Below, one piece after another: positions 1 through 64,000 of a DNA stretch of 64,000 nucleotides. The position numbers were made by a program, and so were the translations under genes. The stretch is from Gammaproteobacteria bacterium (GTDB lineage Bacteria; Pseudomonadota; Gammaproteobacteria; Eutrophobiales; Eutrophobiaceae). Under the pieces are notes generated by a model. That model did not search any database. It had not been told where the DNA came from and saw only the letters and a list, made by a program, of their open reading frames with translations. Where the stretch lies: contig OZ250183.1 in the NCBI GenBank assembly GCA_965238225.1, positions 672,001 to 736,000 of the forward strand, written 5' to 3'. Positions within the stretch are counted from its first letter, which is position 1. Each line of letters begins with the position of its first letter.

Positions 1-345
1 AACCCCTCCAGCGACATAACCACTCAGTATTATTATATTGGGAATGGGTGCAACCAACATTTCCTCAATATGTTTTTGAAATTTTGCTCCAAAGAAAGAT
101 GAGACAACATTAGCATAAGAGCTATTGATGATAGACATCATAATAATACCGGGCGCTATATACTGGATATAATTGAATCCATCCATCTGTCCGATACGAG
201 ATCCTATCAGATTACCAAAAATGACAAAATAGAGCGACATGCTAACTGCGGGAGGCAAGACAGTCTGTACCCAGATACGCACAAACCGATTCACCTCTTT
301 GGTAACAATGGTACGAAATGCAGTGAAATATAAATTTGTATTCAT
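1..345 (-). CDS. yadH: ABC-2 type transporter permease (YadH-like), truncated by window edge
   Basis: Hand translation from ATG at 345: MNTNLYFTAFRTIVTKEVNRFVRIWVQTVLPPAVSMSLYFVIFGNLIGSRIG...; directly downstream of a yadG-like ATPase. Confidence 0.85.
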   Translation of the reverse strand, partial: MNTNLYFTAFRTIVTKEVNRFVRIWVQTVLPPAVSMSLYFVIFGNLIGSRIGQMDGFNYIQYIAPGIIMMSIINSSYANVVSSFFGAKFQKHIEEMLVAPIPNIIILSGYVAGGV

Positions 346-347
346 GT

Positions 348-1271
348 TTAGCTGTCAGATTTATTTTCTTCAAGGAGTCTGATAAATAGCTCCTCAAGGC
401 GATTAGATTTATTCCGCATACTGAGCGCTTCAATTTTTTGCTCGGATAATTGTTTGAATAAATTATTAAGACTTTGTTGTCTGGATATATCGATTTGTAA
501 TGTTGAATCATCGATCATAAGGTAATTATAATCATTGATATTCGGCGCGGTTGATTGGAGCTTCTTTATATCAAAAATAAATGTCTCAATATCTAGTTTT
601 GACAGGATTAATTTTATTGAAGTATTTTCAATAATATTTCCTTTGTCGATAATAGCGATGTTTCTGCAAAGATTTTCAGCTTCCTCAAGGTAATGTGTTG
701 TTAGCACTATTGTCGTTCCCTGTTCGTTAATCTTGATTAAAAAATCCCACATTGAACGCCGCAATTCAACATCAACCCCTGCGGTCGGTTCATCAAGTAT
801 CAGTAATTTTGGCTTATGAATTAGTGCACGAGCCATCATCAATCTTTGTTTCAAGCCGCCTGATAATGTGTGAGAAGGGTCGTTACGTTTCCCCCAAAGC
901 CCCATGACACTCATATATTCTTCGGCACGCTCATACGCCACCCTTTTATTTATCCCGTAGTAACCAGCCTGATTAATGAGAATCTCAAGCGGACTTTCAA
1001 ATTGCGAAAAATTTACTTCTTGAGGGGTGAAGCCTATAAGTGATTTTGCTTCAATAGAGTGGGAATCAATATTCAGACCAAAAATACTTACTTCTCCATC
1101 AGTCTTATTTACCAGAGAAGTAACAATGCCAATGGTTGTTGATTTTCCTGCGCCATTTGGTCCGAGCAGGGCAAAAAAATCTCCTTCACTGATTTCTAGG
1201 TTAATTCCTTTTAAGGCCTGAAAACCATTTTTGTAGGTCTTTTTTAGATTTTTAATTTGCAGTGCCTTCAC
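348..1271 (-). CDS. yadG: ABC transporter ATP-binding protein (YadG-like)
   Basis: Walker A GPNGAGKST, LSGG signature, LILDEPT Walker B, C-terminal MRNKSNRLEELF. Confidence 0.85.
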   Translation of the reverse strand: MKALQIKNLKKTYKNGFQALKGINLEISEGDFFALLGPNGAGKSTTIGIVTSLVNKTDGEVSIFGLNIDSHSIEAKSLIGFTPQEVNFSQFESPLEILINQAGYYGINKRVAYERAEEYMSVMGLWGKRNDPSHTLSGGLKQRLMMARALIHKPKLLILDEPTAGVDVELRRSMWDFLIKINEQGTTIVLTTHYLEEAENLCRNIAIIDKGNIIENTSIKLILSKLDIETFIFDIKKLQSTAPNINDYNYLMIDDSTLQIDISRQQSLNNLFKQLSEQKIEALSMRNKSNRLEELFIRLLEENKSDS

Positions 1272-1572
1272 GAGAATATTATAGCAGATACCGTATTACA
1301 ACGAGTATTTTTTAGAATTGGCAGCTAAAGAAAATAAAAATAAATTATTAAAGGATGCGTATTTAATTTTTCTTATTATAGATAATTACACTCTTTCGTT
1401 AAGAATGATTTTATTTATTAATGACCTAAATTTTCTAAAATACGAACGTTTTATAGATAAAATTCCAAGATAGAATTTAAATTAATATCACAAAAATTAT
1501 GCACTAAGGCATGAATTAATATGACAAATTAATGTAGTAATGATAGTGACCTTACCAAGCTTTTAACTGAGT

Positions 1573-4500
1573 TTAAGCTTGTGACCCGAGTACATAATCT
1601 AGCCACAAATCAGATAATTTTTCTTGTACGGTATTTTGCCTGAGACGGGCATCTAAATTTGAAAAATCTACCCTGTCCAAATCCTGATCCTGATTGTAAC
1701 AGGAATATACAAAATATTCTTCTCCAGTATGAGGGTCAACGTGTTTACATAAACACTGCGCACAGACACCTTTCATCATGCACTGCATAGGGGAATTAAT
1801 CGATCCAATCGCCGTGTGTTCAGGTTTTAGATAGGGTTTTAATTGTTCCTCCCGTGCTTTTTTTACTGCCGCCATCATTTTATCAGAACCGATAACGATC
1901 ATTTGATCAACATCTTTCAGATTAATGGTTATTTCACCGAGCTGCCCTTTTGCATAGGATTCAATCGATTCAATAATATTGCCAATACATGTCCTGTCTT
2001 GTATCCGTGTCGGTTTTATGGTTTCGACTCCAAGTGCTGGGTCAACAGACCATACAATAACGTCAGAAGCCTCTTCAATATCTTTAACTTTAAACACGTC
2101 AGTCGGACTCTTGTAACCTGCAAAATAAATAACTTTATTGTTAGTTTTACGCAGTGCCTTGCCGATAGAAAATTGCACAGCATTCCCAAGACCACCGCCA
2201 ACTAGCATGATTGTCATGCCTTCACTGATTTCAGTTGGCTCACCTGTAACACCCATAACGACAAGAGGATCATCCGGTTTCCACAAGGAACACAATTTTG
2301 AAGAACTCCCCATTTCTAATGTGATGAGTGAAATGATTCCAGTTTCCTTATTAACTTCGGCACCAGTTAGTGCTAAGCCTTCCGCAGCAAGCACTGTACC
2401 ATGAGAAACTGGCGCTAGGCTTTCTAAATTTTGGACGCGGTAGAATTGTCCTGGCTGGAATTTTCTGGCTTGCATAGGTGCTTTGACAAGCACTTCTATA
2501 ATAGTTGGTGTTAGCCTGTTAACTTCTACGACTGTCGCAAGCAATTCATTATCCAGATGATCAAAGAGTTTTTTTAAGGATTGATCTCTATCCATCTGCT
2601 TTTCAGGATCAAGTGTTTTTAGTTCTTGTTCGAATAATTTAACAACATAAGGATAACCATCTTTAGCGCTGGCCATGGCTTTAACGACGTTACCCGCATA
2701 TACAGGATGATTGTCGCCGTAGAAAGATATAAATCTTCCGTTTCTACAGTACGATGTCATAGGCGCGGGTTTGCCAATCTTTGGTTGTGCTGCATCATCC
2801 ATTGGTACCAGTTCGGGAAGTTTGGAGTTGTTCCAACGTGGCTCATAACGTTGGAAGAATTTACCATCCATGCGAAAGGTGTAGGGAATTTCCTGCTCAT
2901 AGATTGTATTTGGTGAAGTCCCAGCAGCAATAAATAGACTGCGTAACGGGACATTCAGTAAATTATCTTCACCGATCCATCTACCTTCTTTTTCAACCAG
3001 CAAGTCAAAATTAACCGCTTTTAATGCACCATATTCATCTTCAATAGCTTCATAAGGACTCATGCCTTCAGCAAGCTGAATGCCTTCTTGTAGTGCTTCG
3101 TGAATTTCTTCATGGTTTTGTTTATATGCTGGTGCATCCTTAATTCCTTTGCGATAGAACATGGTGACACCGCCCCATTGGTCAATCAATGGTTGAAAGT
3201 TTGGTGATTCTCCAACAGCTTTAGCTCTGTTACGTTCTGTACAAATTGCACGACCATGCTGTATAAATTCATCTAGTATTATGATTTCTTCTTTGTCATA
3301 ACGAGCACGAATAATTTTCTCTCCTTTTTCTAACACCAGTTTTTCATAACGATGAAGAATTTTCTCAACTTGAACGGGATAATACGCCATGACCTCGGTG
3401 GTTGTATCAAGGGCAGTCAGACCTCCGCCAATGACTCCAGCTGGCAGACGAACTTGTAAATTTGCGAGCGATGATTCCTTCGCTGCCCCGGTAAGCTGTA
3501 GTGACATGAGAAAATCAGAGGCTTTGCGTATGCCTCTGATAAGGTTGTTTTTGAGCCCGATAATAGTGGGTTTGCCGGCACCATTGGCAATAGCAATATG
3601 ATCAAAACCTAAATTCCATGCTTCTTCTATGGTTATTGTGCCGCCAAAACGGACACCACCATAACATTTGAAGGACTGACGTCTGGCAAGATTCAGGTAG
3701 ATGACCTTGAGAAAATTTTTATCCCATCGAACAGTAATTCCATATTCAGCAACACCACCAAACCCCGCAAGCATTCTTTTATCCAAGTCCTCATAGAGTT
3801 CGCTGAAATCTTTTACTGGCGTTGGTAATTTATCATTGGTACCAATGAGTTTATTTGGCAGTGGTTCAATTTTTAAAGCATCGACACCGACGACGCCAAA
3901 GCCTTCACTAACAAGATAATGTGATAAAGTGTATCCGGCTGGCCCCAAACCAACCACTAGGGTATTTTTACCATTATATGGCAGGGCGTAAGGACGTTTG
4001 ATATTGAGCGGGTTCCAGCGAGTCAGCAGGCTATATATTTCAAATCCCCAAGGCATGAACAGAACATCAGTTAACACATTCGTTTCAATTTGTGGGATAT
4101 TAACTGGTTCTGTTTTCTGGTAAATGCAGCTTTTCATACATTCATTACAGATACGATGTCCGGTTCCCGGAACCATAGGATTATCAATCGTAATAAGTGC
4201 CAGCGCGCCGATATTGTCCCCTTGCCGTTTGAGGATATGCATTTCCGAAATTTTTTGTTCAAGTGGACAGCCTGTGATGGCGGTACCAATATCTGTCGAT
4301 TTAAAACCACCCGTTTTTTTATTACGCATGCCTTTTGAGCATGAATCTGTATCTCGGTCATGACAATAGATGCAGTGGTCTACTTCATATAGAGTTTCTC
4401 TTGTATTGAAACGTAGATCAGTCAGACTAAAACCATCCCGACGTCTATGCTCATGTTTAGGGCAAACCCATGTCTTAAAACCATCACGCTGCTTCATCTC

Positions 4501-5304
4501 GTGATGAACAAGATTATTTGAGTCTGTTTTCTTTGGGTTTTTGAAACTTACCCATCCAACAACTAATTTTGAAAGTTCATCATCATTTTGTGCGGCATAA
4601 CTCCAACGCTGAACCACATCTAATAATCTATTAATGAATTCAGACGTTTGTTCTTCTGAAAGCGCAGATTTAAAAGTAGTTTTTGCATCCGTATTTTCAC
4701 TGATTAATTTTCGTATTTCCGATACCTGTATATCCGCATCATCTATGTGATCACATTGATCTTCAGGCTTACCTTTAGTAATAAGCTGATAATGGTTTGC
4801 AAGTCGTATCAGTTTTGCGCCGATACGACTGATACTTCTTTCTGCATCCGGATCGTTTGCAGCGACAGGGAAGGCCGCTTTCTTCAATAGTTCTAGATCA
4901 GAGCGTATCTTTACGATGTCCCAATTTGAAATATCTTCATTTTTGAATTTTAATTTACCGACGACTTCATTGCGATAGATAAAAATTGAATCGACTTCTT
5001 CTTTTATCAACTGGGTTTGCGCAGCAACTTCATCTTCTATCTGAAAAATCTTTGTAACAAATTTCCCTACATAAGGTGCCATGCGAATTAATAAATCAGA
5101 GATAACTTGTGGGGACATATTTTCACCCTGACGGTTCTGATATTCTTGAAATTCAGAAAATAAATCCTGATCATGTTGTTGTACAGAATCTTTAAATGTC
5201 TTGTGTAAATCACGAAGACGAAGCGGCTGATGCAAATCAGCATAAGTATATCCATTAATTCCAAGAGGAAAATCTTTGTTCGTTATTTTTGTATTTGATG
5301 ACAA
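1573..5304 (-). CDS. Large Fe-S flavoprotein: GltD/NfnB-like module fused to a C-terminal FNR/NfnA(PyrK)-like module
   Basis: Fe-S motifs CIYCH...CSKG...GCP and GHRICNECMKSC; GLGPAG and GGGLTALD nucleotide-binding motifs; C-terminal GGGLGNA and SPMQCMMKGVCAQC [2Fe-2S] motif. Confidence 0.75.
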   Translation of the reverse strand: MSSNTKITNKDFPLGINGYTYADLHQPLRLRDLHKTFKDSVQQHDQDLFSEFQEYQNRQGENMSPQVISDLLIRMAPYVGKFVTKIFQIEDEVAAQTQLIKEEVDSIFIYRNEVVGKLKFKNEDISNWDIVKIRSDLELLKKAAFPVAANDPDAERSISRIGAKLIRLANHYQLITKGKPEDQCDHIDDADIQVSEIRKLISENTDAKTTFKSALSEEQTSEFINRLLDVVQRWSYAAQNDDELSKLVVGWVSFKNPKKTDSNNLVHHEMKQRDGFKTWVCPKHEHRRRDGFSLTDLRFNTRETLYEVDHCIYCHDRDTDSCSKGMRNKKTGGFKSTDIGTAITGCPLEQKISEMHILKRQGDNIGALALITIDNPMVPGTGHRICNECMKSCIYQKTEPVNIPQIETNVLTDVLFMPWGFEIYSLLTRWNPLNIKRPYALPYNGKNTLVVGLGPAGYTLSHYLVSEGFGVVGVDALKIEPLPNKLIGTNDKLPTPVKDFSELYEDLDKRMLAGFGGVAEYGITVRWDKNFLKVIYLNLARRQSFKCYGGVRFGGTITIEEAWNLGFDHIAIANGAGKPTIIGLKNNLIRGIRKASDFLMSLQLTGAAKESSLANLQVRLPAGVIGGGLTALDTTTEVMAYYPVQVEKILHRYEKLVLEKGEKIIRARYDKEEIIILDEFIQHGRAICTERNRAKAVGESPNFQPLIDQWGGVTMFYRKGIKDAPAYKQNHEEIHEALQEGIQLAEGMSPYEAIEDEYGALKAVNFDLLVEKEGRWIGEDNLLNVPLRSLFIAAGTSPNTIYEQEIPYTFRMDGKFFQRYEPRWNNSKLPELVPMDDAAQPKIGKPAPMTSYCRNGRFISFYGDNHPVYAGNVVKAMASAKDGYPYVVKLFEQELKTLDPEKQMDRDQSLKKLFDHLDNELLATVVEVNRLTPTIIEVLVKAPMQARKFQPGQFYRVQNLESLAPVSHGTVLAAEGLALTGAEVNKETGIISLITLEMGSSSKLCSLWKPDDPLVVMGVTGEPTEISEGMTIMLVGGGLGNAVQFSIGKALRKTNNKVIYFAGYKSPTDVFKVKDIEEASDVIVWSVDPALGVETIKPTRIQDRTCIGNIIESIESYAKGQLGEITINLKDVDQMIVIGSDKMMAAVKKAREEQLKPYLKPEHTAIGSINSPMQCMMKGVCAQCLCKHVDPHTGEEYFVYSCYNQDQDLDRVDFSNLDARLRQNTVQEKLSDLWLDYVLGSQA

Positions 5305-5583
5305 TATAACCGCCTCATTTTTACTTATTAAACACGCGTGATTTAAACTCGCCTTTACATATTTTCAGGATAAATTTAAGAGGAGCAATGTAGTGGAGTA
5401 TAAATATAATTATAATTAATATTCTTATAATTTATAAGAATAAGAAACATTACTTCTTATTCACTCTAAGCAACACCATAAACCTTGGAACCTTGCGAGT
5501 CTGGCCTAAGGAGTGTGCGGTATTTTGGTTTGGAGCTGGTCAGAGTGAAATTAAATTATTCAGCTTAGGATCTGGTTTAATTT

Positions 5584-5928
5584 TCACTCTTGTCGCTCGT
5601 TATTCTTGCGCGAAGTACTTTTCTTTTTTGTCACTTTTTTAAGACTTTGCGCTTTTATATCCCCTTCAGAGAAAGGGCTGAAAGGAAACGGACGTTTTTC
5701 GGATTGAAAAGTAACATAGTGCAAAACTTGTATTGTGTAGGAAGTTATTGTCGCGCTGAATCGTTTAAGATTATCATTTAGCCTGCCAGTTAGAACCTTA
5801 GTGATAAACTGAAAGACAACCAGTAGCCAGATGATGCAATAGAGGACATAAAAAATTACCCCAAAAACCAGAATGAAGAATCCTCTAATCCACGTATCCG
5901 TATTTTTTATATTATCTTTAATATTCAT
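5584..5928 (-). CDS. DUF4389-like membrane protein
   Basis: TWIRGFFILVF...QFITKVLTG..N..L..F...YVTFQSEKRPFPFS pattern. Confidence 0.7.
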   Translation of the reverse strand: MNIKDNIKNTDTWIRGFFILVFGVIFYVLYCIIWLLVVFQFITKVLTGRLNDNLKRFSATITSYTIQVLHYVTFQSEKRPFPFSPFSEGDIKAQSLKKVTKKKSTSRKNNERQE

Positions 5929-6241
5929 TTTTCATTCCTTAATCTTAAATTCGCATTCTTTAAATTTGTTTGTAAAAAACAGCAGAACTCAATATTTATT
6001 GCTGTGGATTATACCACTCAAGCCAGTAAAAAGTTACATTGATATCACATGAATACTAAAGATTTTGTGCAGCACCTACTCTTCTGGAACTTTTGAGTAT
6101 AAGCTGGCTTTACGAGCACAACTCATAAGGTGGTAAGGCGTAAGGACTTGCCCGTGCACGGGTTTTAGTGGAAGTAGGTTTTTAATGGAAAATCAGCATG
6201 TTGCTTGCCGTGTGGATTGGCCTGCTGCTGTATTCCGATGA

Positions 6242-6544
6242 ATGAACAAAATCATGAAACAAGAAGATAATAAGCAAGCCCAAACAGAGGAAACCTTAAT
6301 GACATTTCCATGTAGTTTTCCGGTAAAGGTAATGGGGGAAGCGGCTGATAATTTTGATGGTTTGATCGCAGAGATTGTGCGTAAACATTTTCCTGATTTA
6401 ACTGAAAGCTCAGTAAAAACAAAACTAAGTCGTGGAAGAAAATATATTTCAGTGACGGTAACTGTAAACGCACAAAGCAAAAAACAGCTTGATGATATTT
6501 ATCTTGAGCTAACAGCGCATGAACGCGTTTTGATGGCATTGTAA
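6242..6544 (+). CDS. ybeD: YbeD/DUF493 family protein
   Basis: FPCSFPVKVMG and SRGRKYISVTV motifs; directly upstream of lipB. Confidence 0.85.
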   Translation: MNKIMKQEDNKQAQTEETLMTFPCSFPVKVMGEAADNFDGLIAEIVRKHFPDLTESSVKTKLSRGRKYISVTVTVNAQSKKQLDDIYLELTAHERVLMAL

Positions 6545-6545
6545 G

Positions 6546-7214
6546 ATGTCTTTTGAGCCTATTATCAAGAATAAGGGGTTGTGCGATTATGCAGAAACCT
6601 ATATTGCAATGTCCCGTTTTACTGATAATCGAAATACGACAACAACTGATGAAATCTGGTGTTTACAACATTTACCAGTTTATACATTAGGATTAAATGG
6701 CCATCGTAAGCACATCATAAACCCAAGAAAAATACCCGTGATTGAAACTGATCGTGGTGGTCAGGTGACGTATCATGGCCCAGGACAACTGATAGTTTAC
6801 TTATTGTTAGACATAAAACGCAAGTCTATTGGTGTTAAGGATTATGTGTATCGTTTGGAACAATCAGTGATTGATATGTTGGAGGTGTATAATATCGTGG
6901 GTCATGGAAGAACAGGCGCTCCGGGGATTTATGTTGATAATAAAAAAATCTCAGCCTTAGGAATCAGAGTCCGAAAAGGCTGCGCGTATCATGGCTTATC
7001 TATTAATATTGATATGGACTTAACGCCATATAATGATATACATACGTGTGGATATTCTGATCTTGAAGTAACGCAGATGTGCGCGCTTGGAATAGAGGAT
7101 ACTTTAGTGCAAATAACAAATACATTCCTGCCTTTCCTGTTAAAACAAATGTATTCTTCAGAAGAAAATATTAACATTATTAGTGAGACTGACTCAAAGA
7201 TTCAGACTGCTTAA
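6546..7214 (+). CDS. lipB: Octanoyltransferase LipB
   Basis: TDRGGQVTYHGPGQL and KISALGIRV motifs. Confidence 0.95.
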   Translation: MSFEPIIKNKGLCDYAETYIAMSRFTDNRNTTTTDEIWCLQHLPVYTLGLNGHRKHIINPRKIPVIETDRGGQVTYHGPGQLIVYLLLDIKRKSIGVKDYVYRLEQSVIDMLEVYNIVGHGRTGAPGIYVDNKKISALGIRVRKGCAYHGLSINIDMDLTPYNDIHTCGYSDLEVTQMCALGIEDTLVQITNTFLPFLLKQMYSSEENINIISETDSKIQTA

Positions 7215-7235
7215 TTAATATGGAACTCTTAATTT

Positions 7236-8276
7236 ATGTCTAATAAAAATATGCTTGGTGATGTTCAAAAAAAACCATCTCGAGACCAACGTGGAAAATT
7301 AAAAACTGCGAAAATCCCTATTAAAGTCATCCCCATGGAAGGCAAGCCTGCGCGTAAGCCATCATGGATCCGATCCAAAGCGCCTATTGGAAATAAAGTT
7401 GCACATCTAAAAACTTTACTTCGTGAACAAAATTTACACACAGTTTGTGAGGAGGCAGCTTGCCCAAATTTAGGCGAATGTTTCTCGCACGGTACCGCAA
7501 CATTTATGATTATGGGCGATGTTTGTACGCGGCGCTGTCCGTTTTGTGATGTTGCCCATGGCCGCCCCAAACCTTTGGATTTAAACGAGCCAGAACACCT
7601 CGCACAGGCAATCAGCAAGATGAATCTAAATTATGTCGTTATTACCTCAGTTGATCGTGATGATTTAAAAGATGGAGGTGCCAGTCATTTTTCAGCATGT
7701 ATTGAAGCGGTTCGCAATAAATCACCAAGTATAAAAATTGAGATATTGGTGCCTGATTTCAGGAGACGTATGGAAATTGCTTTGAACACATTATCCAAGT
7801 CACCGCCTGATGTGTTTAATCATAATCTTGAGACTATCCCGCGCTTGTATAGAAAGGCTCGACCCGGAGCAGATTATGACTGGTCATTACAATTGATTAA
7901 AAAATTTAAGGCGCTTCATCCTGAGCGTCCCACTAAATCAGGTTTGATGTTGGGCTTAGGAGAATCTTTGGATGAAGTAAAAGAAGTGCTGCAAGATTTA
8001 CGAGCGCATGATTGCGACATGCTTACCCTCGGGCAATATTTACAGCCGAGCCGCTTTCATCTTCCAGTGGAACGCTTTGTAAGCCCTAATGAATTTACAG
8101 AATTGGGCAGTTATGCAGAAGACTTAGGGTTTCAGAATGTAGCCAGTGCGCCCATGGTACGTTCTTCTTACCATGCAGATATGCAGGCAGCTGGGGAGGC
8201 ATTAGAAGTTGTTACGGGTGTTCTTGATGATAGCCTTGGCAAACATTTCAGCAGCATCGACTTCGATGATCGTTAA
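7236..8276 (+). CDS. lipA: Lipoyl synthase
   Basis: [20 protein letters not shown] and RSSY motifs. Confidence 0.97.
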
Positions 8277-8326
8277 CGAGGCAAGTGAATTCAAGTTTTA
8301 CGCAGTTACAATGAGGAGAAAATTTT

Positions 8327-8692
8327 ATGAGTAAAAAATATGAAGAAATATATGGCGAACTAAAAAAGTTAATATTAGTATCTACACTAACCGTGGCGGG
8401 ACTTCTTGTCTTACAAGGCTGCGCTACTAAACACTATGGTCGCCAAGGTGTTTTATCCCATTATGAGAAAGATACAATGACGTGCAGGGAAATTGATCTT
8501 GAAATAGCACAGATGCGTGGATTTATTGATCATGTAAATAAAGAAAGTGAATTTAGCGGAAAAGATGTACTTGCGATATTAGGTGATTTTGGGATAGGTA
8601 ATGCTATGGAAAAAAGTTCAGCTATAGAGAGCGCAAATAATCGCATTAATGATTTGAGAGAATTGAAAGATGGTAAAAAATGCTTAAAATAG
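8327..8692 (+). CDS. Hypothetical lipoprotein
   Basis: Hydrophobic stretch followed by lipobox LQGC; GAGGAG RBS upstream. Confidence 0.6.
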   Translation: MSKKYEEIYGELKKLILVSTLTVAGLLVLQGCATKHYGRQGVLSHYEKDTMTCREIDLEIAQMRGFIDHVNKESEFSGKDVLAILGDFGIGNAMEKSSAIESANNRINDLRELKDGKKCLK

Positions 8693-8730
8693 TTCAACAA
8701 AACAATTTATAAGAAATATCGGTATGTATT

Positions 8731-9291
8731 ATGCGTGCTGTTAGCGAGGAAGATGTTGATCTATCAATGCTCCCAGAAAAATTTGTAGTTTTTGACCTTG
8801 AAACAACCGGGTTTAGTCCGAGAAAAAACGAAATAATTGAAATAGGCGCAGTAAAAATTAATCGCGATTTTGATAATCATGAAATATTTCAGGCGCTAAT
8901 AAAGCCAAACAAAGAGATACCAAGGAAGATAACCGAGATGACTGGTATAACTCAGGAGATGGTCGATAACGAAGGTGAAAACCTAGCATCCGCTTTGGAA
9001 GAGTTTGTTAATTTTATCGAAGATTTAAGACTTGTTGCATATAATGCAGATTTTGATATGCGTTTTATAAAAGAGGCATTAATGTCGCATGACATTACAA
9101 TAAAAAACCCAGTGTCATGCGCTCTAAAAATGGCGCGACGAGCTTGGCCTGGTCTAAAGAGTTACAAATTGAAAGATATAGCAAATATTAGAGGACTTTC
9201 TACTGAAGGAAATCATCGTGCTTTGAAGGATTGTGAATTAACAATTACCGTCTATTCAGAAGCGGCAGCAGAGCTCGGTTCAGTTAAGTGA
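8731..9291 (+). CDS. DEDDh 3'-5' exonuclease (DNA Pol III epsilon-like domain)
   Basis: FDLETTG, AYNADFD and HRALKD exonuclease motifs. Confidence 0.85.
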   Translation: MRAVSEEDVDLSMLPEKFVVFDLETTGFSPRKNEIIEIGAVKINRDFDNHEIFQALIKPNKEIPRKITEMTGITQEMVDNEGENLASALEEFVNFIEDLRLVAYNADFDMRFIKEALMSHDITIKNPVSCALKMARRAWPGLKSYKLKDIANIRGLSTEGNHRALKDCELTITVYSEAAAELGSVK

Positions 9292-9379
9292 AATATACGC
9301 AATCTAAAATTCACTTTTAAATTATTTTTTCTTAATATTCTTCTTAGTATTCCTTTTAAGAATTTTATTATTAGTTAAT

Positions 9380-10714
9380 TCATTCAACCGTGCACTTTGC
9401 CTCGCCTTGGTGAAAGCGTGTGATTATTTTATCCCCTGCGCTTAGTTGTTTTGCCTCGCGTATTATTTCCTGATTGTCATATTTTTGTACAATCGCATAA
9501 CCTCTACTTAAAGTTGCAAGCGGGCTCACCGTGTTTAATGCCCTTGTCGTCGTTTGTATTTGTGCATGCAGATTTTGGTAGTGATGATTTATTGCGCGTT
9601 GCAAGCGTTGATAGATTTGCTCAGACTGAGCTATAAAAAAATGTAATTTGTGTAAGGGGTTTTGTTTATTTAGAGCAGAAAGTTGTTCGTGTACTCTATA
9701 ATTTTGTTGTGCCACTATTTCTTTGCTTGAACGATGCATGCGTATAAAAAGATCGTCAAGCCTTTGCGCATGATTTTGTAATTGTGTTGCTGGACTGGTC
9801 AAGCATTTCCCTAGATGTATAATATTTTGTTTAAGCACTCTTAAGTTAGCCTGAAGAATTTGTGATAAACGGGTGTACTGAAGCGATAAAGTCTGTTTTA
9901 TTTGCATCTGATCCGGGCTAACTAACTCGGCTGCTGCCGTTGGTGTGGCGGCACGTTGGTCGGCAACAAAATCGGCAATGGTAAAATCAATCTCATGGCC
10001 GATTCCAGATACAACAGGAAGAGCACAAGCAAAAATAGCTCGAGCAAATGTTTCATCATTAAATGCCCAGAGGTCTTCTGTAGAACCTCCGCCACGCGCA
10101 ATAATAATCACATCACATTCATTTCTTTTTTCGGCAGTTTTGAGCATTACTGTAATTTTTTTTGCAGCACCATCGCCTTGAACAACCACAGGGTAAATTA
10201 TGATATTCCCTGCTGGATAGCGACGCTTTACGACACTTAAAATATCCCTGATGGCTGCACCTGTAGGAGATGTAATAATGCCGATTGTTTTAGGTATGGT
10301 GGGGATAGGTTTTTTATGGCGTTCTTCAAACAAACCTTCCTTAAATAATTTTTGTTTTAATTCTTCATATGCACGTTGAAGCTCGCCCTCGCCAGCAAGC
10401 TCCATATGTTCAATGATTAATTGAAATTCACCACGCCCTTCATAAAGACTGACATTTGCGTGAACCAGAACTTCCGCACCATTTTTTGGTTCAAATTTAA
10501 GGTATCGGTTTTTACCTTTAAACATGGCGCAGCGTACCTGAGAGTGAATATCTTTTAAGGAGAGATACATATGGCCTGAGGCAGGGCAGGCAAAATTTGA
10601 TATTTCGCCCTGTAACCAGATAGACGGAAAATTACCCTCTAATAGCGCACGAACTTCACGATTTAGCCGGGTAACATTGTAAATATTTTGTTGTTTGTGG
10701 GGGGTATCGCTCAT
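9380..10714 (-). CDS. xseA: Exodeoxyribonuclease VII large subunit
   Basis: GEISNF..SGH, ARGGGS, GHEIDFTIADFVAD motifs; divergent from guaB. Confidence 0.95.
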   Translation of the reverse strand: MSDTPHKQQNIYNVTRLNREVRALLEGNFPSIWLQGEISNFACPASGHMYLSLKDIHSQVRCAMFKGKNRYLKFEPKNGAEVLVHANVSLYEGRGEFQLIIEHMELAGEGELQRAYEELKQKLFKEGLFEERHKKPIPTIPKTIGIITSPTGAAIRDILSVVKRRYPAGNIIIYPVVVQGDGAAKKITVMLKTAEKRNECDVIIIARGGGSTEDLWAFNDETFARAIFACALPVVSGIGHEIDFTIADFVADQRAATPTAAAELVSPDQMQIKQTLSLQYTRLSQILQANLRVLKQNIIHLGKCLTSPATQLQNHAQRLDDLFIRMHRSSKEIVAQQNYRVHEQLSALNKQNPLHKLHFFIAQSEQIYQRLQRAINHHYQNLHAQIQTTTRALNTVSPLATLSRGYAIVQKYDNQEIIREAKQLSAGDKIITRFHQGEAKCTVE

Positions 10715-10847
10715 AACCTAATGCTACGTCAAAGAAACATCGCTTGGCAAAATAAATAATGATTTACCATTTTATCAGTTAGCGTTAGGATATGCGGCTA
10801 TTCTTTATCTTTAAACCAGTCAGTTAAGATGGGCAGATAGCATAAAT

Positions 10848-12311
10848 ATGCGTGTAACGGAGCAAGCTCTTACCTTTGATGATGTTTTGTTAGTTCCCGA
10901 TTTTTCGGATGTTTTGCCTCGGGAAGTCGATATCACTACCCGCCTCACAAAAACCATCACACTTAATATACCCTTACTGTCGTCTGCTATGGATACTGTT
11001 ACTGAATCTCGTTTGGCGATTGCCATGGCTCAAGAAGGCGGTATTGGCATTATCCACAAGAATATGAGATCAGAAGCACAGGCCAAGCAAGTCCGCTTAG
11101 TGAAAAAACATGAAAGCGGGGTGGTTAAAGACCCACTCACAGTATCACCAGAAACATCTATCCAAGAAGTGCTGGCTTTAACCAAGCGTTACAATATATC
11201 TGGTTTGCCTGTTGTAGATGGTGAGGATTTGGTTGGCATTGTCACCAGCCGAGACATGCGTTTTGAAACACGTCTTGAAGACCCCGTCAGCAATATCATG
11301 ACAAAGAAAAATAAGCTGGTCACAGTCTTTGAGCAAGCAAGAAAAGAAGAGATAAAAGAGCTATTACATAAACACCGTATTGAAAAGATATTAGTGGTTA
11401 ATAAGAATTTCCAATTACGTGGATTGATAACAGTCAAAGATATTCATAAGGCACAAGAATTCCCTAATGCTTGTAAAGATGAGGATGAACAATTACGTGT
11501 AGGCGCTGCTGTTGGCATAGGCGAAACATCTCAGCGCAGAGTTGAAGAGCTCATTGAAGCGGGTGTTGATGTGCTTGTGGTTGATACTGCACATGCCCAT
11601 TCTGCTGGTGTGCTTGAAATGATCCAATGGATTAAAAAAACATTTTCTGGCAGTCAGGTAGTTGGTGGAAATGTGGCAACAGCGGCGGGTGCTAAAGCGC
11701 TTGTTGATGCAGGTGTAGATGGCGTGAAGGTTGGTATTGGCCCTGGATCAATTTGCACAACGCGCATAGTCTCAGGTGTTGGTGTGCCGCAAGTAAGCGC
11801 GATTTCTAATGTTGCAGAAGCATTAAAGGGAACGGATATACCGTTTATTGCAGATGGCGGAGTTCGTTTTTCAGGTGATCTTGCTAAGGCAATTGTTGCT
11901 GGTGCGCATTCTATCATGATTGGCGGATTGTTTGCCGGAACGGAAGAAGCCCCAGGCGAAGTTGAGTTATACAAAGGACGCTCTTATAAGTCATACCGGG
12001 GCATGGGTTCGATTGGTGCTATGTCACAAAAACACAGTTCCTCTGATCGTTATTTTCAAGAGAATGATGAGATTGAAAAACTTGTACCTGAAGGTATCGA
12101 AGGACGTGTTCCATATAAAGGGTCTTTGGATACCGTTATTTATCAATTATTGGGCGGGTTGCGTGCTGCAATGGGTTATACTGGCTGTAAAGATCTTAAA
12201 GAAATGCAAACACGCCCGCAGTTCTTGCGTTTAACCAATGCGGGAATGCGTGAAAGTCATGTACATGATGTGACTATTACCAAAGAACCGCCCAATTATA
12301 GAATGGAGTAA
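10848..12311 (+). CDS. guaB: IMP dehydrogenase
   Basis: [11 protein letters not shown] catalytic motif; CBS pair. Confidence 0.97.
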
Positions 12312-12363
12312 TATAAATTACTGCTTCGTTGTTATTTTTCTCAGTTAATTGCGTTTTCAAATA

Positions 12364-13938
12364 ATGCCTGATCTTCATTCTGAAAAAATCCTTATTCTGG
12401 ATTTTGGCTCCCAGTACACACAGTTAATTGCACGTCGTGTGCGCGAAGCAAATGTCTATAGTGAAATCCAACCTTTTGATATATCAGAAGACGAAATCAA
12501 GACATTAAACCCTAAAGCAATTATCCTTTCAGGAGGGTCAGAGTCTGTCGTCGTGCAAAGCTACTGCAAAGCGCCAGAGATAATTTTTCAAATGAATATT
12601 CCTGTTCTGGGGATATGTTATGGCATGCAAACTATGGCAGCGCAACTTGGCGGCAAGATTGAATCTTCCAGCATAAGAGAGTTTGGTTACGCACAAGTAC
12701 GCGCTAAAGGTCATACAACATTATTAAAAGATATTCAGGATAGCTCAAATGACGAAGGGCATGGTTTATTGGATGTTTGGATGAGTCATGGTGATACAGT
12801 CGTCGAGTTGCCCGAAGGATTCAAGCTTATGGCTTCGACAGAAAATGCGCCAATAGCAGGCATGGCGGATGAAAAAAGAAATTTTTATGGCGTGCAATTT
12901 CATCCAGAAGTCACACATACCAAGCAAGGCGCAGCTATCATTAAACGATTTCTCTATAAGATTACTGGTTGCGAGCCTTTGTGGGATATAGACACCATCG
13001 CAAAAGACACAATCAACACCCTCAAAAAGAAAGTTGGTAAAGATAAAGTATTACTAGGATTATCAGGCGGTGTAGATTCTTCCGTTACCGCTGCTTTGCT
13101 TGACGAAGCCATTGGCGAGCAATTAATTTGTGTCTTTGTTGATAATGGTTTGTTGCGTTTACATGAAGGCGATGAAGTGATGAAAATTTTTGCCAAGCAC
13201 ATGGGTATTAAAGTTATTCGTGTTGATGCAGAGGATCGGTTTTTAAATGCGCTTTCCGGTATTTTTGATCCTGAAGAAAAAAGAAAAATTATTGGTAAAA
13301 CTTTTATTGAAGTTTTTAATGAAGAAGCCGAAAAGTTTGATGGTGTTAAGTGGTTAGCTCAGGGAACCATATATCCTGATGTCATCGAATCAGCCGGCGC
13401 AAAGACAGGCAAGGCGCAAGTCATCAAAACACATCATAATGTTGGCGGCCTGCCAGATAATATGCAATTTAAATTGGTTGAACCTCTGCGTGATCTGTTT
13501 AAAGACGAAGTGCGAAAACTTGGCATACAGTTAGGCTTGCCAAAAAGCATGGTCTATCGTCATCCATTCCCAGGGCCAGGCTTGGGTGTAAGGATTCTTG
13601 GAGAGGTAAAAAAAGAATATGCCGATCTTTTGCGTAAAGCCGACGCGATTTACATGGAAGAATTAAACAAGCAAGATTTATATAGCACAATCAGCCAAGC
13701 CTTTGCGGTTTTTCTTCCTGTAAAATCTGTAGGCGTGATGGGGGATGCACGTAAATATGATTATGTTATCGCGCTTCGCGCTGTTCAGACAATTGATTTT
13801 ATGACAGCACGATGGGCGAGGCTGCCTTATGAATTTTTAGAAACTATTTCAAGTAGGATTATTAATGAAGTCGATGGTATTTCGCGTGTTACTTATGATA
13901 TTTCAAGCAAGCCACCGGCAACTATTGAGTGGGAATAG
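12364..13938 (+). CDS. guaA: GMP synthase (glutamine-hydrolysing); probable ATG start at 12364
   Basis: [21 protein letters not shown] and C-terminal KPPATIEWE. Confidence 0.97.
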
Positions 13939-13950
13939 AAAACCCCTCTG

Positions 13951-13973
13951 AAACCCTTTAAAATAAAGGGTTT
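13951..13973. repeat. Perfect inverted repeat just after guaA (terminator or att-arm element)
   Basis: AAACCCTTTA-AAA-TAAAGGGTTT. Confidence 0.5.
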
Positions 13974-14148
13974 GAGATCATTCAAAGTGTGACAAACTTT
14001 GTCAAAGTAATGAAAGAATGCCAGTTTCAGAGCACTAAAAACAAACATACGGTAAACTCTCGCTACTACTGAAAGTCATAAGTTGTTAAGGATTTTGTAA
14101 AAATAATCAATTATATTTAAGATATTACTTTAAGTAAAATTTTCAAAC

Positions 14149-15951
14149 ATGGATCCTTCTATGAAAAAGAACATTTCCTATTCTACAATCGATGGAACTT
14201 TAATAAAAAAAATCGTTAGTGAAGCTGTTGATATTTTAGGTTTTGAAGATAAAAAAATTCTGCATCTTAATATTACAAACTTGTTTGAAGATAATTTTTC
14301 ACTTTTTGATACAAATAAGAATAAGAAACTTAAAAATCAGTATGTCAACAAGGAGACATCAGAATTTAACAAGGAAGAAAATCAAAAATACAGCAAAGAT
14401 ATTGATGCCATAGGTCAAATTATAGAAGGGAATTCAAAAAACAAATATGATTTTATATTTGCAGACATTCCATTTGATGGTCGATCTGAAAAAGATTATT
14501 GCCTTTCAATAATGAAATCATTGGAGTCTAGTGGTGTAGGAGTTTTTTTAATGCCTAGTTATTTAAATACTTTTAAAAGTTTTCAAGGCAAAAAATTCAC
14601 AAAAAACTTAAAAGAAGAGGGTTATAAAGTTTTGTCAGTTATCCAATTGCCTAGAAACTTAATGCGCCCAAGTAGCATGATTCAAACAAACCTAATCTTT
14701 TTAACAGAAGATAACGGCATCGCAGAAACTTATTTTGCTAAATGCTCTGAATATCAATTTTTTGATTTTCAATCTAAATTGATAGGTTTGGGCATGCTTG
14801 CACTTTATGATAAAAAAACAAGAAAAGAGTTTTTTGAAGCAGAAACAGATGAGATTAAAAAAACAAATAGAAAAAGAAAAAATTTATTTTATGGTGTTGA
14901 AGAAAATATAGATAACTTTAATGGTTTTGAGCACTGGGAGAACGAAAGAGAATTTCAAAAGATTGAAACAGAATATGGTGGTTATAATTTTTTAAAATTA
15001 AATGAATTCACCACTATCAATCAGACTAGAGATAAATTTGATGATTTAGATAATGCATTCTACATCCCTGCTATTGGAGAGACATTAGTGACTAAAGAGA
15101 TTCCAGATGAATCCTTAAAAAAGAAACCACAAAATTATTTTCAAATAATAGTTAATAATAATAGAGTAAAAAAAGAATATTTAGTTATTTATTTTAATAG
15201 TGAACATGGTCAAAAAAGTATTGAACTTGAATTCTTAAAGTATGCCGAGGTAACTATGCAGATGTTAAGAAAAACAGACATTGAAAATATCTTAATTCCT
15301 GTTCCTAATTTAGGCATTCAAGATGAAATTATTGAAAATATTTCTAAATTAAAGAAAGTTAAAACTTTACTAACAAGTATCGAAAATAGTCTTTCATTCA
15401 AACCTATATCATCCTCAGAACAGTTAAGTAAACTAAATCAAATTTATGAATCCTCTATGGACTTAAGTGAGGTAGAAATAACCTTTAATGATATAAAAAA
15501 AGGAGAATCCATAAATAGAGAGTTTAAGCAAACATTTGCATTAGATATAAAAAGTAAAAAAAGAGAAGACCATATAGTTTTCGAGTGTATAAAAACAGTT
15601 GCAGGTTTTTTAAATGGCAGTGGTGGAAATCTATATATAGGTGTTGCAGATAATTCAGACATTACCGGAATAAATGTTGAAATTGGCAGTAAGAAATTAT
15701 TTAAAAGTCTCGATAAGTATTTATTAAGTATTAAAGATACCCTTAAGAGAAAGTTAGGGGTTGCAAGTCTAAAGAACTGTAATTTTGTTCCGGTTAAACT
15801 TAAAGGAAAGCAGATTCTTACAATAAAGTGTCAACAATCAGGTCATCAAGTTTATATTGATGAAAAAGATACTTACTTAAGGGTTGGTCCATCAACAGAA
15901 AAACTTGAAGGACCAGAGTTAGTAAAATTTTCTAAAGAAAGATTTGGTTAA
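14149..15951 (+). CDS. Degenerate N6-MTase/TRD (type I R-M-like) region fused to a C-terminal Schlafen/AlbA_2 domain
   Basis: YDFIFADIPF (motif IV-like) and VIQLPRNLM..SSMIQTNLIFL (HsdM-like); YLVIYFNS..G...IENILIPVPNLGIQDEII (HsdS/TRD-like); GESINREFKQT...TVAGFLNGSGGNLYIGVAD...YLRVGPST (AlbA_2). Confidence 0.7.
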   Translation: MDPSMKKNISYSTIDGTLIKKIVSEAVDILGFEDKKILHLNITNLFEDNFSLFDTNKNKKLKNQYVNKETSEFNKEENQKYSKDIDAIGQIIEGNSKNKYDFIFADIPFDGRSEKDYCLSIMKSLESSGVGVFLMPSYLNTFKSFQGKKFTKNLKEEGYKVLSVIQLPRNLMRPSSMIQTNLIFLTEDNGIAETYFAKCSEYQFFDFQSKLIGLGMLALYDKKTRKEFFEAETDEIKKTNRKRKNLFYGVEENIDNFNGFEHWENEREFQKIETEYGGYNFLKLNEFTTINQTRDKFDDLDNAFYIPAIGETLVTKEIPDESLKKKPQNYFQIIVNNNRVKKEYLVIYFNSEHGQKSIELEFLKYAEVTMQMLRKTDIENILIPVPNLGIQDEIIENISKLKKVKTLLTSIENSLSFKPISSSEQLSKLNQIYESSMDLSEVEITFNDIKKGESINREFKQTFALDIKSKKREDHIVFECIKTVAGFLNGSGGNLYIGVADNSDITGINVEIGSKKLFKSLDKYLLSIKDTLKRKLGVASLKNCNFVPVKLKGKQILTIKCQQSGHQVYIDEKDTYLRVGPSTEKLEGPELVKFSKERFG

Positions 15952-16138
15952 TAGATCGAGTCAATCTTTGTCACAAAATTACTCAAAATAGGGAATTATG
16001 ATAGTTAAAACAGAATATGTCGTGACAAACTACTTTTTTCACCTCTACATCCCTTTGTTTGTAAGGTTTTCAAAATTACCGACTATTGAGTAGGAATAGA
16101 GAAGAAAATTATTTAAAACAAACGATTTAGGAGAAAAA

Positions 16139-16252
16139 ATGAAATATATTTTAATTTTGTCTTTAATATTTCTTTCGGCATGTCTTGGATCAGTAAAACC
16201 ATCAGTTAAAAATTTCACTGAAAATTTTAGCCTAGAGAGACTTTCAGATTAA
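16139..16252 (+). CDS. Small (37 aa) putative lipoprotein, possibly a truncated gene
   Basis: AGGAG RBS; MKYILILSLIFLSACLGSVKPS... with lipobox LSAC; too short for the ORF track. Confidence 0.4.
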   Translation: MKYILILSLIFLSACLGSVKPSVKNFTENFSLERLSD

Positions 16253-16291
16253 GTTAAACACAGTTCTTCAATAATTATATTAAAGCCTTAT

Positions 16292-16313
16292 CTGTAGCAT
16301 GACTGTAGCATGA
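16292..16313. repeat. 11-bp perfect tandem repeat (possible integrase arm-type site)
   Basis: CTGTAGCATGA x2. Confidence 0.45.
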
Positions 16314-16392
16314 ATATAAAAAATTATTGTTATGATAATGTTGCCTGAAAGAAATTCTGTTTTTCTACAGGCAGATAAAAAAAGCAGGGAAA

Positions 16393-16854
16393 ATGATTAC
16401 TGATAAAAAATTCATGCAAAAAGCTTTTAAGCTGGCAAAAAAAGCCGAAGTACAGAATGAAATTCCAGTCGGCGCTGTCGTTGTTTGTGAGGGGGAAGTA
16501 GTCGGCGAAGGCTGGAATCAATCAATATTATCAAATGACCCAACAGCGCATGCAGAAATTATGGCGTTGCGAGCTGCTGGGAAGAAGATTGCTAATTATC
16601 GTTTACCAAACGCAACTATTTATACCACGCTTGAGCCTTGCGCTATGTGTGCGGGTGCAATTATTCATGCGCGTCTTTCTAAACTTGTATACGCGGTTGA
16701 TGATCCAAAAACAGGCGCTTGTGGCAGTGTGGTTAATCTACTTCAGCTTGCAGAATTAAATCACAAAGTTGAAATAGAAAAAGGTGTTTTAGAAAAAGAG
16801 TGCAGAATATTGCTACAGAATTTTTTTAGAAATAAAAGATTAAACAAAGCATGA
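16393..16854 (+). CDS. tadA: tRNA adenosine(34) deaminase
   Basis: AHAE and TLEPCAMC motifs. Confidence 0.95.
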   Translation: MITDKKFMQKAFKLAKKAEVQNEIPVGAVVVCEGEVVGEGWNQSILSNDPTAHAEIMALRAAGKKIANYRLPNATIYTTLEPCAMCAGAIIHARLSKLVYAVDDPKTGACGSVVNLLQLAELNHKVEIEKGVLEKECRILLQNFFRNKRLNKA

Positions 16855-17348
16855 CCGATATCGCAATACAACAAGCTGAGCAACTCGCCAAATTATTTTT
16901 AAAAACATCAAGCAAGATAGTCACAGCTGAATCGTGTACTGGCGGCGGTTTGGCGGAAATACTCACAAGCATACCCGGTAGTTCTGCTTGGTTTGAGCGT
17001 GGTTTTGTGGTTTATTCGAATGAATCAAAACATGAGTTATTGTCAGTCTCGCTGAAGACCATCGAGCAATTTGGCGCGGTCAGTGAAGAAACAGCAAGTG
17101 CCATGGCAAAAGGCGCTGTAGAGAATAGCCGCGCAGATTACGGCGTTGCCATTACTGGTATCGCTGGCCCTGTTGGCGGAACAGAGTTTAAACCTGTTGG
17201 TACAGTTTGTTTTGCTTGGTACAGTAAAAATAACGGTGTTAGCACAACGCAAATATGTTTTGATGGCGACCGACTTAGGGTGAGGCAACAAGCGTGCATG
17301 TTGGCAATGCAAGGATTGCTTGATGTATTACAAAAAGCTTCTGAATAA
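16851..17348 (+). CDS. pncC: CinA/PncC nicotinamide-nucleotide amidohydrolase
   Basis: TAESCTGG, GAVSEE and TGIAGP motifs. Confidence 0.9.
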   Translation: MTDIAIQQAEQLAKLFLKTSSKIVTAESCTGGGLAEILTSIPGSSAWFERGFVVYSNESKHELLSVSLKTIEQFGAVSEETASAMAKGAVENSRADYGVAITGIAGPVGGTEFKPVGTVCFAWYSKNNGVSTTQICFDGDRLRVRQQACMLAMQGLLDVLQKASE

Positions 17349-17464
17349 AAAGTTTTAGGGTAGATATATCGAAATATGCCATGCCATTACCATTAAATAA
17401 CCAAAAAAATTATGACCAAAAAGGCGAGCGTCTTACCTATATTCTATTTCCTTATATGTCAGAC

Positions 17465-18361
17465 TTAGCTAAATGCCCATGCCGCGAAAGGTTCGATTTC
17501 ATCCTGGTTTACAACGATTAATTGATGTTTTATTGGGTTCAATGAGTGATCCGAAGTCGTATCTACGGATAATTGTTGTAACAGATAACCGATCAAAGCA
17601 CGCCGGATTTTTATTTCAATCAAATCATACTTACACTCGTAATCAATGAGCAAACTGGCCTTCTTTTTATCATCCAGATTCGGATGTGGTGCCAATTGTA
17701 CAGTGATTATCTCTGTCCAATCATCATCATACTGGGCGCTGGATTCAGCAGCCTGGTCAAGACATATTGCAGATTCAAAGCGGGACAAGACGAAATCTCT
17801 AAAATCAAATGTATCTTCGTTATAAGCGCGAACATGCCAACGAAAACCAGTGTTGATTAAAGCGTGCGCTTCGATAATACGAGATTTTTTATTACCGCTA
17901 TCAGAAAGTGAATGGTAACTAACCTTTAGTTTCTTATGGCCATGTATGGCGCGCGTAATTTGCGCAAGTACGGGCTTATCAGGGAATCGGCTCGGCAATG
18001 TTAGACCTTCGACGGGGATTCCAAAAATAGCACTTTCTTGATTGGCTTCGCCGGTTGCGACCAAATTGGCGTAAATGATAGGCAAAACAACCTCAGGGGA
18101 GAGATCGGCAAAGACTTCCTTAAACTCAAGTGTCGGGACAAATCCGAAGACATTATGTTTGTATATCAAGTTTTCTGGGGCTATATCATTGTAAAGCTTC
18201 AGGTCTTTGGTGGCGGCAGCATCTGAAACTCCAAACGCCTTGGCAACATCACTGCGAGTGATAAGCCCCGTGTAATAGGCTATTAGCTCTATATATTGCA
18301 ATCTTTGGCGTGTTGCCCATTTGATCTCATTTAACATCATTTTTTCTGTTTTTACGCCCAA
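17465..18361 (-). CDS. WYL-domain transcriptional regulator (wHTH-WYL-WCX, CapW/BrxR-like)
   Basis: N-terminal RQRLQYIE..AYYTG.ITRSD...FGVS...ATKDL..Y helix-turn-helix; RWHVRAY...FRDFVLSRF WYL core. Confidence 0.8.
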   Translation of the reverse strand: MGVKTEKMMLNEIKWATRQRLQYIELIAYYTGLITRSDVAKAFGVSDAAATKDLKLYNDIAPENLIYKHNVFGFVPTLEFKEVFADLSPEVVLPIIYANLVATGEANQESAIFGIPVEGLTLPSRFPDKPVLAQITRAIHGHKKLKVSYHSLSDSGNKKSRIIEAHALINTGFRWHVRAYNEDTFDFRDFVLSRFESAICLDQAAESSAQYDDDWTEIITVQLAPHPNLDDKKKASLLIDYECKYDLIEIKIRRALIGYLLQQLSVDTTSDHSLNPIKHQLIVVNQDEIEPFAAWAFS

Positions 18362-18418
18362 TTGATAGAAATATTAAGAAATTATACTAAAATCTGGCTA
18401 TAGCTATATATAATATAC

Positions 18419-18481
18419 TATATAGTAAAAAATATTTATATAGTAAAAAATATTGACATATTAAGAAGTATAGCTTATATT
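18419..18481 (+). promoter_or_regulatory. Predicted sigma70 promoter of recA overlapped by an 18-bp perfect tandem repeat
   Basis: TATATAGTAAAAAATATT x2 (18419-18454); TTGACA 18453-18458, 17-bp spacer, TATATT 18476-18481. Confidence 0.6.
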
Positions 18482-18568
18482 CTTTATCAAGCGGGCTTTC
18501 CAAGACATTAATTGGCATAGCTCGGTTGAAGCAAACCCAAGATTAAGCGTTTAAATAGGAGAATAAAA

Positions 18569-19639
18569 ATGACTACAGCAACAGCTAGAGACAGCAAACA
18601 TAAGGCATTAGAGGTAGCGCTCAGCCAGATTGAAAAACAATTTGGCAAAGGCTCTGTGATGAAAATGGGCGATCAATTGGTCGCAAATATTCCCACTGTC
18701 AGCACCGGATCATTAGGTCTTGATGTAGCATTAGGCGTGGGGGGGTTGCCTTATGGGCGTGTTGTTGAGATTTACGGCCCGGAATCATCCGGCAAAACAA
18801 CATTAACCTTGTCAGTCATTGCTGAGGCACAAAAACAAGGCAAGATCTGTGCTTTTATTGATGCAGAGCATGCGCTGGATCCAGTTTATGCAGAAAAATT
18901 GGGTGTCAATATTGATGATTTACTGGTTTCACAGCCCGACACAGGCGAACAGGCTTTGGAAATTTGTGACATGTTGGTTCGTAGCGGTGCGGTTGAACTT
19001 GTGGTGATCGATTCAGTCGCAGCCTTGGTGCCAAAGGCAGAAATAGAAGGGGACATGGGTGATTCACACATGGGGCTTGCTGCGCGTTTAATGTCACAGG
19101 CATTAAGGAAATTAACTGGCAACATCAAACGTGCAAATTGCTGTGTCATTTTTATTAATCAGATAAGAATGAAGATTGGCGTTGTGTTTGGAAACCCTGA
19201 AACAACAACGGGCGGTAATGCGCTGAAATTTTATTCCTCGGTTCGTTTAGATATTCGCCGAATTGGCGCAATAAAAAAAGGTGATGAGGTTGTCGGTAAC
19301 GAAACACGAGTCAAGGTGGTTAAAAATAAAGTAGCGCCGCCATTCAAGCAAGCGGAATTTAATATCTTGTATGGCGAAGGAATATCCCGCCATGGTGAAA
19401 TAATAGACTTAGGCGTGCAGCTTGACCTGATTGAAAAATCAGGATCATGGTACAGCTACAATAAAGACAGAATTGGACAAGGCAAAGATAACGTTCGTAG
19501 TTTTCTAAAAGAAAACCCTGATATTGCAGATAAAATTGAGGCACAAATAAAAGCAAAGCTTATGCCTGCCATTGCAGATAAATCTTTACCTGATGATGCC
19601 AAAGCAGCCGAAGCAGCCAAGGCAAATCTTAGCGCCTGA
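18569..19639 (+). CDS. recA: Recombinase RecA
   Basis: GPESSGKTT and [14 protein letters not shown]. Confidence 0.99.
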
Positions 19640-19643
19640 TTGA

Positions 19644-20099
19644 ATGGATGCTCAAGAAGTTTTACAGCGCGAAGTTTTACAGAAAGCCTGTGATTTTTTG
19701 GCCAGACGTGAGCATTCTCGTAAGGAGCTTTGTTATAAACTTCTGCGAACATGTAAGGATGAATCCTTGGTCGAAGAGTTGCTGAATAAACTTGCAGAGG
19801 AAGGTTTGCAAAGTGATGAGCGTTTTGCTGAAAACTTTGTGTATCACCGTGTTAATAATGGCAAGGGGCCATTGAAGATTCAGCAGGAATTAGATGAACG
19901 TGGTGTGCATCAAGATATTATTTCAGCTTATCTGGATTCTAAAAATATTGATTGGCTGGAAGTAGCAGAGGCAGTAAGAACAAAGAAATATGGAAAAGCA
20001 GTTCCTTCTCGGTATTCAGATAAGGCAATACAATCCCGATTCCTATATAGTCGTGGTTTTAACAGTGAAGTTATAAAAGTCTTACTGAAGACGGACTAA
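19644..20099 (+). CDS. recX: Regulatory protein RecX
   Basis: LARREHSRKEL, QSDERFAE and RFLYSRGF; follows recA. Confidence 0.92.
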   Translation: MDAQEVLQREVLQKACDFLARREHSRKELCYKLLRTCKDESLVEELLNKLAEEGLQSDERFAENFVYHRVNNGKGPLKIQQELDERGVHQDIISAYLDSKNIDWLEVAEAVRTKKYGKAVPSRYSDKAIQSRFLYSRGFNSEVIKVLLKTD

Positions 20100-20181
20100 A
20101 CTCAAAAGACTTAAAACCATCAAATTAAAATTGGTCAAAAAATATCCATTACTAAAGATGTATTCATGATAAAAATAAACT

Positions 20182-22833
20182 ATGAAAAGTAGTTCCGATA
20201 TTCGCACTGCTTTCCTTGATTTTTTTCGTGATAAAGGTCATGAGATTGTTGCCAGTAGTTCTCTGGTTCCTAGAAATGATCCTACCTTGCTTTTTACAAA
20301 TTCCGGCATGGTTCAGTTCAAGGATGTTTTTCTCGGCATTGATAAACACCCATACAACAAAGCTGCGACTTCACAACGCTGTATTCGCGCTGGCGGTAAA
20401 CATAACGATCTTGAGAATGTAGGCTATACCGCACGTCACCACACCTTTTTTGAAATGTTAGGAAATTTCAGTTTTGGTGATTATTTCAAGCGTGATGCCA
20501 TTTTCTATGCTTGGGAGTTTTTAACAAAAAAGTTAGGCATTCCAGAAACACGTTTGTGGGTCACAGTGTTTGAAGGTGATGAAGAAACTACAGATATCTG
20601 GCTAAATGAAATAGGCATTGCAAAAGATCGTTTTAGTCTATGTGGTGAGAAAGATAATTTCTGGCAGATGGGAGATACAGGTCCCTGCGGTCCGTGTACT
20701 GAAATATTTTATGACCATGGTGAAGATATCCCGGGCAAACCGCCTGGCAGTCTAGCTACAGAAAGTGATCGTTATATCGAAATTTGGAACTTGGTATTTA
20801 CCCAGTATGATCGTGATGCAACAGGAAATCTTAAACCGATACCATTTCCCTCTGTGGATACAGGCATGGGACTCGAACGCATTACCGCAGTGATGCAGAA
20901 TGTGCATAATAATTATGAAATTGATTTATTTAAATCATTAATCGCATCAATAGAATCGCTTATTCCGCGTGATGTCAGTGAAGAAAAACGTAATCAAACA
21001 GTTTCCTTGCAGGTGATTGCTGATCATATTCGTGCCTCGGCATTTTTAATTGCAGATGGTGTCGTTCCTCATAATGAAGATCGTGGCTATGTATTACGCA
21101 GGATTATTCGACGTGCTGCAAGGCATGGGAACAAACTTGGGTTTACTGACCCATTCCTTTATAAACTGGTGCTGCCTTTGAGTGAATTAATGGGACAAGC
21201 CTACCCGGAACTGAATAAAGATTATGAGCAAATTGCTCAGGTAATTTTTCGAGAAGAACAACGCTTTGCGGATACTTTGGAACAAGGGTTAAAACATCTT
21301 CAGGATGCTTTCAAAGAGATGCAAGGTTCGGTCGTATCAGGTGATGTCGTATTCATGCTTCATGATACCTACGGATTTCCAGTTGATTTAACCGCTGACA
21401 TTGCCCGTGAAAGAGGTTTGTCTTTGGATTGTGTAGGATACAAAAGAGCCATGCAGAAGCAGCGTGAAAGAGCGCGTACAATCAACTTGTTTACTACTGA
21501 TCATGTATCTATGTCTGATAGTCTAAATATAAAATTTTTTAAAGGTGTTACTGAAACTAAATTTAATGGCTATGAATTAATGAGTCAGGAGGCAACTATT
21601 GAAGCCCTGTATCAGGATGGCAAAGCAGTCGATACTTTACAGGCTGGAGATTCAGCTGGAGTTATACTCAATGCAACTCCATTTTATGCGAGGTCTGGAG
21701 GTCAAGTTGGTGATACCGGATCTTTATTCTCAAAAGGCATGCTATTTGAAGTTAACGATACACAAAAACAAGGATTGGCATATGTGCATTTGGGGGTTCT
21801 GCAAGAAGGTACAATGAAAGTGGGGCAGTCAATCAATTGTCAAATTGATGAAAAACGACGATTACATATTACACGCAATCACTCCGCCACGCATTTACTG
21901 CATGCTGCTTTGAGAAAAGTGCTTGGTGAACACGTGAAACAGAAGGGCTCTTTGGTTAATGCTGATAGGTTACGGTTTGATTTTTCACACAGCGAACCAG
22001 TGACTGCAGATGAGTTATCGCAAATTGAGTTTATGGTCAATCATCAAATTTTTGCAAATGAGCAAACGCAAATAGAGGTGATGACACTTGAAGATGCCAA
22101 GGAGTCTGGCGCCATGTTTTTGTTTGGTGAAAAATATGACGAGACAGTGCGCGTATTAAAAATCGGCGGCGAATTTTCAGTTGAATTATGTGGCGGTACA
22201 CATGTAAATAGTGCTGGAGATATTGGCATCATGAAGATTGTATCCGAGTCTGCCGTTGCTGCTTGTGTGCGTCGGCTAGAAGCAGTGACGGGTCTTAGTG
22301 CTTTAAATTGGATTAAAGATAGTGAACAGAAACTAAATGAGCTAACGAGATTGCTTAAGGCAAACCGTACTTCGGTGGTTTCACGCACGGAACAACAGAT
22401 TGCACAGATGCGTGATATGGACAGAACACTGCAAACACTAAAGATAAAACAAGCCAAAAATACTGGTGACGATATAGCAGCAGAAGCAGAAGATATTGAG
22501 GGCATTAAAGTAGGTGCAGGGGTGATTGAAGACGCTGATGCGAATGCACTTAGAGAAACAGTAGATCAATTGAAAAATAAATTGGGAACAGCAGTATTAG
22601 TGCTGGCCTCAGTAGAGGACGATAAAATTACCCTCATTGCAGGCGTTACTAAAGATGTTACCAATAAGATAAAGGCAGGAGATTTGGTTAATTTTGTTGC
22701 GCAGCAAGTAGGTGGAAAAGGCGGGGGGCGAGCAGATATGGCACAGGCAGGAGGAAATAACCCGACCAAGTTAAATCAAGCGCTCGAAAACATCACAGAT
22801 TGGGTGCGAGAAAAGCTTAAAACCCAAGCCTGA
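20182..22833 (+). CDS. alaS: Alanine--tRNA ligase
   Basis: HHTFFEMLGNFSFGDYFK, HSATHLLH, ELCGGTH and GGKGGG motifs. Confidence 0.98.
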   Translation: MKSSSDIRTAFLDFFRDKGHEIVASSSLVPRNDPTLLFTNSGMVQFKDVFLGIDKHPYNKAATSQRCIRAGGKHNDLENVGYTARHHTFFEMLGNFSFGDYFKRDAIFYAWEFLTKKLGIPETRLWVTVFEGDEETTDIWLNEIGIAKDRFSLCGEKDNFWQMGDTGPCGPCTEIFYDHGEDIPGKPPGSLATESDRYIEIWNLVFTQYDRDATGNLKPIPFPSVDTGMGLERITAVMQNVHNNYEIDLFKSLIASIESLIPRDVSEEKRNQTVSLQVIADHIRASAFLIADGVVPHNEDRGYVLRRIIRRAARHGNKLGFTDPFLYKLVLPLSELMGQAYPELNKDYEQIAQVIFREEQRFADTLEQGLKHLQDAFKEMQGSVVSGDVVFMLHDTYGFPVDLTADIARERGLSLDCVGYKRAMQKQRERARTINLFTTDHVSMSDSLNIKFFKGVTETKFNGYELMSQEATIEALYQDGKAVDTLQAGDSAGVILNATPFYARSGGQVGDTGSLFSKGMLFEVNDTQKQGLAYVHLGVLQEGTMKVGQSINCQIDEKRRLHITRNHSATHLLHAALRKVLGEHVKQKGSLVNADRLRFDFSHSEPVTADELSQIEFMVNHQIFANEQTQIEVMTLEDAKESGAMFLFGEKYDETVRVLKIGGEFSVELCGGTHVNSAGDIGIMKIVSESAVAACVRRLEAVTGLSALNWIKDSEQKLNELTRLLKANRTSVVSRTEQQIAQMRDMDRTLQTLKIKQAKNTGDDIAAEAEDIEGIKVGAGVIEDADANALRETVDQLKNKLGTAVLVLASVEDDKITLIAGVTKDVTNKIKAGDLVNFVAQQVGGKGGGRADMAQAGGNNPTKLNQALENITDWVREKLKTQA

Positions 22834-23053
22834 TTCAAATTTGAACCTGATTCAAATAATTAACAATTCACAAATAAACATCAATTCATATACAATAGCC
22901 TAAGCAATATTAAGATTAAACCTTAGGGATAGTTTAAGGGACGGGATTCTCAGCCATGCTGTTTGCCTTAGAATTCTTCAGTTAAAACTTCAATCCTTCT
23001 AAGAACCACACTATATACCTCTTTGATAGAGTATACTTATTGGCAAGGAAAAT

Positions 23054-24286
23054 ATGGCGCTATTAGTACAGAAATTTGGCGGAACCTCTGTTGGTAGCAT
23101 TGGGCGCATACAGGCTGTTGCCGAGAAGATTGCTAGAGTCCGCGCTGAGGGGCATGATGTTGTGGTGGTGGCTTCGGCCATGAGTGGAGAGACAAATCGT
23201 CTGTTAGAATTGGCACAAGAGATTTCAAAACAGCCAAATTCCAGAGAGATGGATGTGCTGTTATCTACTGGTGAGCAGGTGACTATTGCCCTTTTAACTA
23301 TGGCGCTTGAAGAACAAAACTGTAAAGCGTGTTCATTCACTGGTGCCCAAGTTCGTATTTATACGGACAGCGTTCATTGCAAGGCAAGAATTATTAATAT
23401 TGATTCTGCCAGAGTAAAGAAAGGACTCAAGGCGGGAAAAGTTATTGTGATTGCTGGTTTTCAAGGCACAGATGAGCGCGGGAACATCACCACGCTTGGC
23501 AGAGGAGGTTCGGATACTACTGCGGTGGCGATGGCTGTAGCCTTAAAGGCAGATGAATGTCATATTTTTACAGATGTGGATGGTGTTTATACTGCCGATC
23601 CACGTATTGAGCCTAAGGCACGACGTTTGGATGTCATCACTTATGAGGAGATGATGGAAATGGCAAGCTTGGGTTCGAAAATACTACAAATACGCTCAGT
23701 GGAGTTTGCCGGAAAATATAATGTGCAGCTTCGGATTTTATCCTCATTTGAGGATGGGGATGGAACGCTGATTGCAAAAGAGAGGAAAGATATGGAACAA
23801 GCATTCATTTCAGGAATTGCGCATAACAAAGATGAAGCGAAATTAACAATGGTCGGTGTGCCAGATCAACCCGGGGTTGCATACCAGATTTTAGAGCCAA
23901 TCGCAGATGCCAATATTGAGGTCGATATGATTGTGCAAAATGTCGGCATCAATAATACAACCGATTTTACTTTTACTGTCAACAGGAGTGATTTTGATCA
24001 AGCGCTGTCTATTTTGAACAATACGGCTGGTGAATTGAATGCCTCTGATGTGAAAAGCGATGATCGTATCGCAAAGATTTCTGTTGTAGGTGTTGGTATG
24101 CGTTCTCATGCAGGCATCGCCAGTAAGATGTTTAATGCCTTATCTAAGGAAGGTATTAATATAAAAATGATTTCTACATCAGAGATAAAAATATCTGTCG
24201 TTGTTGATGAGAAATACATGGAGTTGGGTGTAAGGACCCTGCATTCAGAATTTAATTTGGGAGATAGTGCGGCCTCGGTAGGCTAG
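23054..24286 (+). CDS. lysC: Aspartate kinase
   Basis: VQKFGGTSV and TLGRGGSDTTA; two ACT domains. Confidence 0.95.
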   Translation: MALLVQKFGGTSVGSIGRIQAVAEKIARVRAEGHDVVVVASAMSGETNRLLELAQEISKQPNSREMDVLLSTGEQVTIALLTMALEEQNCKACSFTGAQVRIYTDSVHCKARIINIDSARVKKGLKAGKVIVIAGFQGTDERGNITTLGRGGSDTTAVAMAVALKADECHIFTDVDGVYTADPRIEPKARRLDVITYEEMMEMASLGSKILQIRSVEFAGKYNVQLRILSSFEDGDGTLIAKERKDMEQAFISGIAHNKDEAKLTMVGVPDQPGVAYQILEPIADANIEVDMIVQNVGINNTTDFTFTVNRSDFDQALSILNNTAGELNASDVKSDDRIAKISVVGVGMRSHAGIASKMFNALSKEGINIKMISTSEIKISVVVDEKYMELGVRTLHSEFNLGDSAASVG

Positions 24287-24366
24287 GGTATTGTTGGTTC
24301 AAGGCTAGGCTTGAAAATAGACTTAAAGTTAAATTGGTTCAATAAGGAAGTTACAGGGAGAAGCAG

Positions 24367-24564
24367 ATGTTAATATTGACGCGTAAAGTAGGTGAGTCAC
24401 TGATGATAGGTGATGAGGTTATTGTCACCGTTTTGGGAATCAAAGGCAATCAGGCTCGTATCGGTGTGAATGCACCTAAAGAAATTGCTGTTCATCGTGA
24501 AGAAATTTACGATCGAATTCAGCATGAGGGCAATAATAGTCAAGCGGATAACGAAGACTATTAG
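24367..24564 (+). CDS. csrA: Carbon storage regulator CsrA
   Basis: [16 protein letters not shown]...VHREEIY. Confidence 0.97.
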
Positions 24565-24604
24565 TATTCGATAGCAAATCAGATATGTATCAATATACTT
24601 ACAC

Positions 24605-24695
24605 GGAGAGGTGGCCGAGCGGCTGAAGGCGCTCCCCTGCTAAGGGAGTATGGGTCAAAAGCCCATCGAGGGTTCGAATCCCTCTCTCTCCGCCA
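24605..24695 (+). tRNA. tRNA-Ser(GCT)
   Basis: Cloverleaf with long variable arm; anticodon arm CTCCC-CTGCTAA-GGGAG; GGTTCGAATCC; CCA end; typical position after csrA. Confidence 0.95.
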
Positions 24696-24732
24696 TTTGA
24701 TTAGCACAAAAACGCACCTGCCACGCAAACAT

Positions 24733-24809
24733 GCGCCCGTAGCTCAGCTGGATAGAGTGCCTGGCTACGAACCAGGAGGTCGGGAGTTCGAATCTCTCCG
24801 GGCGCGCCA
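24733..24809 (+). tRNA. tRNA-Arg(ACG)
   Basis: GCGCCCGTAGCTCAGCTGGATAGAG..., anticodon arm CCTGG-CTACGAA-CCAGG, GTTCGAATC, CCA end. Confidence 0.95.
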
Positions 24810-24827
24810 ACTCCCATCTTGTACTCC

Positions 24828-25562
24828 TTAATATGTAAATAGCGCCTTACTATCCTTGTAGTTTGTTTCAAACCGCTTCTGTCCATTTTCATCCCACCGA
24901 GTAGACAGTCCATCTTTCTTCCCATCCTTGTAGTTTCCTTCAATCTGCTTCTGTCCATTTTCATGCCACCCAGTAAACAGTCCATCTTCCTTGCCATCCT
25001 TATAGTTTCCTTCAGCCTGCTTCTGTCCATTTTCATCCCAAGTAGTAAGCAGTCCATCTTGCTTGCCATCCTTATAGTTTATTTCAGTCTGCTTCTGTCC
25101 ATTTTCATACCAAGCAGTAAGCAGTCCATCTTGCTTGCCATCCTTATAGTTTCCTTCAACCTGCTTCTGTCCATTTTCATACCAACCAGTAAGCAGTCCA
25201 TCTTGCTTGCCATCCTTATAGTTTCCTTCAGCCTGCTTCTGTCCATTTTCATACCACTCAGTAGTTAGTCCATCTTCCTTGCCATCCTTAAGGTTTATTT
25301 CAGTCTGCTTCTGTCCATTTTCATCCCACCGAGTAAGCAGTCCATCTTTCTTGCCATCCTTATAGTTTATTTCAGCCTGCTTCTGTCCACTAGAATATTT
25401 TCTAGTTACTTTTCCGGTGTAGGGCTGTTCACTATTTACTTCATAATAAACACCATTACGATTCTGTAACTGCTGTGTATCAATTGTCTTCCCATGAGCT
25501 ACTGTATTTTTACAAGCTATGAGAATGATGAACGATATGAATAATATTTTTGTTTTGTTCAT
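24828..25562 (-). CDS. MORN_2/YwqK-type repeat lipoprotein (about 8 x 24-aa repeats), cassette 1
   Basis: Signal peptide with LIAC lipobox; repeats of W[HYD]ENGQKxxExNYKDGKxDGLxTx. Confidence 0.85.
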   Translation of the reverse strand: MNKTKILFISFIILIACKNTVAHGKTIDTQQLQNRNGVYYEVNSEQPYTGKVTRKYSSGQKQAEINYKDGKKDGLLTRWDENGQKQTEINLKDGKEDGLTTEWYENGQKQAEGNYKDGKQDGLLTGWYENGQKQVEGNYKDGKQDGLLTAWYENGQKQTEINYKDGKQDGLLTTWDENGQKQAEGNYKDGKEDGLFTGWHENGQKQIEGNYKDGKKDGLSTRWDENGQKRFETNYKDSKALFTY

Positions 25563-25664
25563 CGAAATGATTCCTAAATTATTGTGTAAAAGCGTAGCTT
25601 ATTTGTAACCATTCTATTCTTTTGCTTCATTAATTGATACTAATATTAGCTATTGCGAGCGTTG

Positions 25665-25677
25665 CAAGTTATTGATT
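25665..25677 (-). promoter_or_regulatory. IHF consensus site next to the att core of cassette 1
   Basis: Reverse complement AATCAATAACTTG matches WATCAANNNNTTR; a one-mismatch copy lies at 27522-27534 in cassette 2. Confidence 0.5.
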
Positions 25678-25706
25678 TACTTTGATATTATATATTTAAT
25701 ACTAGC

Positions 25707-25751
25707 CTACGAACCAGGAGGTCGGGAGTTCGAATCTCTCCGGGCGCGCCA
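25707..25751 (+). repeat. tRNA-Arg 3' half (att core copy 2)
   Basis: Identical to 24765-24809; starts exactly at the anticodon loop CTACGAA. Confidence 0.95.
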
Positions 25752-25769
25752 ATTCCCATCTTGTACTCC

Positions 25770-27417
25770 TTAATATGTAAATAGCGCCTTACCATCCTTG
25801 TAGTTTTCTTCAGACCACTTCTGTCCATTTTCATACCACAAAGTAGTTAAACCATCTTTCTTCCCATCCTTGTAGTTTATTTCAAACCGCTTCTGTCCAT
25901 TTTCATGCCACCAAGTAGCCAGCCCATCTTGCTTCCCATCCTTGTAGTTTTCTTGAGCCTGCTTCTGTCCATTTTCATGCCAGTCAGCAGTTAAACCATC
26001 TTTCTTCCCATCCTTATAGTTTCCTTCAGTCTGCTTCTGTCCATATTTATCCCACCAAATCCTGAAGTTTCCTTGAGCCTTTTTCAGTCCATTTTCATGC
26101 CACCCAGTAGTTAACCCATCTTGCATACCATCCTTGAAGTTTATTTCACCCTCCTTCTGTCCATTTTCATCCCAATAAGTAGACAGTCCATCTTGCTTCC
26201 CATCCTTGTAGTTTGCTTCATCCTTCTTCTGTCCATTTTCATGCCACGAAGTAGTTAAACCATCTTCCTTCCCATCCTTGTAGTTTGTTTCAGACCGCTT
26301 CTGTCCATTTTCATGCCACAAAGTAGTTAAACCATCTTTCTTCCCATCCTTATAGTTTCCTTCAGCCTCCTTCTGTCCATTTTCATGCCACAAAGTAGTT
26401 AAACCATCTTCCTTCCCATCCTTGTAGTTTGTTTCAGACCACTTCTGTCCATTTTCATCCACAAAGTAGTTAACACCATCTTGCTTCCCATCCTTGTAGT
26501 TTGTTTCAGACCACTTCTGTCCATTTTCATGCCACCAAGTAGTTAAACCATCTTTCTTCCCATCCTTGTAGTTCATTTCAGCCTGCTTCTGTCCATTTTC
26601 ATGCCACGAAGTAGTTAAACCATCTTGCTTCCCATCCTTGTAGTTTCTTTCAAACCGCTTCTGTCCATTTTCATGCCACCCAGTAGTTAACCCATCTTGC
26701 ATACCATCCTTGTAGTTCATTTCACCCTCCTTCTGTCCATTTTCATGCCACCAAGTAGACAGTCCATCTTTCTTGCCATCCTTATAGTTTTTTTCAGCCT
26801 CCTTCTGTCCATTTTCATGCCACCCAGTAGTTAACCCATCTTGCATACCATCCTTGTAGTTCATTTCACCCTCCTTCTGTCCATTTTCATACCAAGCAGT
26901 AGCCAGCCCATCTTCCTTACCATCCTTGTAGTTTCATTTCAGACCGCTTCTGTCCATTTTCATGCCACAAAGTAGTTAAACCATCTTTCTTCCCATCCTT
27001 GTAGTTCATTTCACCCTGCTTCTGTCCATTTTCATACCAAGCAGTAGCCAGCCCATCTTCCTTACCATCCTTGTAGTTTCCTTCAGACCGCTTCTGTCCA
27101 TTTTCATGCCACGAAGTAGTTAAACCATCTTCCTTCCCATCCTTGTAGTTCATTTCACCCTCCTTCTGTCCATTTTCATGCCACAAAGTAGTTAAACCAT
27201 CTTCCTTCCCATCCTTGTAGTTTGTTTCAGCCTGCTTCTGTCCACTAGAATATTTTCTAGTTGCTTTTCCGGTGTAGGGCTGTTCACTATTTACTTCATA
27301 ATAAACACCATTACGATTCTGTAACTGCTGTGTATCAATTGTCTTCCCATGATCTACTGTATTTTTACAAGCTATGAGAATGATGAACGATATGAATAAT
27401 ATTTTTGTTTTGTTCAT
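25770..27417 (-). pseudogene. MORN_2/YwqK-type repeat lipoprotein (about 20 repeats), cassette 2, split by a +1 frameshift near 26932
   Basis: ORFs 26917-27444 and 25770-26864 join if the extra T in GTTTCAT (26931-26937; other repeats read GTTCAT) is removed; N- and C-termini nearly identical to the cassette 1 gene. Confidence 0.75.
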
Positions 27418-27563
27418 TGAAATGATTCCTAAATTATTGTGCAAAAGCGTAATTTAATTTGTAAACAATTCTATTATTTTACTTCACTAATCTCTACTGA
27501 TATTAGTTATTGCGAGCGTTGCAAGTTATTGGTTTATTTTGATACTGAATACTCAGTACCAAC

Positions 27564-27608
27564 CTACGAACCAGGAGGTCGGGAGTTCGAATCTCTCCGG
27601 GCGCGCCA
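27564..27608 (+). repeat. tRNA-Arg 3' half (att core copy 3)
   Basis: Identical to 24765-24809. Confidence 0.95.
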
Positions 27609-28028
27609 ACTCCCATAAGGATTAGAACAATTTGACTTTAGTTCGCACAAGACTCCGTAGCCTAACGTAGCTATCTACGGTTTATGATAAGCTAAAATAG
27701 GCTGATTAAATCGATAAGTTTGCCAATTTGGAGTTGAGCCAGTAAATACAGGGAAGAAATCACCGATGTCTGTTATTTATTACCCACCGAAAAATAGAGA
27801 GCCACTTGTCCTCGTTATCGGAAAACGGTATTTACCAATAGTGATATGTTGCAATACAAGAATTTTCATATAGTTTTAGTCTGTAATATTTAAGATGAAA
27901 AACAAGTGTAAATTTAAGTCTCTAAATAGATATAAGATTTTTTATAGTTAGATTACGGCTAGACTAGGCGGTGAGACTAACTGTATATTTTCAGGTGAAG
28001 ATTTTAATCTTCAATGCAGAGCCGAGCT

Positions 28029-28309
28029 ATGTCCAATAATGTTGAACTTAAATACCCTAATGAAAAGCTAAGCAAATTAGCAGATACCGTTTTGGATGAT
28101 GGGGATAAGCAACTGGGAATAGCAGTTGGTTCGCAGATTCGTACGTTTCGAGCACAGTTTTAAAGATGACAGTAGGCGAAGTTGCCAAGCAAGTTGGCTT
28201 GTCCCAAGGCATGTTGTTAAAGATTAAACGAGGCGTAACAGCACCATCTTTGGGAACGCTTTATGCTTTGGCTCGGGCATTACACGCATGGCAACAGAAA
28301 GTTCCGTGA
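28029..28309 (+). pseudogene. XRE-family HTH regulator remnant (frameshifted and truncated)
   Basis: ...LGIAVGSQIRTFRAQF* (TAA 28161), then in a shifted frame MTVGEVAKQVGLSQGMLLKIKRGVTAPSLGTLYALARALH, an XRE HTH pattern. Confidence 0.65.
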
Positions 28310-28469
28310 CAACTTTTGCCTCCCACCCATTTTCGACAGGGGAAATCTTTCCTGCTCGTGATTGGGTTTTGGACTGCATTTTAGGATTTTTCTGAAAAGA
28401 CTGTTAATTTGAGTATTTTTTATGGTATGGTGCGCGCCTAATAATATTTAAAATTGGAGATTGGGCGTT

Positions 28470-29261
28470 ATGAATGTTGTGAGAAAGATTAAAATGATAT
28501 TTTTGACTGGGTTAATGTTTTTAGGCGGCATGATAGGCATGGCAAATGTCTCAGCTGAAGAAGGTAACCCTTTTGCCGCAGAAAATTTTAGTGCAACGAT
28601 GACATTTACCACAGATTATACTTTTCGTGGTACTACGTTCAGTGATAGAGACCCAGCGCTTCAGGGCAGTTTCGATTGGGGCTATGGTTCATTCTTTGCT
28701 GGGGCTTGGGGCAGTAGCACTAACGCAACTGATGATAATATGGTAGGTGGTACGCTCGAGGTTGATTTCTATGTCGGCTGGGCTGATGCTGTCGGTGGTT
28801 TTGATTTAATGGTTATGCCCTTGCTTTATGTTTTCCCTGGTCAAAATGGTTCTGGTGCTCGAGACGATACTACCTTTGAGTTGTGGACTTCCGTTGGTCG
28901 TAGCCTTGAAGGCATGCTTGGTTCGCCTTATGTTAATGTTGCGGTTAACTGGTCTCCGGATTACTTTGATCATGTTACTTATCCTGATGGTGGTAGTGCC
29001 TTATATATAAAACCTTCTGTTTCCTTTGCCTTAGCTGAAAATTTTGGAGTAGATTTTGCCTATGGCTATCAGGATGTTGGCGGTCTAGGAGCCAACGACT
29101 TCTTTTCAGACGATTATGCGCATATTGAAATAGGTGTGACTAGCTCATTGTTAGGTTTTGGTCTTGATCTTCGCTATCATAACAACCTCGATGAAAATGT
29201 GATTGGTCAAGGTTTTGCTTTGGGTGACAAAGTCGTATTCTCGATATCACGTAGTTTCTAA
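28470..29261 (+). CDS. TorF/Gcw_chp-family putative outer-membrane porin
   Basis: Signal peptide; TDYTFRG..SD.DPALQGSFD; LEVDFYVGW; C-terminal VFSISRSF. Confidence 0.8.
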   Translation: MNVVRKIKMIFLTGLMFLGGMIGMANVSAEEGNPFAAENFSATMTFTTDYTFRGTTFSDRDPALQGSFDWGYGSFFAGAWGSSTNATDDNMVGGTLEVDFYVGWADAVGGFDLMVMPLLYVFPGQNGSGARDDTTFELWTSVGRSLEGMLGSPYVNVAVNWSPDYFDHVTYPDGGSALYIKPSVSFALAENFGVDFAYGYQDVGGLGANDFFSDDYAHIEIGVTSSLLGFGLDLRYHNNLDENVIGQGFALGDKVVFSISRSF

Positions 29262-29270
29262 TTGTTTTTG

Positions 29271-29299
29271 AAAAGACGCAGGACGCAGGTCGTTTTTTT
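29271..29299 (+). terminator. Probable intrinsic terminator
   Basis: AAAAGACG...CGTTTTTTT just after the porin stop codon. Confidence 0.4.
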
Positions 29300-29802
29300 A
29301 TAAGATAAACCATCAGTAGAGCCAAATATTTGGGGTTCGAACTCTCCCTGTTATCTTGGATACCTGCCAACATAACTTGGTCGTGTGCGCCAGTAATCCA
29401 TTAAGCAGATCAATTTTCGCACAACAAACAACCTACTCTAAACATCTTTACAATTACAAGGCAACCTTCGAAACTGAACGATTAAATCCTATGTCAATTG
29501 TAGCAGTGTATCGTTTTCATGTTAAAGGCAAAGCGAGCATAAAAAATGAATAAGCTACTCATCACAGCCTTAATCTGGATGTATTCATTTTCTACATCAG
29601 CCCATCAACCGCGTTACGGGGATGGTATCGCCGTGGGTTTGTCTATATTACCCAACATCTTTTTTAGCTAGAGGGCTTTAAGTTGTGATAAGGCATTGAT
29701 GTGAATCATTTTTTAATTAAATTTTCAGCATATATTAGCTTGATATTAGCGCATACATAGGGTTTATGTAATTAAATTAAGGCTGAATCTGGAAGGTGAG
29801 AA

Positions 29803-30003
29803 ATGACCGCTTGGGAACAAGTTTTATTAGGCATTGGTGGGCTGTTAGTACTGTTATTTTTCTGGCCTGGTGTCAAAGCTGCTATGGAAAAGAGCAAACA
29901 GGCAGAAAATCCGGATTGGAGTGGCGCATTCATACCAATAGCTGTTGTTGTGATATTCGTTGTTTTATTAGTTATGATTGCACGATCATGCAATAAACTA
30001 TAG
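29803..30003 (+). CDS. Small two-TM membrane protein
   Basis: GGAAGGTGAG RBS; two hydrophobic segments. Confidence 0.6.
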   Translation: MTAWEQVLLGIGGLLVLLFFWPGVKAAMEKSKQAENPDWSGAFIPIAVVVIFVVLLVMIARSCNKL

Positions 30004-30624
30004 TTTGCATATCATATTTTTAAATATGACGCATATATTAAATATGATGCATATAGTGTAGTTACTAATATTTTCCTTAGAAAGAAAAACCATGTGCGGT
30101 TTATGCTCTCGGTTGCAGCGTGGGATTTTCTATAGCTTCGCAAGGCGATTAGTTATTCGTTAATCAAGTCATCTTTCGCCATGCTCAATTATGCGTTGCG
30201 CACGTGGCAGCTGAATAATATTTTATAGCTAATTACTCTAATTATTATTCCAGCGAGATGCTCATTATGCTCATTTGGCGACAGGTACGCGGACTCACTT
30301 GGGAGTACAATTGACATGGAAGTTAGTGCCAAGTCTTATGGCTGGATGAACTGTAAATACCAGCAAACAAAGGTCGTTTCTACCCGAATCTTGGGCAAAA
30401 GGATGCCACAAACCAGCAATAAATAGCCTTAAAAGCCAGATGAGAGTTAGTTTTAAGATTGAATTTGAGTGATTTGCAGGTTTGGTTGGCTCTATTTTGG
30501 TGATTGTTTCGGCATACCTCTTAGATGCTTGATTATTATTGTATCATCAAGCACTGATTCAATTATATAATTGCAGGTTTGGCGGTGCTATTGAGGTGAA
30601 GGTGAAAAATAAGAATTTAAGAGT

Positions 30625-32988
30625 ATGTCTGAAAAAGTAGAACAATTCTCAGAAGTTATCAAGAAACTCATCCCAATTAGCGACTTGTCGCCAAGCGCAC
30701 AAAATGATGTGATTGGGTTTGCTACACTCCTTCAGCTTAAAAAGAAGAAGTTCCTCTTTAAGGAAGGTGATAGAGATAATTACTCTTATTATATTTTAGC
30801 AGGTGAGTTGGAATTGATCGCCAATAAACAAGTTCAGAGCACAATCATATTTGGCAGTGACAATGCTAGATATGCAATTTCACAACTGCAACCAAGACAA
30901 TTTTCTGCCAAAGCAAAAACCCCTGTCACAATTTTAAGGTTAGATAGAGATATGCTGGACAGGTTAATGGTGCACGAAGGAAATCAAGGAGTGGATGCAA
31001 CAGGGGCGGATATCAAAATAGGAGTCAGTGAGATTGAAGAAGAAGATTCTGGCGATTGGATGACGAAAATATTGCAGTCAGGATTATTTTCTCAATTGCC
31101 GATGGCTAATATCCAGCAGATGTTTATTTGTCTCAACGCTATTGAATTTAATGCGGGTGATACAGTAATAAAACAAGGAGAACCGGGTGACCATTATTAC
31201 ATCGTTGGAGAAGGGTCTTGCAAAGTTACGAGAGTCCCCAGAGAGGGAGAAAAACCAGTTAAGTTAGGTGAGTTATCGGCAGGTGATGCTTTTGGCGAAG
31301 AAGCATTATTGACTGGCTCCACCAGAAATTCCACAGTTACAATGTTATCAAGCGGTGTTTTGATGCAGTTGAGCAAAGATCTTTTTATGAACCTGATCAA
31401 AAAGCCATTATCAAGCCCAATTTCTTTTAACAAAGCTCAAAAACTTATTGATGAAGGTGGAAAATGGGTGGATGTGCGATTTCCCAAAGAGTATGCAGTA
31501 TCAAATATAGAAAATAGCATCAATATTCCTTTGAATATTTTGCGTCCTCAATTAGATAAATTTAACAAAGATACTTATTACGTTGTCTGTTGCGATACGG
31601 GCAGTAGGAGTTCTGCTGCAGCATTCATATTAATGCAAGAAGGATTTAGTGTTTCCTATCTTGGTGGTGGTTTTGTCTCCAATCATAAAATTTCCCTTAA
31701 AAAAGATCCGTCTACGGATACTGCGCCACCAGAAAAACGAGAAAAGACCCCTGAAAAGACTCCTAGAAAAACTCCTAGAAAAACTCCTGGAAAAACTCCT
31801 GAAAAAACTCCTGGAAAAACTCTTGGAGAAACTCTTGGAAAGATTCCTGAAAAAATTATTGAAGAGCTTGATCAGACCATTGACAGAGTTGCCGATCCAG
31901 TAGTCAAGGTGTCCATACTAGAAGCAGAATTAGCCAAAAACAAGATAGATATTGAAAAATCAAATAAGAAACAACAACAAGAAAGTGAAGAGTTAAATAA
32001 GAAACAAAGAGAAGCTATCGCAGCTGAAAGAAAGAAACTTGAGCAGGAAAAAATTGAAATAGAAGAACAAAAAAAACTGGCTGATAAAGAAGCAAAGGAG
32101 AAACTCAAGGAAGAAGAGGAAAGAATTAAGAGATTTGAACAAGAGGCTAAAGCTAAAATTCAGAAAGAGAAAAAGAATCTTGAGGAACTTTATGTCAGAA
32201 ATACTGAAAAAATGAAGAAACTTCAGGAGGAGAAAGCCAGAGAAGAAGCTAAAACTAAGAAGGCACAAGAACAACAAGACAACACCCAAGAAGCAAAAAT
32301 AGAAATTGAAGCAGCAGCAGAAAAGCGGCGAATAAAACAATCTGAACTAGAAAAGAAAGCCGAAGCTAAGGTCAAGCAGTTGCTGGAAGAAGAGAAGAGT
32401 AAGCTTGCTGGAAGATTAGTACAGATAAACAAAGAACTAGAACAGGCAAAACGAGACAGGATGATTTCTGGAGCAGCTCGCAACGCTGCAAAAGAAGAAG
32501 CTGCAAAAATTATCGATGAATATAAAGTCCACTCTACACAAGGTGAGGAGGGAGTTGAAACTTCGCTGAAGTCCGAAAGTGTGGAGTTAGAAAAAGAAGC
32601 GCAACAAGTCAAGGATAGACTAGATAATACTCATAGAAACAAGGAGACAGTAGAAGCAGGAAAAGCTCTGGAAGATGTGCAACATGAAGAAAAAATTGCA
32701 AAAATTGCAGAAGAAGAAAATATGGAAAGTATCCTAGGACAGACAGCGAAAGAAGAAGTAAAATTCAATGAACAAATGGCAGCAGAACTTGATAATTGGA
32801 AAAAACAAGAAAACAAAAAGCAGGAACAATTTTTGGCAAAAGAATCTCAATTGGAGAGAATTAGGAGAATTACGGAACGCGCAGAAGCCGCAAAGAAAAA
32901 GCAAGAAGAGACTGTCGAAAATTTATTCGCTGAGATTTCAGCACAGATTAGTGATGACAGTCATCGTAAATTGATAGATTCAGACTAG
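30625..32988 (+). CDS. Two cNMP-binding domains, a rhodanese domain and a long charged coiled-coil tail
   Basis: LFKEGD..YYILAGELEL; IKQGEPGDHYYIVGEG...FGEEALL...RNSTV; VDVR...CDTGSRSSAAAFILMQEGF; E/K-rich C-terminal half. Confidence 0.75.
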   Translation: MSEKVEQFSEVIKKLIPISDLSPSAQNDVIGFATLLQLKKKKFLFKEGDRDNYSYYILAGELELIANKQVQSTIIFGSDNARYAISQLQPRQFSAKAKTPVTILRLDRDMLDRLMVHEGNQGVDATGADIKIGVSEIEEEDSGDWMTKILQSGLFSQLPMANIQQMFICLNAIEFNAGDTVIKQGEPGDHYYIVGEGSCKVTRVPREGEKPVKLGELSAGDAFGEEALLTGSTRNSTVTMLSSGVLMQLSKDLFMNLIKKPLSSPISFNKAQKLIDEGGKWVDVRFPKEYAVSNIENSINIPLNILRPQLDKFNKDTYYVVCCDTGSRSSAAAFILMQEGFSVSYLGGGFVSNHKISLKKDPSTDTAPPEKREKTPEKTPRKTPRKTPGKTPEKTPGKTLGETLGKIPEKIIEELDQTIDRVADPVVKVSILEAELAKNKIDIEKSNKKQQQESEELNKKQREAIAAERKKLEQEKIEIEEQKKLADKEAKEKLKEEEERIKRFEQEAKAKIQKEKKNLEELYVRNTEKMKKLQEEKAREEAKTKKAQEQQDNTQEAKIEIEAAAEKRRIKQSELEKKAEAKVKQLLEEEKSKLAGRLVQINKELEQAKRDRMISGAARNAAKEEAAKIIDEYKVHSTQGEEGVETSLKSESVELEKEAQQVKDRLDNTHRNKETVEAGKALEDVQHEEKIAKIAEEENMESILGQTAKEEVKFNEQMAAELDNWKKQENKKQEQFLAKESQLERIRRITERAEAAKKKQEETVENLFAEISAQISDDSHRKLIDSD
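31741..31854 (+). repeat. In-frame 12-bp tandem repeat (about 9 copies; KTP[E/R/G])
   Basis: AAAACTCCTAGA/AAAACTCCTGGA variants. Confidence 0.8.
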
Positions 32989-33038
32989 TCCGTACAAAAT
33001 TTGTTATTTAATTCAATATTCTTGAAGAGGGCGTTAGT

Positions 33039-33588
33039 ATGAATGATCGTATTGCCATGCGGGTGGGAGAGGCATTGGTTACAGGCAGACCACTAGGTAC
33101 TGCAGCTGAGCCGGGAAATCATCATCGGCGAACTAGATGGCTCATTTGGCACAGCATTTGCGAATCTACTAGGCGATCAATTCAAAGGCCATACACGTGT
33201 TCTTGCTATTATGAATACTGACATCATGGTCAGACCATCAACCTTAATGGTCAGTAAGGTAACAGTCAATAATGAGCGATACACAAATATCCTGATGGGG
33301 ACTGTGTAAGGTGCAATTGCAAATGGTGTGCTTGATGCGGTTAGGAATAGTGATATCCCAAAAGAAAAAGCTAATGATTTAGGAATTATTATATCTGTCT
33401 GGTTAAGCCCCTCCGTCGCAACAGATGATAATCTTGATCATAAAATTTTATTTGATGTTCACCGTAAGGCAACTACTGCAGCAATACATAAGGCAATGAA
33501 TAATGAACCTAGCGTAGATTGGCTGTTGGAAAATCAAGATAAGATTATCCATAAGTATTATCAGATGGGATTGGATGGAAAAATATAA
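33039..33588 (+). pseudogene. fae: Formaldehyde-activating enzyme (Fae-family homologue) pseudogene
   Basis: MRVGEALV...AAEP/EIIIGELDG.FGTAFANLLGDQ.KGHTRVLAIMNTD.MVRP.TLMVSKVTV...MGTV*GAIANGVLDAVR..DIPK; extra G at 33113-33115 and in-frame TAA at 33307. Confidence 0.8.
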
Positions 33589-33722
33589 TTTTAATATCAA
33601 AATATAACCTCTTTTTTGGATTATTATTTAATAGGATTATTCACAAATAATAAATAACTGAAATTCGATGCGCGAAAACATGCGTTTTTTAAACGACTGA
33701 AACAGTAAGAGCTTTCAGTTTT

Positions 33723-34559
33723 TCAAATAGCCCAATTTTTCCAGATAGGTGTGACTGACTCTGGCATAGCAGCCAGTTGGCCTAGTTTAACCCGAGTGTT
33801 GTCAAATCCGTGAAAATCAGAACCTGCAGATCCAAGTAGCTTGAAGCGGTTAGCAAAAGCTGCAGTAGTAATTATCTCATCCACGTTTGAACTCCCGGTA
33901 ACAACTTCAATACCAGCACCGCCAGATTCTTTGAATGCCAGAAGGAATTTTCTAAGCCATGCGGTAGTTATTTTGTAGCGCATCGGGTGAGCAAATATTG
34001 CTTCACCGCCTGCATCTTTGAGGAGCTTTACGCCTTTTGCCATTTCAATCCAGCTTGTCTTAACAAACCCAGGTTTGTTGCGGATCAGATATTTTTTGAA
34101 AACTTCTTTTGTGTCTTTAGCAAATCCCTGTTTTATAAGGACGCGGGCAAAATGGCTGCGCGTAAGTGTACTGGCACCTGCCAGCTCTCTGGCTTCATAA
34201 TAAGCCTTTGAGACACCAATTTTGTCTAGTTTTTTACCCATTTCAACTGCCCGTTGTTGCCGTAATTCTTTAGTTTTTTTGAGAGACTCTTTTAATCTCT
34301 TGTTATCTGCATCTATATCAAGACCCACAATATGAAAATTCTTATCCATCCATGAAACGGAGAGTTCAATGCCTGAAAATAACTTGATGTTTTGTTTGTA
34401 TGCTTCATTTCCAGCTTCAGCAATACCTTCTATCGTATCGTGATCAGTTACCGCCAGAACATCTACACCATTGGTTTTTGCTTCAATAACTAATGCTTTT
34501 GGTGAAAGCTCTCCATCTGAAGCCGTTGTGTGCGTGTGTAGATCATAGACAACGCTCAT
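33723..34559 (-). CDS. PHP-domain protein (YciV/TrpH-like)
   Basis: DLHTHTTASDG, TDHD, AHP and GSDFHG motifs. Confidence 0.9.
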   Translation of the reverse strand: MSVVYDLHTHTTASDGELSPKALVIEAKTNGVDVLAVTDHDTIEGIAEAGNEAYKQNIKLFSGIELSVSWMDKNFHIVGLDIDADNKRLKESLKKTKELRQQRAVEMGKKLDKIGVSKAYYEARELAGASTLTRSHFARVLIKQGFAKDTKEVFKKYLIRNKPGFVKTSWIEMAKGVKLLKDAGGEAIFAHPMRYKITTAWLRKFLLAFKESGGAGIEVVTGSSNVDEIITTAAFANRFKLLGSAGSDFHGFDNTRVKLGQLAAMPESVTPIWKNWAI

Positions 34560-34568
34560 AATAGCTCC

Positions 34569-35051
34569 TCAATCTCTAAAATTTGTGTATTGCAGTGGCA
34601 ATGAGATATCTGCATCTTTAAATAGAGCCATCACAGCCTGCAGATCATCCCGTTTTTTGCCAGTGACACGAACTTGTTTTCCTTGGATGGTGCTTTGAAC
34701 TTTAAGTTTTGATGTCTTTACCAGTTCGGTAATTTTTTTTGTTAGTTCTCTATCCAATCCCTGTTGTATAATAATAATTTGTTTTGCTTCATTATTTGAT
34801 TCTTTGATATCACCTCTATCTAGACAGCCAGTATCAATTTTTCTTTTTGCCAATTTATTTTGTAATATATTAAATATTTGTTCTATTTGGAATTCTGCTG
34901 GAGCAGTCAAGGTCATTTCTGCATCCTTGCGAACAACACGTGAATTACTACCCTTGAAATCAAAACGGGTAGAGACTTCCCTGTTCGTCTGATCAACGGC
35001 ATTTGAGAGTTCATGCATATTGACCTCTGAGACAACATCGAATGAAGGCAT
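34569..35051 (-). CDS. yajQ: YajQ family nucleotide-binding protein
   Basis: MPSFDVVSEV...RFDFKG...RVTGKKRDDLQ...NFRD. Confidence 0.95.
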   Translation of the reverse strand: MPSFDVVSEVNMHELSNAVDQTNREVSTRFDFKGSNSRVVRKDAEMTLTAPAEFQIEQIFNILQNKLAKRKIDTGCLDRGDIKESNNEAKQIIIIQQGLDRELTKKITELVKTSKLKVQSTIQGKQVRVTGKKRDDLQAVMALFKDADISLPLQYTNFRD

Positions 35052-35426
35052 TGTGGTTTCCTCGACAATTGTTAATTTTGGCTACTTAATTCGCGCAGTA
35101 TAGCAATTATTTAGGAAGTATTTCAGCCAACATCATTGTATAGAATAATTTGTTCAATCAGGACAAAGAAGCTAGATATAATCGATGCCTTTTCCGGTAA
35201 AAGCGACGGAACCTCAGTATCTATCATAAATATTCTGCAAATTTTTTAGCATTATCTGAAGTACATAGGTATGTACCGACCGTTTTATATGGCGAGCAAG
35301 TGAGTTGCACTTACAAAGTGTAATGCATGTCCTATGTAACGCAATACTTTTATTCGTTAGTTGTAGCATTCTTTGCCTACAATATGCGTTACATTTTTTT
35401 GTATGGCAATTTCATGTAAATTCAAA

Positions 35427-36482
35427 TTATTTTTTCCAGGATTTTGGCTTGATAATTGCGCGCTTAAATGCAGGTGTCATGATCTCAATAAAATCATCTT
35501 TATTGCGGACAATAAAAAGGGCAGCAAGATTTTTTTTGAGCGCTAATTCGAAACCACGCGCTGAGCCAAGTATAAGCAGAGCGGTGGCTATGGCATCTGC
35601 TGCCATGGTTGAAGGATGCAAAACTGTTACTGAAGCGAGTTTATGTGTGATTGGTTTTCCCGTCATTGGGTCAATGGTATGTGAGTAGCGAACATCGTTT
35701 ACTTCAAAATAATTACGGTAATCACCTGATGTCGCCATGCCGGCATTATCCAAAGCGATGACAATTTGCGCGGTACTCTTACCATCTAAGGGGTTTTCAA
35801 TACCGATATGCCATATTTTATTGTTTGGATTATTGCCTTTAGTTTTTATTTCTCCACCAATTTCAACCATGTAATTATTGATACTTAACTCATCAAGGTA
35901 AGCGGCAATCATGTCAACAGCATAGCCTTTTGCGATGGCCGAAAGATCAATATACAGATTTGGCTTGTCTTTTTTCATTGCATAAGGTTGTGTGCGCAAA
36001 TGGATATATTGAGATCCAACTTTATCAAGCGCTTTCTCAATTGTTGCTTGGTTTGGGATGATATTGGACTGCGTTTTCGGACCAAAACCCCAGAGATTAA
36101 CGACAGAACCTACGGTAATATCAAAGGCATGATGACTTAGCTTATTTATCCTTAAGGCTTCTTTGATTACCGTATAAAGGCCGGCTGGAATTTCTTGCCA
36201 GTCCTGAGTTCTTGACTGATTGAAGATGGAAAGGGCAGATGTTTTTATGTAGGTAGACATTTGAGAATTTATTTTATCCAGTCGAGAGTTAATTCCTTTT
36301 GAAATTGTATCGTGATCTATATTCGTATTGGCACCGTGCATTTTGATTGTGTATGTCGTGCCCATGGTAAAGCCTGATAAAACGAATGGCTGTTTATATT
36401 CAGGTGGAGTTCCACATGCATACAGGCCTGTGAAAAATGAGAATAGAATAAGATTTTTGAAGAAATGATCTGAAAGACCCAT
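35427..36482 (-). CDS. apbE: FAD:protein FMN transferase ApbE (lipoprotein); real start likely near 36482-36491 rather than 36686
   Basis: LYAC lipobox; TMGTTY, DLSAIAKGY, ATSGDYRN and HTIDP motifs. Confidence 0.9.
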   Translation of the reverse strand: MGLSDHFFKNLILFSFFTGLYACGTPPEYKQPFVLSGFTMGTTYTIKMHGANTNIDHDTISKGINSRLDKINSQMSTYIKTSALSIFNQSRTQDWQEIPAGLYTVIKEALRINKLSHHAFDITVGSVVNLWGFGPKTQSNIIPNQATIEKALDKVGSQYIHLRTQPYAMKKDKPNLYIDLSAIAKGYAVDMIAAYLDELSINNYMVEIGGEIKTKGNNPNNKIWHIGIENPLDGKSTAQIVIALDNAGMATSGDYRNYFEVNDVRYSHTIDPMTGKPITHKLASVTVLHPSTMAADAIATALLILGSARGFELALKKNLAALFIVRNKDDFIEIMTPAFKRAIIKPKSWKK

Positions 36483-36844
36483 ATTCATCATGACTTTACA
36501 CCTTATCCCCAAGGAAACCAGCCAACTGGGTTGTGTGTATGTTGTATCAAATAAGGTGAATCTTCTAGAATCAACCAATTGGTATAGATGACTTGCCCTT
36601 GAACAGGGATGTAACGAGTTTTTGGTAAATAGTCTTTTTCTGGCGCTGGATAGCGTTATTAAGCTGATATTCAAGCTTGTTGCCATGAGTATCTAGCCCT
36701 AGGCAGTATCTTTGCAAGGCCTAAATGGGCGCAAGAGAAAATAAATATATAAATTATTGGGATTAATCTCAGGATTAATCGTAGGATCATAAGTGTCAAA
36801 TCGTTAGGATGTTAGACAAGCAAGAATAGCATAACAACACAAAT

Positions 36845-38293
36845 ATGAACTACAAAAACGATAAAACAGAACGTCAAAAAAATATTCGACTATTATTGCT
36901 ATCTATTTTCTGCATATTAGTGTTTTCTGCTTGCGACAATCAAAATACGATTATTGAACAAATTCGTGAATCTGGTGAGTTACGGTTTGCCACTGTAGAA
37001 AGTCCATTGACGTATTTTAAAGGTTCAAGCGGGGAAGCCGAAGGCCTCGAATACGAATTGGCCAGTATGTTTGCTGACAGACTGGATGTTGATTTGAATT
37101 TGCTTGTTGCAAAAAACAAGCATGATGTGACTTCACTTGTTACTAATAATAAAACTCATATCGGTGCATCTGCATTATCTGGATACCCTGATAATACACT
37201 TGAATATGGTTTCGTCTATATCACGGCAAAGAGGCAACTTATTTATAATCAGAAAAATATAAAACCGAAATCAATTGCATTCCTTAAAGATGAGAAGATC
37301 GTTATAGTCGAAGATAAATCCCATCAAACGCTGTTAAGAAAAACAGGTTCTTCTTATCCAGATATCACTGAGCGTATGATTGAAAATAAAAGCATGATTG
37401 AAATTTTTAAGATGGTTAATGATAATATCATGTCAACTGCAGTGGTAGATTCTAATTGGGCAGATATGTATCGTTATCTCTTTCCTGAAGTCAGGGTTGC
37501 TTTTGACATTACGGGAGAATTACCTGTTGCATGGATATACAGGCGCAATAATGATCGATCCTTGCATGAGGAGATCAGAAAATTCTTTAATGAAATTAAT
37601 GAAAATGGCTCATTGGATAAATTAATTAGTCGTTATTATAAGCATGCTAAATTATTTGACTATATTGATACGCGCGTGTTTATAGAGAGTATTCGTCACA
37701 GATTACCGAAATTTAAGAAGCTATTCATGAAATCAACTAGGGGAATGGATCTGGATTGGAATCTCTTAGCAGCAATGAGCTATCAGGAATCTCATTGGAA
37801 TCCAAATGCAAAATCTCCCACAGGTGTACGAGGATTGATGATGTTAACAATAGACACAGCTAAATCGTTGGGCGTTGAAAACAGGCTTGATCCAGAACAA
37901 AGTATTTTAGGTGGTGCACGTTACTTGATTAGGATGAAAAATAGAATACCGAAAAATATTCAGGGTGAGGATAGATTGTGGTTTGCACTTGCTGCCTATA
38001 ATGTTGGTTTTGGACATCTGCAAGATGCTAGGAAATTAACCAAGTCTCAAGGCGGTGATCCGAATAAGTGGCTAGATGTAAAAGAAAAATTACCATTACT
38101 GGCAGTTAAGAAGTGGTATAAAAAAACTGATTATGGCTATGCCAGAGGGAAAGAACCTGTGAATTATGTAAGAAATATTCAGCGTTATTATAACATTTTA
38201 AAATGGAAAAATGCTGAGGCTAAAAGAGTTGTTCGACAAAAAAAGATAATAGAGAATAAAGTATTGCCAATCATAAAATCTCTAGCATTATAA
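36845..38293 (+). CDS. mltF: Membrane-bound lytic murein transglycosylase MltF
   Basis: Solute-binding N-domain plus YQESHW, SPTGVRGLMMLT, AYNVG and YGYARG.EPV.YV. Confidence 0.92.
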   Translation: MNYKNDKTERQKNIRLLLLSIFCILVFSACDNQNTIIEQIRESGELRFATVESPLTYFKGSSGEAEGLEYELASMFADRLDVDLNLLVAKNKHDVTSLVTNNKTHIGASALSGYPDNTLEYGFVYITAKRQLIYNQKNIKPKSIAFLKDEKIVIVEDKSHQTLLRKTGSSYPDITERMIENKSMIEIFKMVNDNIMSTAVVDSNWADMYRYLFPEVRVAFDITGELPVAWIYRRNNDRSLHEEIRKFFNEINENGSLDKLISRYYKHAKLFDYIDTRVFIESIRHRLPKFKKLFMKSTRGMDLDWNLLAAMSYQESHWNPNAKSPTGVRGLMMLTIDTAKSLGVENRLDPEQSILGGARYLIRMKNRIPKNIQGEDRLWFALAAYNVGFGHLQDARKLTKSQGGDPNKWLDVKEKLPLLAVKKWYKKTDYGYARGKEPVNYVRNIQRYYNILKWKNAEAKRVVRQKKIIENKVLPIIKSLAL

Positions 38294-38442
38294 TTATTCA
38301 TATATTGAATATTCATTAATATTATTCATTAGACCATTTATTTTAGAATGTCTTGGTCATAATTATCACCTTGAGAAATTTTTTTGATTTCAAATAAAAG
38401 ATATTTAATTTTGGAGTTTTTTGATTTATACGCAAGCGATAT

Positions 38443-38999
38443 CTATGCATACGCTTGAACATAATCCTTTGTCACCCTAAATCCTCTTGCTAAATGGATT
38501 GCCACGGCACATTGAGCTTTAAAATGTCTTTGTTTCGCCGCTTTCTTCTTATCTGTTTTGATGCCAAGTTCTTGCAGATATATATTTCTCAATTGGCAAT
38601 TTACTCTGTAAAAGCCTTTGCGTAATCCCTTTTTTTGTAGCAATGCCCCGTTGATAACACAAGGCCAAAATTTATTTTGGCATCACCATTACTTTCATTT
38701 GCAGATAAAAAGAACCAGTGAGATGTTTATGAATCATTCCGTGTCACACCTTTGTTTATTAAAATATTGTCCTGACTGATTCTGAGTTTTTGTTGACTCC
38801 ATTTGCGCCGTTTTATGGCACCAAATATATATCAAAATTAAGAGAAATATACACACCAAAGCCACGCTCATATAAATCTGCAAGACCACGTTGAGCACCA
38901 ATATCACCTGAACCAGCATTAGAAATAGTTATATTATGCCTGTTGGCATACTTTTAAGCAGTTTGGATATGATCATCCAATCATTTGTCTATTTTTCAT
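38443..38999 (-). pseudogene. Decayed Sel1-repeat (SLR) protein
   Basis: Fragments in different frames: AGSGDIGAQRGLADLYERGFGV; SNGDAQNK; NIYLQELGIKTDKKKAAK; AQCAVAIHLARGFRVTKDYVQAYA*. Confidence 0.55.
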
Positions 39000-39052
39000 G
39001 TTTCAGCAAACCGCTTTACTGTTATTCATAAACACCTGATAGAATTATACTT

Positions 39053-40057
39053 ATGGATGAAACAAAAGAGATTGATTCTTTTCAAAATCTTGGCCCAGAT
39101 GAGATTCTGAATGCGATTGAAAGTATCGGATTAGAATGTGATGGTCATGTTTTTGCGTTAAATAGTTATGAAAACAGGGTTTATCAGATTGGCATTAATG
39201 AATCTGAACCTGTCATTGCCAAATTTTATCGACCAGCACGATGGTCGGACGAAGCCATTAAGGAAGAACAGCAATTTACAATCCAGTTAACTGAATGTGA
39301 AATCCCAGTGGTTGCGCCGATTTTTGATAAAAAAAGCGAAACCTTATATAGGCACAAAAATTTCCGTTTCTCACTATATCCCCGCAAGGGCGGACGTCCC
39401 CCGGAACTAGATAACCCCGAACACCTGAAACAATTTGGTCGATTTATAGCACGAATTCATAATATTGGTGCAGTTGAGCCATATCAATACAGACCGACAC
39501 TAGAGCCTGAAAGCTTTGGCACTGACTGCAATATTTATTTGCTTGAGAATGGATTTATACCGATTGAGTTAGTCACGGCATATCGGACACTGACCGAAGA
39601 TGTAATGAAAAGAATTTATCAATGTTACGATCGAGCAGGAGATGTCAGTGCTATTCGATTACATGGCGATTGTCATTATGGCAATATCCTTTGGCGAGAT
39701 GACATTCCTTTCATTCTTGATTTCGATGATGCTCGGATGGGCCCAGCGGTTCAGGATTTGTGGATGTTTTTGTCAGGTGATAGAGAGTACATGACCGAGC
39801 GACTTACTGATTTACTAGAAGGCTATTCTGAATTCCGTGATTTTAATGTTAGAGAATTGTATTTAATTGAAGCGCTTAGGTCACTCAGGATAATGTATCA
39901 CGCAGCATGGTTAGCGCGTCGATGGCATGACCCCGCCTTTCCTATGGCGTTCCCATATTTTAATACCCAACAGTATTGGGAAGATCATATACTGAGTTTA
40001 CGTGAACAAACAGCATTGATGGATGAACCACCACTGCAGTGGGACAACTTCTATTAG
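39053..40057 (+). CDS. srkA: Stress response Ser/Thr kinase SrkA (RdoA/YihE)
   Basis: LNSYENRVY, KFYRPARWS, RLHGDCH.GN and DFDDARMGPAVQDLWM. Confidence 0.93.
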   Translation: MDETKEIDSFQNLGPDEILNAIESIGLECDGHVFALNSYENRVYQIGINESEPVIAKFYRPARWSDEAIKEEQQFTIQLTECEIPVVAPIFDKKSETLYRHKNFRFSLYPRKGGRPPELDNPEHLKQFGRFIARIHNIGAVEPYQYRPTLEPESFGTDCNIYLLENGFIPIELVTAYRTLTEDVMKRIYQCYDRAGDVSAIRLHGDCHYGNILWRDDIPFILDFDDARMGPAVQDLWMFLSGDREYMTERLTDLLEGYSEFRDFNVRELYLIEALRSLRIMYHAAWLARRWHDPAFPMAFPYFNTQQYWEDHILSLREQTALMDEPPLQWDNFY

Positions 40058-40118
40058 AGTCCTGAAGAAGGATATCAGATACCTAAAAGACGCTCGAATA
40101 CAGGATAAAAACAAGACA

Positions 40119-41909
40119 GTGAATCAAACATACGACTGGAAATATATTTTGAAGATTGCCAGTGAACACAAGAGTGAAATTGTCTGCGCAAATATTATTG
40201 CTGTTTTATCAACACTCGCCAGCGTACCTTTGCCTTTATTGATGCCATTGTTGGTTGATGAAGTATTATTGAATCAACCAGCAACTGTCGTTGCAATAAT
40301 TAATGCTAATACTCCTAGTGTATGGCATGGATCAATACTCTATATCACAGTGATATTGATTTTTACTTTATGTTTGCGACTCACCGCGTTGCTATTGAAT
40401 GTATATCAATCTAGACAATTTACTATTATTGCTAAAGATGTCATTTTCAAAATTCGCTATTCCCTGTTGTTACACTTGGAGAAGGTTTCTATGTCTGAAT
40501 ATGAAACACTGGGTTCTGGCACTGTTGCCTCATATTTAGTCACAGACTTACAAACCATTGATGACTTTATAGGCGATACTGTCAGTCACCTGTTGGTTGC
40601 TGTTTTAACGGTGATTGGTGTTACAGCAATTCTTCTTTGGATACACTGGCAGATGGCATTACTCATCTTGTTTGTCAATCCTATAGTCATTTATTTCACC
40701 ATGGTTTTGGGTAAGCATGTTAAGGAATTAAAAAAGCAAGAAAATTTAACCTTCGCTATCTTCCAGCAAAGTCTTGTTGAAACACTGGATTCAATTCATC
40801 AAATACGTGCCAGTAATCGTGAGCGTCATTATATTATGAGAGTTATTGAACAGGCAAGACATGTCAAAGAATATGACACTGCATTTTCGTGGAAAAGCGA
40901 TGCGGCAAACCGCTTTAGTTTTATTATCTTTATGTTTGGGGTTGATCTGTTCCGCGCTATCGCCATGATGATGGTTATTTTTTCAGGACTTAGTATTGGA
41001 CAAATGTTCGCTGTATTTGGTTATCTATGGTTTATGATGAGTCCGGTACAGGAGATTCTTAACATTCAATATGCTTGGTATAGTGCAAATGCTGCACTTG
41101 AAAGAGTCAATTCTGTGCCTGCATTACATCAAGAACCTGAATATAGACGCATAAAGAATCCATTTGAGAATAAACATACAGTCGGCATCAGAATTGAAGA
41201 TGTTCATTTTACTTATGGAAATGGCAACTCAGATGTTTTGGATGGAATTAGTTTAGATATCATGTCGGGAAAGAAAATAGCTTTAGTGGGCGCGAGTGGC
41301 GGAGGTAAATCGACATTGGTGCAGGTTCTAATCGGTCTATATTCTGCCAAGTCAGGCATGATTTATTATGACGATATTCCTGTTACAGATATTGGTCTCG
41401 ATGTAATTCGTGAAAATGTCGCAACGGTACTGCAACATCCTGCATTGTTTAATGATTCCATAAGAACAAATATAACAATGGGTCGTGAATTGGATGATGA
41501 TCGTTTGTGGCACGCTCTTGAGATAGCACAGTTAAAAAGTATGGTAGAGGAAATGCAAAATGGTCTGGATACTGTTGTCGGCAGGCAAGGTATTCGGTTA
41601 TCTGGAGGACAGAGGCAGCGATTAGCTATTGCACGTATGCTATTAAGTGAACCGAAGGTTGTAATTTTAGATGAAGCAACATCTGCGTTGGATGCTGAGA
41701 CCGAATATCAATTATATGCTGCTTTAAGTGATTTCCTTAAAGACAGAACTACTTTGATTGTGGCGCACAGACTAAGTGCTATTAAACAGGCAAATCATGT
41801 TTATGTGTTTGAGGCAGGAGTGATTAGCGAACAAGGTAGCCATACAGAATTACTGTTACAAGATGGTCTTTATTCAAAATTATATGGTGTCAGGCAGTCA
41901 ATGAGCTGA
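40119..41909 (+). CDS. ABC exporter, fused permease/ATPase (probable GTG start at 40119)
   Basis: TM domain plus GASGGGKST, LSGGQRQR and ILDEATSALD. Confidence 0.88.
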   Translation: MNQTYDWKYILKIASEHKSEIVCANIIAVLSTLASVPLPLLMPLLVDEVLLNQPATVVAIINANTPSVWHGSILYITVILIFTLCLRLTALLLNVYQSRQFTIIAKDVIFKIRYSLLLHLEKVSMSEYETLGSGTVASYLVTDLQTIDDFIGDTVSHLLVAVLTVIGVTAILLWIHWQMALLILFVNPIVIYFTMVLGKHVKELKKQENLTFAIFQQSLVETLDSIHQIRASNRERHYIMRVIEQARHVKEYDTAFSWKSDAANRFSFIIFMFGVDLFRAIAMMMVIFSGLSIGQMFAVFGYLWFMMSPVQEILNIQYAWYSANAALERVNSVPALHQEPEYRRIKNPFENKHTVGIRIEDVHFTYGNGNSDVLDGISLDIMSGKKIALVGASGGGKSTLVQVLIGLYSAKSGMIYYDDIPVTDIGLDVIRENVATVLQHPALFNDSIRTNITMGRELDDDRLWHALEIAQLKSMVEEMQNGLDTVVGRQGIRLSGGQRQRLAIARMLLSEPKVVILDEATSALDAETEYQLYAALSDFLKDRTTLIVAHRLSAIKQANHVYVFEAGVISEQGSHTELLLQDGLYSKLYGVRQSMS

Positions 41910-42016
41910 TAGGGATTAAACGAGAATATCCTCAGATATTTCAAGACGTTTATGCACATTGGCATTCTTCGCAACACCTATACCTTGAAGCTTGAACTCA
42001 TTGTCTGAAAGAGAAC

Positions 42017-42622
42017 TTATTCTAGAAACAAGGTGTTCCGTTTTGCCATGTATAATTTTAGAGAATTTTTAACGGCATTTATAACGCCGCGCGAGCTACT
42101 TGTTGCCCCGCTTAGATGATCAAATGTACCAGACTCATCCTTTGTAGCCCATTTATCTATTGCCGTAACATCAAAAGATTGTTGTGAAAAATTCTTCAGC
42201 CAGTCTGTTTTATCCTGATGAATAGCGTCACCTAAACCCGGCGTTTCACGGTGCGATAATACCTGTATAGAAAATATTGATCCATCCTCAAGAATACCAA
42301 TCGATAATTGAATTGATCCGTTATAACCTGATGCCGTGATAGGTGTGAAGACTACACCTACAGGATCACCAGTTTTTCTTGCTCGGTAGGCATGAGTTTT
42401 TGATTCGTTTCCATAATCATCTACATAATTAATTATTTTCATGTCGTGATAAATATCATTATCAAAATCAGATGTCATGACCGCAGTAATTACTTGTAAT
42501 TTTTGCATGTCTATATTTTCTGAAATACGTTCCTTGCTTATCTCATGAATAAACGATAAGAAAAGCGCACATAGAACCGCTAAACCACTAAAGTAGATTG
42601 ATTCTTTATTTGATATTTTCAT
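42017..42622 (-). CDS. rnfG: Rnf/Rsx complex subunit G
   Basis: GYNG.I, HRETPGLGD and FMN-attachment FDHLSGAT. Confidence 0.88.
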   Translation of the reverse strand: MKISNKESIYFSGLAVLCALFLSFIHEISKERISENIDMQKLQVITAVMTSDFDNDIYHDMKIINYVDDYGNESKTHAYRARKTGDPVGVVFTPITASGYNGSIQLSIGILEDGSIFSIQVLSHRETPGLGDAIHQDKTDWLKNFSQQSFDVTAIDKWATKDESGTFDHLSGATSSSRGVINAVKNSLKLYMAKRNTLFLE

Positions 42623-43644
42623 GGCCTAGTTTTACCAAAAACATCGGGTCGAGTAATATTATTGATAAATGGCACTGCAGCATTCATCATGAGTATGGCA
42701 AAAGCGATGCCATCGGGATAACTGCCCCATACCCTGATAATATAAGTTAGTAAGCCAATACCACAGGCGTAGATGATTTTCCCGCGTGGCGTGGATGAGG
42801 CAGTCACGGGATCTGTGACAATAAAAAAAGCAGCCAGTAATGTTCCGCCAGTGAACACATTAAACATTGATGAGGCGTATATTTCAGGTTCATAGCTATG
42901 ACAAATAAAACTCAGTGTGAATAATGTGAAAATAAAAATTAGAGGCATCTGCCATTTAATTACTCCCTTTATCATTAACCAAATCCCGCCTGTGAGAAAG
43001 GCAAAGCCGATCCATTCCCAGCCTTTACCTCCTAGTGCGCCAAATAAAGGGCTATGAGAGAATTCTGAAAGCATAACCATGCTACTTACCTGAAATTTGG
43101 TAAATGCCAATAATGTTGCTCCGCTTAGACTGTCCATGCTTTCGTGAGGCAAGCCTACGAATATTATTTCAAGGCTTTCGATGAAGCCATTATTGCCATT
43201 TCCCATGTCATTTAAAATGGTTGGCCAATAATTTAACTCAACAGGGAAACAAATGAGTACAAACACATAGCCTGACATAGCTGGATTGAAGATGTTATAG
43301 CCGAGACCACCATAAAGATGTTTTGTAATAACGATTGCAAAAAAAATTCCAGATAAGGTTACCCACCAAGGTGCGAAAGGTGTGATGGTTAAAGCAAACA
43401 ACAGACCAGTGATAATGGCACTGCCATCATAAATAAAATCTTTAAGCGGACGCTGTCTAAGTGCCAATATAAATGCCTCAAAAGCCAGAGCAAAAAAAAT
43501 AGACAGTACGCAATGGATAAGGATGCCCCAGCCAAGGATCCATGTGGATACAATAATCCCCGGGATAAGTGCAAATATCACTTGATACATCACCTTATTA
43601 ACTGAATTGTGCGAATGGATATGCGGAGAACTTATATTATCCAT
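42619..43644 (-). CDS. rnfD: Rnf/Rsx complex subunit D
   Basis: SSPH, KHLYGGLGYNIFNPAM, SGAT and TDPVT motifs. Confidence 0.92.
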   Translation of the reverse strand: MDNISSPHIHSHNSVNKVMYQVIFALIPGIIVSTWILGWGILIHCVLSIFFALAFEAFILALRQRPLKDFIYDGSAIITGLLFALTITPFAPWWVTLSGIFFAIVITKHLYGGLGYNIFNPAMSGYVFVLICFPVELNYWPTILNDMGNGNNGFIESLEIIFVGLPHESMDSLSGATLLAFTKFQVSSMVMLSEFSHSPLFGALGGKGWEWIGFAFLTGGIWLMIKGVIKWQMPLIFIFTLFTLSFICHSYEPEIYASSMFNVFTGGTLLAAFFIVTDPVTASSTPRGKIIYACGIGLLTYIIRVWGSYPDGIAFAILMMNAAVPFINNITRPDVFGKTRP

Positions 43645-43653
43645 GATATTTTT

Positions 43654-45171
43654 TTAGCTATCTCTTTTATTGCGCTTCTGTTTCATGCGTTCAATGGCAG
43701 CATGAATATATGATTTCTTATCTTCTAACTCGCCTATACTTTTATCTATAGAAACTGTTTTCTTTTGATTAAAATGGTAATCAATATGACTCAGACGTTG
43801 GTTATGCGCCTCGAATCGTGATCTAGTATGTTTATATTTAGCCTGTTTTTTTTCATCATCAGCTATATCGATTTTTGCTTGTCTATAATATTTCACTAGA
43901 GGAATATTGCTTGGACAAACATAAGCACAACAGCCACATTCAATGCAATCGAATAAATTTAATGCTCTAACTTCCTCTAGATTTTTTGTGCGTGAGTATG
44001 CAAACAGTTCTTGAGGAAGCAATTTTGCAGGGCATACATCGACACACAGACTGCATCCTATACATGGCTTCTCTTTGTTAAGATTAAATTCTGATGTCAC
44101 AAGAATGCTGTTGGTAGTTTTAATCACAGGCATGGAAATGTCGTGTATATATTTTCCCATCATCGGGCCGCCTATCGTTACAACCTCATTATCACGTGCC
44201 TGATAGCCGACTTGTTTGAGACAGTGTTCAGCTGGTGTGCCAAGTAATACCTGTAAATTACAAGGATTTTCAACGTTGCCAGAAATTGTCACATAACGGG
44301 AAAGTACGGGTTCTCCGCGTGTTACGGCTCTAAGGGTAGCGGCAGCAGTTCCCACATTATGTATAACGATGCCAATATGAATAGGTAAATGACCAGTAGG
44401 AACCTCTTTACCAGTTAATGTTTTTATGAGTTGTTTTTCGCCGCCAGCTGGATATCGGGCAGGAACTTTTACAAGCTCAATATCATCACTAATTAAATCA
44501 TTCAAGATGTCAAAGGCTTCGTGCATGTCTTCTTCAACGGCAATTACACAATGTTTTGCCTGAATCGCATGTTGCAGCATGCGTGTCCCCAAGACGATAT
44601 AGTTTGCTTTTTCTTTAATAATTCTGTCGTCACAACTGATGTATGGCTCGCATTCAACACCATTGATAATCAAGGTATCTACTGCCGTGTTTGTACCTTC
44701 GTTTAGTTTTACATGCGTTGGGAATCCCGCACCCCCCATGCCGACTATCCCTGCTTCGCATATCAAATATTGTAATTTTTCAGGATCGATAGACAGGTAA
44801 TCTATTACAGGTTCGATTTCATACCAAACATCGTCACCATCTGGCTCTATAATAATGCAAGGTATCTGTTTTGATCCTCGTTGTATGGATTGGCAGATGC
44901 CTATATCCAGAATTTTTCCAGAGGTACTGGCATGCATGGGTACACTGATATAAGAACTAGCCTCTGCTATTTTTTGTCCTTTAAGTACGGTATCTCCTTT
45001 TTTAACGATTACTTCGGAAGGCATACCAATATGCTGTTGTAGTGGCAGGATAATCCTGTCGGGAAGCGGCGTTATTAAAGATTCTTTAGCATTGGTTAAT
45101 TCCTTGTATGTTTTAAGGTTTAATCCTCCATGAAATGAATGCAGCTCTCTCTTTATTTGCTGTGTATCCAT
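43654..45171 (-). CDS. rnfC: Rnf/Rsx complex subunit C
   Basis: GMGGAGFPTHVKL, ECEPYI and two CxxCxxCxxxCP motifs. Confidence 0.93.
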   Translation of the reverse strand: MDTQQIKRELHSFHGGLNLKTYKELTNAKESLITPLPDRIILPLQQHIGMPSEVIVKKGDTVLKGQKIAEASSYISVPMHASTSGKILDIGICQSIQRGSKQIPCIIIEPDGDDVWYEIEPVIDYLSIDPEKLQYLICEAGIVGMGGAGFPTHVKLNEGTNTAVDTLIINGVECEPYISCDDRIIKEKANYIVLGTRMLQHAIQAKHCVIAVEEDMHEAFDILNDLISDDIELVKVPARYPAGGEKQLIKTLTGKEVPTGHLPIHIGIVIHNVGTAAATLRAVTRGEPVLSRYVTISGNVENPCNLQVLLGTPAEHCLKQVGYQARDNEVVTIGGPMMGKYIHDISMPVIKTTNSILVTSEFNLNKEKPCIGCSLCVDVCPAKLLPQELFAYSRTKNLEEVRALNLFDCIECGCCAYVCPSNIPLVKYYRQAKIDIADDEKKQAKYKHTRSRFEAHNQRLSHIDYHFNQKKTVSIDKSIGELEDKKSYIHAAIERMKQKRNKRDS

Positions 45172-45175
45172 TTGT

Positions 45176-45664
45176 TTAATTTGTTATGGCTTGCATACTG
45201 ATACAGTCCGTGGGGCAGGGTGCAATACAAAGTTCACATCCTGTACATTCTGCGGCGAGAACGGCGTGCATTTGTTTGGCAGTACCAAGGATGGCATCTA
45301 CTGGACAGGCATTGATGCATTTTACGCAACCGATGCAAAGTGTTTCATCTATGAGGGCAACATATTGCCCTTTCTCCATTCCATTTTCTAGGTTTAAAGG
45401 CTTAAACTCGCGACTTAATAAATTAGCTATTGTTTTTATAGTTGCTTCACCACCAGGCGGGCATTGATTGATGTCGGCTTCTCCGCAAATAATAGCTTCT
45501 GCGTAAGGTCGACAACCGGAATAATTACATTTTCCACATTGGGTTTGTGGCAAGACAGAAAGGATATCTTCGATTTTGTTTTGTTGTGCTGTCGTTTCAG
45601 GATATCTGGAGATAAAAAAACTACCTATAAGTGCAAGAAAAAAGATGATTAGAACACCAATCAT
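45176..45664 (-). CDS. rnfB: Rnf/Rsx complex subunit B
   Basis: [20 protein letters not shown]...NQCPPGG plus two ferredoxin motifs. Confidence 0.9.
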
Positions 45665-46234
45665 CTATTTAATAAATCCTGAAAATCCAAGGAATGCCAT
45701 TGATATCAGTCCTAAGGTAGTGAGGGCAATGGGGTATCTTTTGAAGGGTGTCGGGATGTCAGCCATTTCCACTTGCGCATTGATAGCTGTTAAGAGGGAA
45801 AGTATGAGCGCAAAACCAGCTGCCGTGCCTAAGCCAAAGATGAATGAATAAAATAAATTGTTATCTTGTTGTTGATTTAAAAGTAGCGTACCAAGTACCG
45901 TCACATTCACACCTGCAAGTGGTAGAAACAACTCTGAACCGCTATCTTTAAAAGGTTTTGGCCATGTTTTAAGGGCATAAACAATTATTGTGATCAATAT
46001 GACAAATAGGAGGGTTTGTAAATATTGTAGCCGTAAGGGGATAAAAATGAATTGTATCATTGCAGAAGCAATGACAGTCGTTAATGGTAATAAAATTATC
46101 ATGATGCTCGAAATTTTACGGGAAACATCGCGCCCTTGAGTTGCTGTTAAGGCAGGATCGGCGCCGATAACATGAGCAATAATGATATTATTAACAAGCG
46201 CAGAACTAATCAGAACAAGAAAAATTTCTTCCAT
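45665..46234 (-). CDS. rnfA: Rnf/Rsx complex subunit A (divergent, Cys-less)
   Basis: LVNN, LQYLQTLLF, DIPTPFK..PIAL.T.GLISMAFLGFSG; first gene of the operon. Confidence 0.8.
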   Translation of the reverse strand: MEEIFLVLISSALVNNIIIAHVIGADPALTATQGRDVSRKISSIMIILLPLTTVIASAMIQFIFIPLRLQYLQTLLFVILITIIVYALKTWPKPFKDSGSELFLPLAGVNVTVLGTLLLNQQQDNNLFYSFIFGLGTAAGFALILSLLTAINAQVEMADIPTPFKRYPIALTTLGLISMAFLGFSGFIK

Positions 46235-46317
46235 TCATCTATTTTACTCTAATTTTATTTTTAATTCTCATTCCACTTTTGGGCTTTATGCCTTTCAGGA
46301 TAAATAAATTTCTGCTA

Positions 46318-47988
46318 TCAGGGTACCTCTATCCCCTCTAGATCTTTTTTACTTTTTTCTATCATAGCTTCGATATGTGTTTGTTCCATGCGCATCATAA
46401 GCGGCTTGAAGTCATTTATTTCGTGCGCCAATAGGGGTGTTTGTCTGTGTCCCCAGTTGCATGCTTTAATATTAAAAAATTGCTCTGTTGTTTTTGCCAT
46501 CACAGGTAGAACCGGTTTGAGATAAATAATTAACAGGCGAAATAGATTCAGAGCCATGGTGCAGATGATATGCAATTCATCTGCTCTATTTTCCTGCTTG
46601 GCGATGACCCAAGGTTTATTGTCGTCAATGTATTGATTCGTCTTATCGGCCAAGATCATGATTTTACGCATGGCTTTGGCATATTCTTTCGCTGCATACG
46701 CTGAAGCAATATTATCTCCAGCATTGACAAATTCTGAAAATAATTCAGGTTGATGAATCTCTGCGGCAAGCTTTCCTGCAAATTTCTTTTTGATAAATCC
46801 TGAACAACGACTGGCAATGTTTATGACTTTACCCACCAAATCAGAATTTACCCTGTGTAGAAAATCTTCCATATTGAGATCAATATCATCAATACCACTT
46901 CCTAGTTTTGCTGCAAAATAATATCGTAAATATTCAGGGTTTAAATGTTCTAAATAAGTGCACGCCTTGATAAAGGTGCCTCTGGATTTTGACATTTTCT
47001 CACCATTAACAGTCAAAAAACCGTGCGCATGAATAGAACTTGGTGTACGCATACCACTGCCTTTGAGTATAGCTGGCCAGAAAAGTGCGTGGAAATAGAT
47101 GATATCTTTGCCAATAAAATGGTGCATCTCGATATCACTTTTTTGATTGATGAAACTATTAAAATCTAGATCTTTTTTATCACATAAATATTTCAGGCAT
47201 GCCAAGTAACCAATCGGCGCATCCAGCCAGACATAAAAATATTTGCCTGGCGCATCTGGAATCTCAAAACCAAAATAAGGTTCATCTCTGGAAATATCCC
47301 ATTCCTGCAGGCCTGCCTCGAACCATTCATCCAGCTTATTAGAGACTTCTTTCTGTAAATGGTCCGAGCGCGTCCAGTCACGCAACATATCTTCAAAATC
47401 TGCCAGTTTAAAGAAATAATGTTCAGATTCTTTTTCAACTGGTGTGGTATCGGAAATGGCTGATACAGGATTCTTAAGTTCTGTTGGGCTGTAAGTTGCC
47501 CCGCAGATTTCACAATTATCACCATACTGGTTAGCTGCACCACATTTTGGACATCCCCCACGAATAAATCTATCCGGCAAAAACATATTTTTCTTAAGAT
47601 CAAATGCCTGTTTGATTATGCGCTTATTTATATGATTATTATCACGCAAGCGTTTATAAATCATGCAGGACAGTTCGCGATTCTCTTTTGAATGCGTGCT
47701 ATGGAAGTGGTCAAATGCGATCGAAAATTTGGCCAAATCAGCTTGGTGCTCCCAATTCATTTTTTCGATCAATGCCTCAGGGCTAATACCATCTTGTTCT
47801 GCACGAAGCATAATCGGTGTGCCATGAGCATCATCCGCACAGACGTAATAACAGGTATGCCCCTGCATTTTCTGAAACCGTACCCAGATATCAGTTTGAA
47901 TATATTCCAGAAGATGACCTATGTGGATTGAGCCGTTGGCATAGGGCAGTGCGCTTGTAACAAGTAATGTTTTATGTGTGTCAGTCAT
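46318..47988 (-). CDS. metG: Methionine--tRNA ligase (no C-terminal tRNA-binding domain)
   Basis: [16 protein letters not shown] and zinc knuckle; 556 aa. Confidence 0.96.
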
Positions 47989-48155
47989 GAATCAATTTTG
48001 CGTGAATTAGTCTTGGGCGAATAGCTTATAGTAAATCTTCATGAAAAATAGCGAAGTAAGTTACCATTATTGAGGTTTAGGGTGAAGCCATCTACACAAA
48101 AAGGTAGAATTGCTGCTGATTAAAGATCGCTAACAAACGCTGGATTGCTGGAGCA

Positions 48156-49247
48156 ATGACCGAAATCACACAAGAAAATGTTGAAACACGACTGAAAGGC
48201 TACATAGAGCCTTATTTGATGCAAGATTTGGTCTCAGCGGGGGCTATCAAAGATATTACAATAAAAGGTGCTGATGTTGGGTTCACCCTATCACTAGGAT
48301 ATCCGGCTCAAGGCTATCACGGAATGTTAATTAAGGCATTGCAAGATGAACTAGGAGATATCTCTGGCATAGATAATATATCGATTCGGGCTGAAACCAA
48401 TATCACTGCTCACTCGGTACAAAAAGGTGTACAGACCTTGCCCGGGGTTAAAAATACCATTGCCATTGCTTCAGGCAAGGGCGGGGTTGGAAAATCAACC
48501 ACATCAGTTAATCTGGCACTGGCATTACAAGTGGAGGGTGCTAGGGTTGGTATTCTGGATGCTGATATCTACGGACCAAGTCAACCAAGAATGTTGGGTA
48601 GTAGTGGCAAACCCGATTCTACAGACGGCAAATCCATAGAACCCAAGATGTCTTATGATATTCAATCCATGTCGATAGGTTATTTGATTAATGAAGACGC
48701 GCCGATGATTTGGCGTGGTCCGATGGTGACGGGCGCGCTAGAGCAGCTTTTAAGTGATACCAATTGGCAAGATCTGGATTATCTGATTATTGACCTGCCG
48801 CCAGGCACAGGAGACATACAATTAACGTTGTGCCAGAAGATTCCAGTGAGTGCGGCTATTATTGTCACAACACCACAGGACATTGCTTTGTTAGATGCCT
48901 GCAAAGCATACAACATGTTCAAGAAAGTGGATGTGCCAGTATTAGGGATCATTGAGAATATGAGCACGCATATTTGTAGTCAATGCGGGTATGAGGAACA
49001 TATTTTTGGTGCCGGAGGCGGTGAACAGATGTCGAAACAATACAGCGTAGATCTATTAGGATCTCTACCTTTAGATATCAAGATTCGCAAAGGAGTAGAC
49101 CAAGGTAAGCCTACCGTTGCGATTGAACCGGATTCAAGTATCTCTATGCTTTATCGTGAGATTGCCAGAAAATCATCAGCAAGGCTTTCGCAAATGGCAA
49201 AAGATTACTCAGGTAAATTTCCAAAAATTGTGATTGAGGATAATTAG
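48156..49247 (+). CDS. apbC: Iron-sulfur cluster carrier ApbC/Mrp
   Basis: SGKGGVGKST, DADIYGPS and DLPPGTGD; divergent from metG. Confidence 0.93.
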   Translation: MTEITQENVETRLKGYIEPYLMQDLVSAGAIKDITIKGADVGFTLSLGYPAQGYHGMLIKALQDELGDISGIDNISIRAETNITAHSVQKGVQTLPGVKNTIAIASGKGGVGKSTTSVNLALALQVEGARVGILDADIYGPSQPRMLGSSGKPDSTDGKSIEPKMSYDIQSMSIGYLINEDAPMIWRGPMVTGALEQLLSDTNWQDLDYLIIDLPPGTGDIQLTLCQKIPVSAAIIVTTPQDIALLDACKAYNMFKKVDVPVLGIIENMSTHICSQCGYEEHIFGAGGGEQMSKQYSVDLLGSLPLDIKIRKGVDQGKPTVAIEPDSSISMLYREIARKSSARLSQMAKDYSGKFPKIVIEDN

Positions 49248-49329
49248 ATAAGCTCCCCCACAGCAAGATGACGGGAAATCAAACCCCAAGAAATTAAAAT
49301 TTTCAATATTTACAAATAGGAACGAAGAC

Positions 49330-49896
49330 GTGACAGTTAAATCAGATAAATGGGTACGCCATATGGCTGAGAATGAAGGTATGATTGAGCCATTTGAACC
49401 AAGTCAGATTAAGGAAAATGATTCAGGCAAAATTGTCTCTTATGGTACTTCCAGCTACGGCTATGATGTTCGTTGTGCTGCGGAATTTAGAATCTTTACT
49501 AATATTAATTCAGCCATTGTTGATCCCAAGAATTTTGATTCAGGGAGTTTTGTTGATGTCGATGCAGATGTTTGCATTATTCCTCCCAATTCCTTCGCAT
49601 TAGCAAGAACTGTCGAATATTTCCGCATTCCAAGAAATGTTCTCACCATCTGTTTGGGCAAATCAACTTACGCACGTTGCGGCATCATTGTGAATGTCAC
49701 GCCGCTGGAGCCAGAGTGGGAAGGTCATGTCACACTGGAGTTTTCCAATACCACACCGTTACCTGCAAAGATTTATGCCCATGAAGGTGTTGCACAAATG
49801 ATCTTTTTTGAATCTGATGAAGTTTGTGAAACTTCATATAAGGATCGGCAAGGCAAATACCAAGGCCAGACTGGCGTAACACTTCCTAAAACTTAG
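49330..49896 (+). CDS. dcd: dCTP deaminase
   Basis: [10 protein letters not shown] and GKSTYARCG motifs. Confidence 0.95.
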
Positions 49897-49903
49897 GATA
49901 CTT

Positions 49904-50455
49904 GTGAAATACAAAGAATGGAGGAAGCTTATGTTGGAGAAAATTGAAAACGTATTAGAATCAATAATTTTCAAGAGTCGCTGGTTATTGGCACCATTTT
50001 ATCTTGGTTTAGTTATCAGTATTATTTTGTTATTTATTAAATTTGCCCAAGAATTGTGGCACATGTCTGCCCATGTATTTAGTACAGAAGAAAGTGATGT
50101 AATTATTGGAATATTGGCTTTGATTGACATGTCGTTAGTGGGCAGTTTATTGCTTATGATTATTTTTAGTGGCTATGAAATCTTTGTCTCAAAAATTGAT
50201 GTTGCCGCGCATGAAGATCGACCAAGCTGGATGGGTAAAATCGATTTTTCTGGATTAAAGCTTAAAGTTATTGGCGCGATTGTGGCAATTTCTGCCATTG
50301 ATCTATTAAAAGCTTTTATGAATATTCCAGATGAATTAAGCGCTGAAGGTGAAAACACATTAATGTGGAAAGTAATCATTCATATGGCATTCGTATTCTC
50401 GGGCGTATTGTTTGCACTCATGGATAAGATAGCAGGCGATACTGTTAACCATTGA
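49904..50455 (+). CDS. YqhA/UPF0114 (TIGR00645) membrane protein
   Basis: SRWLLAPFYLGL, SGYE.FVSK and LKLKV..AIVAISAIDLL. Confidence 0.85.
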   Translation: MKYKEWRKLMLEKIENVLESIIFKSRWLLAPFYLGLVISIILLFIKFAQELWHMSAHVFSTEESDVIIGILALIDMSLVGSLLLMIIFSGYEIFVSKIDVAAHEDRPSWMGKIDFSGLKLKVIGAIVAISAIDLLKAFMNIPDELSAEGENTLMWKVIIHMAFVFSGVLFALMDKIAGDTVNH

Positions 50456-50650
50456 TATTTTGAAAAGAATACAATTACTCAATAGATTCAGTCGAATACA
50501 TTGAGGATATACTCTGGTATAGCAAAAATGATAAAAATATTATTGTTATGAAATTCCTCAAAATTAAAAAAAATTGGAAAACTAATTTATCTTTAATGCT
50601 TGTTTGATTCATATTTTACCCTTTAATCAGTTTGTTCTTATTATTGCCTT

Positions 50651-52042
50651 ATGAAATATTTACCAATATTTTATGATTTGTCCGTTCTCCCTTGTCTTGT
50701 TGTCGGCGCTGGAGAAATTGCTGCACGCAAGGTTCGACAGTTAAGAAAAGCCGAAGCCAGTGTTACCGTTGTTGCGCCAGATATTTGTGAAGAGTTAAAA
50801 GTTTTGCTAGATGACAATAAGATTAATTATATTTTAGAGCATTTCTCAGAAGAAATGCTTAATGATAAAATGCTGGTGATTGCCGCGACTAATGACGAGG
50901 AGGTAAATGAACAAATTTCAGAGCTTGCCAAGGCGCGAAATATTCCTGTTAATGTGGTTGATAAACCTGAACTGTGTAGCTTTATTATGCCTTCTATTAT
51001 TGACCGTGATCCGATACAAATTGCCATCTCCACAGGCGGCGCATCTCCTGTTTTAGCGCGCTTGCTTCGCGCAAATCTGGAAACATTAATCCCTGCGTCC
51101 TATGGCAGATTGGCTCGATTGATAGCTAAGTTTCGAAGGCATGTCAGGAAACGTTATCCAAAAATGCAAGAGCGACGTAGATTCTGGGAGCACATTTTGC
51201 AAGGCCCTGTGGCTGAAATGCTCTACGCTGGGCAGGATAAAGCGGCCTTAAATGCATTAGAAAAAACATTAAAAGAAGAAGAACCAGTGATTGATAAAGC
51301 AGGCGAAGTCTATCTGGTTGGCGCAGGGCCAGGCGACCCTGATTTATTAACCTTCCGTGCATTAAGACTAATGCAGCAGGCTGAAGTCGTACTTTATGAT
51401 CGATTAGTTGCGCCAGAAATTGTTGATTTGTGCCGTAAAGATGCCGAACGTATTTATGTTGGCAAAAAACGTGATCAACACACCTTACCGCAAACAGAGA
51501 TAAACAAGTTATTGGTAGATTTAGCCAAGCAGGGTAAGCGCGTATTAAGATTAAAAGGCGGCGATCCTTTTATTTTTGGCCGAGGCGGAGAAGAAATAAA
51601 TTTATTGTCTGACGAAAATATTCCTTTTCAGATAATCCCCGGGATTACTGCCGCTTCTGGTTGCGCGAATTATGCGGGGATACCTTTAACGCATCGGGAT
51701 TATGCACATACTTGCGTGTTTATCACTGGTCATTTGAAGGATGGCAGTATGGATTTAAATTGGGACACCTTGGTTCAACCGAAACAAACCATTGCAGTTT
51801 ATATGGGTATTGTAGGTATAAAAGTACTTTGTCTTGGGCTTATAGCACGAGGAATGTCTGAAACGATGCCTGCAGCTCTGATTCAAAAAGGTACAACACA
51901 TGAACAAAAAGTATATATCAGTGATCTCGGAAATTTACCTGATATCCCTAAGCAACATGACATTCGACCGCCGACAATGATCATCATTGGTGAGGTGGTC
52001 AAATTACATGAAAATCTTTCATGGTTTGAGCATAATAAATAA
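50651..52042 (+). CDS. cysG: Siroheme synthase
   Basis: N-terminal dehydrogenase/chelatase (VNVVDKPELCSF) plus methyltransferase (VGAGPGDPDLLT, RLKGGDPFIFGRGGEE). Confidence 0.95.
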   Translation: MKYLPIFYDLSVLPCLVVGAGEIAARKVRQLRKAEASVTVVAPDICEELKVLLDDNKINYILEHFSEEMLNDKMLVIAATNDEEVNEQISELAKARNIPVNVVDKPELCSFIMPSIIDRDPIQIAISTGGASPVLARLLRANLETLIPASYGRLARLIAKFRRHVRKRYPKMQERRRFWEHILQGPVAEMLYAGQDKAALNALEKTLKEEEPVIDKAGEVYLVGAGPGDPDLLTFRALRLMQQAEVVLYDRLVAPEIVDLCRKDAERIYVGKKRDQHTLPQTEINKLLVDLAKQGKRVLRLKGGDPFIFGRGGEEINLLSDENIPFQIIPGITAASGCANYAGIPLTHRDYAHTCVFITGHLKDGSMDLNWDTLVQPKQTIAVYMGIVGIKVLCLGLIARGMSETMPAALIQKGTTHEQKVYISDLGNLPDIPKQHDIRPPTMIIIGEVVKLHENLSWFEHNK

Positions 52043-52051
52043 TATGGATTA

Positions 52052-52216
52052 TTGACCATAACAAGAAAAAACAACTTGCTCCTTAAAAAACCAAAAAAGC
52101 CAGATTTGTCTGAATGTTGTGGGCGTAACTATGAAAACTGTGTCTTCGTCTATTATGAAAAGGTGCTAAACCGCTGGAAAAAGAAATTAGAAGAACTCGA
52201 GACCAATTTTTCTTAG
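52052..52216 (+). CDS. Small Oxidored-like (PF09791-type) protein, 54 aa
   Basis: Hand translation from TTG: ...KKPKKPDLSECCGRNYENCVFVYYEKVLNRWKKK... Confidence 0.55.
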   Translation: MTITRKNNLLLKKPKKPDLSECCGRNYENCVFVYYEKVLNRWKKKLEELETNFS

Positions 52217-52420
52217 TAATGAGGTGGTTTTTCATCCTCAGGATATCCCAATCAGTTTGCTCGCGAGGCTCTCGTATCTCAAGGTAAGTAGCCTCAGATC
52301 TGCTTCTCATTGATTCATTTTTATTGTTATAAACGCACTGTTTTATTGAGTTCTGGAATCAGGTTTTCTTGGTATGCAAGTTTTTGTTTCAATATCAATG
52401 AACCGCTGATTACCCATATT

Positions 52421-53326
52421 TTATGTTTGCCTATTAACTATACTTCCTGCTACTTCCAGTGCCTCTATCCGTTTCTCCAAAGGTGGGTGACTCATAAACA
52501 GGTTTTTAAATCTGCCGCCGCCACTCCCTGAAATCCCGAAAGAAGAAAATTCTCCGGGCAAATCTTGCGGGTCGCTGCCCATTTGTAAACGCTTTAAAGC
52601 TGCAATCATTTTTTGTTTGCCTACAAGCTCACCTGCCCCGGCATCAGCACGAAACTCACGCCAACGGGAGAACCACATAACAATAATGCTTGCGAATATA
52701 GACAACACTATTTGCGCGATAATGGAAGTAACGTAATAGCCGATGCCTAGACCACTTCTTGTTTTAAAAATGACTCGATCGATGAAAAAGCCGATAACGC
52801 GTGATAAAAAAATAACAAAGGTATTAATCACACCTTGTATCAACCCCATCGTAATCATATCGCCGTTACTCACATGACTAACTTCATGAGCAAGCACTGC
52901 TTCGACTTCATCTTTTGTCATGTGTTGAAGCAGTCCCGTACTCACTGCAACCAGCGCATTATTGCGGTTTATGCCTGTGGCAAAGGCATTTACTTGAGGA
53001 GACTCAAATATACCGACTTCGGGCATCCCAATATCCGCTTTCTTTGCCTGTTGTGAGACAGTATTAACCAGCCATTCTTCATTTTGATTATTAGCCGTCT
53101 TAATCACATGAACGCCCATACTTTTTTTGGCCGCCCATTTGGAGATTGCAAGCGAGATAAAGGATCCGCTAAAACCAATCACAGCAGACATAAGCAGCAA
53201 TGCATTAAGATTAAGGTCAACACCGTTGTTGTCTAATATGCCCTCGATCCCAAGTATCTGGAAAGTAATGCTGACGAGTACCAAGATAGCGGCATTAGTG
53301 GCTAGAAATAATCCTATGCGCATCAT
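52421..53326 (-). CDS. htpX: Protease HtpX
   Basis: NAFATG, AHEVSH, SRWREFRAD and SHPPL motifs. Confidence 0.95.
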   Translation of the reverse strand: MMRIGLFLATNAAILVLVSITFQILGIEGILDNNGVDLNLNALLLMSAVIGFSGSFISLAISKWAAKKSMGVHVIKTANNQNEEWLVNTVSQQAKKADIGMPEVGIFESPQVNAFATGINRNNALVAVSTGLLQHMTKDEVEAVLAHEVSHVSNGDMITMGLIQGVINTFVIFLSRVIGFFIDRVIFKTRSGLGIGYYVTSIIAQIVLSIFASIIVMWFSRWREFRADAGAGELVGKQKMIAALKRLQMGSDPQDLPGEFSSFGISGSGGGRFKNLFMSHPPLEKRIEALEVAGSIVNRQT

Positions 53327-53463
53327 TTTATTTATCTCCCAGAAGACTATTATATATCAATAATAAGGTTCATCTTACATATCACTGAGCTATAGTATAT
53401 TCTGCCTGTTCAAAATCTTCACCAAGAAGCTAGCGAATTAATACAAAAAAGTGAATATAAGCA

Positions 53464-53946
53464 ATGAGTAAAAAGAGCCCTATTCCTCGAGGATTCCTGA
53501 AAAATCCAATTCACCTTCTTGCTTTGGGGTTTGGCACAGGCTGTGTGCCAAAAATACCTGGAACCATAGGTACGCTAGTGGGCGTTTTATTTTATTTGTT
53601 GATAGTTTATCTGCCATGGTCTGTTTATATTGGTGTCACCACCTGTTTGTTTTTATTAGGTGTTTGGTTATGCGATGTCACCGCGAATCACCTGAACGTG
53701 CATGACCACAGCGGCATTGTTTGGGATGAGATTGTTGGTTTTCTTATCACCATGATTATGGTTCCTCCTGATTGGCAATTTGTACTGCTGGGGTTTATTT
53801 TATTTCGTTTATTTGATATTTGTAAGCCGTGGCCGATTCATTGGCTAGATCGCAAGGTTTCTGGCGGTTTTGGGATCATGCTGGATGATGTTTTAGCAGG
53901 GATTTATTCTTTAATAATACTTCAAATAATCATTTATTTATTATAA
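53464..53946 (+). CDS. pgpA: Phosphatidylglycerophosphatase A
   Basis: PGTIGTL, HDHSGIVWDE, FRLFDI.KPWPI and GIMLDD. Confidence 0.93.
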   Translation: MSKKSPIPRGFLKNPIHLLALGFGTGCVPKIPGTIGTLVGVLFYLLIVYLPWSVYIGVTTCLFLLGVWLCDVTANHLNVHDHSGIVWDEIVGFLITMIMVPPDWQFVLLGFILFRLFDICKPWPIHWLDRKVSGGFGIMLDDVLAGIYSLIILQIIIYLL

Positions 53947-53980
53947 TGTTACGCCTCATTTAGAAAAAAATAGTTTAAAT

Positions 53981-54601
53981 ATGCGATTTCACCAAACATT
54001 AAATTTTCTTATATTCGCTGTGTGTGTCTTCATCATAGCGCCGCAGGCGTATGCAGATATCTATAAATACACAGACAAACACGGCCGTGTAATCCTGACT
54101 GATGCCAAAAAAAGTAGTCAATACGTCAAATTGGTAAAAACATGGAAAGGCTGGGTGCCTTCGAAAATAGACTCCTCAGGGTATAAAAATCTTGAGAAAA
54201 ACAGGAGAAAGTATTCAAATAGAATCAGTGTTATTGCTAAACGCTATAAATTACCGAAGTCTCTTATTCATGCGGTGATTACTGCGGAGTCGGCTTATGA
54301 CGTTAAAGCTGTTTCTCGCGCAGGTGCTGTAGGGTTAATGCAGCTCATGCCTGATACTGCAAAACGCTATGGCGTTAAGGATATATATAATCCTTACGAA
54401 AATATTAATGGTGGATCACAGTATTTGCGTGATCTGTTAGTTTTGTACGATAACGATTTGCGTTTGGCATTAGCAGCGTACAACGCTGGAGAAGGTGCCG
54501 TTAAACAATATAACAACAAAATTCCCCCTTACAAAGAGACCCGGAATTATGTAAAAAAAGTGATTGCCTATTACAAGCAATATAAGAAGTTGATGGGCTA
54601 G
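53981..54601 (+). CDS. DUF4124 + SLT lytic transglycosylase
   Basis: ADIYKYTDKHG; AESAY, GAVGLMQLMP, AAYNAGEG and ETRNYV. Confidence 0.88.
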   Translation: MRFHQTLNFLIFAVCVFIIAPQAYADIYKYTDKHGRVILTDAKKSSQYVKLVKTWKGWVPSKIDSSGYKNLEKNRRKYSNRISVIAKRYKLPKSLIHAVITAESAYDVKAVSRAGAVGLMQLMPDTAKRYGVKDIYNPYENINGGSQYLRDLLVLYDNDLRLALAAYNAGEGAVKQYNNKIPPYKETRNYVKKVIAYYKQYKKLMG

Positions 54602-54752
54602 CAGAGTCAGGTAAGCCAAGGTTGACCAGTCATTCGTATTCTACGAGTTAGTCAATGATTAATCATTAGGCAAATCTTCTGCCAATTTCTGGTGAATTTA
54701 ATATTATTATTTTTTAAGGTTTTAGTTCCTTCATTTTTTATCAAGCTGGAAA

Positions 54753-55328
54753 TTAGTGTTTTTTTATTATGGCATAGAGTGCACCCGTACCACCATCAAA
54801 AGAGGGTGCAGAGCAGAATGCCAGAATTGAATCATAGTGTTGTAACCAGTTATTCAATTTGTTTTTTAATACAGGGATATTATTTTCTGAGCTATTACCT
54901 TTGCCGTGAATAATTCTTACATAGCGACAGTTTTTTAGTTGGCAGTGCGAAAGAAAATTATTTAATTCTTGTTTGGCTACATTAACAGTCATACCGTGAA
55001 GGTCTAATTCGGATTCTATCGGCAACTGACCACGACAAAGCTTACGCATGATTTTTTTCTGTATACCATTTCCTCTAAAATAGAGTTTGTCGTTAATCTC
55101 AACATCTTCAATATTGGTCAGATCATTAGTTGTTTTATTGTATGTCGTTTGCTTGCTAATATTTTTTTGAGTTGAGGTAATCTGATTCGGAACAGTTTGA
55201 TTTATAACAGGCGCAGGTTTGGGTGTAGATAAATTCACACCATCGTGCTCTACTGTGTCCACAGTGCCGACTGTTTGGCGAAATAGTTCACTGTCTTCTT
55301 TTGTCACGCCTTTTGCATTAGACATCAT
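54753..55328 (-). CDS. Smr/MutS2 C-terminal domain protein
   Basis: LDLHG, IIHGKG and GGTGA motifs. Confidence 0.88.
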   Translation of the reverse strand: MMSNAKGVTKEDSELFRQTVGTVDTVEHDGVNLSTPKPAPVINQTVPNQITSTQKNISKQTTYNKTTNDLTNIEDVEINDKLYFRGNGIQKKIMRKLCRGQLPIESELDLHGMTVNVAKQELNNFLSHCQLKNCRYVRIIHGKGNSSENNIPVLKNKLNNWLQHYDSILAFCSAPSFDGGTGALYAIIKKH

Positions 55329-55462
55329 TTACCCGTTGTATATATTCTCATTGTCTATATTCATGGTATGTCAGTTTATATCGGATTGTAAGATAAAAAG
55401 TATTTTTAGATAAACATTATAATAAAGTAAAAAAATTTACCTTATACGAACGATCCAATATA

Positions 55463-58400
55463 TCAAGCAACCCACTGGCGCGCGTTATAAAATATTCTCA
55501 TCCATGGCCCGTTCTCGGCATCCCATGAATCGGGTAGCCACGAATATTGTTTTTTCAAAAAAACTCTTTCAGGGTGTGGCATCATGATGGTGAAACGACC
55601 ATCTCTTGTGGTAAATCCTGTCTGACCCTTGGGCGATCCATTAGGGTTCATAGGATAGATCTCGGTAACATTAGCTTTATAGTCAACATATTGCATTATC
55701 GCAATTGCCTTATTTGCTGATTGTTTGTCTTGATGCGCGACGCGACCTTCCCCATGTGCAACAACGATAGGTAGTTTGGAATGTTGCATATCTGTTAAAA
55801 ATATAGACGGTGAGCTGAGTATTTTTATCATGATCAATCGTGCTTCGAATTGCTCAGAGACATTGCGATTAAAAACAGGCCAATGTTCTGCTCCGGGGAT
55901 AATGTTTTTTAAATGAGAGAACATCTGGCAGCCGTTACACACACCAAGACCAAAGCTATCTTGTCTTTCAAAGAATGACTGAAATTCGTTACGTGCTATT
56001 TCATTAAATAAAATAGAGTTTGCCCAGCCTCGTCCGGCACCGAGGACATCACCATAAGAAAACCCACCGCACGCAGCTAAGCCTTTAAATGATTTAAGTG
56101 ACACTGTACCTGCAATGATATCACTCATATGAACGTCAATACATTCAAACTCAGCATGATGAAATGCTGCGGCCATTTCAACCTGCCCATTGATACCTTG
56201 CTCACGCAAAATAGCTATTTTTGGTTTTACACCAGTGTTTATGTAGTGTGCATGAATCTTTTCGTCTGCATCAAATTTAGTATCTACAAATAAACCATTA
56301 TCATCTTTTTCAAGCAAACGGTCATATTCCTGTTTGGCAGAGATAGGGTTGTCTCTTAACGCTTGCATCCTGAAAGTTGTTTCAGACCATGAACGATGTA
56401 GTGAAAGAATTCCTTCTGAAAAAATAGTTTTATTATTTTTAATTATTCTTAGTTGGCGATCTTGATTTAGTGTTCCAATATCATGAATATTTTTTTGTAG
56501 AGATTCTGAATCTTTAAATACTTTATAAACTTCTTGTATATCTTCAGAGCGTATTTGTATAACAGCGCCTAATTCTTCGTTGAATAAAGCTGCAATTATT
56601 TCGCACGAAAAATCCAGATTAATGTTGATACCTTTACGCGCTGCAAAAGCCATTTCACATAGTGTGGCAAATAACCCGCCATCAGAGCGATCGTGATATG
56701 CTAGAATAATACCTGCTTCATTTAACAATTGAATTGATCTGAAAAACACTTTTAGATCATGAGGGTTTTCAATATTAGGCGTGTTACCAGAGATTTTCTG
56801 ATAAACCTGAGTTAAACAGGAACCACCTAAACGATTCTTTCCAAGACCTAAGTCAATCAATAATAATCGTGTTTCCTCTTGATTAATCTTGAGTTCTGGG
56901 GTGAGAGATTGGCGCACGTCAATGACAGGTGAAAATGCTGCAATGGTTAATGACAGCGGTGAAGTGACTTGTTTTTTTTTGTCAGAATCTTGGTGAGACC
57001 ACACCGTGTTCATTGATAGAGAATCTTTACCTACTGGAATACATATCCCAAGTTCCTGGCAGAGTTCGCTAACAGCATGCACTGTGTTAAAGAGTTTTAC
57101 ATCTTCATCACCTTGTCCGCAGGCGGCCATCCAGTTTGCAGAGAAAACAATATCTTCCATTTGAAGAATTCTTGCAGCGGCAATGTTTGTGATTGCCTCA
57201 CCAATAGCCATTCGTCCGGAAGCGGGCGCATCAATTAATGCAATGGGCGCACGTTCGCCTATCGCCATGGCTTCTCCTGTATAGGCATCAAAAGAACTGG
57301 TTGTGATGGCGCAATCCGCAATAGGTGTTTGCCATGCGCCGACCATTTGATCCCGTATAACCAGACCGGAAACAGAACGATCACCAATGGTAATCAGAAA
57401 ACTTTTGTCTGCCACAACAGGTAGATGCAATATTCTGTGAGCAGAATCTTTTATATTTAAGGTTTCACTTTTAAATTTATTATAAGTTTGCATCTGTGTT
57501 TGAGCTGTTCTCCTCAAACGAGGTATCTTGCCTAGTAATAATGACAAAGGTAAATCAACAGCTTTGTTGTTAAATAGTTCATCATTCAAAGTCAGGCTCT
57601 GTTCTTTGGTAGTTTCACCAAGAATTGCAAAAGGTGCACGTTCACGTTCGCAAAGATGACTGAAACATTCGATAGATTCTGAAGCTATGGCGAGGACATA
57701 GCGTTCCTGAGATTCGTTGCACCAGATGGCCATGGGTGACATTCCCGGCTCATCATTGGGGATCTTGCGTAATTCAAATGTTGCGCCCCGCTGATTGTCA
57801 TTGATCAATTCCAAAAGCGCATTTGACAAGCCTCCTGCACCGACATCGTGAATAGAAATGATTGGATTTGATTCGTTCAATGCCAAGCAGGCATCAATAA
57901 CCTCCTGACAACGTCGTTGTATTTCCGGGTTCTCTCTTTGTACGGAAGCAAAATCAAGATTCTCTCTACTTTTACCTGAGGTCATCGATGATGCAGACCC
58001 CCCTCCAATCCCGATAAGCATCGCAGGGCCGCCAAGGACGATTATTTTTGCAGCAGCAGGAATATTACCTTTTTCAATATGCGCATTTCTAATCATTCCA
58101 TAACCGCCTGCGAGCATAATGGGTTTATGGTAGCCACGGATGATTTGGCACTTTGCTTCTTTTTGTTCGTAGCTACGGAAATAGCCAGCAAGTGCAGGCC
58201 TGCCAAATTCATTGTTGAATGATGCTGCACCTATGGAACCTTCCAACATAATATCTAGGGCAGAGGCTATGCGGTAAGGTTTGTCGTGGTCGATTTCCCA
58301 AGCCTGATGAAAATCAGGAATGTTGAGATTTGATACAGAAAAACCAGTCAGACATGCCTTTGGTTTTGCGCCACGACCTGTCGCAGCTTCATCTCTGATT

Positions 58401-59359
58401 TCCCCACCAGAACCTGTCGATGCCCCGGCGTAAGGAGAGATGGCTGTGGGATGGTTATGTGTTTCTACCTTCATCAAAATATGGACATCTTCCTCGATCA
58501 CTTGATATTGATGTGACTTAGGATTTGGAAAAAATCTAGATGCAGAATAACCTGTGGTGACTGCAGAATTATCACTGTATGCAGATAATACTTTGCCAGG
58601 ATTTTTTTGATGAGTTTGTCGAATCATATCGAAGAGAGAGTCGTTTTTGTGTTTTCCATCAATAATCCATTCAGAATTAAATATTTTGTGGCGGCAGTGC
58701 TCAGAATTTGCCTGCGCAAACATCATCAGTTCCACATCGGTAGGATTGCGACCAAGTTCTTTGAAACTATTTAACAAATAATCAATTTCTAGTGCCGAGA
58801 GTGCCAGTCCCATTTCAATATTGGATTGTTCCAGTGTTTTTTTACCTGATGCCAATAGGTTTATAGTTTTAAGGGCGGCAGCATTTGATGTTTGGAAAAG
58901 AATCTGCGCCTGATCAATATCATTCATTACCATTTCGGTCATGCGATCATGGAGAACAGGTGTAATAAGTCTAATATCTGAGCCGCTTATCTTTAAACCA
59001 TCAGAACCAAATATACGCCAAGCAATACCTCTTTCTACGCGCAGGATATTATTCATTCTACAATTTTTAAGGATATCGCTTGCTTTGCTTGACCAAGGGG
59101 AAATGGTGCCAGATCTTGGTGTTACCAAAACGAAAGTAGATGCTGTTTCATCTTCCTGCTGAGGATATTCTTGCTCGGATCCAAGTAGAATAATATTGAG
59201 TTGCGCGATTTCACTCGTCTCAAGTTTGTTTCGAGAGTGAATGAAATAAATGAATTGGCTGTCTATGTATGCAACGTTGGGTACTTTTTGTTTTACAGTG
59301 GAAAGTATCTTGTTAATTCTAAATTCGGAAAGAGCGACCTTGCCGCGGAAAATATGCAT
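55463..59359 (-). CDS. purL: Phosphoribosylformylglycinamidine synthase (large form)
   Basis: NSEHCRHKIFN, KVETHNHPT, GVCNGCQ and MMPHPER. Confidence 0.98.
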   Translation of the reverse strand: MHIFRGKVALSEFRINKILSTVKQKVPNVAYIDSQFIYFIHSRNKLETSEIAQLNIILLGSEQEYPQQEDETASTFVLVTPRSGTISPWSSKASDILKNCRMNNILRVERGIAWRIFGSDGLKISGSDIRLITPVLHDRMTEMVMNDIDQAQILFQTSNAAALKTINLLASGKKTLEQSNIEMGLALSALEIDYLLNSFKELGRNPTDVELMMFAQANSEHCRHKIFNSEWIIDGKHKNDSLFDMIRQTHQKNPGKVLSAYSDNSAVTTGYSASRFFPNPKSHQYQVIEEDVHILMKVETHNHPTAISPYAGASTGSGGEIRDEAATGRGAKPKACLTGFSVSNLNIPDFHQAWEIDHDKPYRIASALDIMLEGSIGAASFNNEFGRPALAGYFRSYEQKEAKCQIIRGYHKPIMLAGGYGMIRNAHIEKGNIPAAAKIIVLGGPAMLIGIGGGSASSMTSGKSRENLDFASVQRENPEIQRRCQEVIDACLALNESNPIISIHDVGAGGLSNALLELINDNQRGATFELRKIPNDEPGMSPMAIWCNESQERYVLAIASESIECFSHLCERERAPFAILGETTKEQSLTLNDELFNNKAVDLPLSLLLGKIPRLRRTAQTQMQTYNKFKSETLNIKDSAHRILHLPVVADKSFLITIGDRSVSGLVIRDQMVGAWQTPIADCAITTSSFDAYTGEAMAIGERAPIALIDAPASGRMAIGEAITNIAAARILQMEDIVFSANWMAACGQGDEDVKLFNTVHAVSELCQELGICIPVGKDSLSMNTVWSHQDSDKKKQVTSPLSLTIAAFSPVIDVRQSLTPELKINQEETRLLLIDLGLGKNRLGGSCLTQVYQKISGNTPNIENPHDLKVFFRSIQLLNEAGIILAYHDRSDGGLFATLCEMAFAARKGININLDFSCEIIAALFNEELGAVIQIRSEDIQEVYKVFKDSESLQKNIHDIGTLNQDRQLRIIKNNKTIFSEGILSLHRSWSETTFRMQALRDNPISAKQEYDRLLEKDDNGLFVDTKFDADEKIHAHYINTGVKPKIAILREQGINGQVEMAAAFHHAEFECIDVHMSDIIAGTVSLKSFKGLAACGGFSYGDVLGAGRGWANSILFNEIARNEFQSFFERQDSFGLGVCNGCQMFSHLKNIIPGAEHWPVFNRNVSEQFEARLIMIKILSSPSIFLTDMQHSKLPIVVAHGEGRVAHQDKQSANKAIAIMQYVDYKANVTEIYPMNPNGSPKGQTGFTTRDGRFTIMMPHPERVFLKKQYSWLPDSWDAENGPWMRIFYNARQWVA

Positions 59360-59474
59360 CTAGTTTGAAATGATTTTCTAATTTAAAACGATTCTAAGGG
59401 TAGTTTCAGAAGATGTCAGTGTAGCAGTAAACAAAGGCAATGATCAGCTTGTAAATTTTTTTCATGCTTTTTTG

Positions 59475-59992
59475 TTACAATATCACGTTTCTCAAATCTG
59501 GATCAGATGTTGCCATTTGCCACATCTCTGAAAATTGCCTGAGCAGATTGTTAGAGTGGCGGCGGTCTTTAAAATTTTCTGTGCCTTCGTAGTAATTTCC
59601 GTTATTCTTGCGAATATAGCCCATCGCATCTGCCACCATCAGGCAGCTATTATAATCATCATATGAGTAATGTGCTTTTCGTAACTCGATAAAGGAGCTT
59701 AATTTTCCAGATAATTCGAGCAAACGACACCCGTGTTTTATAATAGCGGCGGGTTCAAAGATGATAATCTAAATTATGGTACGTTTGTGAAGAAGCGCAA
59801 GATATTTTACTGCACCGACAAACTCTTTAAAGAAGTGCCAAATATAACCGAGTCTAGTGTTCTGCTAATAATATTCAGGCTGTTTTGACATTGTTCTGTC
59901 ATATGTCTGGCAATGGTAATATTTTCAGTGCGGTTTTCAAGCTGCAAGACTTTATCAGTTTTCCCAAGCTGATAACTTTCAATATCACGCAT
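59475..59992 (-). pseudogene. Conserved hypothetical (DUF7931-like, often GNAT-associated) gene with a frameshift and a stop codon
   Basis: MRDIESYQLG...SRTLDSVIFG / KEFVGAVKYLALLHKRTII*IIIFEP...HGCRLLELSGKLSSFIELR...FSEMWQMATSDPDLR; frameshift near 59830, TAG at 59769-59771; family name recalled, not searched. Confidence 0.55.
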
Positions 59993-60023
59993 AGTTTGAT
60001 ACTCTTTTAAGACATACGCATAG

Positions 60024-61409
<1,386 letters not shown>

Positions 61410-61537
61410 TTAGTGTTTCCCATGCGCCTAAATAGATTTTCAATATCTAATATGCAAGCATTCTATACCCAAACCACTTGAAAACCTGTATTTCTACAGT
61501 GGTTTAAGGCGTAAATTTTTGTTGTTTATGGATTTGT

Positions 61538-62578
61538 TTATGGACATGGATTTGGTTGCCTGTTATGGATATTGTCAATTTCACGCAAAACATCCTTGGA
61601 AAGACTGATATTTGCGCTTTCGATATTTGATTTCAGTTGAATCATATTTGTTGCACCAATAATATTACTACTTAGAAATGGACGAGAATTAACAAAGGCC
61701 AGCGCCATTTGTGCAGGGTTCAGTCCGCTGGCTTTTGCAAGATCAACATAGGCCTTCGTGCAGGCGATTCCATTTTCATTGATATATCGGGAAAACTGTT
61801 TAAATAATGTGATTCGTGCACCCTCAGGTTTTGCGTTATTTAGATATTTCCCGCTCAAAACGCCAAAAGCCAAGGGTGAATAGGCCAGTAAGCCAACATC
61901 TTCACGGTGTGAAAATTCTGACAAACCAACCTCAAAACTGCGGTTTAATAAATTATAAGGATTTTGTATTGAAACAATTCTGGGAAAGTGTTTGTCAGTT
62001 GCTACCCGTAAATATTCTGAAACGCCCCAAGCTGTTTCATTAGAGATGCCAACATACCTTATCTTACCAGCTTGCACTAGATTACCCAGCACACCGAGCG
62101 TTTCTTCAATCGGCACGCCATCTTTATTGGGGGTATGATAGTAGCCTAGTTTGCCGAAATAATTAGTATCTCGCTCTGGCCAATGTAATTGGTACACGTC
62201 AAGGTAATCTGTTTGTAATCTTTTTAAACTGTCATTCAAGGCAGTTTCAATATTTTCTCGGTCTAGTTTGACCTTGTTGTTTCTAATATAAGGTATCCAG
62301 TCTGCTGAGGCACAAACTTTAGACGCAATGACTAATTTATCGCGGTTTTTTCGTTTATTTAACCAATTACCCAAATAGGTTTCCGTTCTGCCTTGGGTTT
62401 CTTCCATGGTTGCGATTGGGTAGAGTTCTGCGGTATCGATAAAGTTAATCCCTGAATCAACAGCATAATCCAGTTGTTCGTAGGCTTCAGTTTCAGTGTT
62501 TTGTTCGCCCCATGTCATGCTACCAAGACAAAGCAGGCTTACTTCAATATCAGTTCGCCCCAAGCGTTTATATTTCAT
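61538..62578 (-). CDS. tas: NADP(H)-dependent aldo-keto reductase (Tas-like)
   Basis: LGSMTWGEQN, DTAELY, YQLHWP and LAYSPLAFG. Confidence 0.88.
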   Translation of the reverse strand: MKYKRLGRTDIEVSLLCLGSMTWGEQNTETEAYEQLDYAVDSGINFIDTAELYPIATMEETQGRTETYLGNWLNKRKNRDKLVIASKVCASADWIPYIRNNKVKLDRENIETALNDSLKRLQTDYLDVYQLHWPERDTNYFGKLGYYHTPNKDGVPIEETLGVLGNLVQAGKIRYVGISNETAWGVSEYLRVATDKHFPRIVSIQNPYNLLNRSFEVGLSEFSHREDVGLLAYSPLAFGVLSGKYLNNAKPEGARITLFKQFSRYINENGIACTKAYVDLAKASGLNPAQMALAFVNSRPFLSSNIIGATNMIQLKSNIESANISLSKDVLREIDNIHNRQPNPCP

Positions 62579-62634
62579 AATAGTGATAACACAATCTCAG
62601 ACAAAAGAAAGCACAGTATGATACCTTAAAACGT

Positions 62635-63681
62635 ATGAAAATATTGACACTAACGAAACCTGATGACATGCATTTGCATTTAAGGGAGGGCGATGAAATG
62701 CGCGATGTTCTGGCAAGTTCCGCCAAGCAGTTTGCCCGCGCTATCATCATGCCCAATCTTAAGTCGCCGGTAGTCTCAACAAAAAAGGCTCTGGCGTATC
62801 GGCAGAGCATTATTAAAAGCCTGCCTGAAGACATAAAAGCAGACGGCGGATTTACGCCGCTTATGACGCTCTATTTGACCGAAAATATGACAGCGGCTGA
62901 AATTAGTGAAGCGAGAGAAAGCGCTTATATTCATGCCGTAAAATATTATCCCGCAGGGGTAACCACGAATTCAGAGCACGGGGTGGATGTCATTCAAAAT
63001 ATGTATCCGGTATTACAAGAGATGGCAGAACAAAACCTTCCTTTGCTGGTTCATGGCGAAGTGAACAACAAAGACGTGGATATTTTTGATCGAGAAGCAA
63101 TCTTTATTGAAAAAATACTATGTCCGTTGATGGATAATATTCCTAATTTGCGCATTGTCTTTGAACATATCACCACCAAAGACGCTGTTGATTTTGTCAA
63201 ACAAGGTTCTATGCATATTGCCGCTACGATTACGCCACAACATCTTTTATTGAATCGCAATGCCTTGTTTGATGAAGGCTTGCGCCCACACCATTATTGT
63301 TTGCCAGTATTAAAATCAGAAAAACACCGACGCGCTGTGCTTGCCGCTGCAACCAGCGGTAATCCAAAATTCTTTTTAGGCACAGACAGTGCGCCACACA
63401 CAAAGCCAGCGAAACAGTCAAGCTGTGGTTGCGCTGGGATTTATTCTGCGTATAGCGCCATTGAGCTTTATGCAGAAGTCTTTGAAGCGGCAGATTGTTT
63501 GGATAAATTAGAAGCCTTCGCAAGCCACCATGGTGCGGATTTTTATGGCTTACCAAGAAATAAAAACACCATTACCTTGAGAAAAAATCGCTGGCAGATT
63601 CCCAGCGTTTTACCTTTCGGCGAATCAGAAATTATCCCATTTCGTGCAGGAGAATTTTGCGAGTGGCAGATGAAAGAATAA
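62635..63681 (+). CDS. pyrC: Dihydroorotase (type II)
   Basis: [20 protein letters not shown] and GTDSAPH. Confidence 0.96.
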
Positions 63682-63725
63682 GCACTCAAGAACAAACTGA
63701 CCAAGAACAAATTAGCCAAGAAGAA

Positions 63726-64000
63726 ATGAACTTAGGCAGCATTAGCAAACAGCAACAAACAATTGTCTGCGGGCGATTCCGCGGTTATTACCCGGTCGTA
63801 GTTGATGTTGAAACCGGCGGCTTTAATGCAAAGACTGATGCCTTGTTAGAAATTGCCGCTGCGACATTTTCAGTTGATGAACAGGGTGCTTGGTTCATGG
63901 ATGAATGTTTATCAAGGCATATTGAGCCTTTTGAGGGGAGTACGCTAGAACCCGCCGCCATGGAATTTACCGGCATTAATCCCGAGCATCCGTTTCGAAA
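63726..64000 (+). CDS. rnt: Ribonuclease T, truncated by window edge
   Basis: Hand translation: [29 protein letters not shown]...; follows pyrC; in-frame GTG at 63663 is an alternative start. Confidence 0.9.

Follow-up and report, generated by a model that had tools for sequence, protein, structure and literature searches.

A guaA islet gene joining a decayed Type I methylase-like part and a target recognition domain to a Schlafen domain: a candidate one-gene anti-phage protein

We report that in a marine-type bacterium a small islet at the 3' end of guaA carries a single gene for a protein (P0001) in which a methylase core of Type I ancestry and an HsdS-type target recognition domain (TRD) are fused to a Schlafen (AlbA_2) domain. 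The protein is most likely an anti-phage protein. On balance, we think that it probably unites sensor and effector in one chain, with a phage-triggered tRNase under the control of the dead methylase/TRD module, and that it is borne on a guaA-targeting islet. Schlafen tRNases, which come with many sensor domains, have only recently been shown to act in bacterial immunity; in this family the putative sensor can be traced clearly to the core of a Type I methylase and one half of a specificity subunit. Over at least 121 clusters its methylase motifs have decayed and the residues of the nuclease have not changed, a pattern that would present a neat natural case of an enzyme converted into a sensor.

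Results

Domain architecture of the protein

The window, that is, the whole 64-kb stretch of DNA that was analysed, contains an intact ORF of 600 amino acids with an ATG start; its features and those of the islet around it are collected in Table 1. The earlier note, made from the sequence before any database search, had proposed the order HsdM-like part, HsdS-type TRD and AlbA_2 domain, and this order was borne out by Pfam, PADLOC, Foldseek and a profile comparison with the fused HsdM-HsdS methylase 7eew_A. The HsdS-type TRD that characterizes Type I methylases was found by three routes: Pfam Methylase_S matched residues 269-412 (E 7e-5; 23.5 bits, cut-off 22), 21 PADLOC "Type I specificity subunit" models matched residues ~295-417 (best 2.3e-8), and the profile comparison agreed. 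The long helix that follows is the counterpart of the conserved helix of HsdS, as judged from the structure model and the profile, and residues 410-440 of the model have low pLDDT. A search of NCBIfam returned nothing relevant, and searching the PDB with the single sequence gave chance matches only.

In a family alignment of 30 sequences, mean pairwise identity rises from sensor to effector (0.27, 0.40, 0.54, 0.65 and 0.61, starting at the N terminus), and residues 1-260 vary more than the rest of the chain. The same pattern has been described for pSlfn5. The methylase-like and TRD parts have mean net charges of -4.6 and -0.5 in the family and +3 and -6 in P0001.

Table 1. Positions in the window of the gene, the parts of its product and the surrounding islet
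Feature	Position	Strand	Evidence
guaA (GMP synthase), target gene of the islet	12349..13938	+	Pfam GMP_synt_C, GATase; ORF
Left att-like direct repeat, guaA 3' end	13921..13942	+	repeat search
Hairpin just past guaA, with arms of 14 nt (93% complementary) and a loop of 3 nt	13947..13977	+	
Conserved non-coding block, left end of islet	13987..14084	+	alignment with L001
P0001 gene	14149..15951	+	ORF, stop included
Vestigial HsdM-like Rossmann domain, residues 1-260	14149..14928	+	profile, structure, family alignment
Degenerate counterpart of methylase motif IV (DIPF), residues 106-109	14464..14475	+	sequence, alignments
HsdS-type TRD, residues 261-387	14929..15309	+	Pfam, PADLOC, profile
Helices, residues 388-452 (long helix 388-417, then two shorter)	15310..15504	+	structure model, profile
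Schlafen/AlbA_2 domain, residues 453-600	15505..15948	+	Pfam, profile, alignments
E453, E458 and K460; D501	15505-15528; 15649-15651	+	
Right att-like direct repeat, 20/22 identical	16082..16103	+	

The islet at guaA and its counterpart in SAR86

The gene had been described in the earlier note as the sole occupant of an att-flanked islet, and this description held. Two 22-nt direct repeats bound the islet, no other ORF of at least 60 amino acids lies between them, and GC content is 0.26-0.30 inside as against about 0.39-0.45 in the flanks. The left repeat consists of the last 18 nt of guaA and 4 nt past its stop codon; in the right repeat, a TGG codon of guaA appears as TAG. Within the 64 kb the 22-mer has only these two matches at up to three mismatches, and none of 100 shuffles contained any.

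We found a homologue of P0001 at guaA in a SAR86 locus (L001), between repeats of the same 22-mer family, and in the window and L001 alike these direct repeats of the guaA 3' end bound foreign DNA. The two GuaA proteins are only 59% identical. L001 carries three copies of the repeat; its homologue adjoins a GIY-YIG homing-type endonuclease, and a second cassette there uses the same repeat without any P0001 homologue. The left ends of the two islets share a 98-nt ungapped local alignment with a score of 32, which none of 500 shuffles reached (11.0 +/- 1.7), and the conserved block includes a palindrome, TGACA-N5-TGTCA (13990-14004), that is unique in the window. The right ends are not significantly alike (41/500 and 1/500 shuffles reached the score), and alignment showed the hairpin that follows guaA in the window to be missing at the corresponding place in L001. 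No remnant of the islet partners in L001, a 130-aa ORF and the GIY-YIG protein, was detected in the window by tblastn (best E 0.92). An Rfam search of 13800-16500 found nothing, and a promoter/terminator scan did no better than chance, with 11 found against 13.3 expected.

No integrase ORF was found in the window islet or in the L001 cassettes, yet the islet is att-flanked and common to distant hosts. Such an element might carry a DNA-binding protein for its own service, whether in maintenance, addiction or choice of the guaA site, or the gene might be a domesticated regulator, with AlbA_2 as a nucleic-acid-binding module and not a nuclease in either case. The housekeeping neighbourhood and an automatic cluster name that calls AlbA_2 a DNA-binding domain would agree with such a non-defence role. 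We consider it unlikely: the second L001 cassette uses the repeat without a homologue, relatives elsewhere are not tied to guaA as far as the published listings consulted extend, and the invariance of the catalytic residues in 121 representatives, detailed below, argues for an enzymatic function.

The Schlafen domain and its probable substrate

Pfam SLFN_AlbA_2 matched residues 453-586 with an E-value of 7.3e-17 (62.4 bits, cut-off 25.3). The domain carries E453-x4-E458-F-K460 and I-G-V-A-D501, and each of the four residues E453, E458, K460 and D501 is present in 30/30 sequences of the close-family alignment. Among the short-form representatives, E453, E458 and K460 are each found in 121/121 and D501 in 119/121, so that the acidic residues reported earlier as retained (ExxxxEFK, IGVxD) proved invariant or nearly so across the relatives. 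The predicted active-site signature, Ex4ExK plus D, is thus complete. The motif equals the catalytic Ex4(E/D)xK of tested prokaryotic Schlafen (pSlfn) proteins (PMC13056530) and the E-D-K triad of Cash (PMC13462974), and prokaryotic Schlafen domains with Ex4(E/D)xK act as tRNases that are activated by phage and joined to sensors of various kinds (PMC13056530, PMC13462974).

The domain might instead cut DNA, with the TRD and the vestigial methylase reading the target, possibly a modified base specific to phages, in the manner of a Type IV-like or degenerate Type IIG-like restriction enzyme in a single chain. Several observations would suit this: the AlbA_2 domain is basic (pI 9.4), whole-chain Foldseek matches include single-chain nuclease-methylase-TRD enzymes (BpuSI, 3s1s, 2.1e-7; BsaXI), long relatives with an intact SAM loop could be true restriction-modification (R-M) enzymes, and a DUF262-Slfn fusion gave broad defence (PMC13056530). 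A DNA nuclease nevertheless appears improbable to us, as all characterised Schlafen nucleases in the literature searched cut tRNA, and a host without methylation would lack self-protection unless only modified DNA were recognised. Pfam found no PD-(D/E)xK or HNH domain in the protein. The reading as a Type IIG enzyme that carries a PD-(D/E)xK domain was also rejected.

Neighbourhood and defence context

PADLOC was run on 38 of the 57 window ORFs of at least 110 amino acids, shadow ORFs overlapping longer ones and two open-ended ORFs being set aside, and Pfam on 28 ORFs. Among the 38, PADLOC found no R-M or other complete defence system, and its matches were generic ABC ATPase, DEDDh and WYL models only. 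The 28 ORFs scanned with Pfam are housekeeping genes, with guaB, guaA, tadA, cinA and recA as neighbours. The absence of a restriction subunit remarked on earlier was confirmed over this wider range, in that none of the 38 ORFs examined across the 64 kb is an hsdR, hsdM or hsdS gene. An association with defence islands, which the earlier note had made a touchstone of its reading, was not seen: by PADLOC and Pfam, neither of the two loci inspected (the window and L001) is a defence island. L001, the one full-length homologue among the eight loci returned whose neighbourhood was viewed, also has housekeeping-looking neighbours and no R-M genes. The pSlfn22 class is reported, though not defined, as having a known defence gene within +/-10 kb; PADLOC gave none among the 38 window ORFs.

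These observations bear on a further alternative, in which the protein would serve a complete Type I R-M system elsewhere in the genome as its guard or accessory subunit, its HsdM-like part docking on the resident HsdR/HsdM and its nuclease being freed upon inhibition of that enzyme, much as EcoprrI keeps PrrC inactive until the phage peptide Stp sets it free (PMC3710099). Two of the five pSlfn22 entries examined in the catalogue do adjoin Type I R, M and S genes. Such a guard is nonetheless quite improbable here, given that no hsd gene was found among the ORFs scanned in the 64 kb, that the gene is alone in its islet and is without R-M genes in L001 too, and that the N-terminal domain of HsdM is missing from the protein (Pfam). 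A PrrC-type or HEPN nuclease was rejected, for neither Pfam nor PADLOC gave any HEPN or ABC ATPase match in P0001 and no hsd genes were found among the ORFs scanned nearby.

The methylase-like part has lost its signature motifs

The N-terminal part has no significant Pfam match. A profile of 30 homologues matched 7eew_A with an E-value of 2.7e-4 over profile positions 69-225, which span the motif IV-VIII half only. With the full structure model (pLDDT 81.6), Foldseek returned 7eew_A (5.5e-13), then CamA, BpuSI, M.BseCI and TaqI; with a model of residues 1-265 (pLDDT 89.6), Type I methylase chains were 11 of the first 12 listed. Against HsdM chains, about half of these 265 residues were aligned (~126-131 columns at ~3 A), and the structural match is only partial, with TMq at 0.34-0.46; the half that corresponds to motifs I-III gives poor alignments to solved methylases. 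The HsdM-like N-terminus proposed earlier is thereby supported, as a partial match, by profile and structure.

In methylases of this kind, motif I forms the glycine-rich SAM-binding loop and motif IV reads (D/N)PP(Y/F/W). Both defects read earlier from the sequence of P0001 were confirmed: the counterpart of motif IV is DIPF, and glycine is missing from the aligned strand at residues 37-47. The sole GxG of the protein (residues 129-131) falls after motif IV, at the "GGRAAIVIP" stretch of 7eew. None of the 30 family sequences has a conserved G at the motif I strand, which reads L-H-L-x-x-S/T-x-F-F, and an N-terminal D/E..GxG was looked for among the representatives and not found. Long HsdM relatives retain the glycine-rich loop; a local hhalign comparison of the N-terminal profile with three such long forms was collinear, with a gap at the SAM loop, and not significant (E 0.032, 1.6% probability).

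At motif IV, position 107 is P in 0/30 family sequences and in 4/121 short-form representatives, position 109 is aromatic in 48/121, and [DNS]PP[YFW] occurs in 1/145 representatives, a long HsdM form. D106 and P108 are fairly conserved in the family, position 106 being D in 22 sequences, S in 5, H in 2 and N in 1. A pure decoy would have no need of these two residues; a base reader might. Judging from the alignments, loss of the methylase signature is common to the 121 short-form relatives.

Since the module has neither SAM loop nor catalytic motif, it can hardly methylate. The HsdM-like fold, the TRD and the conserved D106 and P108 might still suggest an active, divergent adenine methyltransferase with a DNA-binding AlbA_2 domain, but we rejected such an orphan methylase as very improbable, the SAM loop being found in 0/30 family members, the first proline of motif IV lost in 30/30, its aromatic residue lost in 73/121 wider relatives, and the motif I-III half aligning as poorly as described.

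Relatives, catalogues and distribution

The family is far larger in environmental data, with 244 clusters at E <= 1e-30, than in reference genomes, for which the catalogue entries consulted give four exact-architecture proteins. By hhalign (E 3.5e-48), its TRD-helix-AlbA_2 module shares homology with the corresponding module of proteins in which HsdM is full and motif I intact. tblastn detected no homologue in phages and, among plasmids, three matches to the AlbA_2 part only; as no phage or plasmid homologue was found, the evidence for a mobile element is the islet. In a viral fold library we recognised methylase-TRD proteins of the ordinary kind and no match with all three domains.

Two published surveys already contain the architecture: it appears as pSlfn22 (NADP_Rossmann.TRD.pSlfn) in Perez Taboada et al., Nat Microbiol 2026 (PMC13056530), and as "Cluster 3", "Direct fusions with methyltransferases", in Weickert et al., Nat Commun 2026 (PMC13462974). 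The novelty implied by the earlier note is reduced, because pSlfn22 already lists the architecture. P0001 would accordingly be a further member of the catalogued Rossmann-TRD-Schlafen class, a placement that refers to domain order and not to a comparison with the sequences of the listed members. P0001 is homologous to 121 representatives that share its architecture. The pSlfn22 entries examined list defence-gene neighbours. In the literature searched we found no experimental test of the pSlfn22/Cluster 3 class, and no RNase, defence or binding activity for any of its members; the main texts of PMC13056530 and PMC13462974, as far as consulted, likewise yielded no test of the class and no remark on the dead methylase. 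More broadly, protection was seen with only two of the seven pSlfn genes assayed in E. coli, and 30.4% of pSlfn genes lack a defence neighbour (PMC13056530).

Discussion

We propose that the dead methylase/TRD module is a surviving binding scaffold that would hold the nuclease off. A phage-derived ligand occupying the former DNA-binding groove would free the nuclease. The Schlafen domains could then associate and cleave tRNA in the manner of RorSlfn5 and Cash; translation would stop and phage yield would fall. By analogy with half-HsdS proteins and with the 7eew fusion, two chains probably pair via the HsdS-like helix.

As for the trigger within this proposal, we give about half the weight to a DNA-mimicking anti-restriction protein, bound as a Ronin-like decoy, and about half to phage DNA, which the TRD and the vestigial base pocket would read. 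The two are equally good candidates, and the evidence does not separate them. The non-basic sensor domains may be taken as weak evidence against a groove for DNA or a DNA mimic, and the housekeeping neighbours in both loci count against the defence reading. Guard- or decoy-triggered RNA cleavage, in turn, fits recent literature on related systems.

Taken in full, the single-chain decoy would be a methylase-derived bait shaped like the M2S assembly of Type I enzymes, whose binding of a DNA mimic releases the Schlafen domains so that tRNA is destroyed; we regard this complete version as rather doubtful. If true, it would extend decoy immunity beyond the Ronin system of E. coli and link it to tRNA depletion, uniting a Ronin-type decoy and Schlafen-type tRNA depletion in one mobile gene, and its hosts would be streamlined marine bacteria in which there may no longer be a restriction system to protect. 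Carried singly in a cassette at the conserved guaA site of small marine genomes, the gene makes a compact experimental candidate.

Comparison with known systems

The closest catalogued proteins, those of pSlfn22/Cluster 3, resemble P0001 in having a Rossmann-like domain, a TRD and a C-terminal Schlafen domain with Ex4(E/D)xK, and the listed pSlfn22 members, at about 541-544 codons by their coordinates, are of similar size. In the catalogue entries consulted, these members were drawn from reference genomes (of Spirochaetales, Burkholderiales and other groups) and have defence neighbours, whereas P0001 stands alone in its guaA islet. RorSlfn5 and CbCash also share a Schlafen domain with the catalytic motif, the fusion of sensor to effector and an oligomerisation tied to activity. 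They differ in their sensors, which are an Ig-like domain recognising the T5 tail-assembly chaperone in RorSlfn5 and the cA4 sensor Csx15 in CbCash, while the putative sensor of P0001 is R-M-derived; in addition, their Schlafen domain is N-terminal and that of P0001 C-terminal.

PrrC and RloC are alike in concept, as R-M-associated RNases that provide a second line of defence. PrrC, however, combines a HEPN nuclease with an ABC ATPase in a separate protein of an hsdMSR operon, and P0001 has none of these.

The HsdM-HsdS(1/2) "intact MTase" of Vibrio vulnificus YJ016 (7eew) is both the best structural and the sole significant sequence-profile match for the methylase part, and it has the same layout of HsdM core, single TRD and helix. 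Two of its HsdM-HsdS1/2 fusion chains rebuild M2S1, and, by its title, the structure was determined with Ocr bound. 7eew keeps the N-terminal region of HsdM, is deposited as a methylase and is without a nuclease domain; P0001 lacks about 200 of its N-terminal residues and adds AlbA_2.

Ronin combines HsdS and HsdM, without HsdR, with RonA, and acts as a decoy for Ocr/ArdA independently of methylation (Silas et al., bioRxiv 10.1101/2023.04.06.535777). Its activators are Ocr, ArdA or Aop1. Most E. coli genomes that carry it are without any Type I R-M system (10.1101/2023.04.06.535777). No ORF for a small membrane effector of the RonA type lies between the guaA repeats, and in P0001 the Schlafen domain would be the effector. 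Like Ronin, P0001 thus has a Type I methylase module without HsdR, here fused and decayed; whereas Ronin consists of three genes with an intact HsdM and a 61-aa membrane effector, P0001 is one chain that couples its decayed methylase to an RNase-type effector.

Results

P0001, the 600-aa protein under study, carries a C-terminal Schlafen/AlbA_2 domain (aa 453-586, E 7.3e-17) and a Methylase_S (Type I specificity) match at aa 269-412 that lies marginally over the curated Pfam cut-off (E 7e-5). PADLOC returned 21 matches for the protein, every one to a "Type I specificity subunit" model and all at aa ~295-417, and nothing further was gained from NCBIfam or from a single-sequence search of the PDB. 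An AlphaFold2 model built from 30 homologues had a mean pLDDT of 81.6, low values occurring only in aa 1-10, aa 61-73 and the ~410-440 linker.

Features of the window around and beyond the P0001 gene
Feature	Position	Strand	Remarks
Very long ORF	1573-5304	-	1243 aa; no Pfam or PADLOC match
Left repeat	13921-13942		last 22 nt around guaA stop
98-nt non-coding block	13987-14084		just inside left repeat
Palindrome TGACA-N5-TGTCA	13990-14004		inside 98-nt block; single occurrence in window
P0001 gene	14149-15951	+	intact ORF, 600 codons, ATG start
Right repeat	16082-16103		20/22 identical to left repeat
37-aa ORF	16139-16252	+	lipoprotein-type signal (…LSAC…); low-GC spacer between right repeat and tadA
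WYL-domain protein gene	17465-18361	-	divergent from recA (18569-19639)
tRNA-Ser(GCT), tRNA-Arg(ACG)	24605-24809
Three successive MORN_2-repeat protein genes	24828-27444	-	244, 364 and 175 aa; directly after the two tRNA genes
Very long ORF	55463-59359	-	1298 aa; no match in PADLOC scan

The N-terminal part gave no significant match in a Pfam search, and its link to Type I methylases comes from three independent lines of evidence. First, the profile built from 30 homologues matched PDB 7eew_A (E 2.7e-4), an "intact MTase" from Vibrio vulnificus in which HsdM and HsdS are fused; in this alignment the family's YD-x-I-F-x-D-x-P-F falls on the methylase motif IV stretch and its G-I-G-x-x-L-M-P on "GGRAAIVIP". 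Second, 7eew_A was also the best Foldseek match of the whole model (5.5e-13), followed by CamA, BpuSI, M.BseCI, HsdM chains and M.TaqI, and the C-terminus matched the AlbA_2 protein 3lmm. Third, when aa 1-265 were modelled separately (pLDDT 89.6), Type I methylase chains made up 11 of the 12 top listed structural matches, the remaining one being BsaXI. As modelled, the fit to these chains is partial (TMq 0.34-0.46, with tight alignments of ~126-131 columns at ~3 A), which suggests that the fold has kept its motif IV-VIII half well and that its SAM-binding half has been remodelled. A local hhalign comparison of the N-terminal profile with three long relatives was collinear, with a gap at their "DPxxGxG" loop, and is a hint only, since its E-value of 0.032 is not significant.

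Motif I and the (D/N)PP(Y/F/W) motif have well-known roles in methylases. P0001 reads DIPF at aa 106-109, and in the 30-sequence alignment of its close family position 106 is D in 22, S in 5, H in 2 and N in 1, while position 107 is never proline (0/30; F 15, L 7, M 5, I 2, Y 1). Proline occupies position 108 in 28/30, and position 109 is F in 20, W in 7, L in 2 and P in 1. The strand expected to carry the SAM loop reads L-H-L-x-x-S/T-x-F-F and shows no conserved glycine. The Schlafen residues E453, E458, K460 and D501 are each found in 30/30. Across an alignment of 121 representatives 500-660 aa long, the motif IV counterpart is mostly D-(L/F)-P-(L/I/F), with P at position 107 in 4 and an aromatic residue at position 109 in 48; the Schlafen residues are kept in 121, 121, 121 and 119, respectively. 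The pattern [DNS]PP[YFW] occurs in only 1 of 145 proteins (P0055-P0199), the long relative P0147. Mean pairwise identity in the close family is 0.27 for aa 1-95, 0.40 for aa 96-260, 0.54 for the TRD, 0.65 for the helices and 0.61 for AlbA_2. Taken together, these results show that the methylase/TRD module lacks the residues required for SAM binding or transfer catalysis, that the Schlafen active-site signature is intact, and that conservation rises towards the effector. The four sequence observations of the earlier note, which included the DIPF reading, the lack of an evident SAM-binding motif and the retained Schlafen residues, were all correct.

A word-indexed search with P0001 found 53 other proteins, 51 of them at 41-64% identity and drawn almost entirely from marine or other metagenomes; one carries only the name "[Gammaproteobacteria bacterium]". 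Exhaustive HMMER searching of 1.84 billion representatives gave 3546 matches at E <= 1e-3, of which 1053 reached <= 1e-10 and 244 reached <= 1e-30. The majority of the top 150 have lengths of 520-640 aa and align from ~aa 240 to 599, with many aligning over the N-terminal part as well. When 35 matches were scanned with Pfam, AlbA_2 was found in 35/35 and Methylase_S (E <= 0.01) in 18/35. Three of the 35 are long forms (P0141, P0147 and P0168; 776-868 aa) with HsdM_N, a strong N6_Mtase match and an intact SAM glycine loop. Even these "intact" Schlafen-fused methylases are unusual at the catalytic residue, because IPPF, SPPF or TPPF stands where NPPF is expected. The TRD-helix-AlbA_2 module of P0001 (aa 261-600) matches that of P0147 at E 3.5e-48 and 29% identity. 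In a quick FastTree of the TRD-AlbA_2 module, the marine family forms one clade (support 0.992) and the three HsdM-intact forms are dispersed among short forms, a topology from which we draw no order of events. Look-alike clusters in the ESM Atlas, used as leads only, have AlbA_2 in nearly all members (98-100%) and Methylase_S in roughly one in four.

The P0001 gene lies between xseA, guaB and guaA upstream and tadA, a CinA-type gene, the WYL-domain gene, recA, recX, alaS and an aspartate kinase gene downstream. Its GC content is 0.26-0.30, compared to 0.39-0.45 in flanking genes. The 22-mer repeat has just two matches in the window at <=3 mismatches (0 in 100 shuffles), and the two enclose no other ORF of at least 60 aa. 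GTGACAAAC likewise occurs only twice in the 64 kb, at 13989 and 16022, close to both islet ends. Among 38 of the 57 window ORFs of at least 110 aa, PADLOC detected neither an R-M gene nor a complete defence system, only generic matches (ABC ATPase, DEDDh exonuclease, WYL); from 42 kb on, the scan was by PADLOC only. The 37-aa ORF has no Pfam match and could be either a remnant or the gene of a small lipoprotein, and the WYL-domain protein may be a DNA-damage or defence-type regulator.

A genome-collection scan yielded eight loci, only one of which, L001 from a SAR86 single-cell genome, holds a full-length homologue (50% identity), again in low-GC DNA directly 3' of guaB-guaA. GuaA itself is only 59% identical between the two organisms. 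L001 contains three copies of the guaA-end 22-mer, at 9427, 12532 and 12901 (span 9427-12922). Copies 1 and 2 enclose a 130-aa ORF, the P0001 homologue and a GIY-YIG and NUMOD homing-type endonuclease; copies 2 and 3 enclose a second cassette, which carries an ABM-family gene. No integrase is encoded in either cassette, and the arrangement resembles a cargo-cassette array at a single att site. The 130-aa ORF has no Pfam match, and its 3' end overlaps the start of the next gene. The 98-nt block aligns without gaps to L001 ~9472-9569 (score 32; shuffles 11.0 +/- 1.7, 0/500 reaching 32), and this block or its palindrome could be an operator, recombination site or promoter element. The right ends of the two islets share no significant similarity. 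The window contains no remnant of either L001 partner gene, so P0001 stands alone. We conclude that the islet, a mobile low-GC cassette, carries cargo but no integrase and belongs to an element family targeting the guaA 3' end, a known site of other islands such as GIsul2 (PMC9376610).

Discussion

We propose that the decayed methylase/TRD module would act as a sensor, holding the nuclease inactive until it binds a phage-derived ligand, that the active form would be at least a dimer, via the HsdS-like helix, and that the substrate would be tRNA. We lean slightly towards this general mechanism. Two HsdM-HsdS1/2 fusions are described as rebuilding M2S1, and single-TRD HsdS proteins as self-dimerising (PMC12429846); Cash, once oligomerised, cuts tRNA via an E-D-K triad (Weickert et al., PMC13462974).

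The ligand might be a DNA-mimic anti-restriction protein. Ronin, in which hsdS and hsdM are accompanied by a 61-aa effector but not by hsdR, offers a precedent: Ocr, ArdA or Aop1 triggers it, and HsdM active-site mutation is without effect (Silas et al., 10.1101/2023.04.06.535777). Moreover, 7eew was solved with Ocr bound, and P0001 would have no self-marking activity. The ligand might equally be phage DNA, perhaps with a modified base, as the TRD itself and the residual conservation of D106 and P108 would suggest. The evidence does not separate the two, and charge argues weakly against both: averaged over the family, net charge is -4.6 for the methylase-like part and -0.5 for the TRD, neither of them basic, and only AlbA_2 is basic (+5.3, pI about 9). 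Against a defence role as such, both inspected neighbourhoods, the window and L001, are housekeeping, and most tested prokaryotic Schlafen (pSlfn) genes have no phenotype in E. coli.

The finding in the earlier note is real and was accurately described. What is added here is the family-wide methylase decay against an invariant nuclease, the one-gene guaA cassette that distantly related marine bacteria have in common, and how large the family is in metagenomes. The finding is of moderate interest, and only proof of the single-chain decoy reading would raise this to high.

Related fusions have been catalogued. A Schlafen-Argonaute preprint describes a Schlafen-ATPase module joined to a Type I specificity subunit (10.64898/2026.05.29.728809). 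In the accessible text and tables of Perez Taboada et al. (PMC13056530), a conserved Ex4(E/D)xK motif is shared by 5,930 prokaryotic Schlafen proteins; 97.1% are fused to other domains, a defence gene is present within 10 kb of 69.6% of the genes, and 55 architectures are defined, with two of seven tested genes protective in E. coli. The pSlfn22 architecture class has 8 proteins, four of them "NADP_Rossmann.TRD.pSlfn", and a class-level value of 1, which we read as the fraction with a defence neighbour; among the five of 8 rows examined, every row holds 1-7 defence genes, with Type I R, M and S genes in two. The word "methyltransferase" is absent from the main text of that paper. Literature searches for Schlafen with HsdM returned nothing relevant, and for Schlafen with an inactive methyltransferase nothing; thus no experimental test of the pSlfn22-type class was found in the literature searched, and supplements may hold more. 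P0001 is an environmentally abundant addition to this catalogued, uncharacterised class of Schlafen fusions, not a new kind of system.
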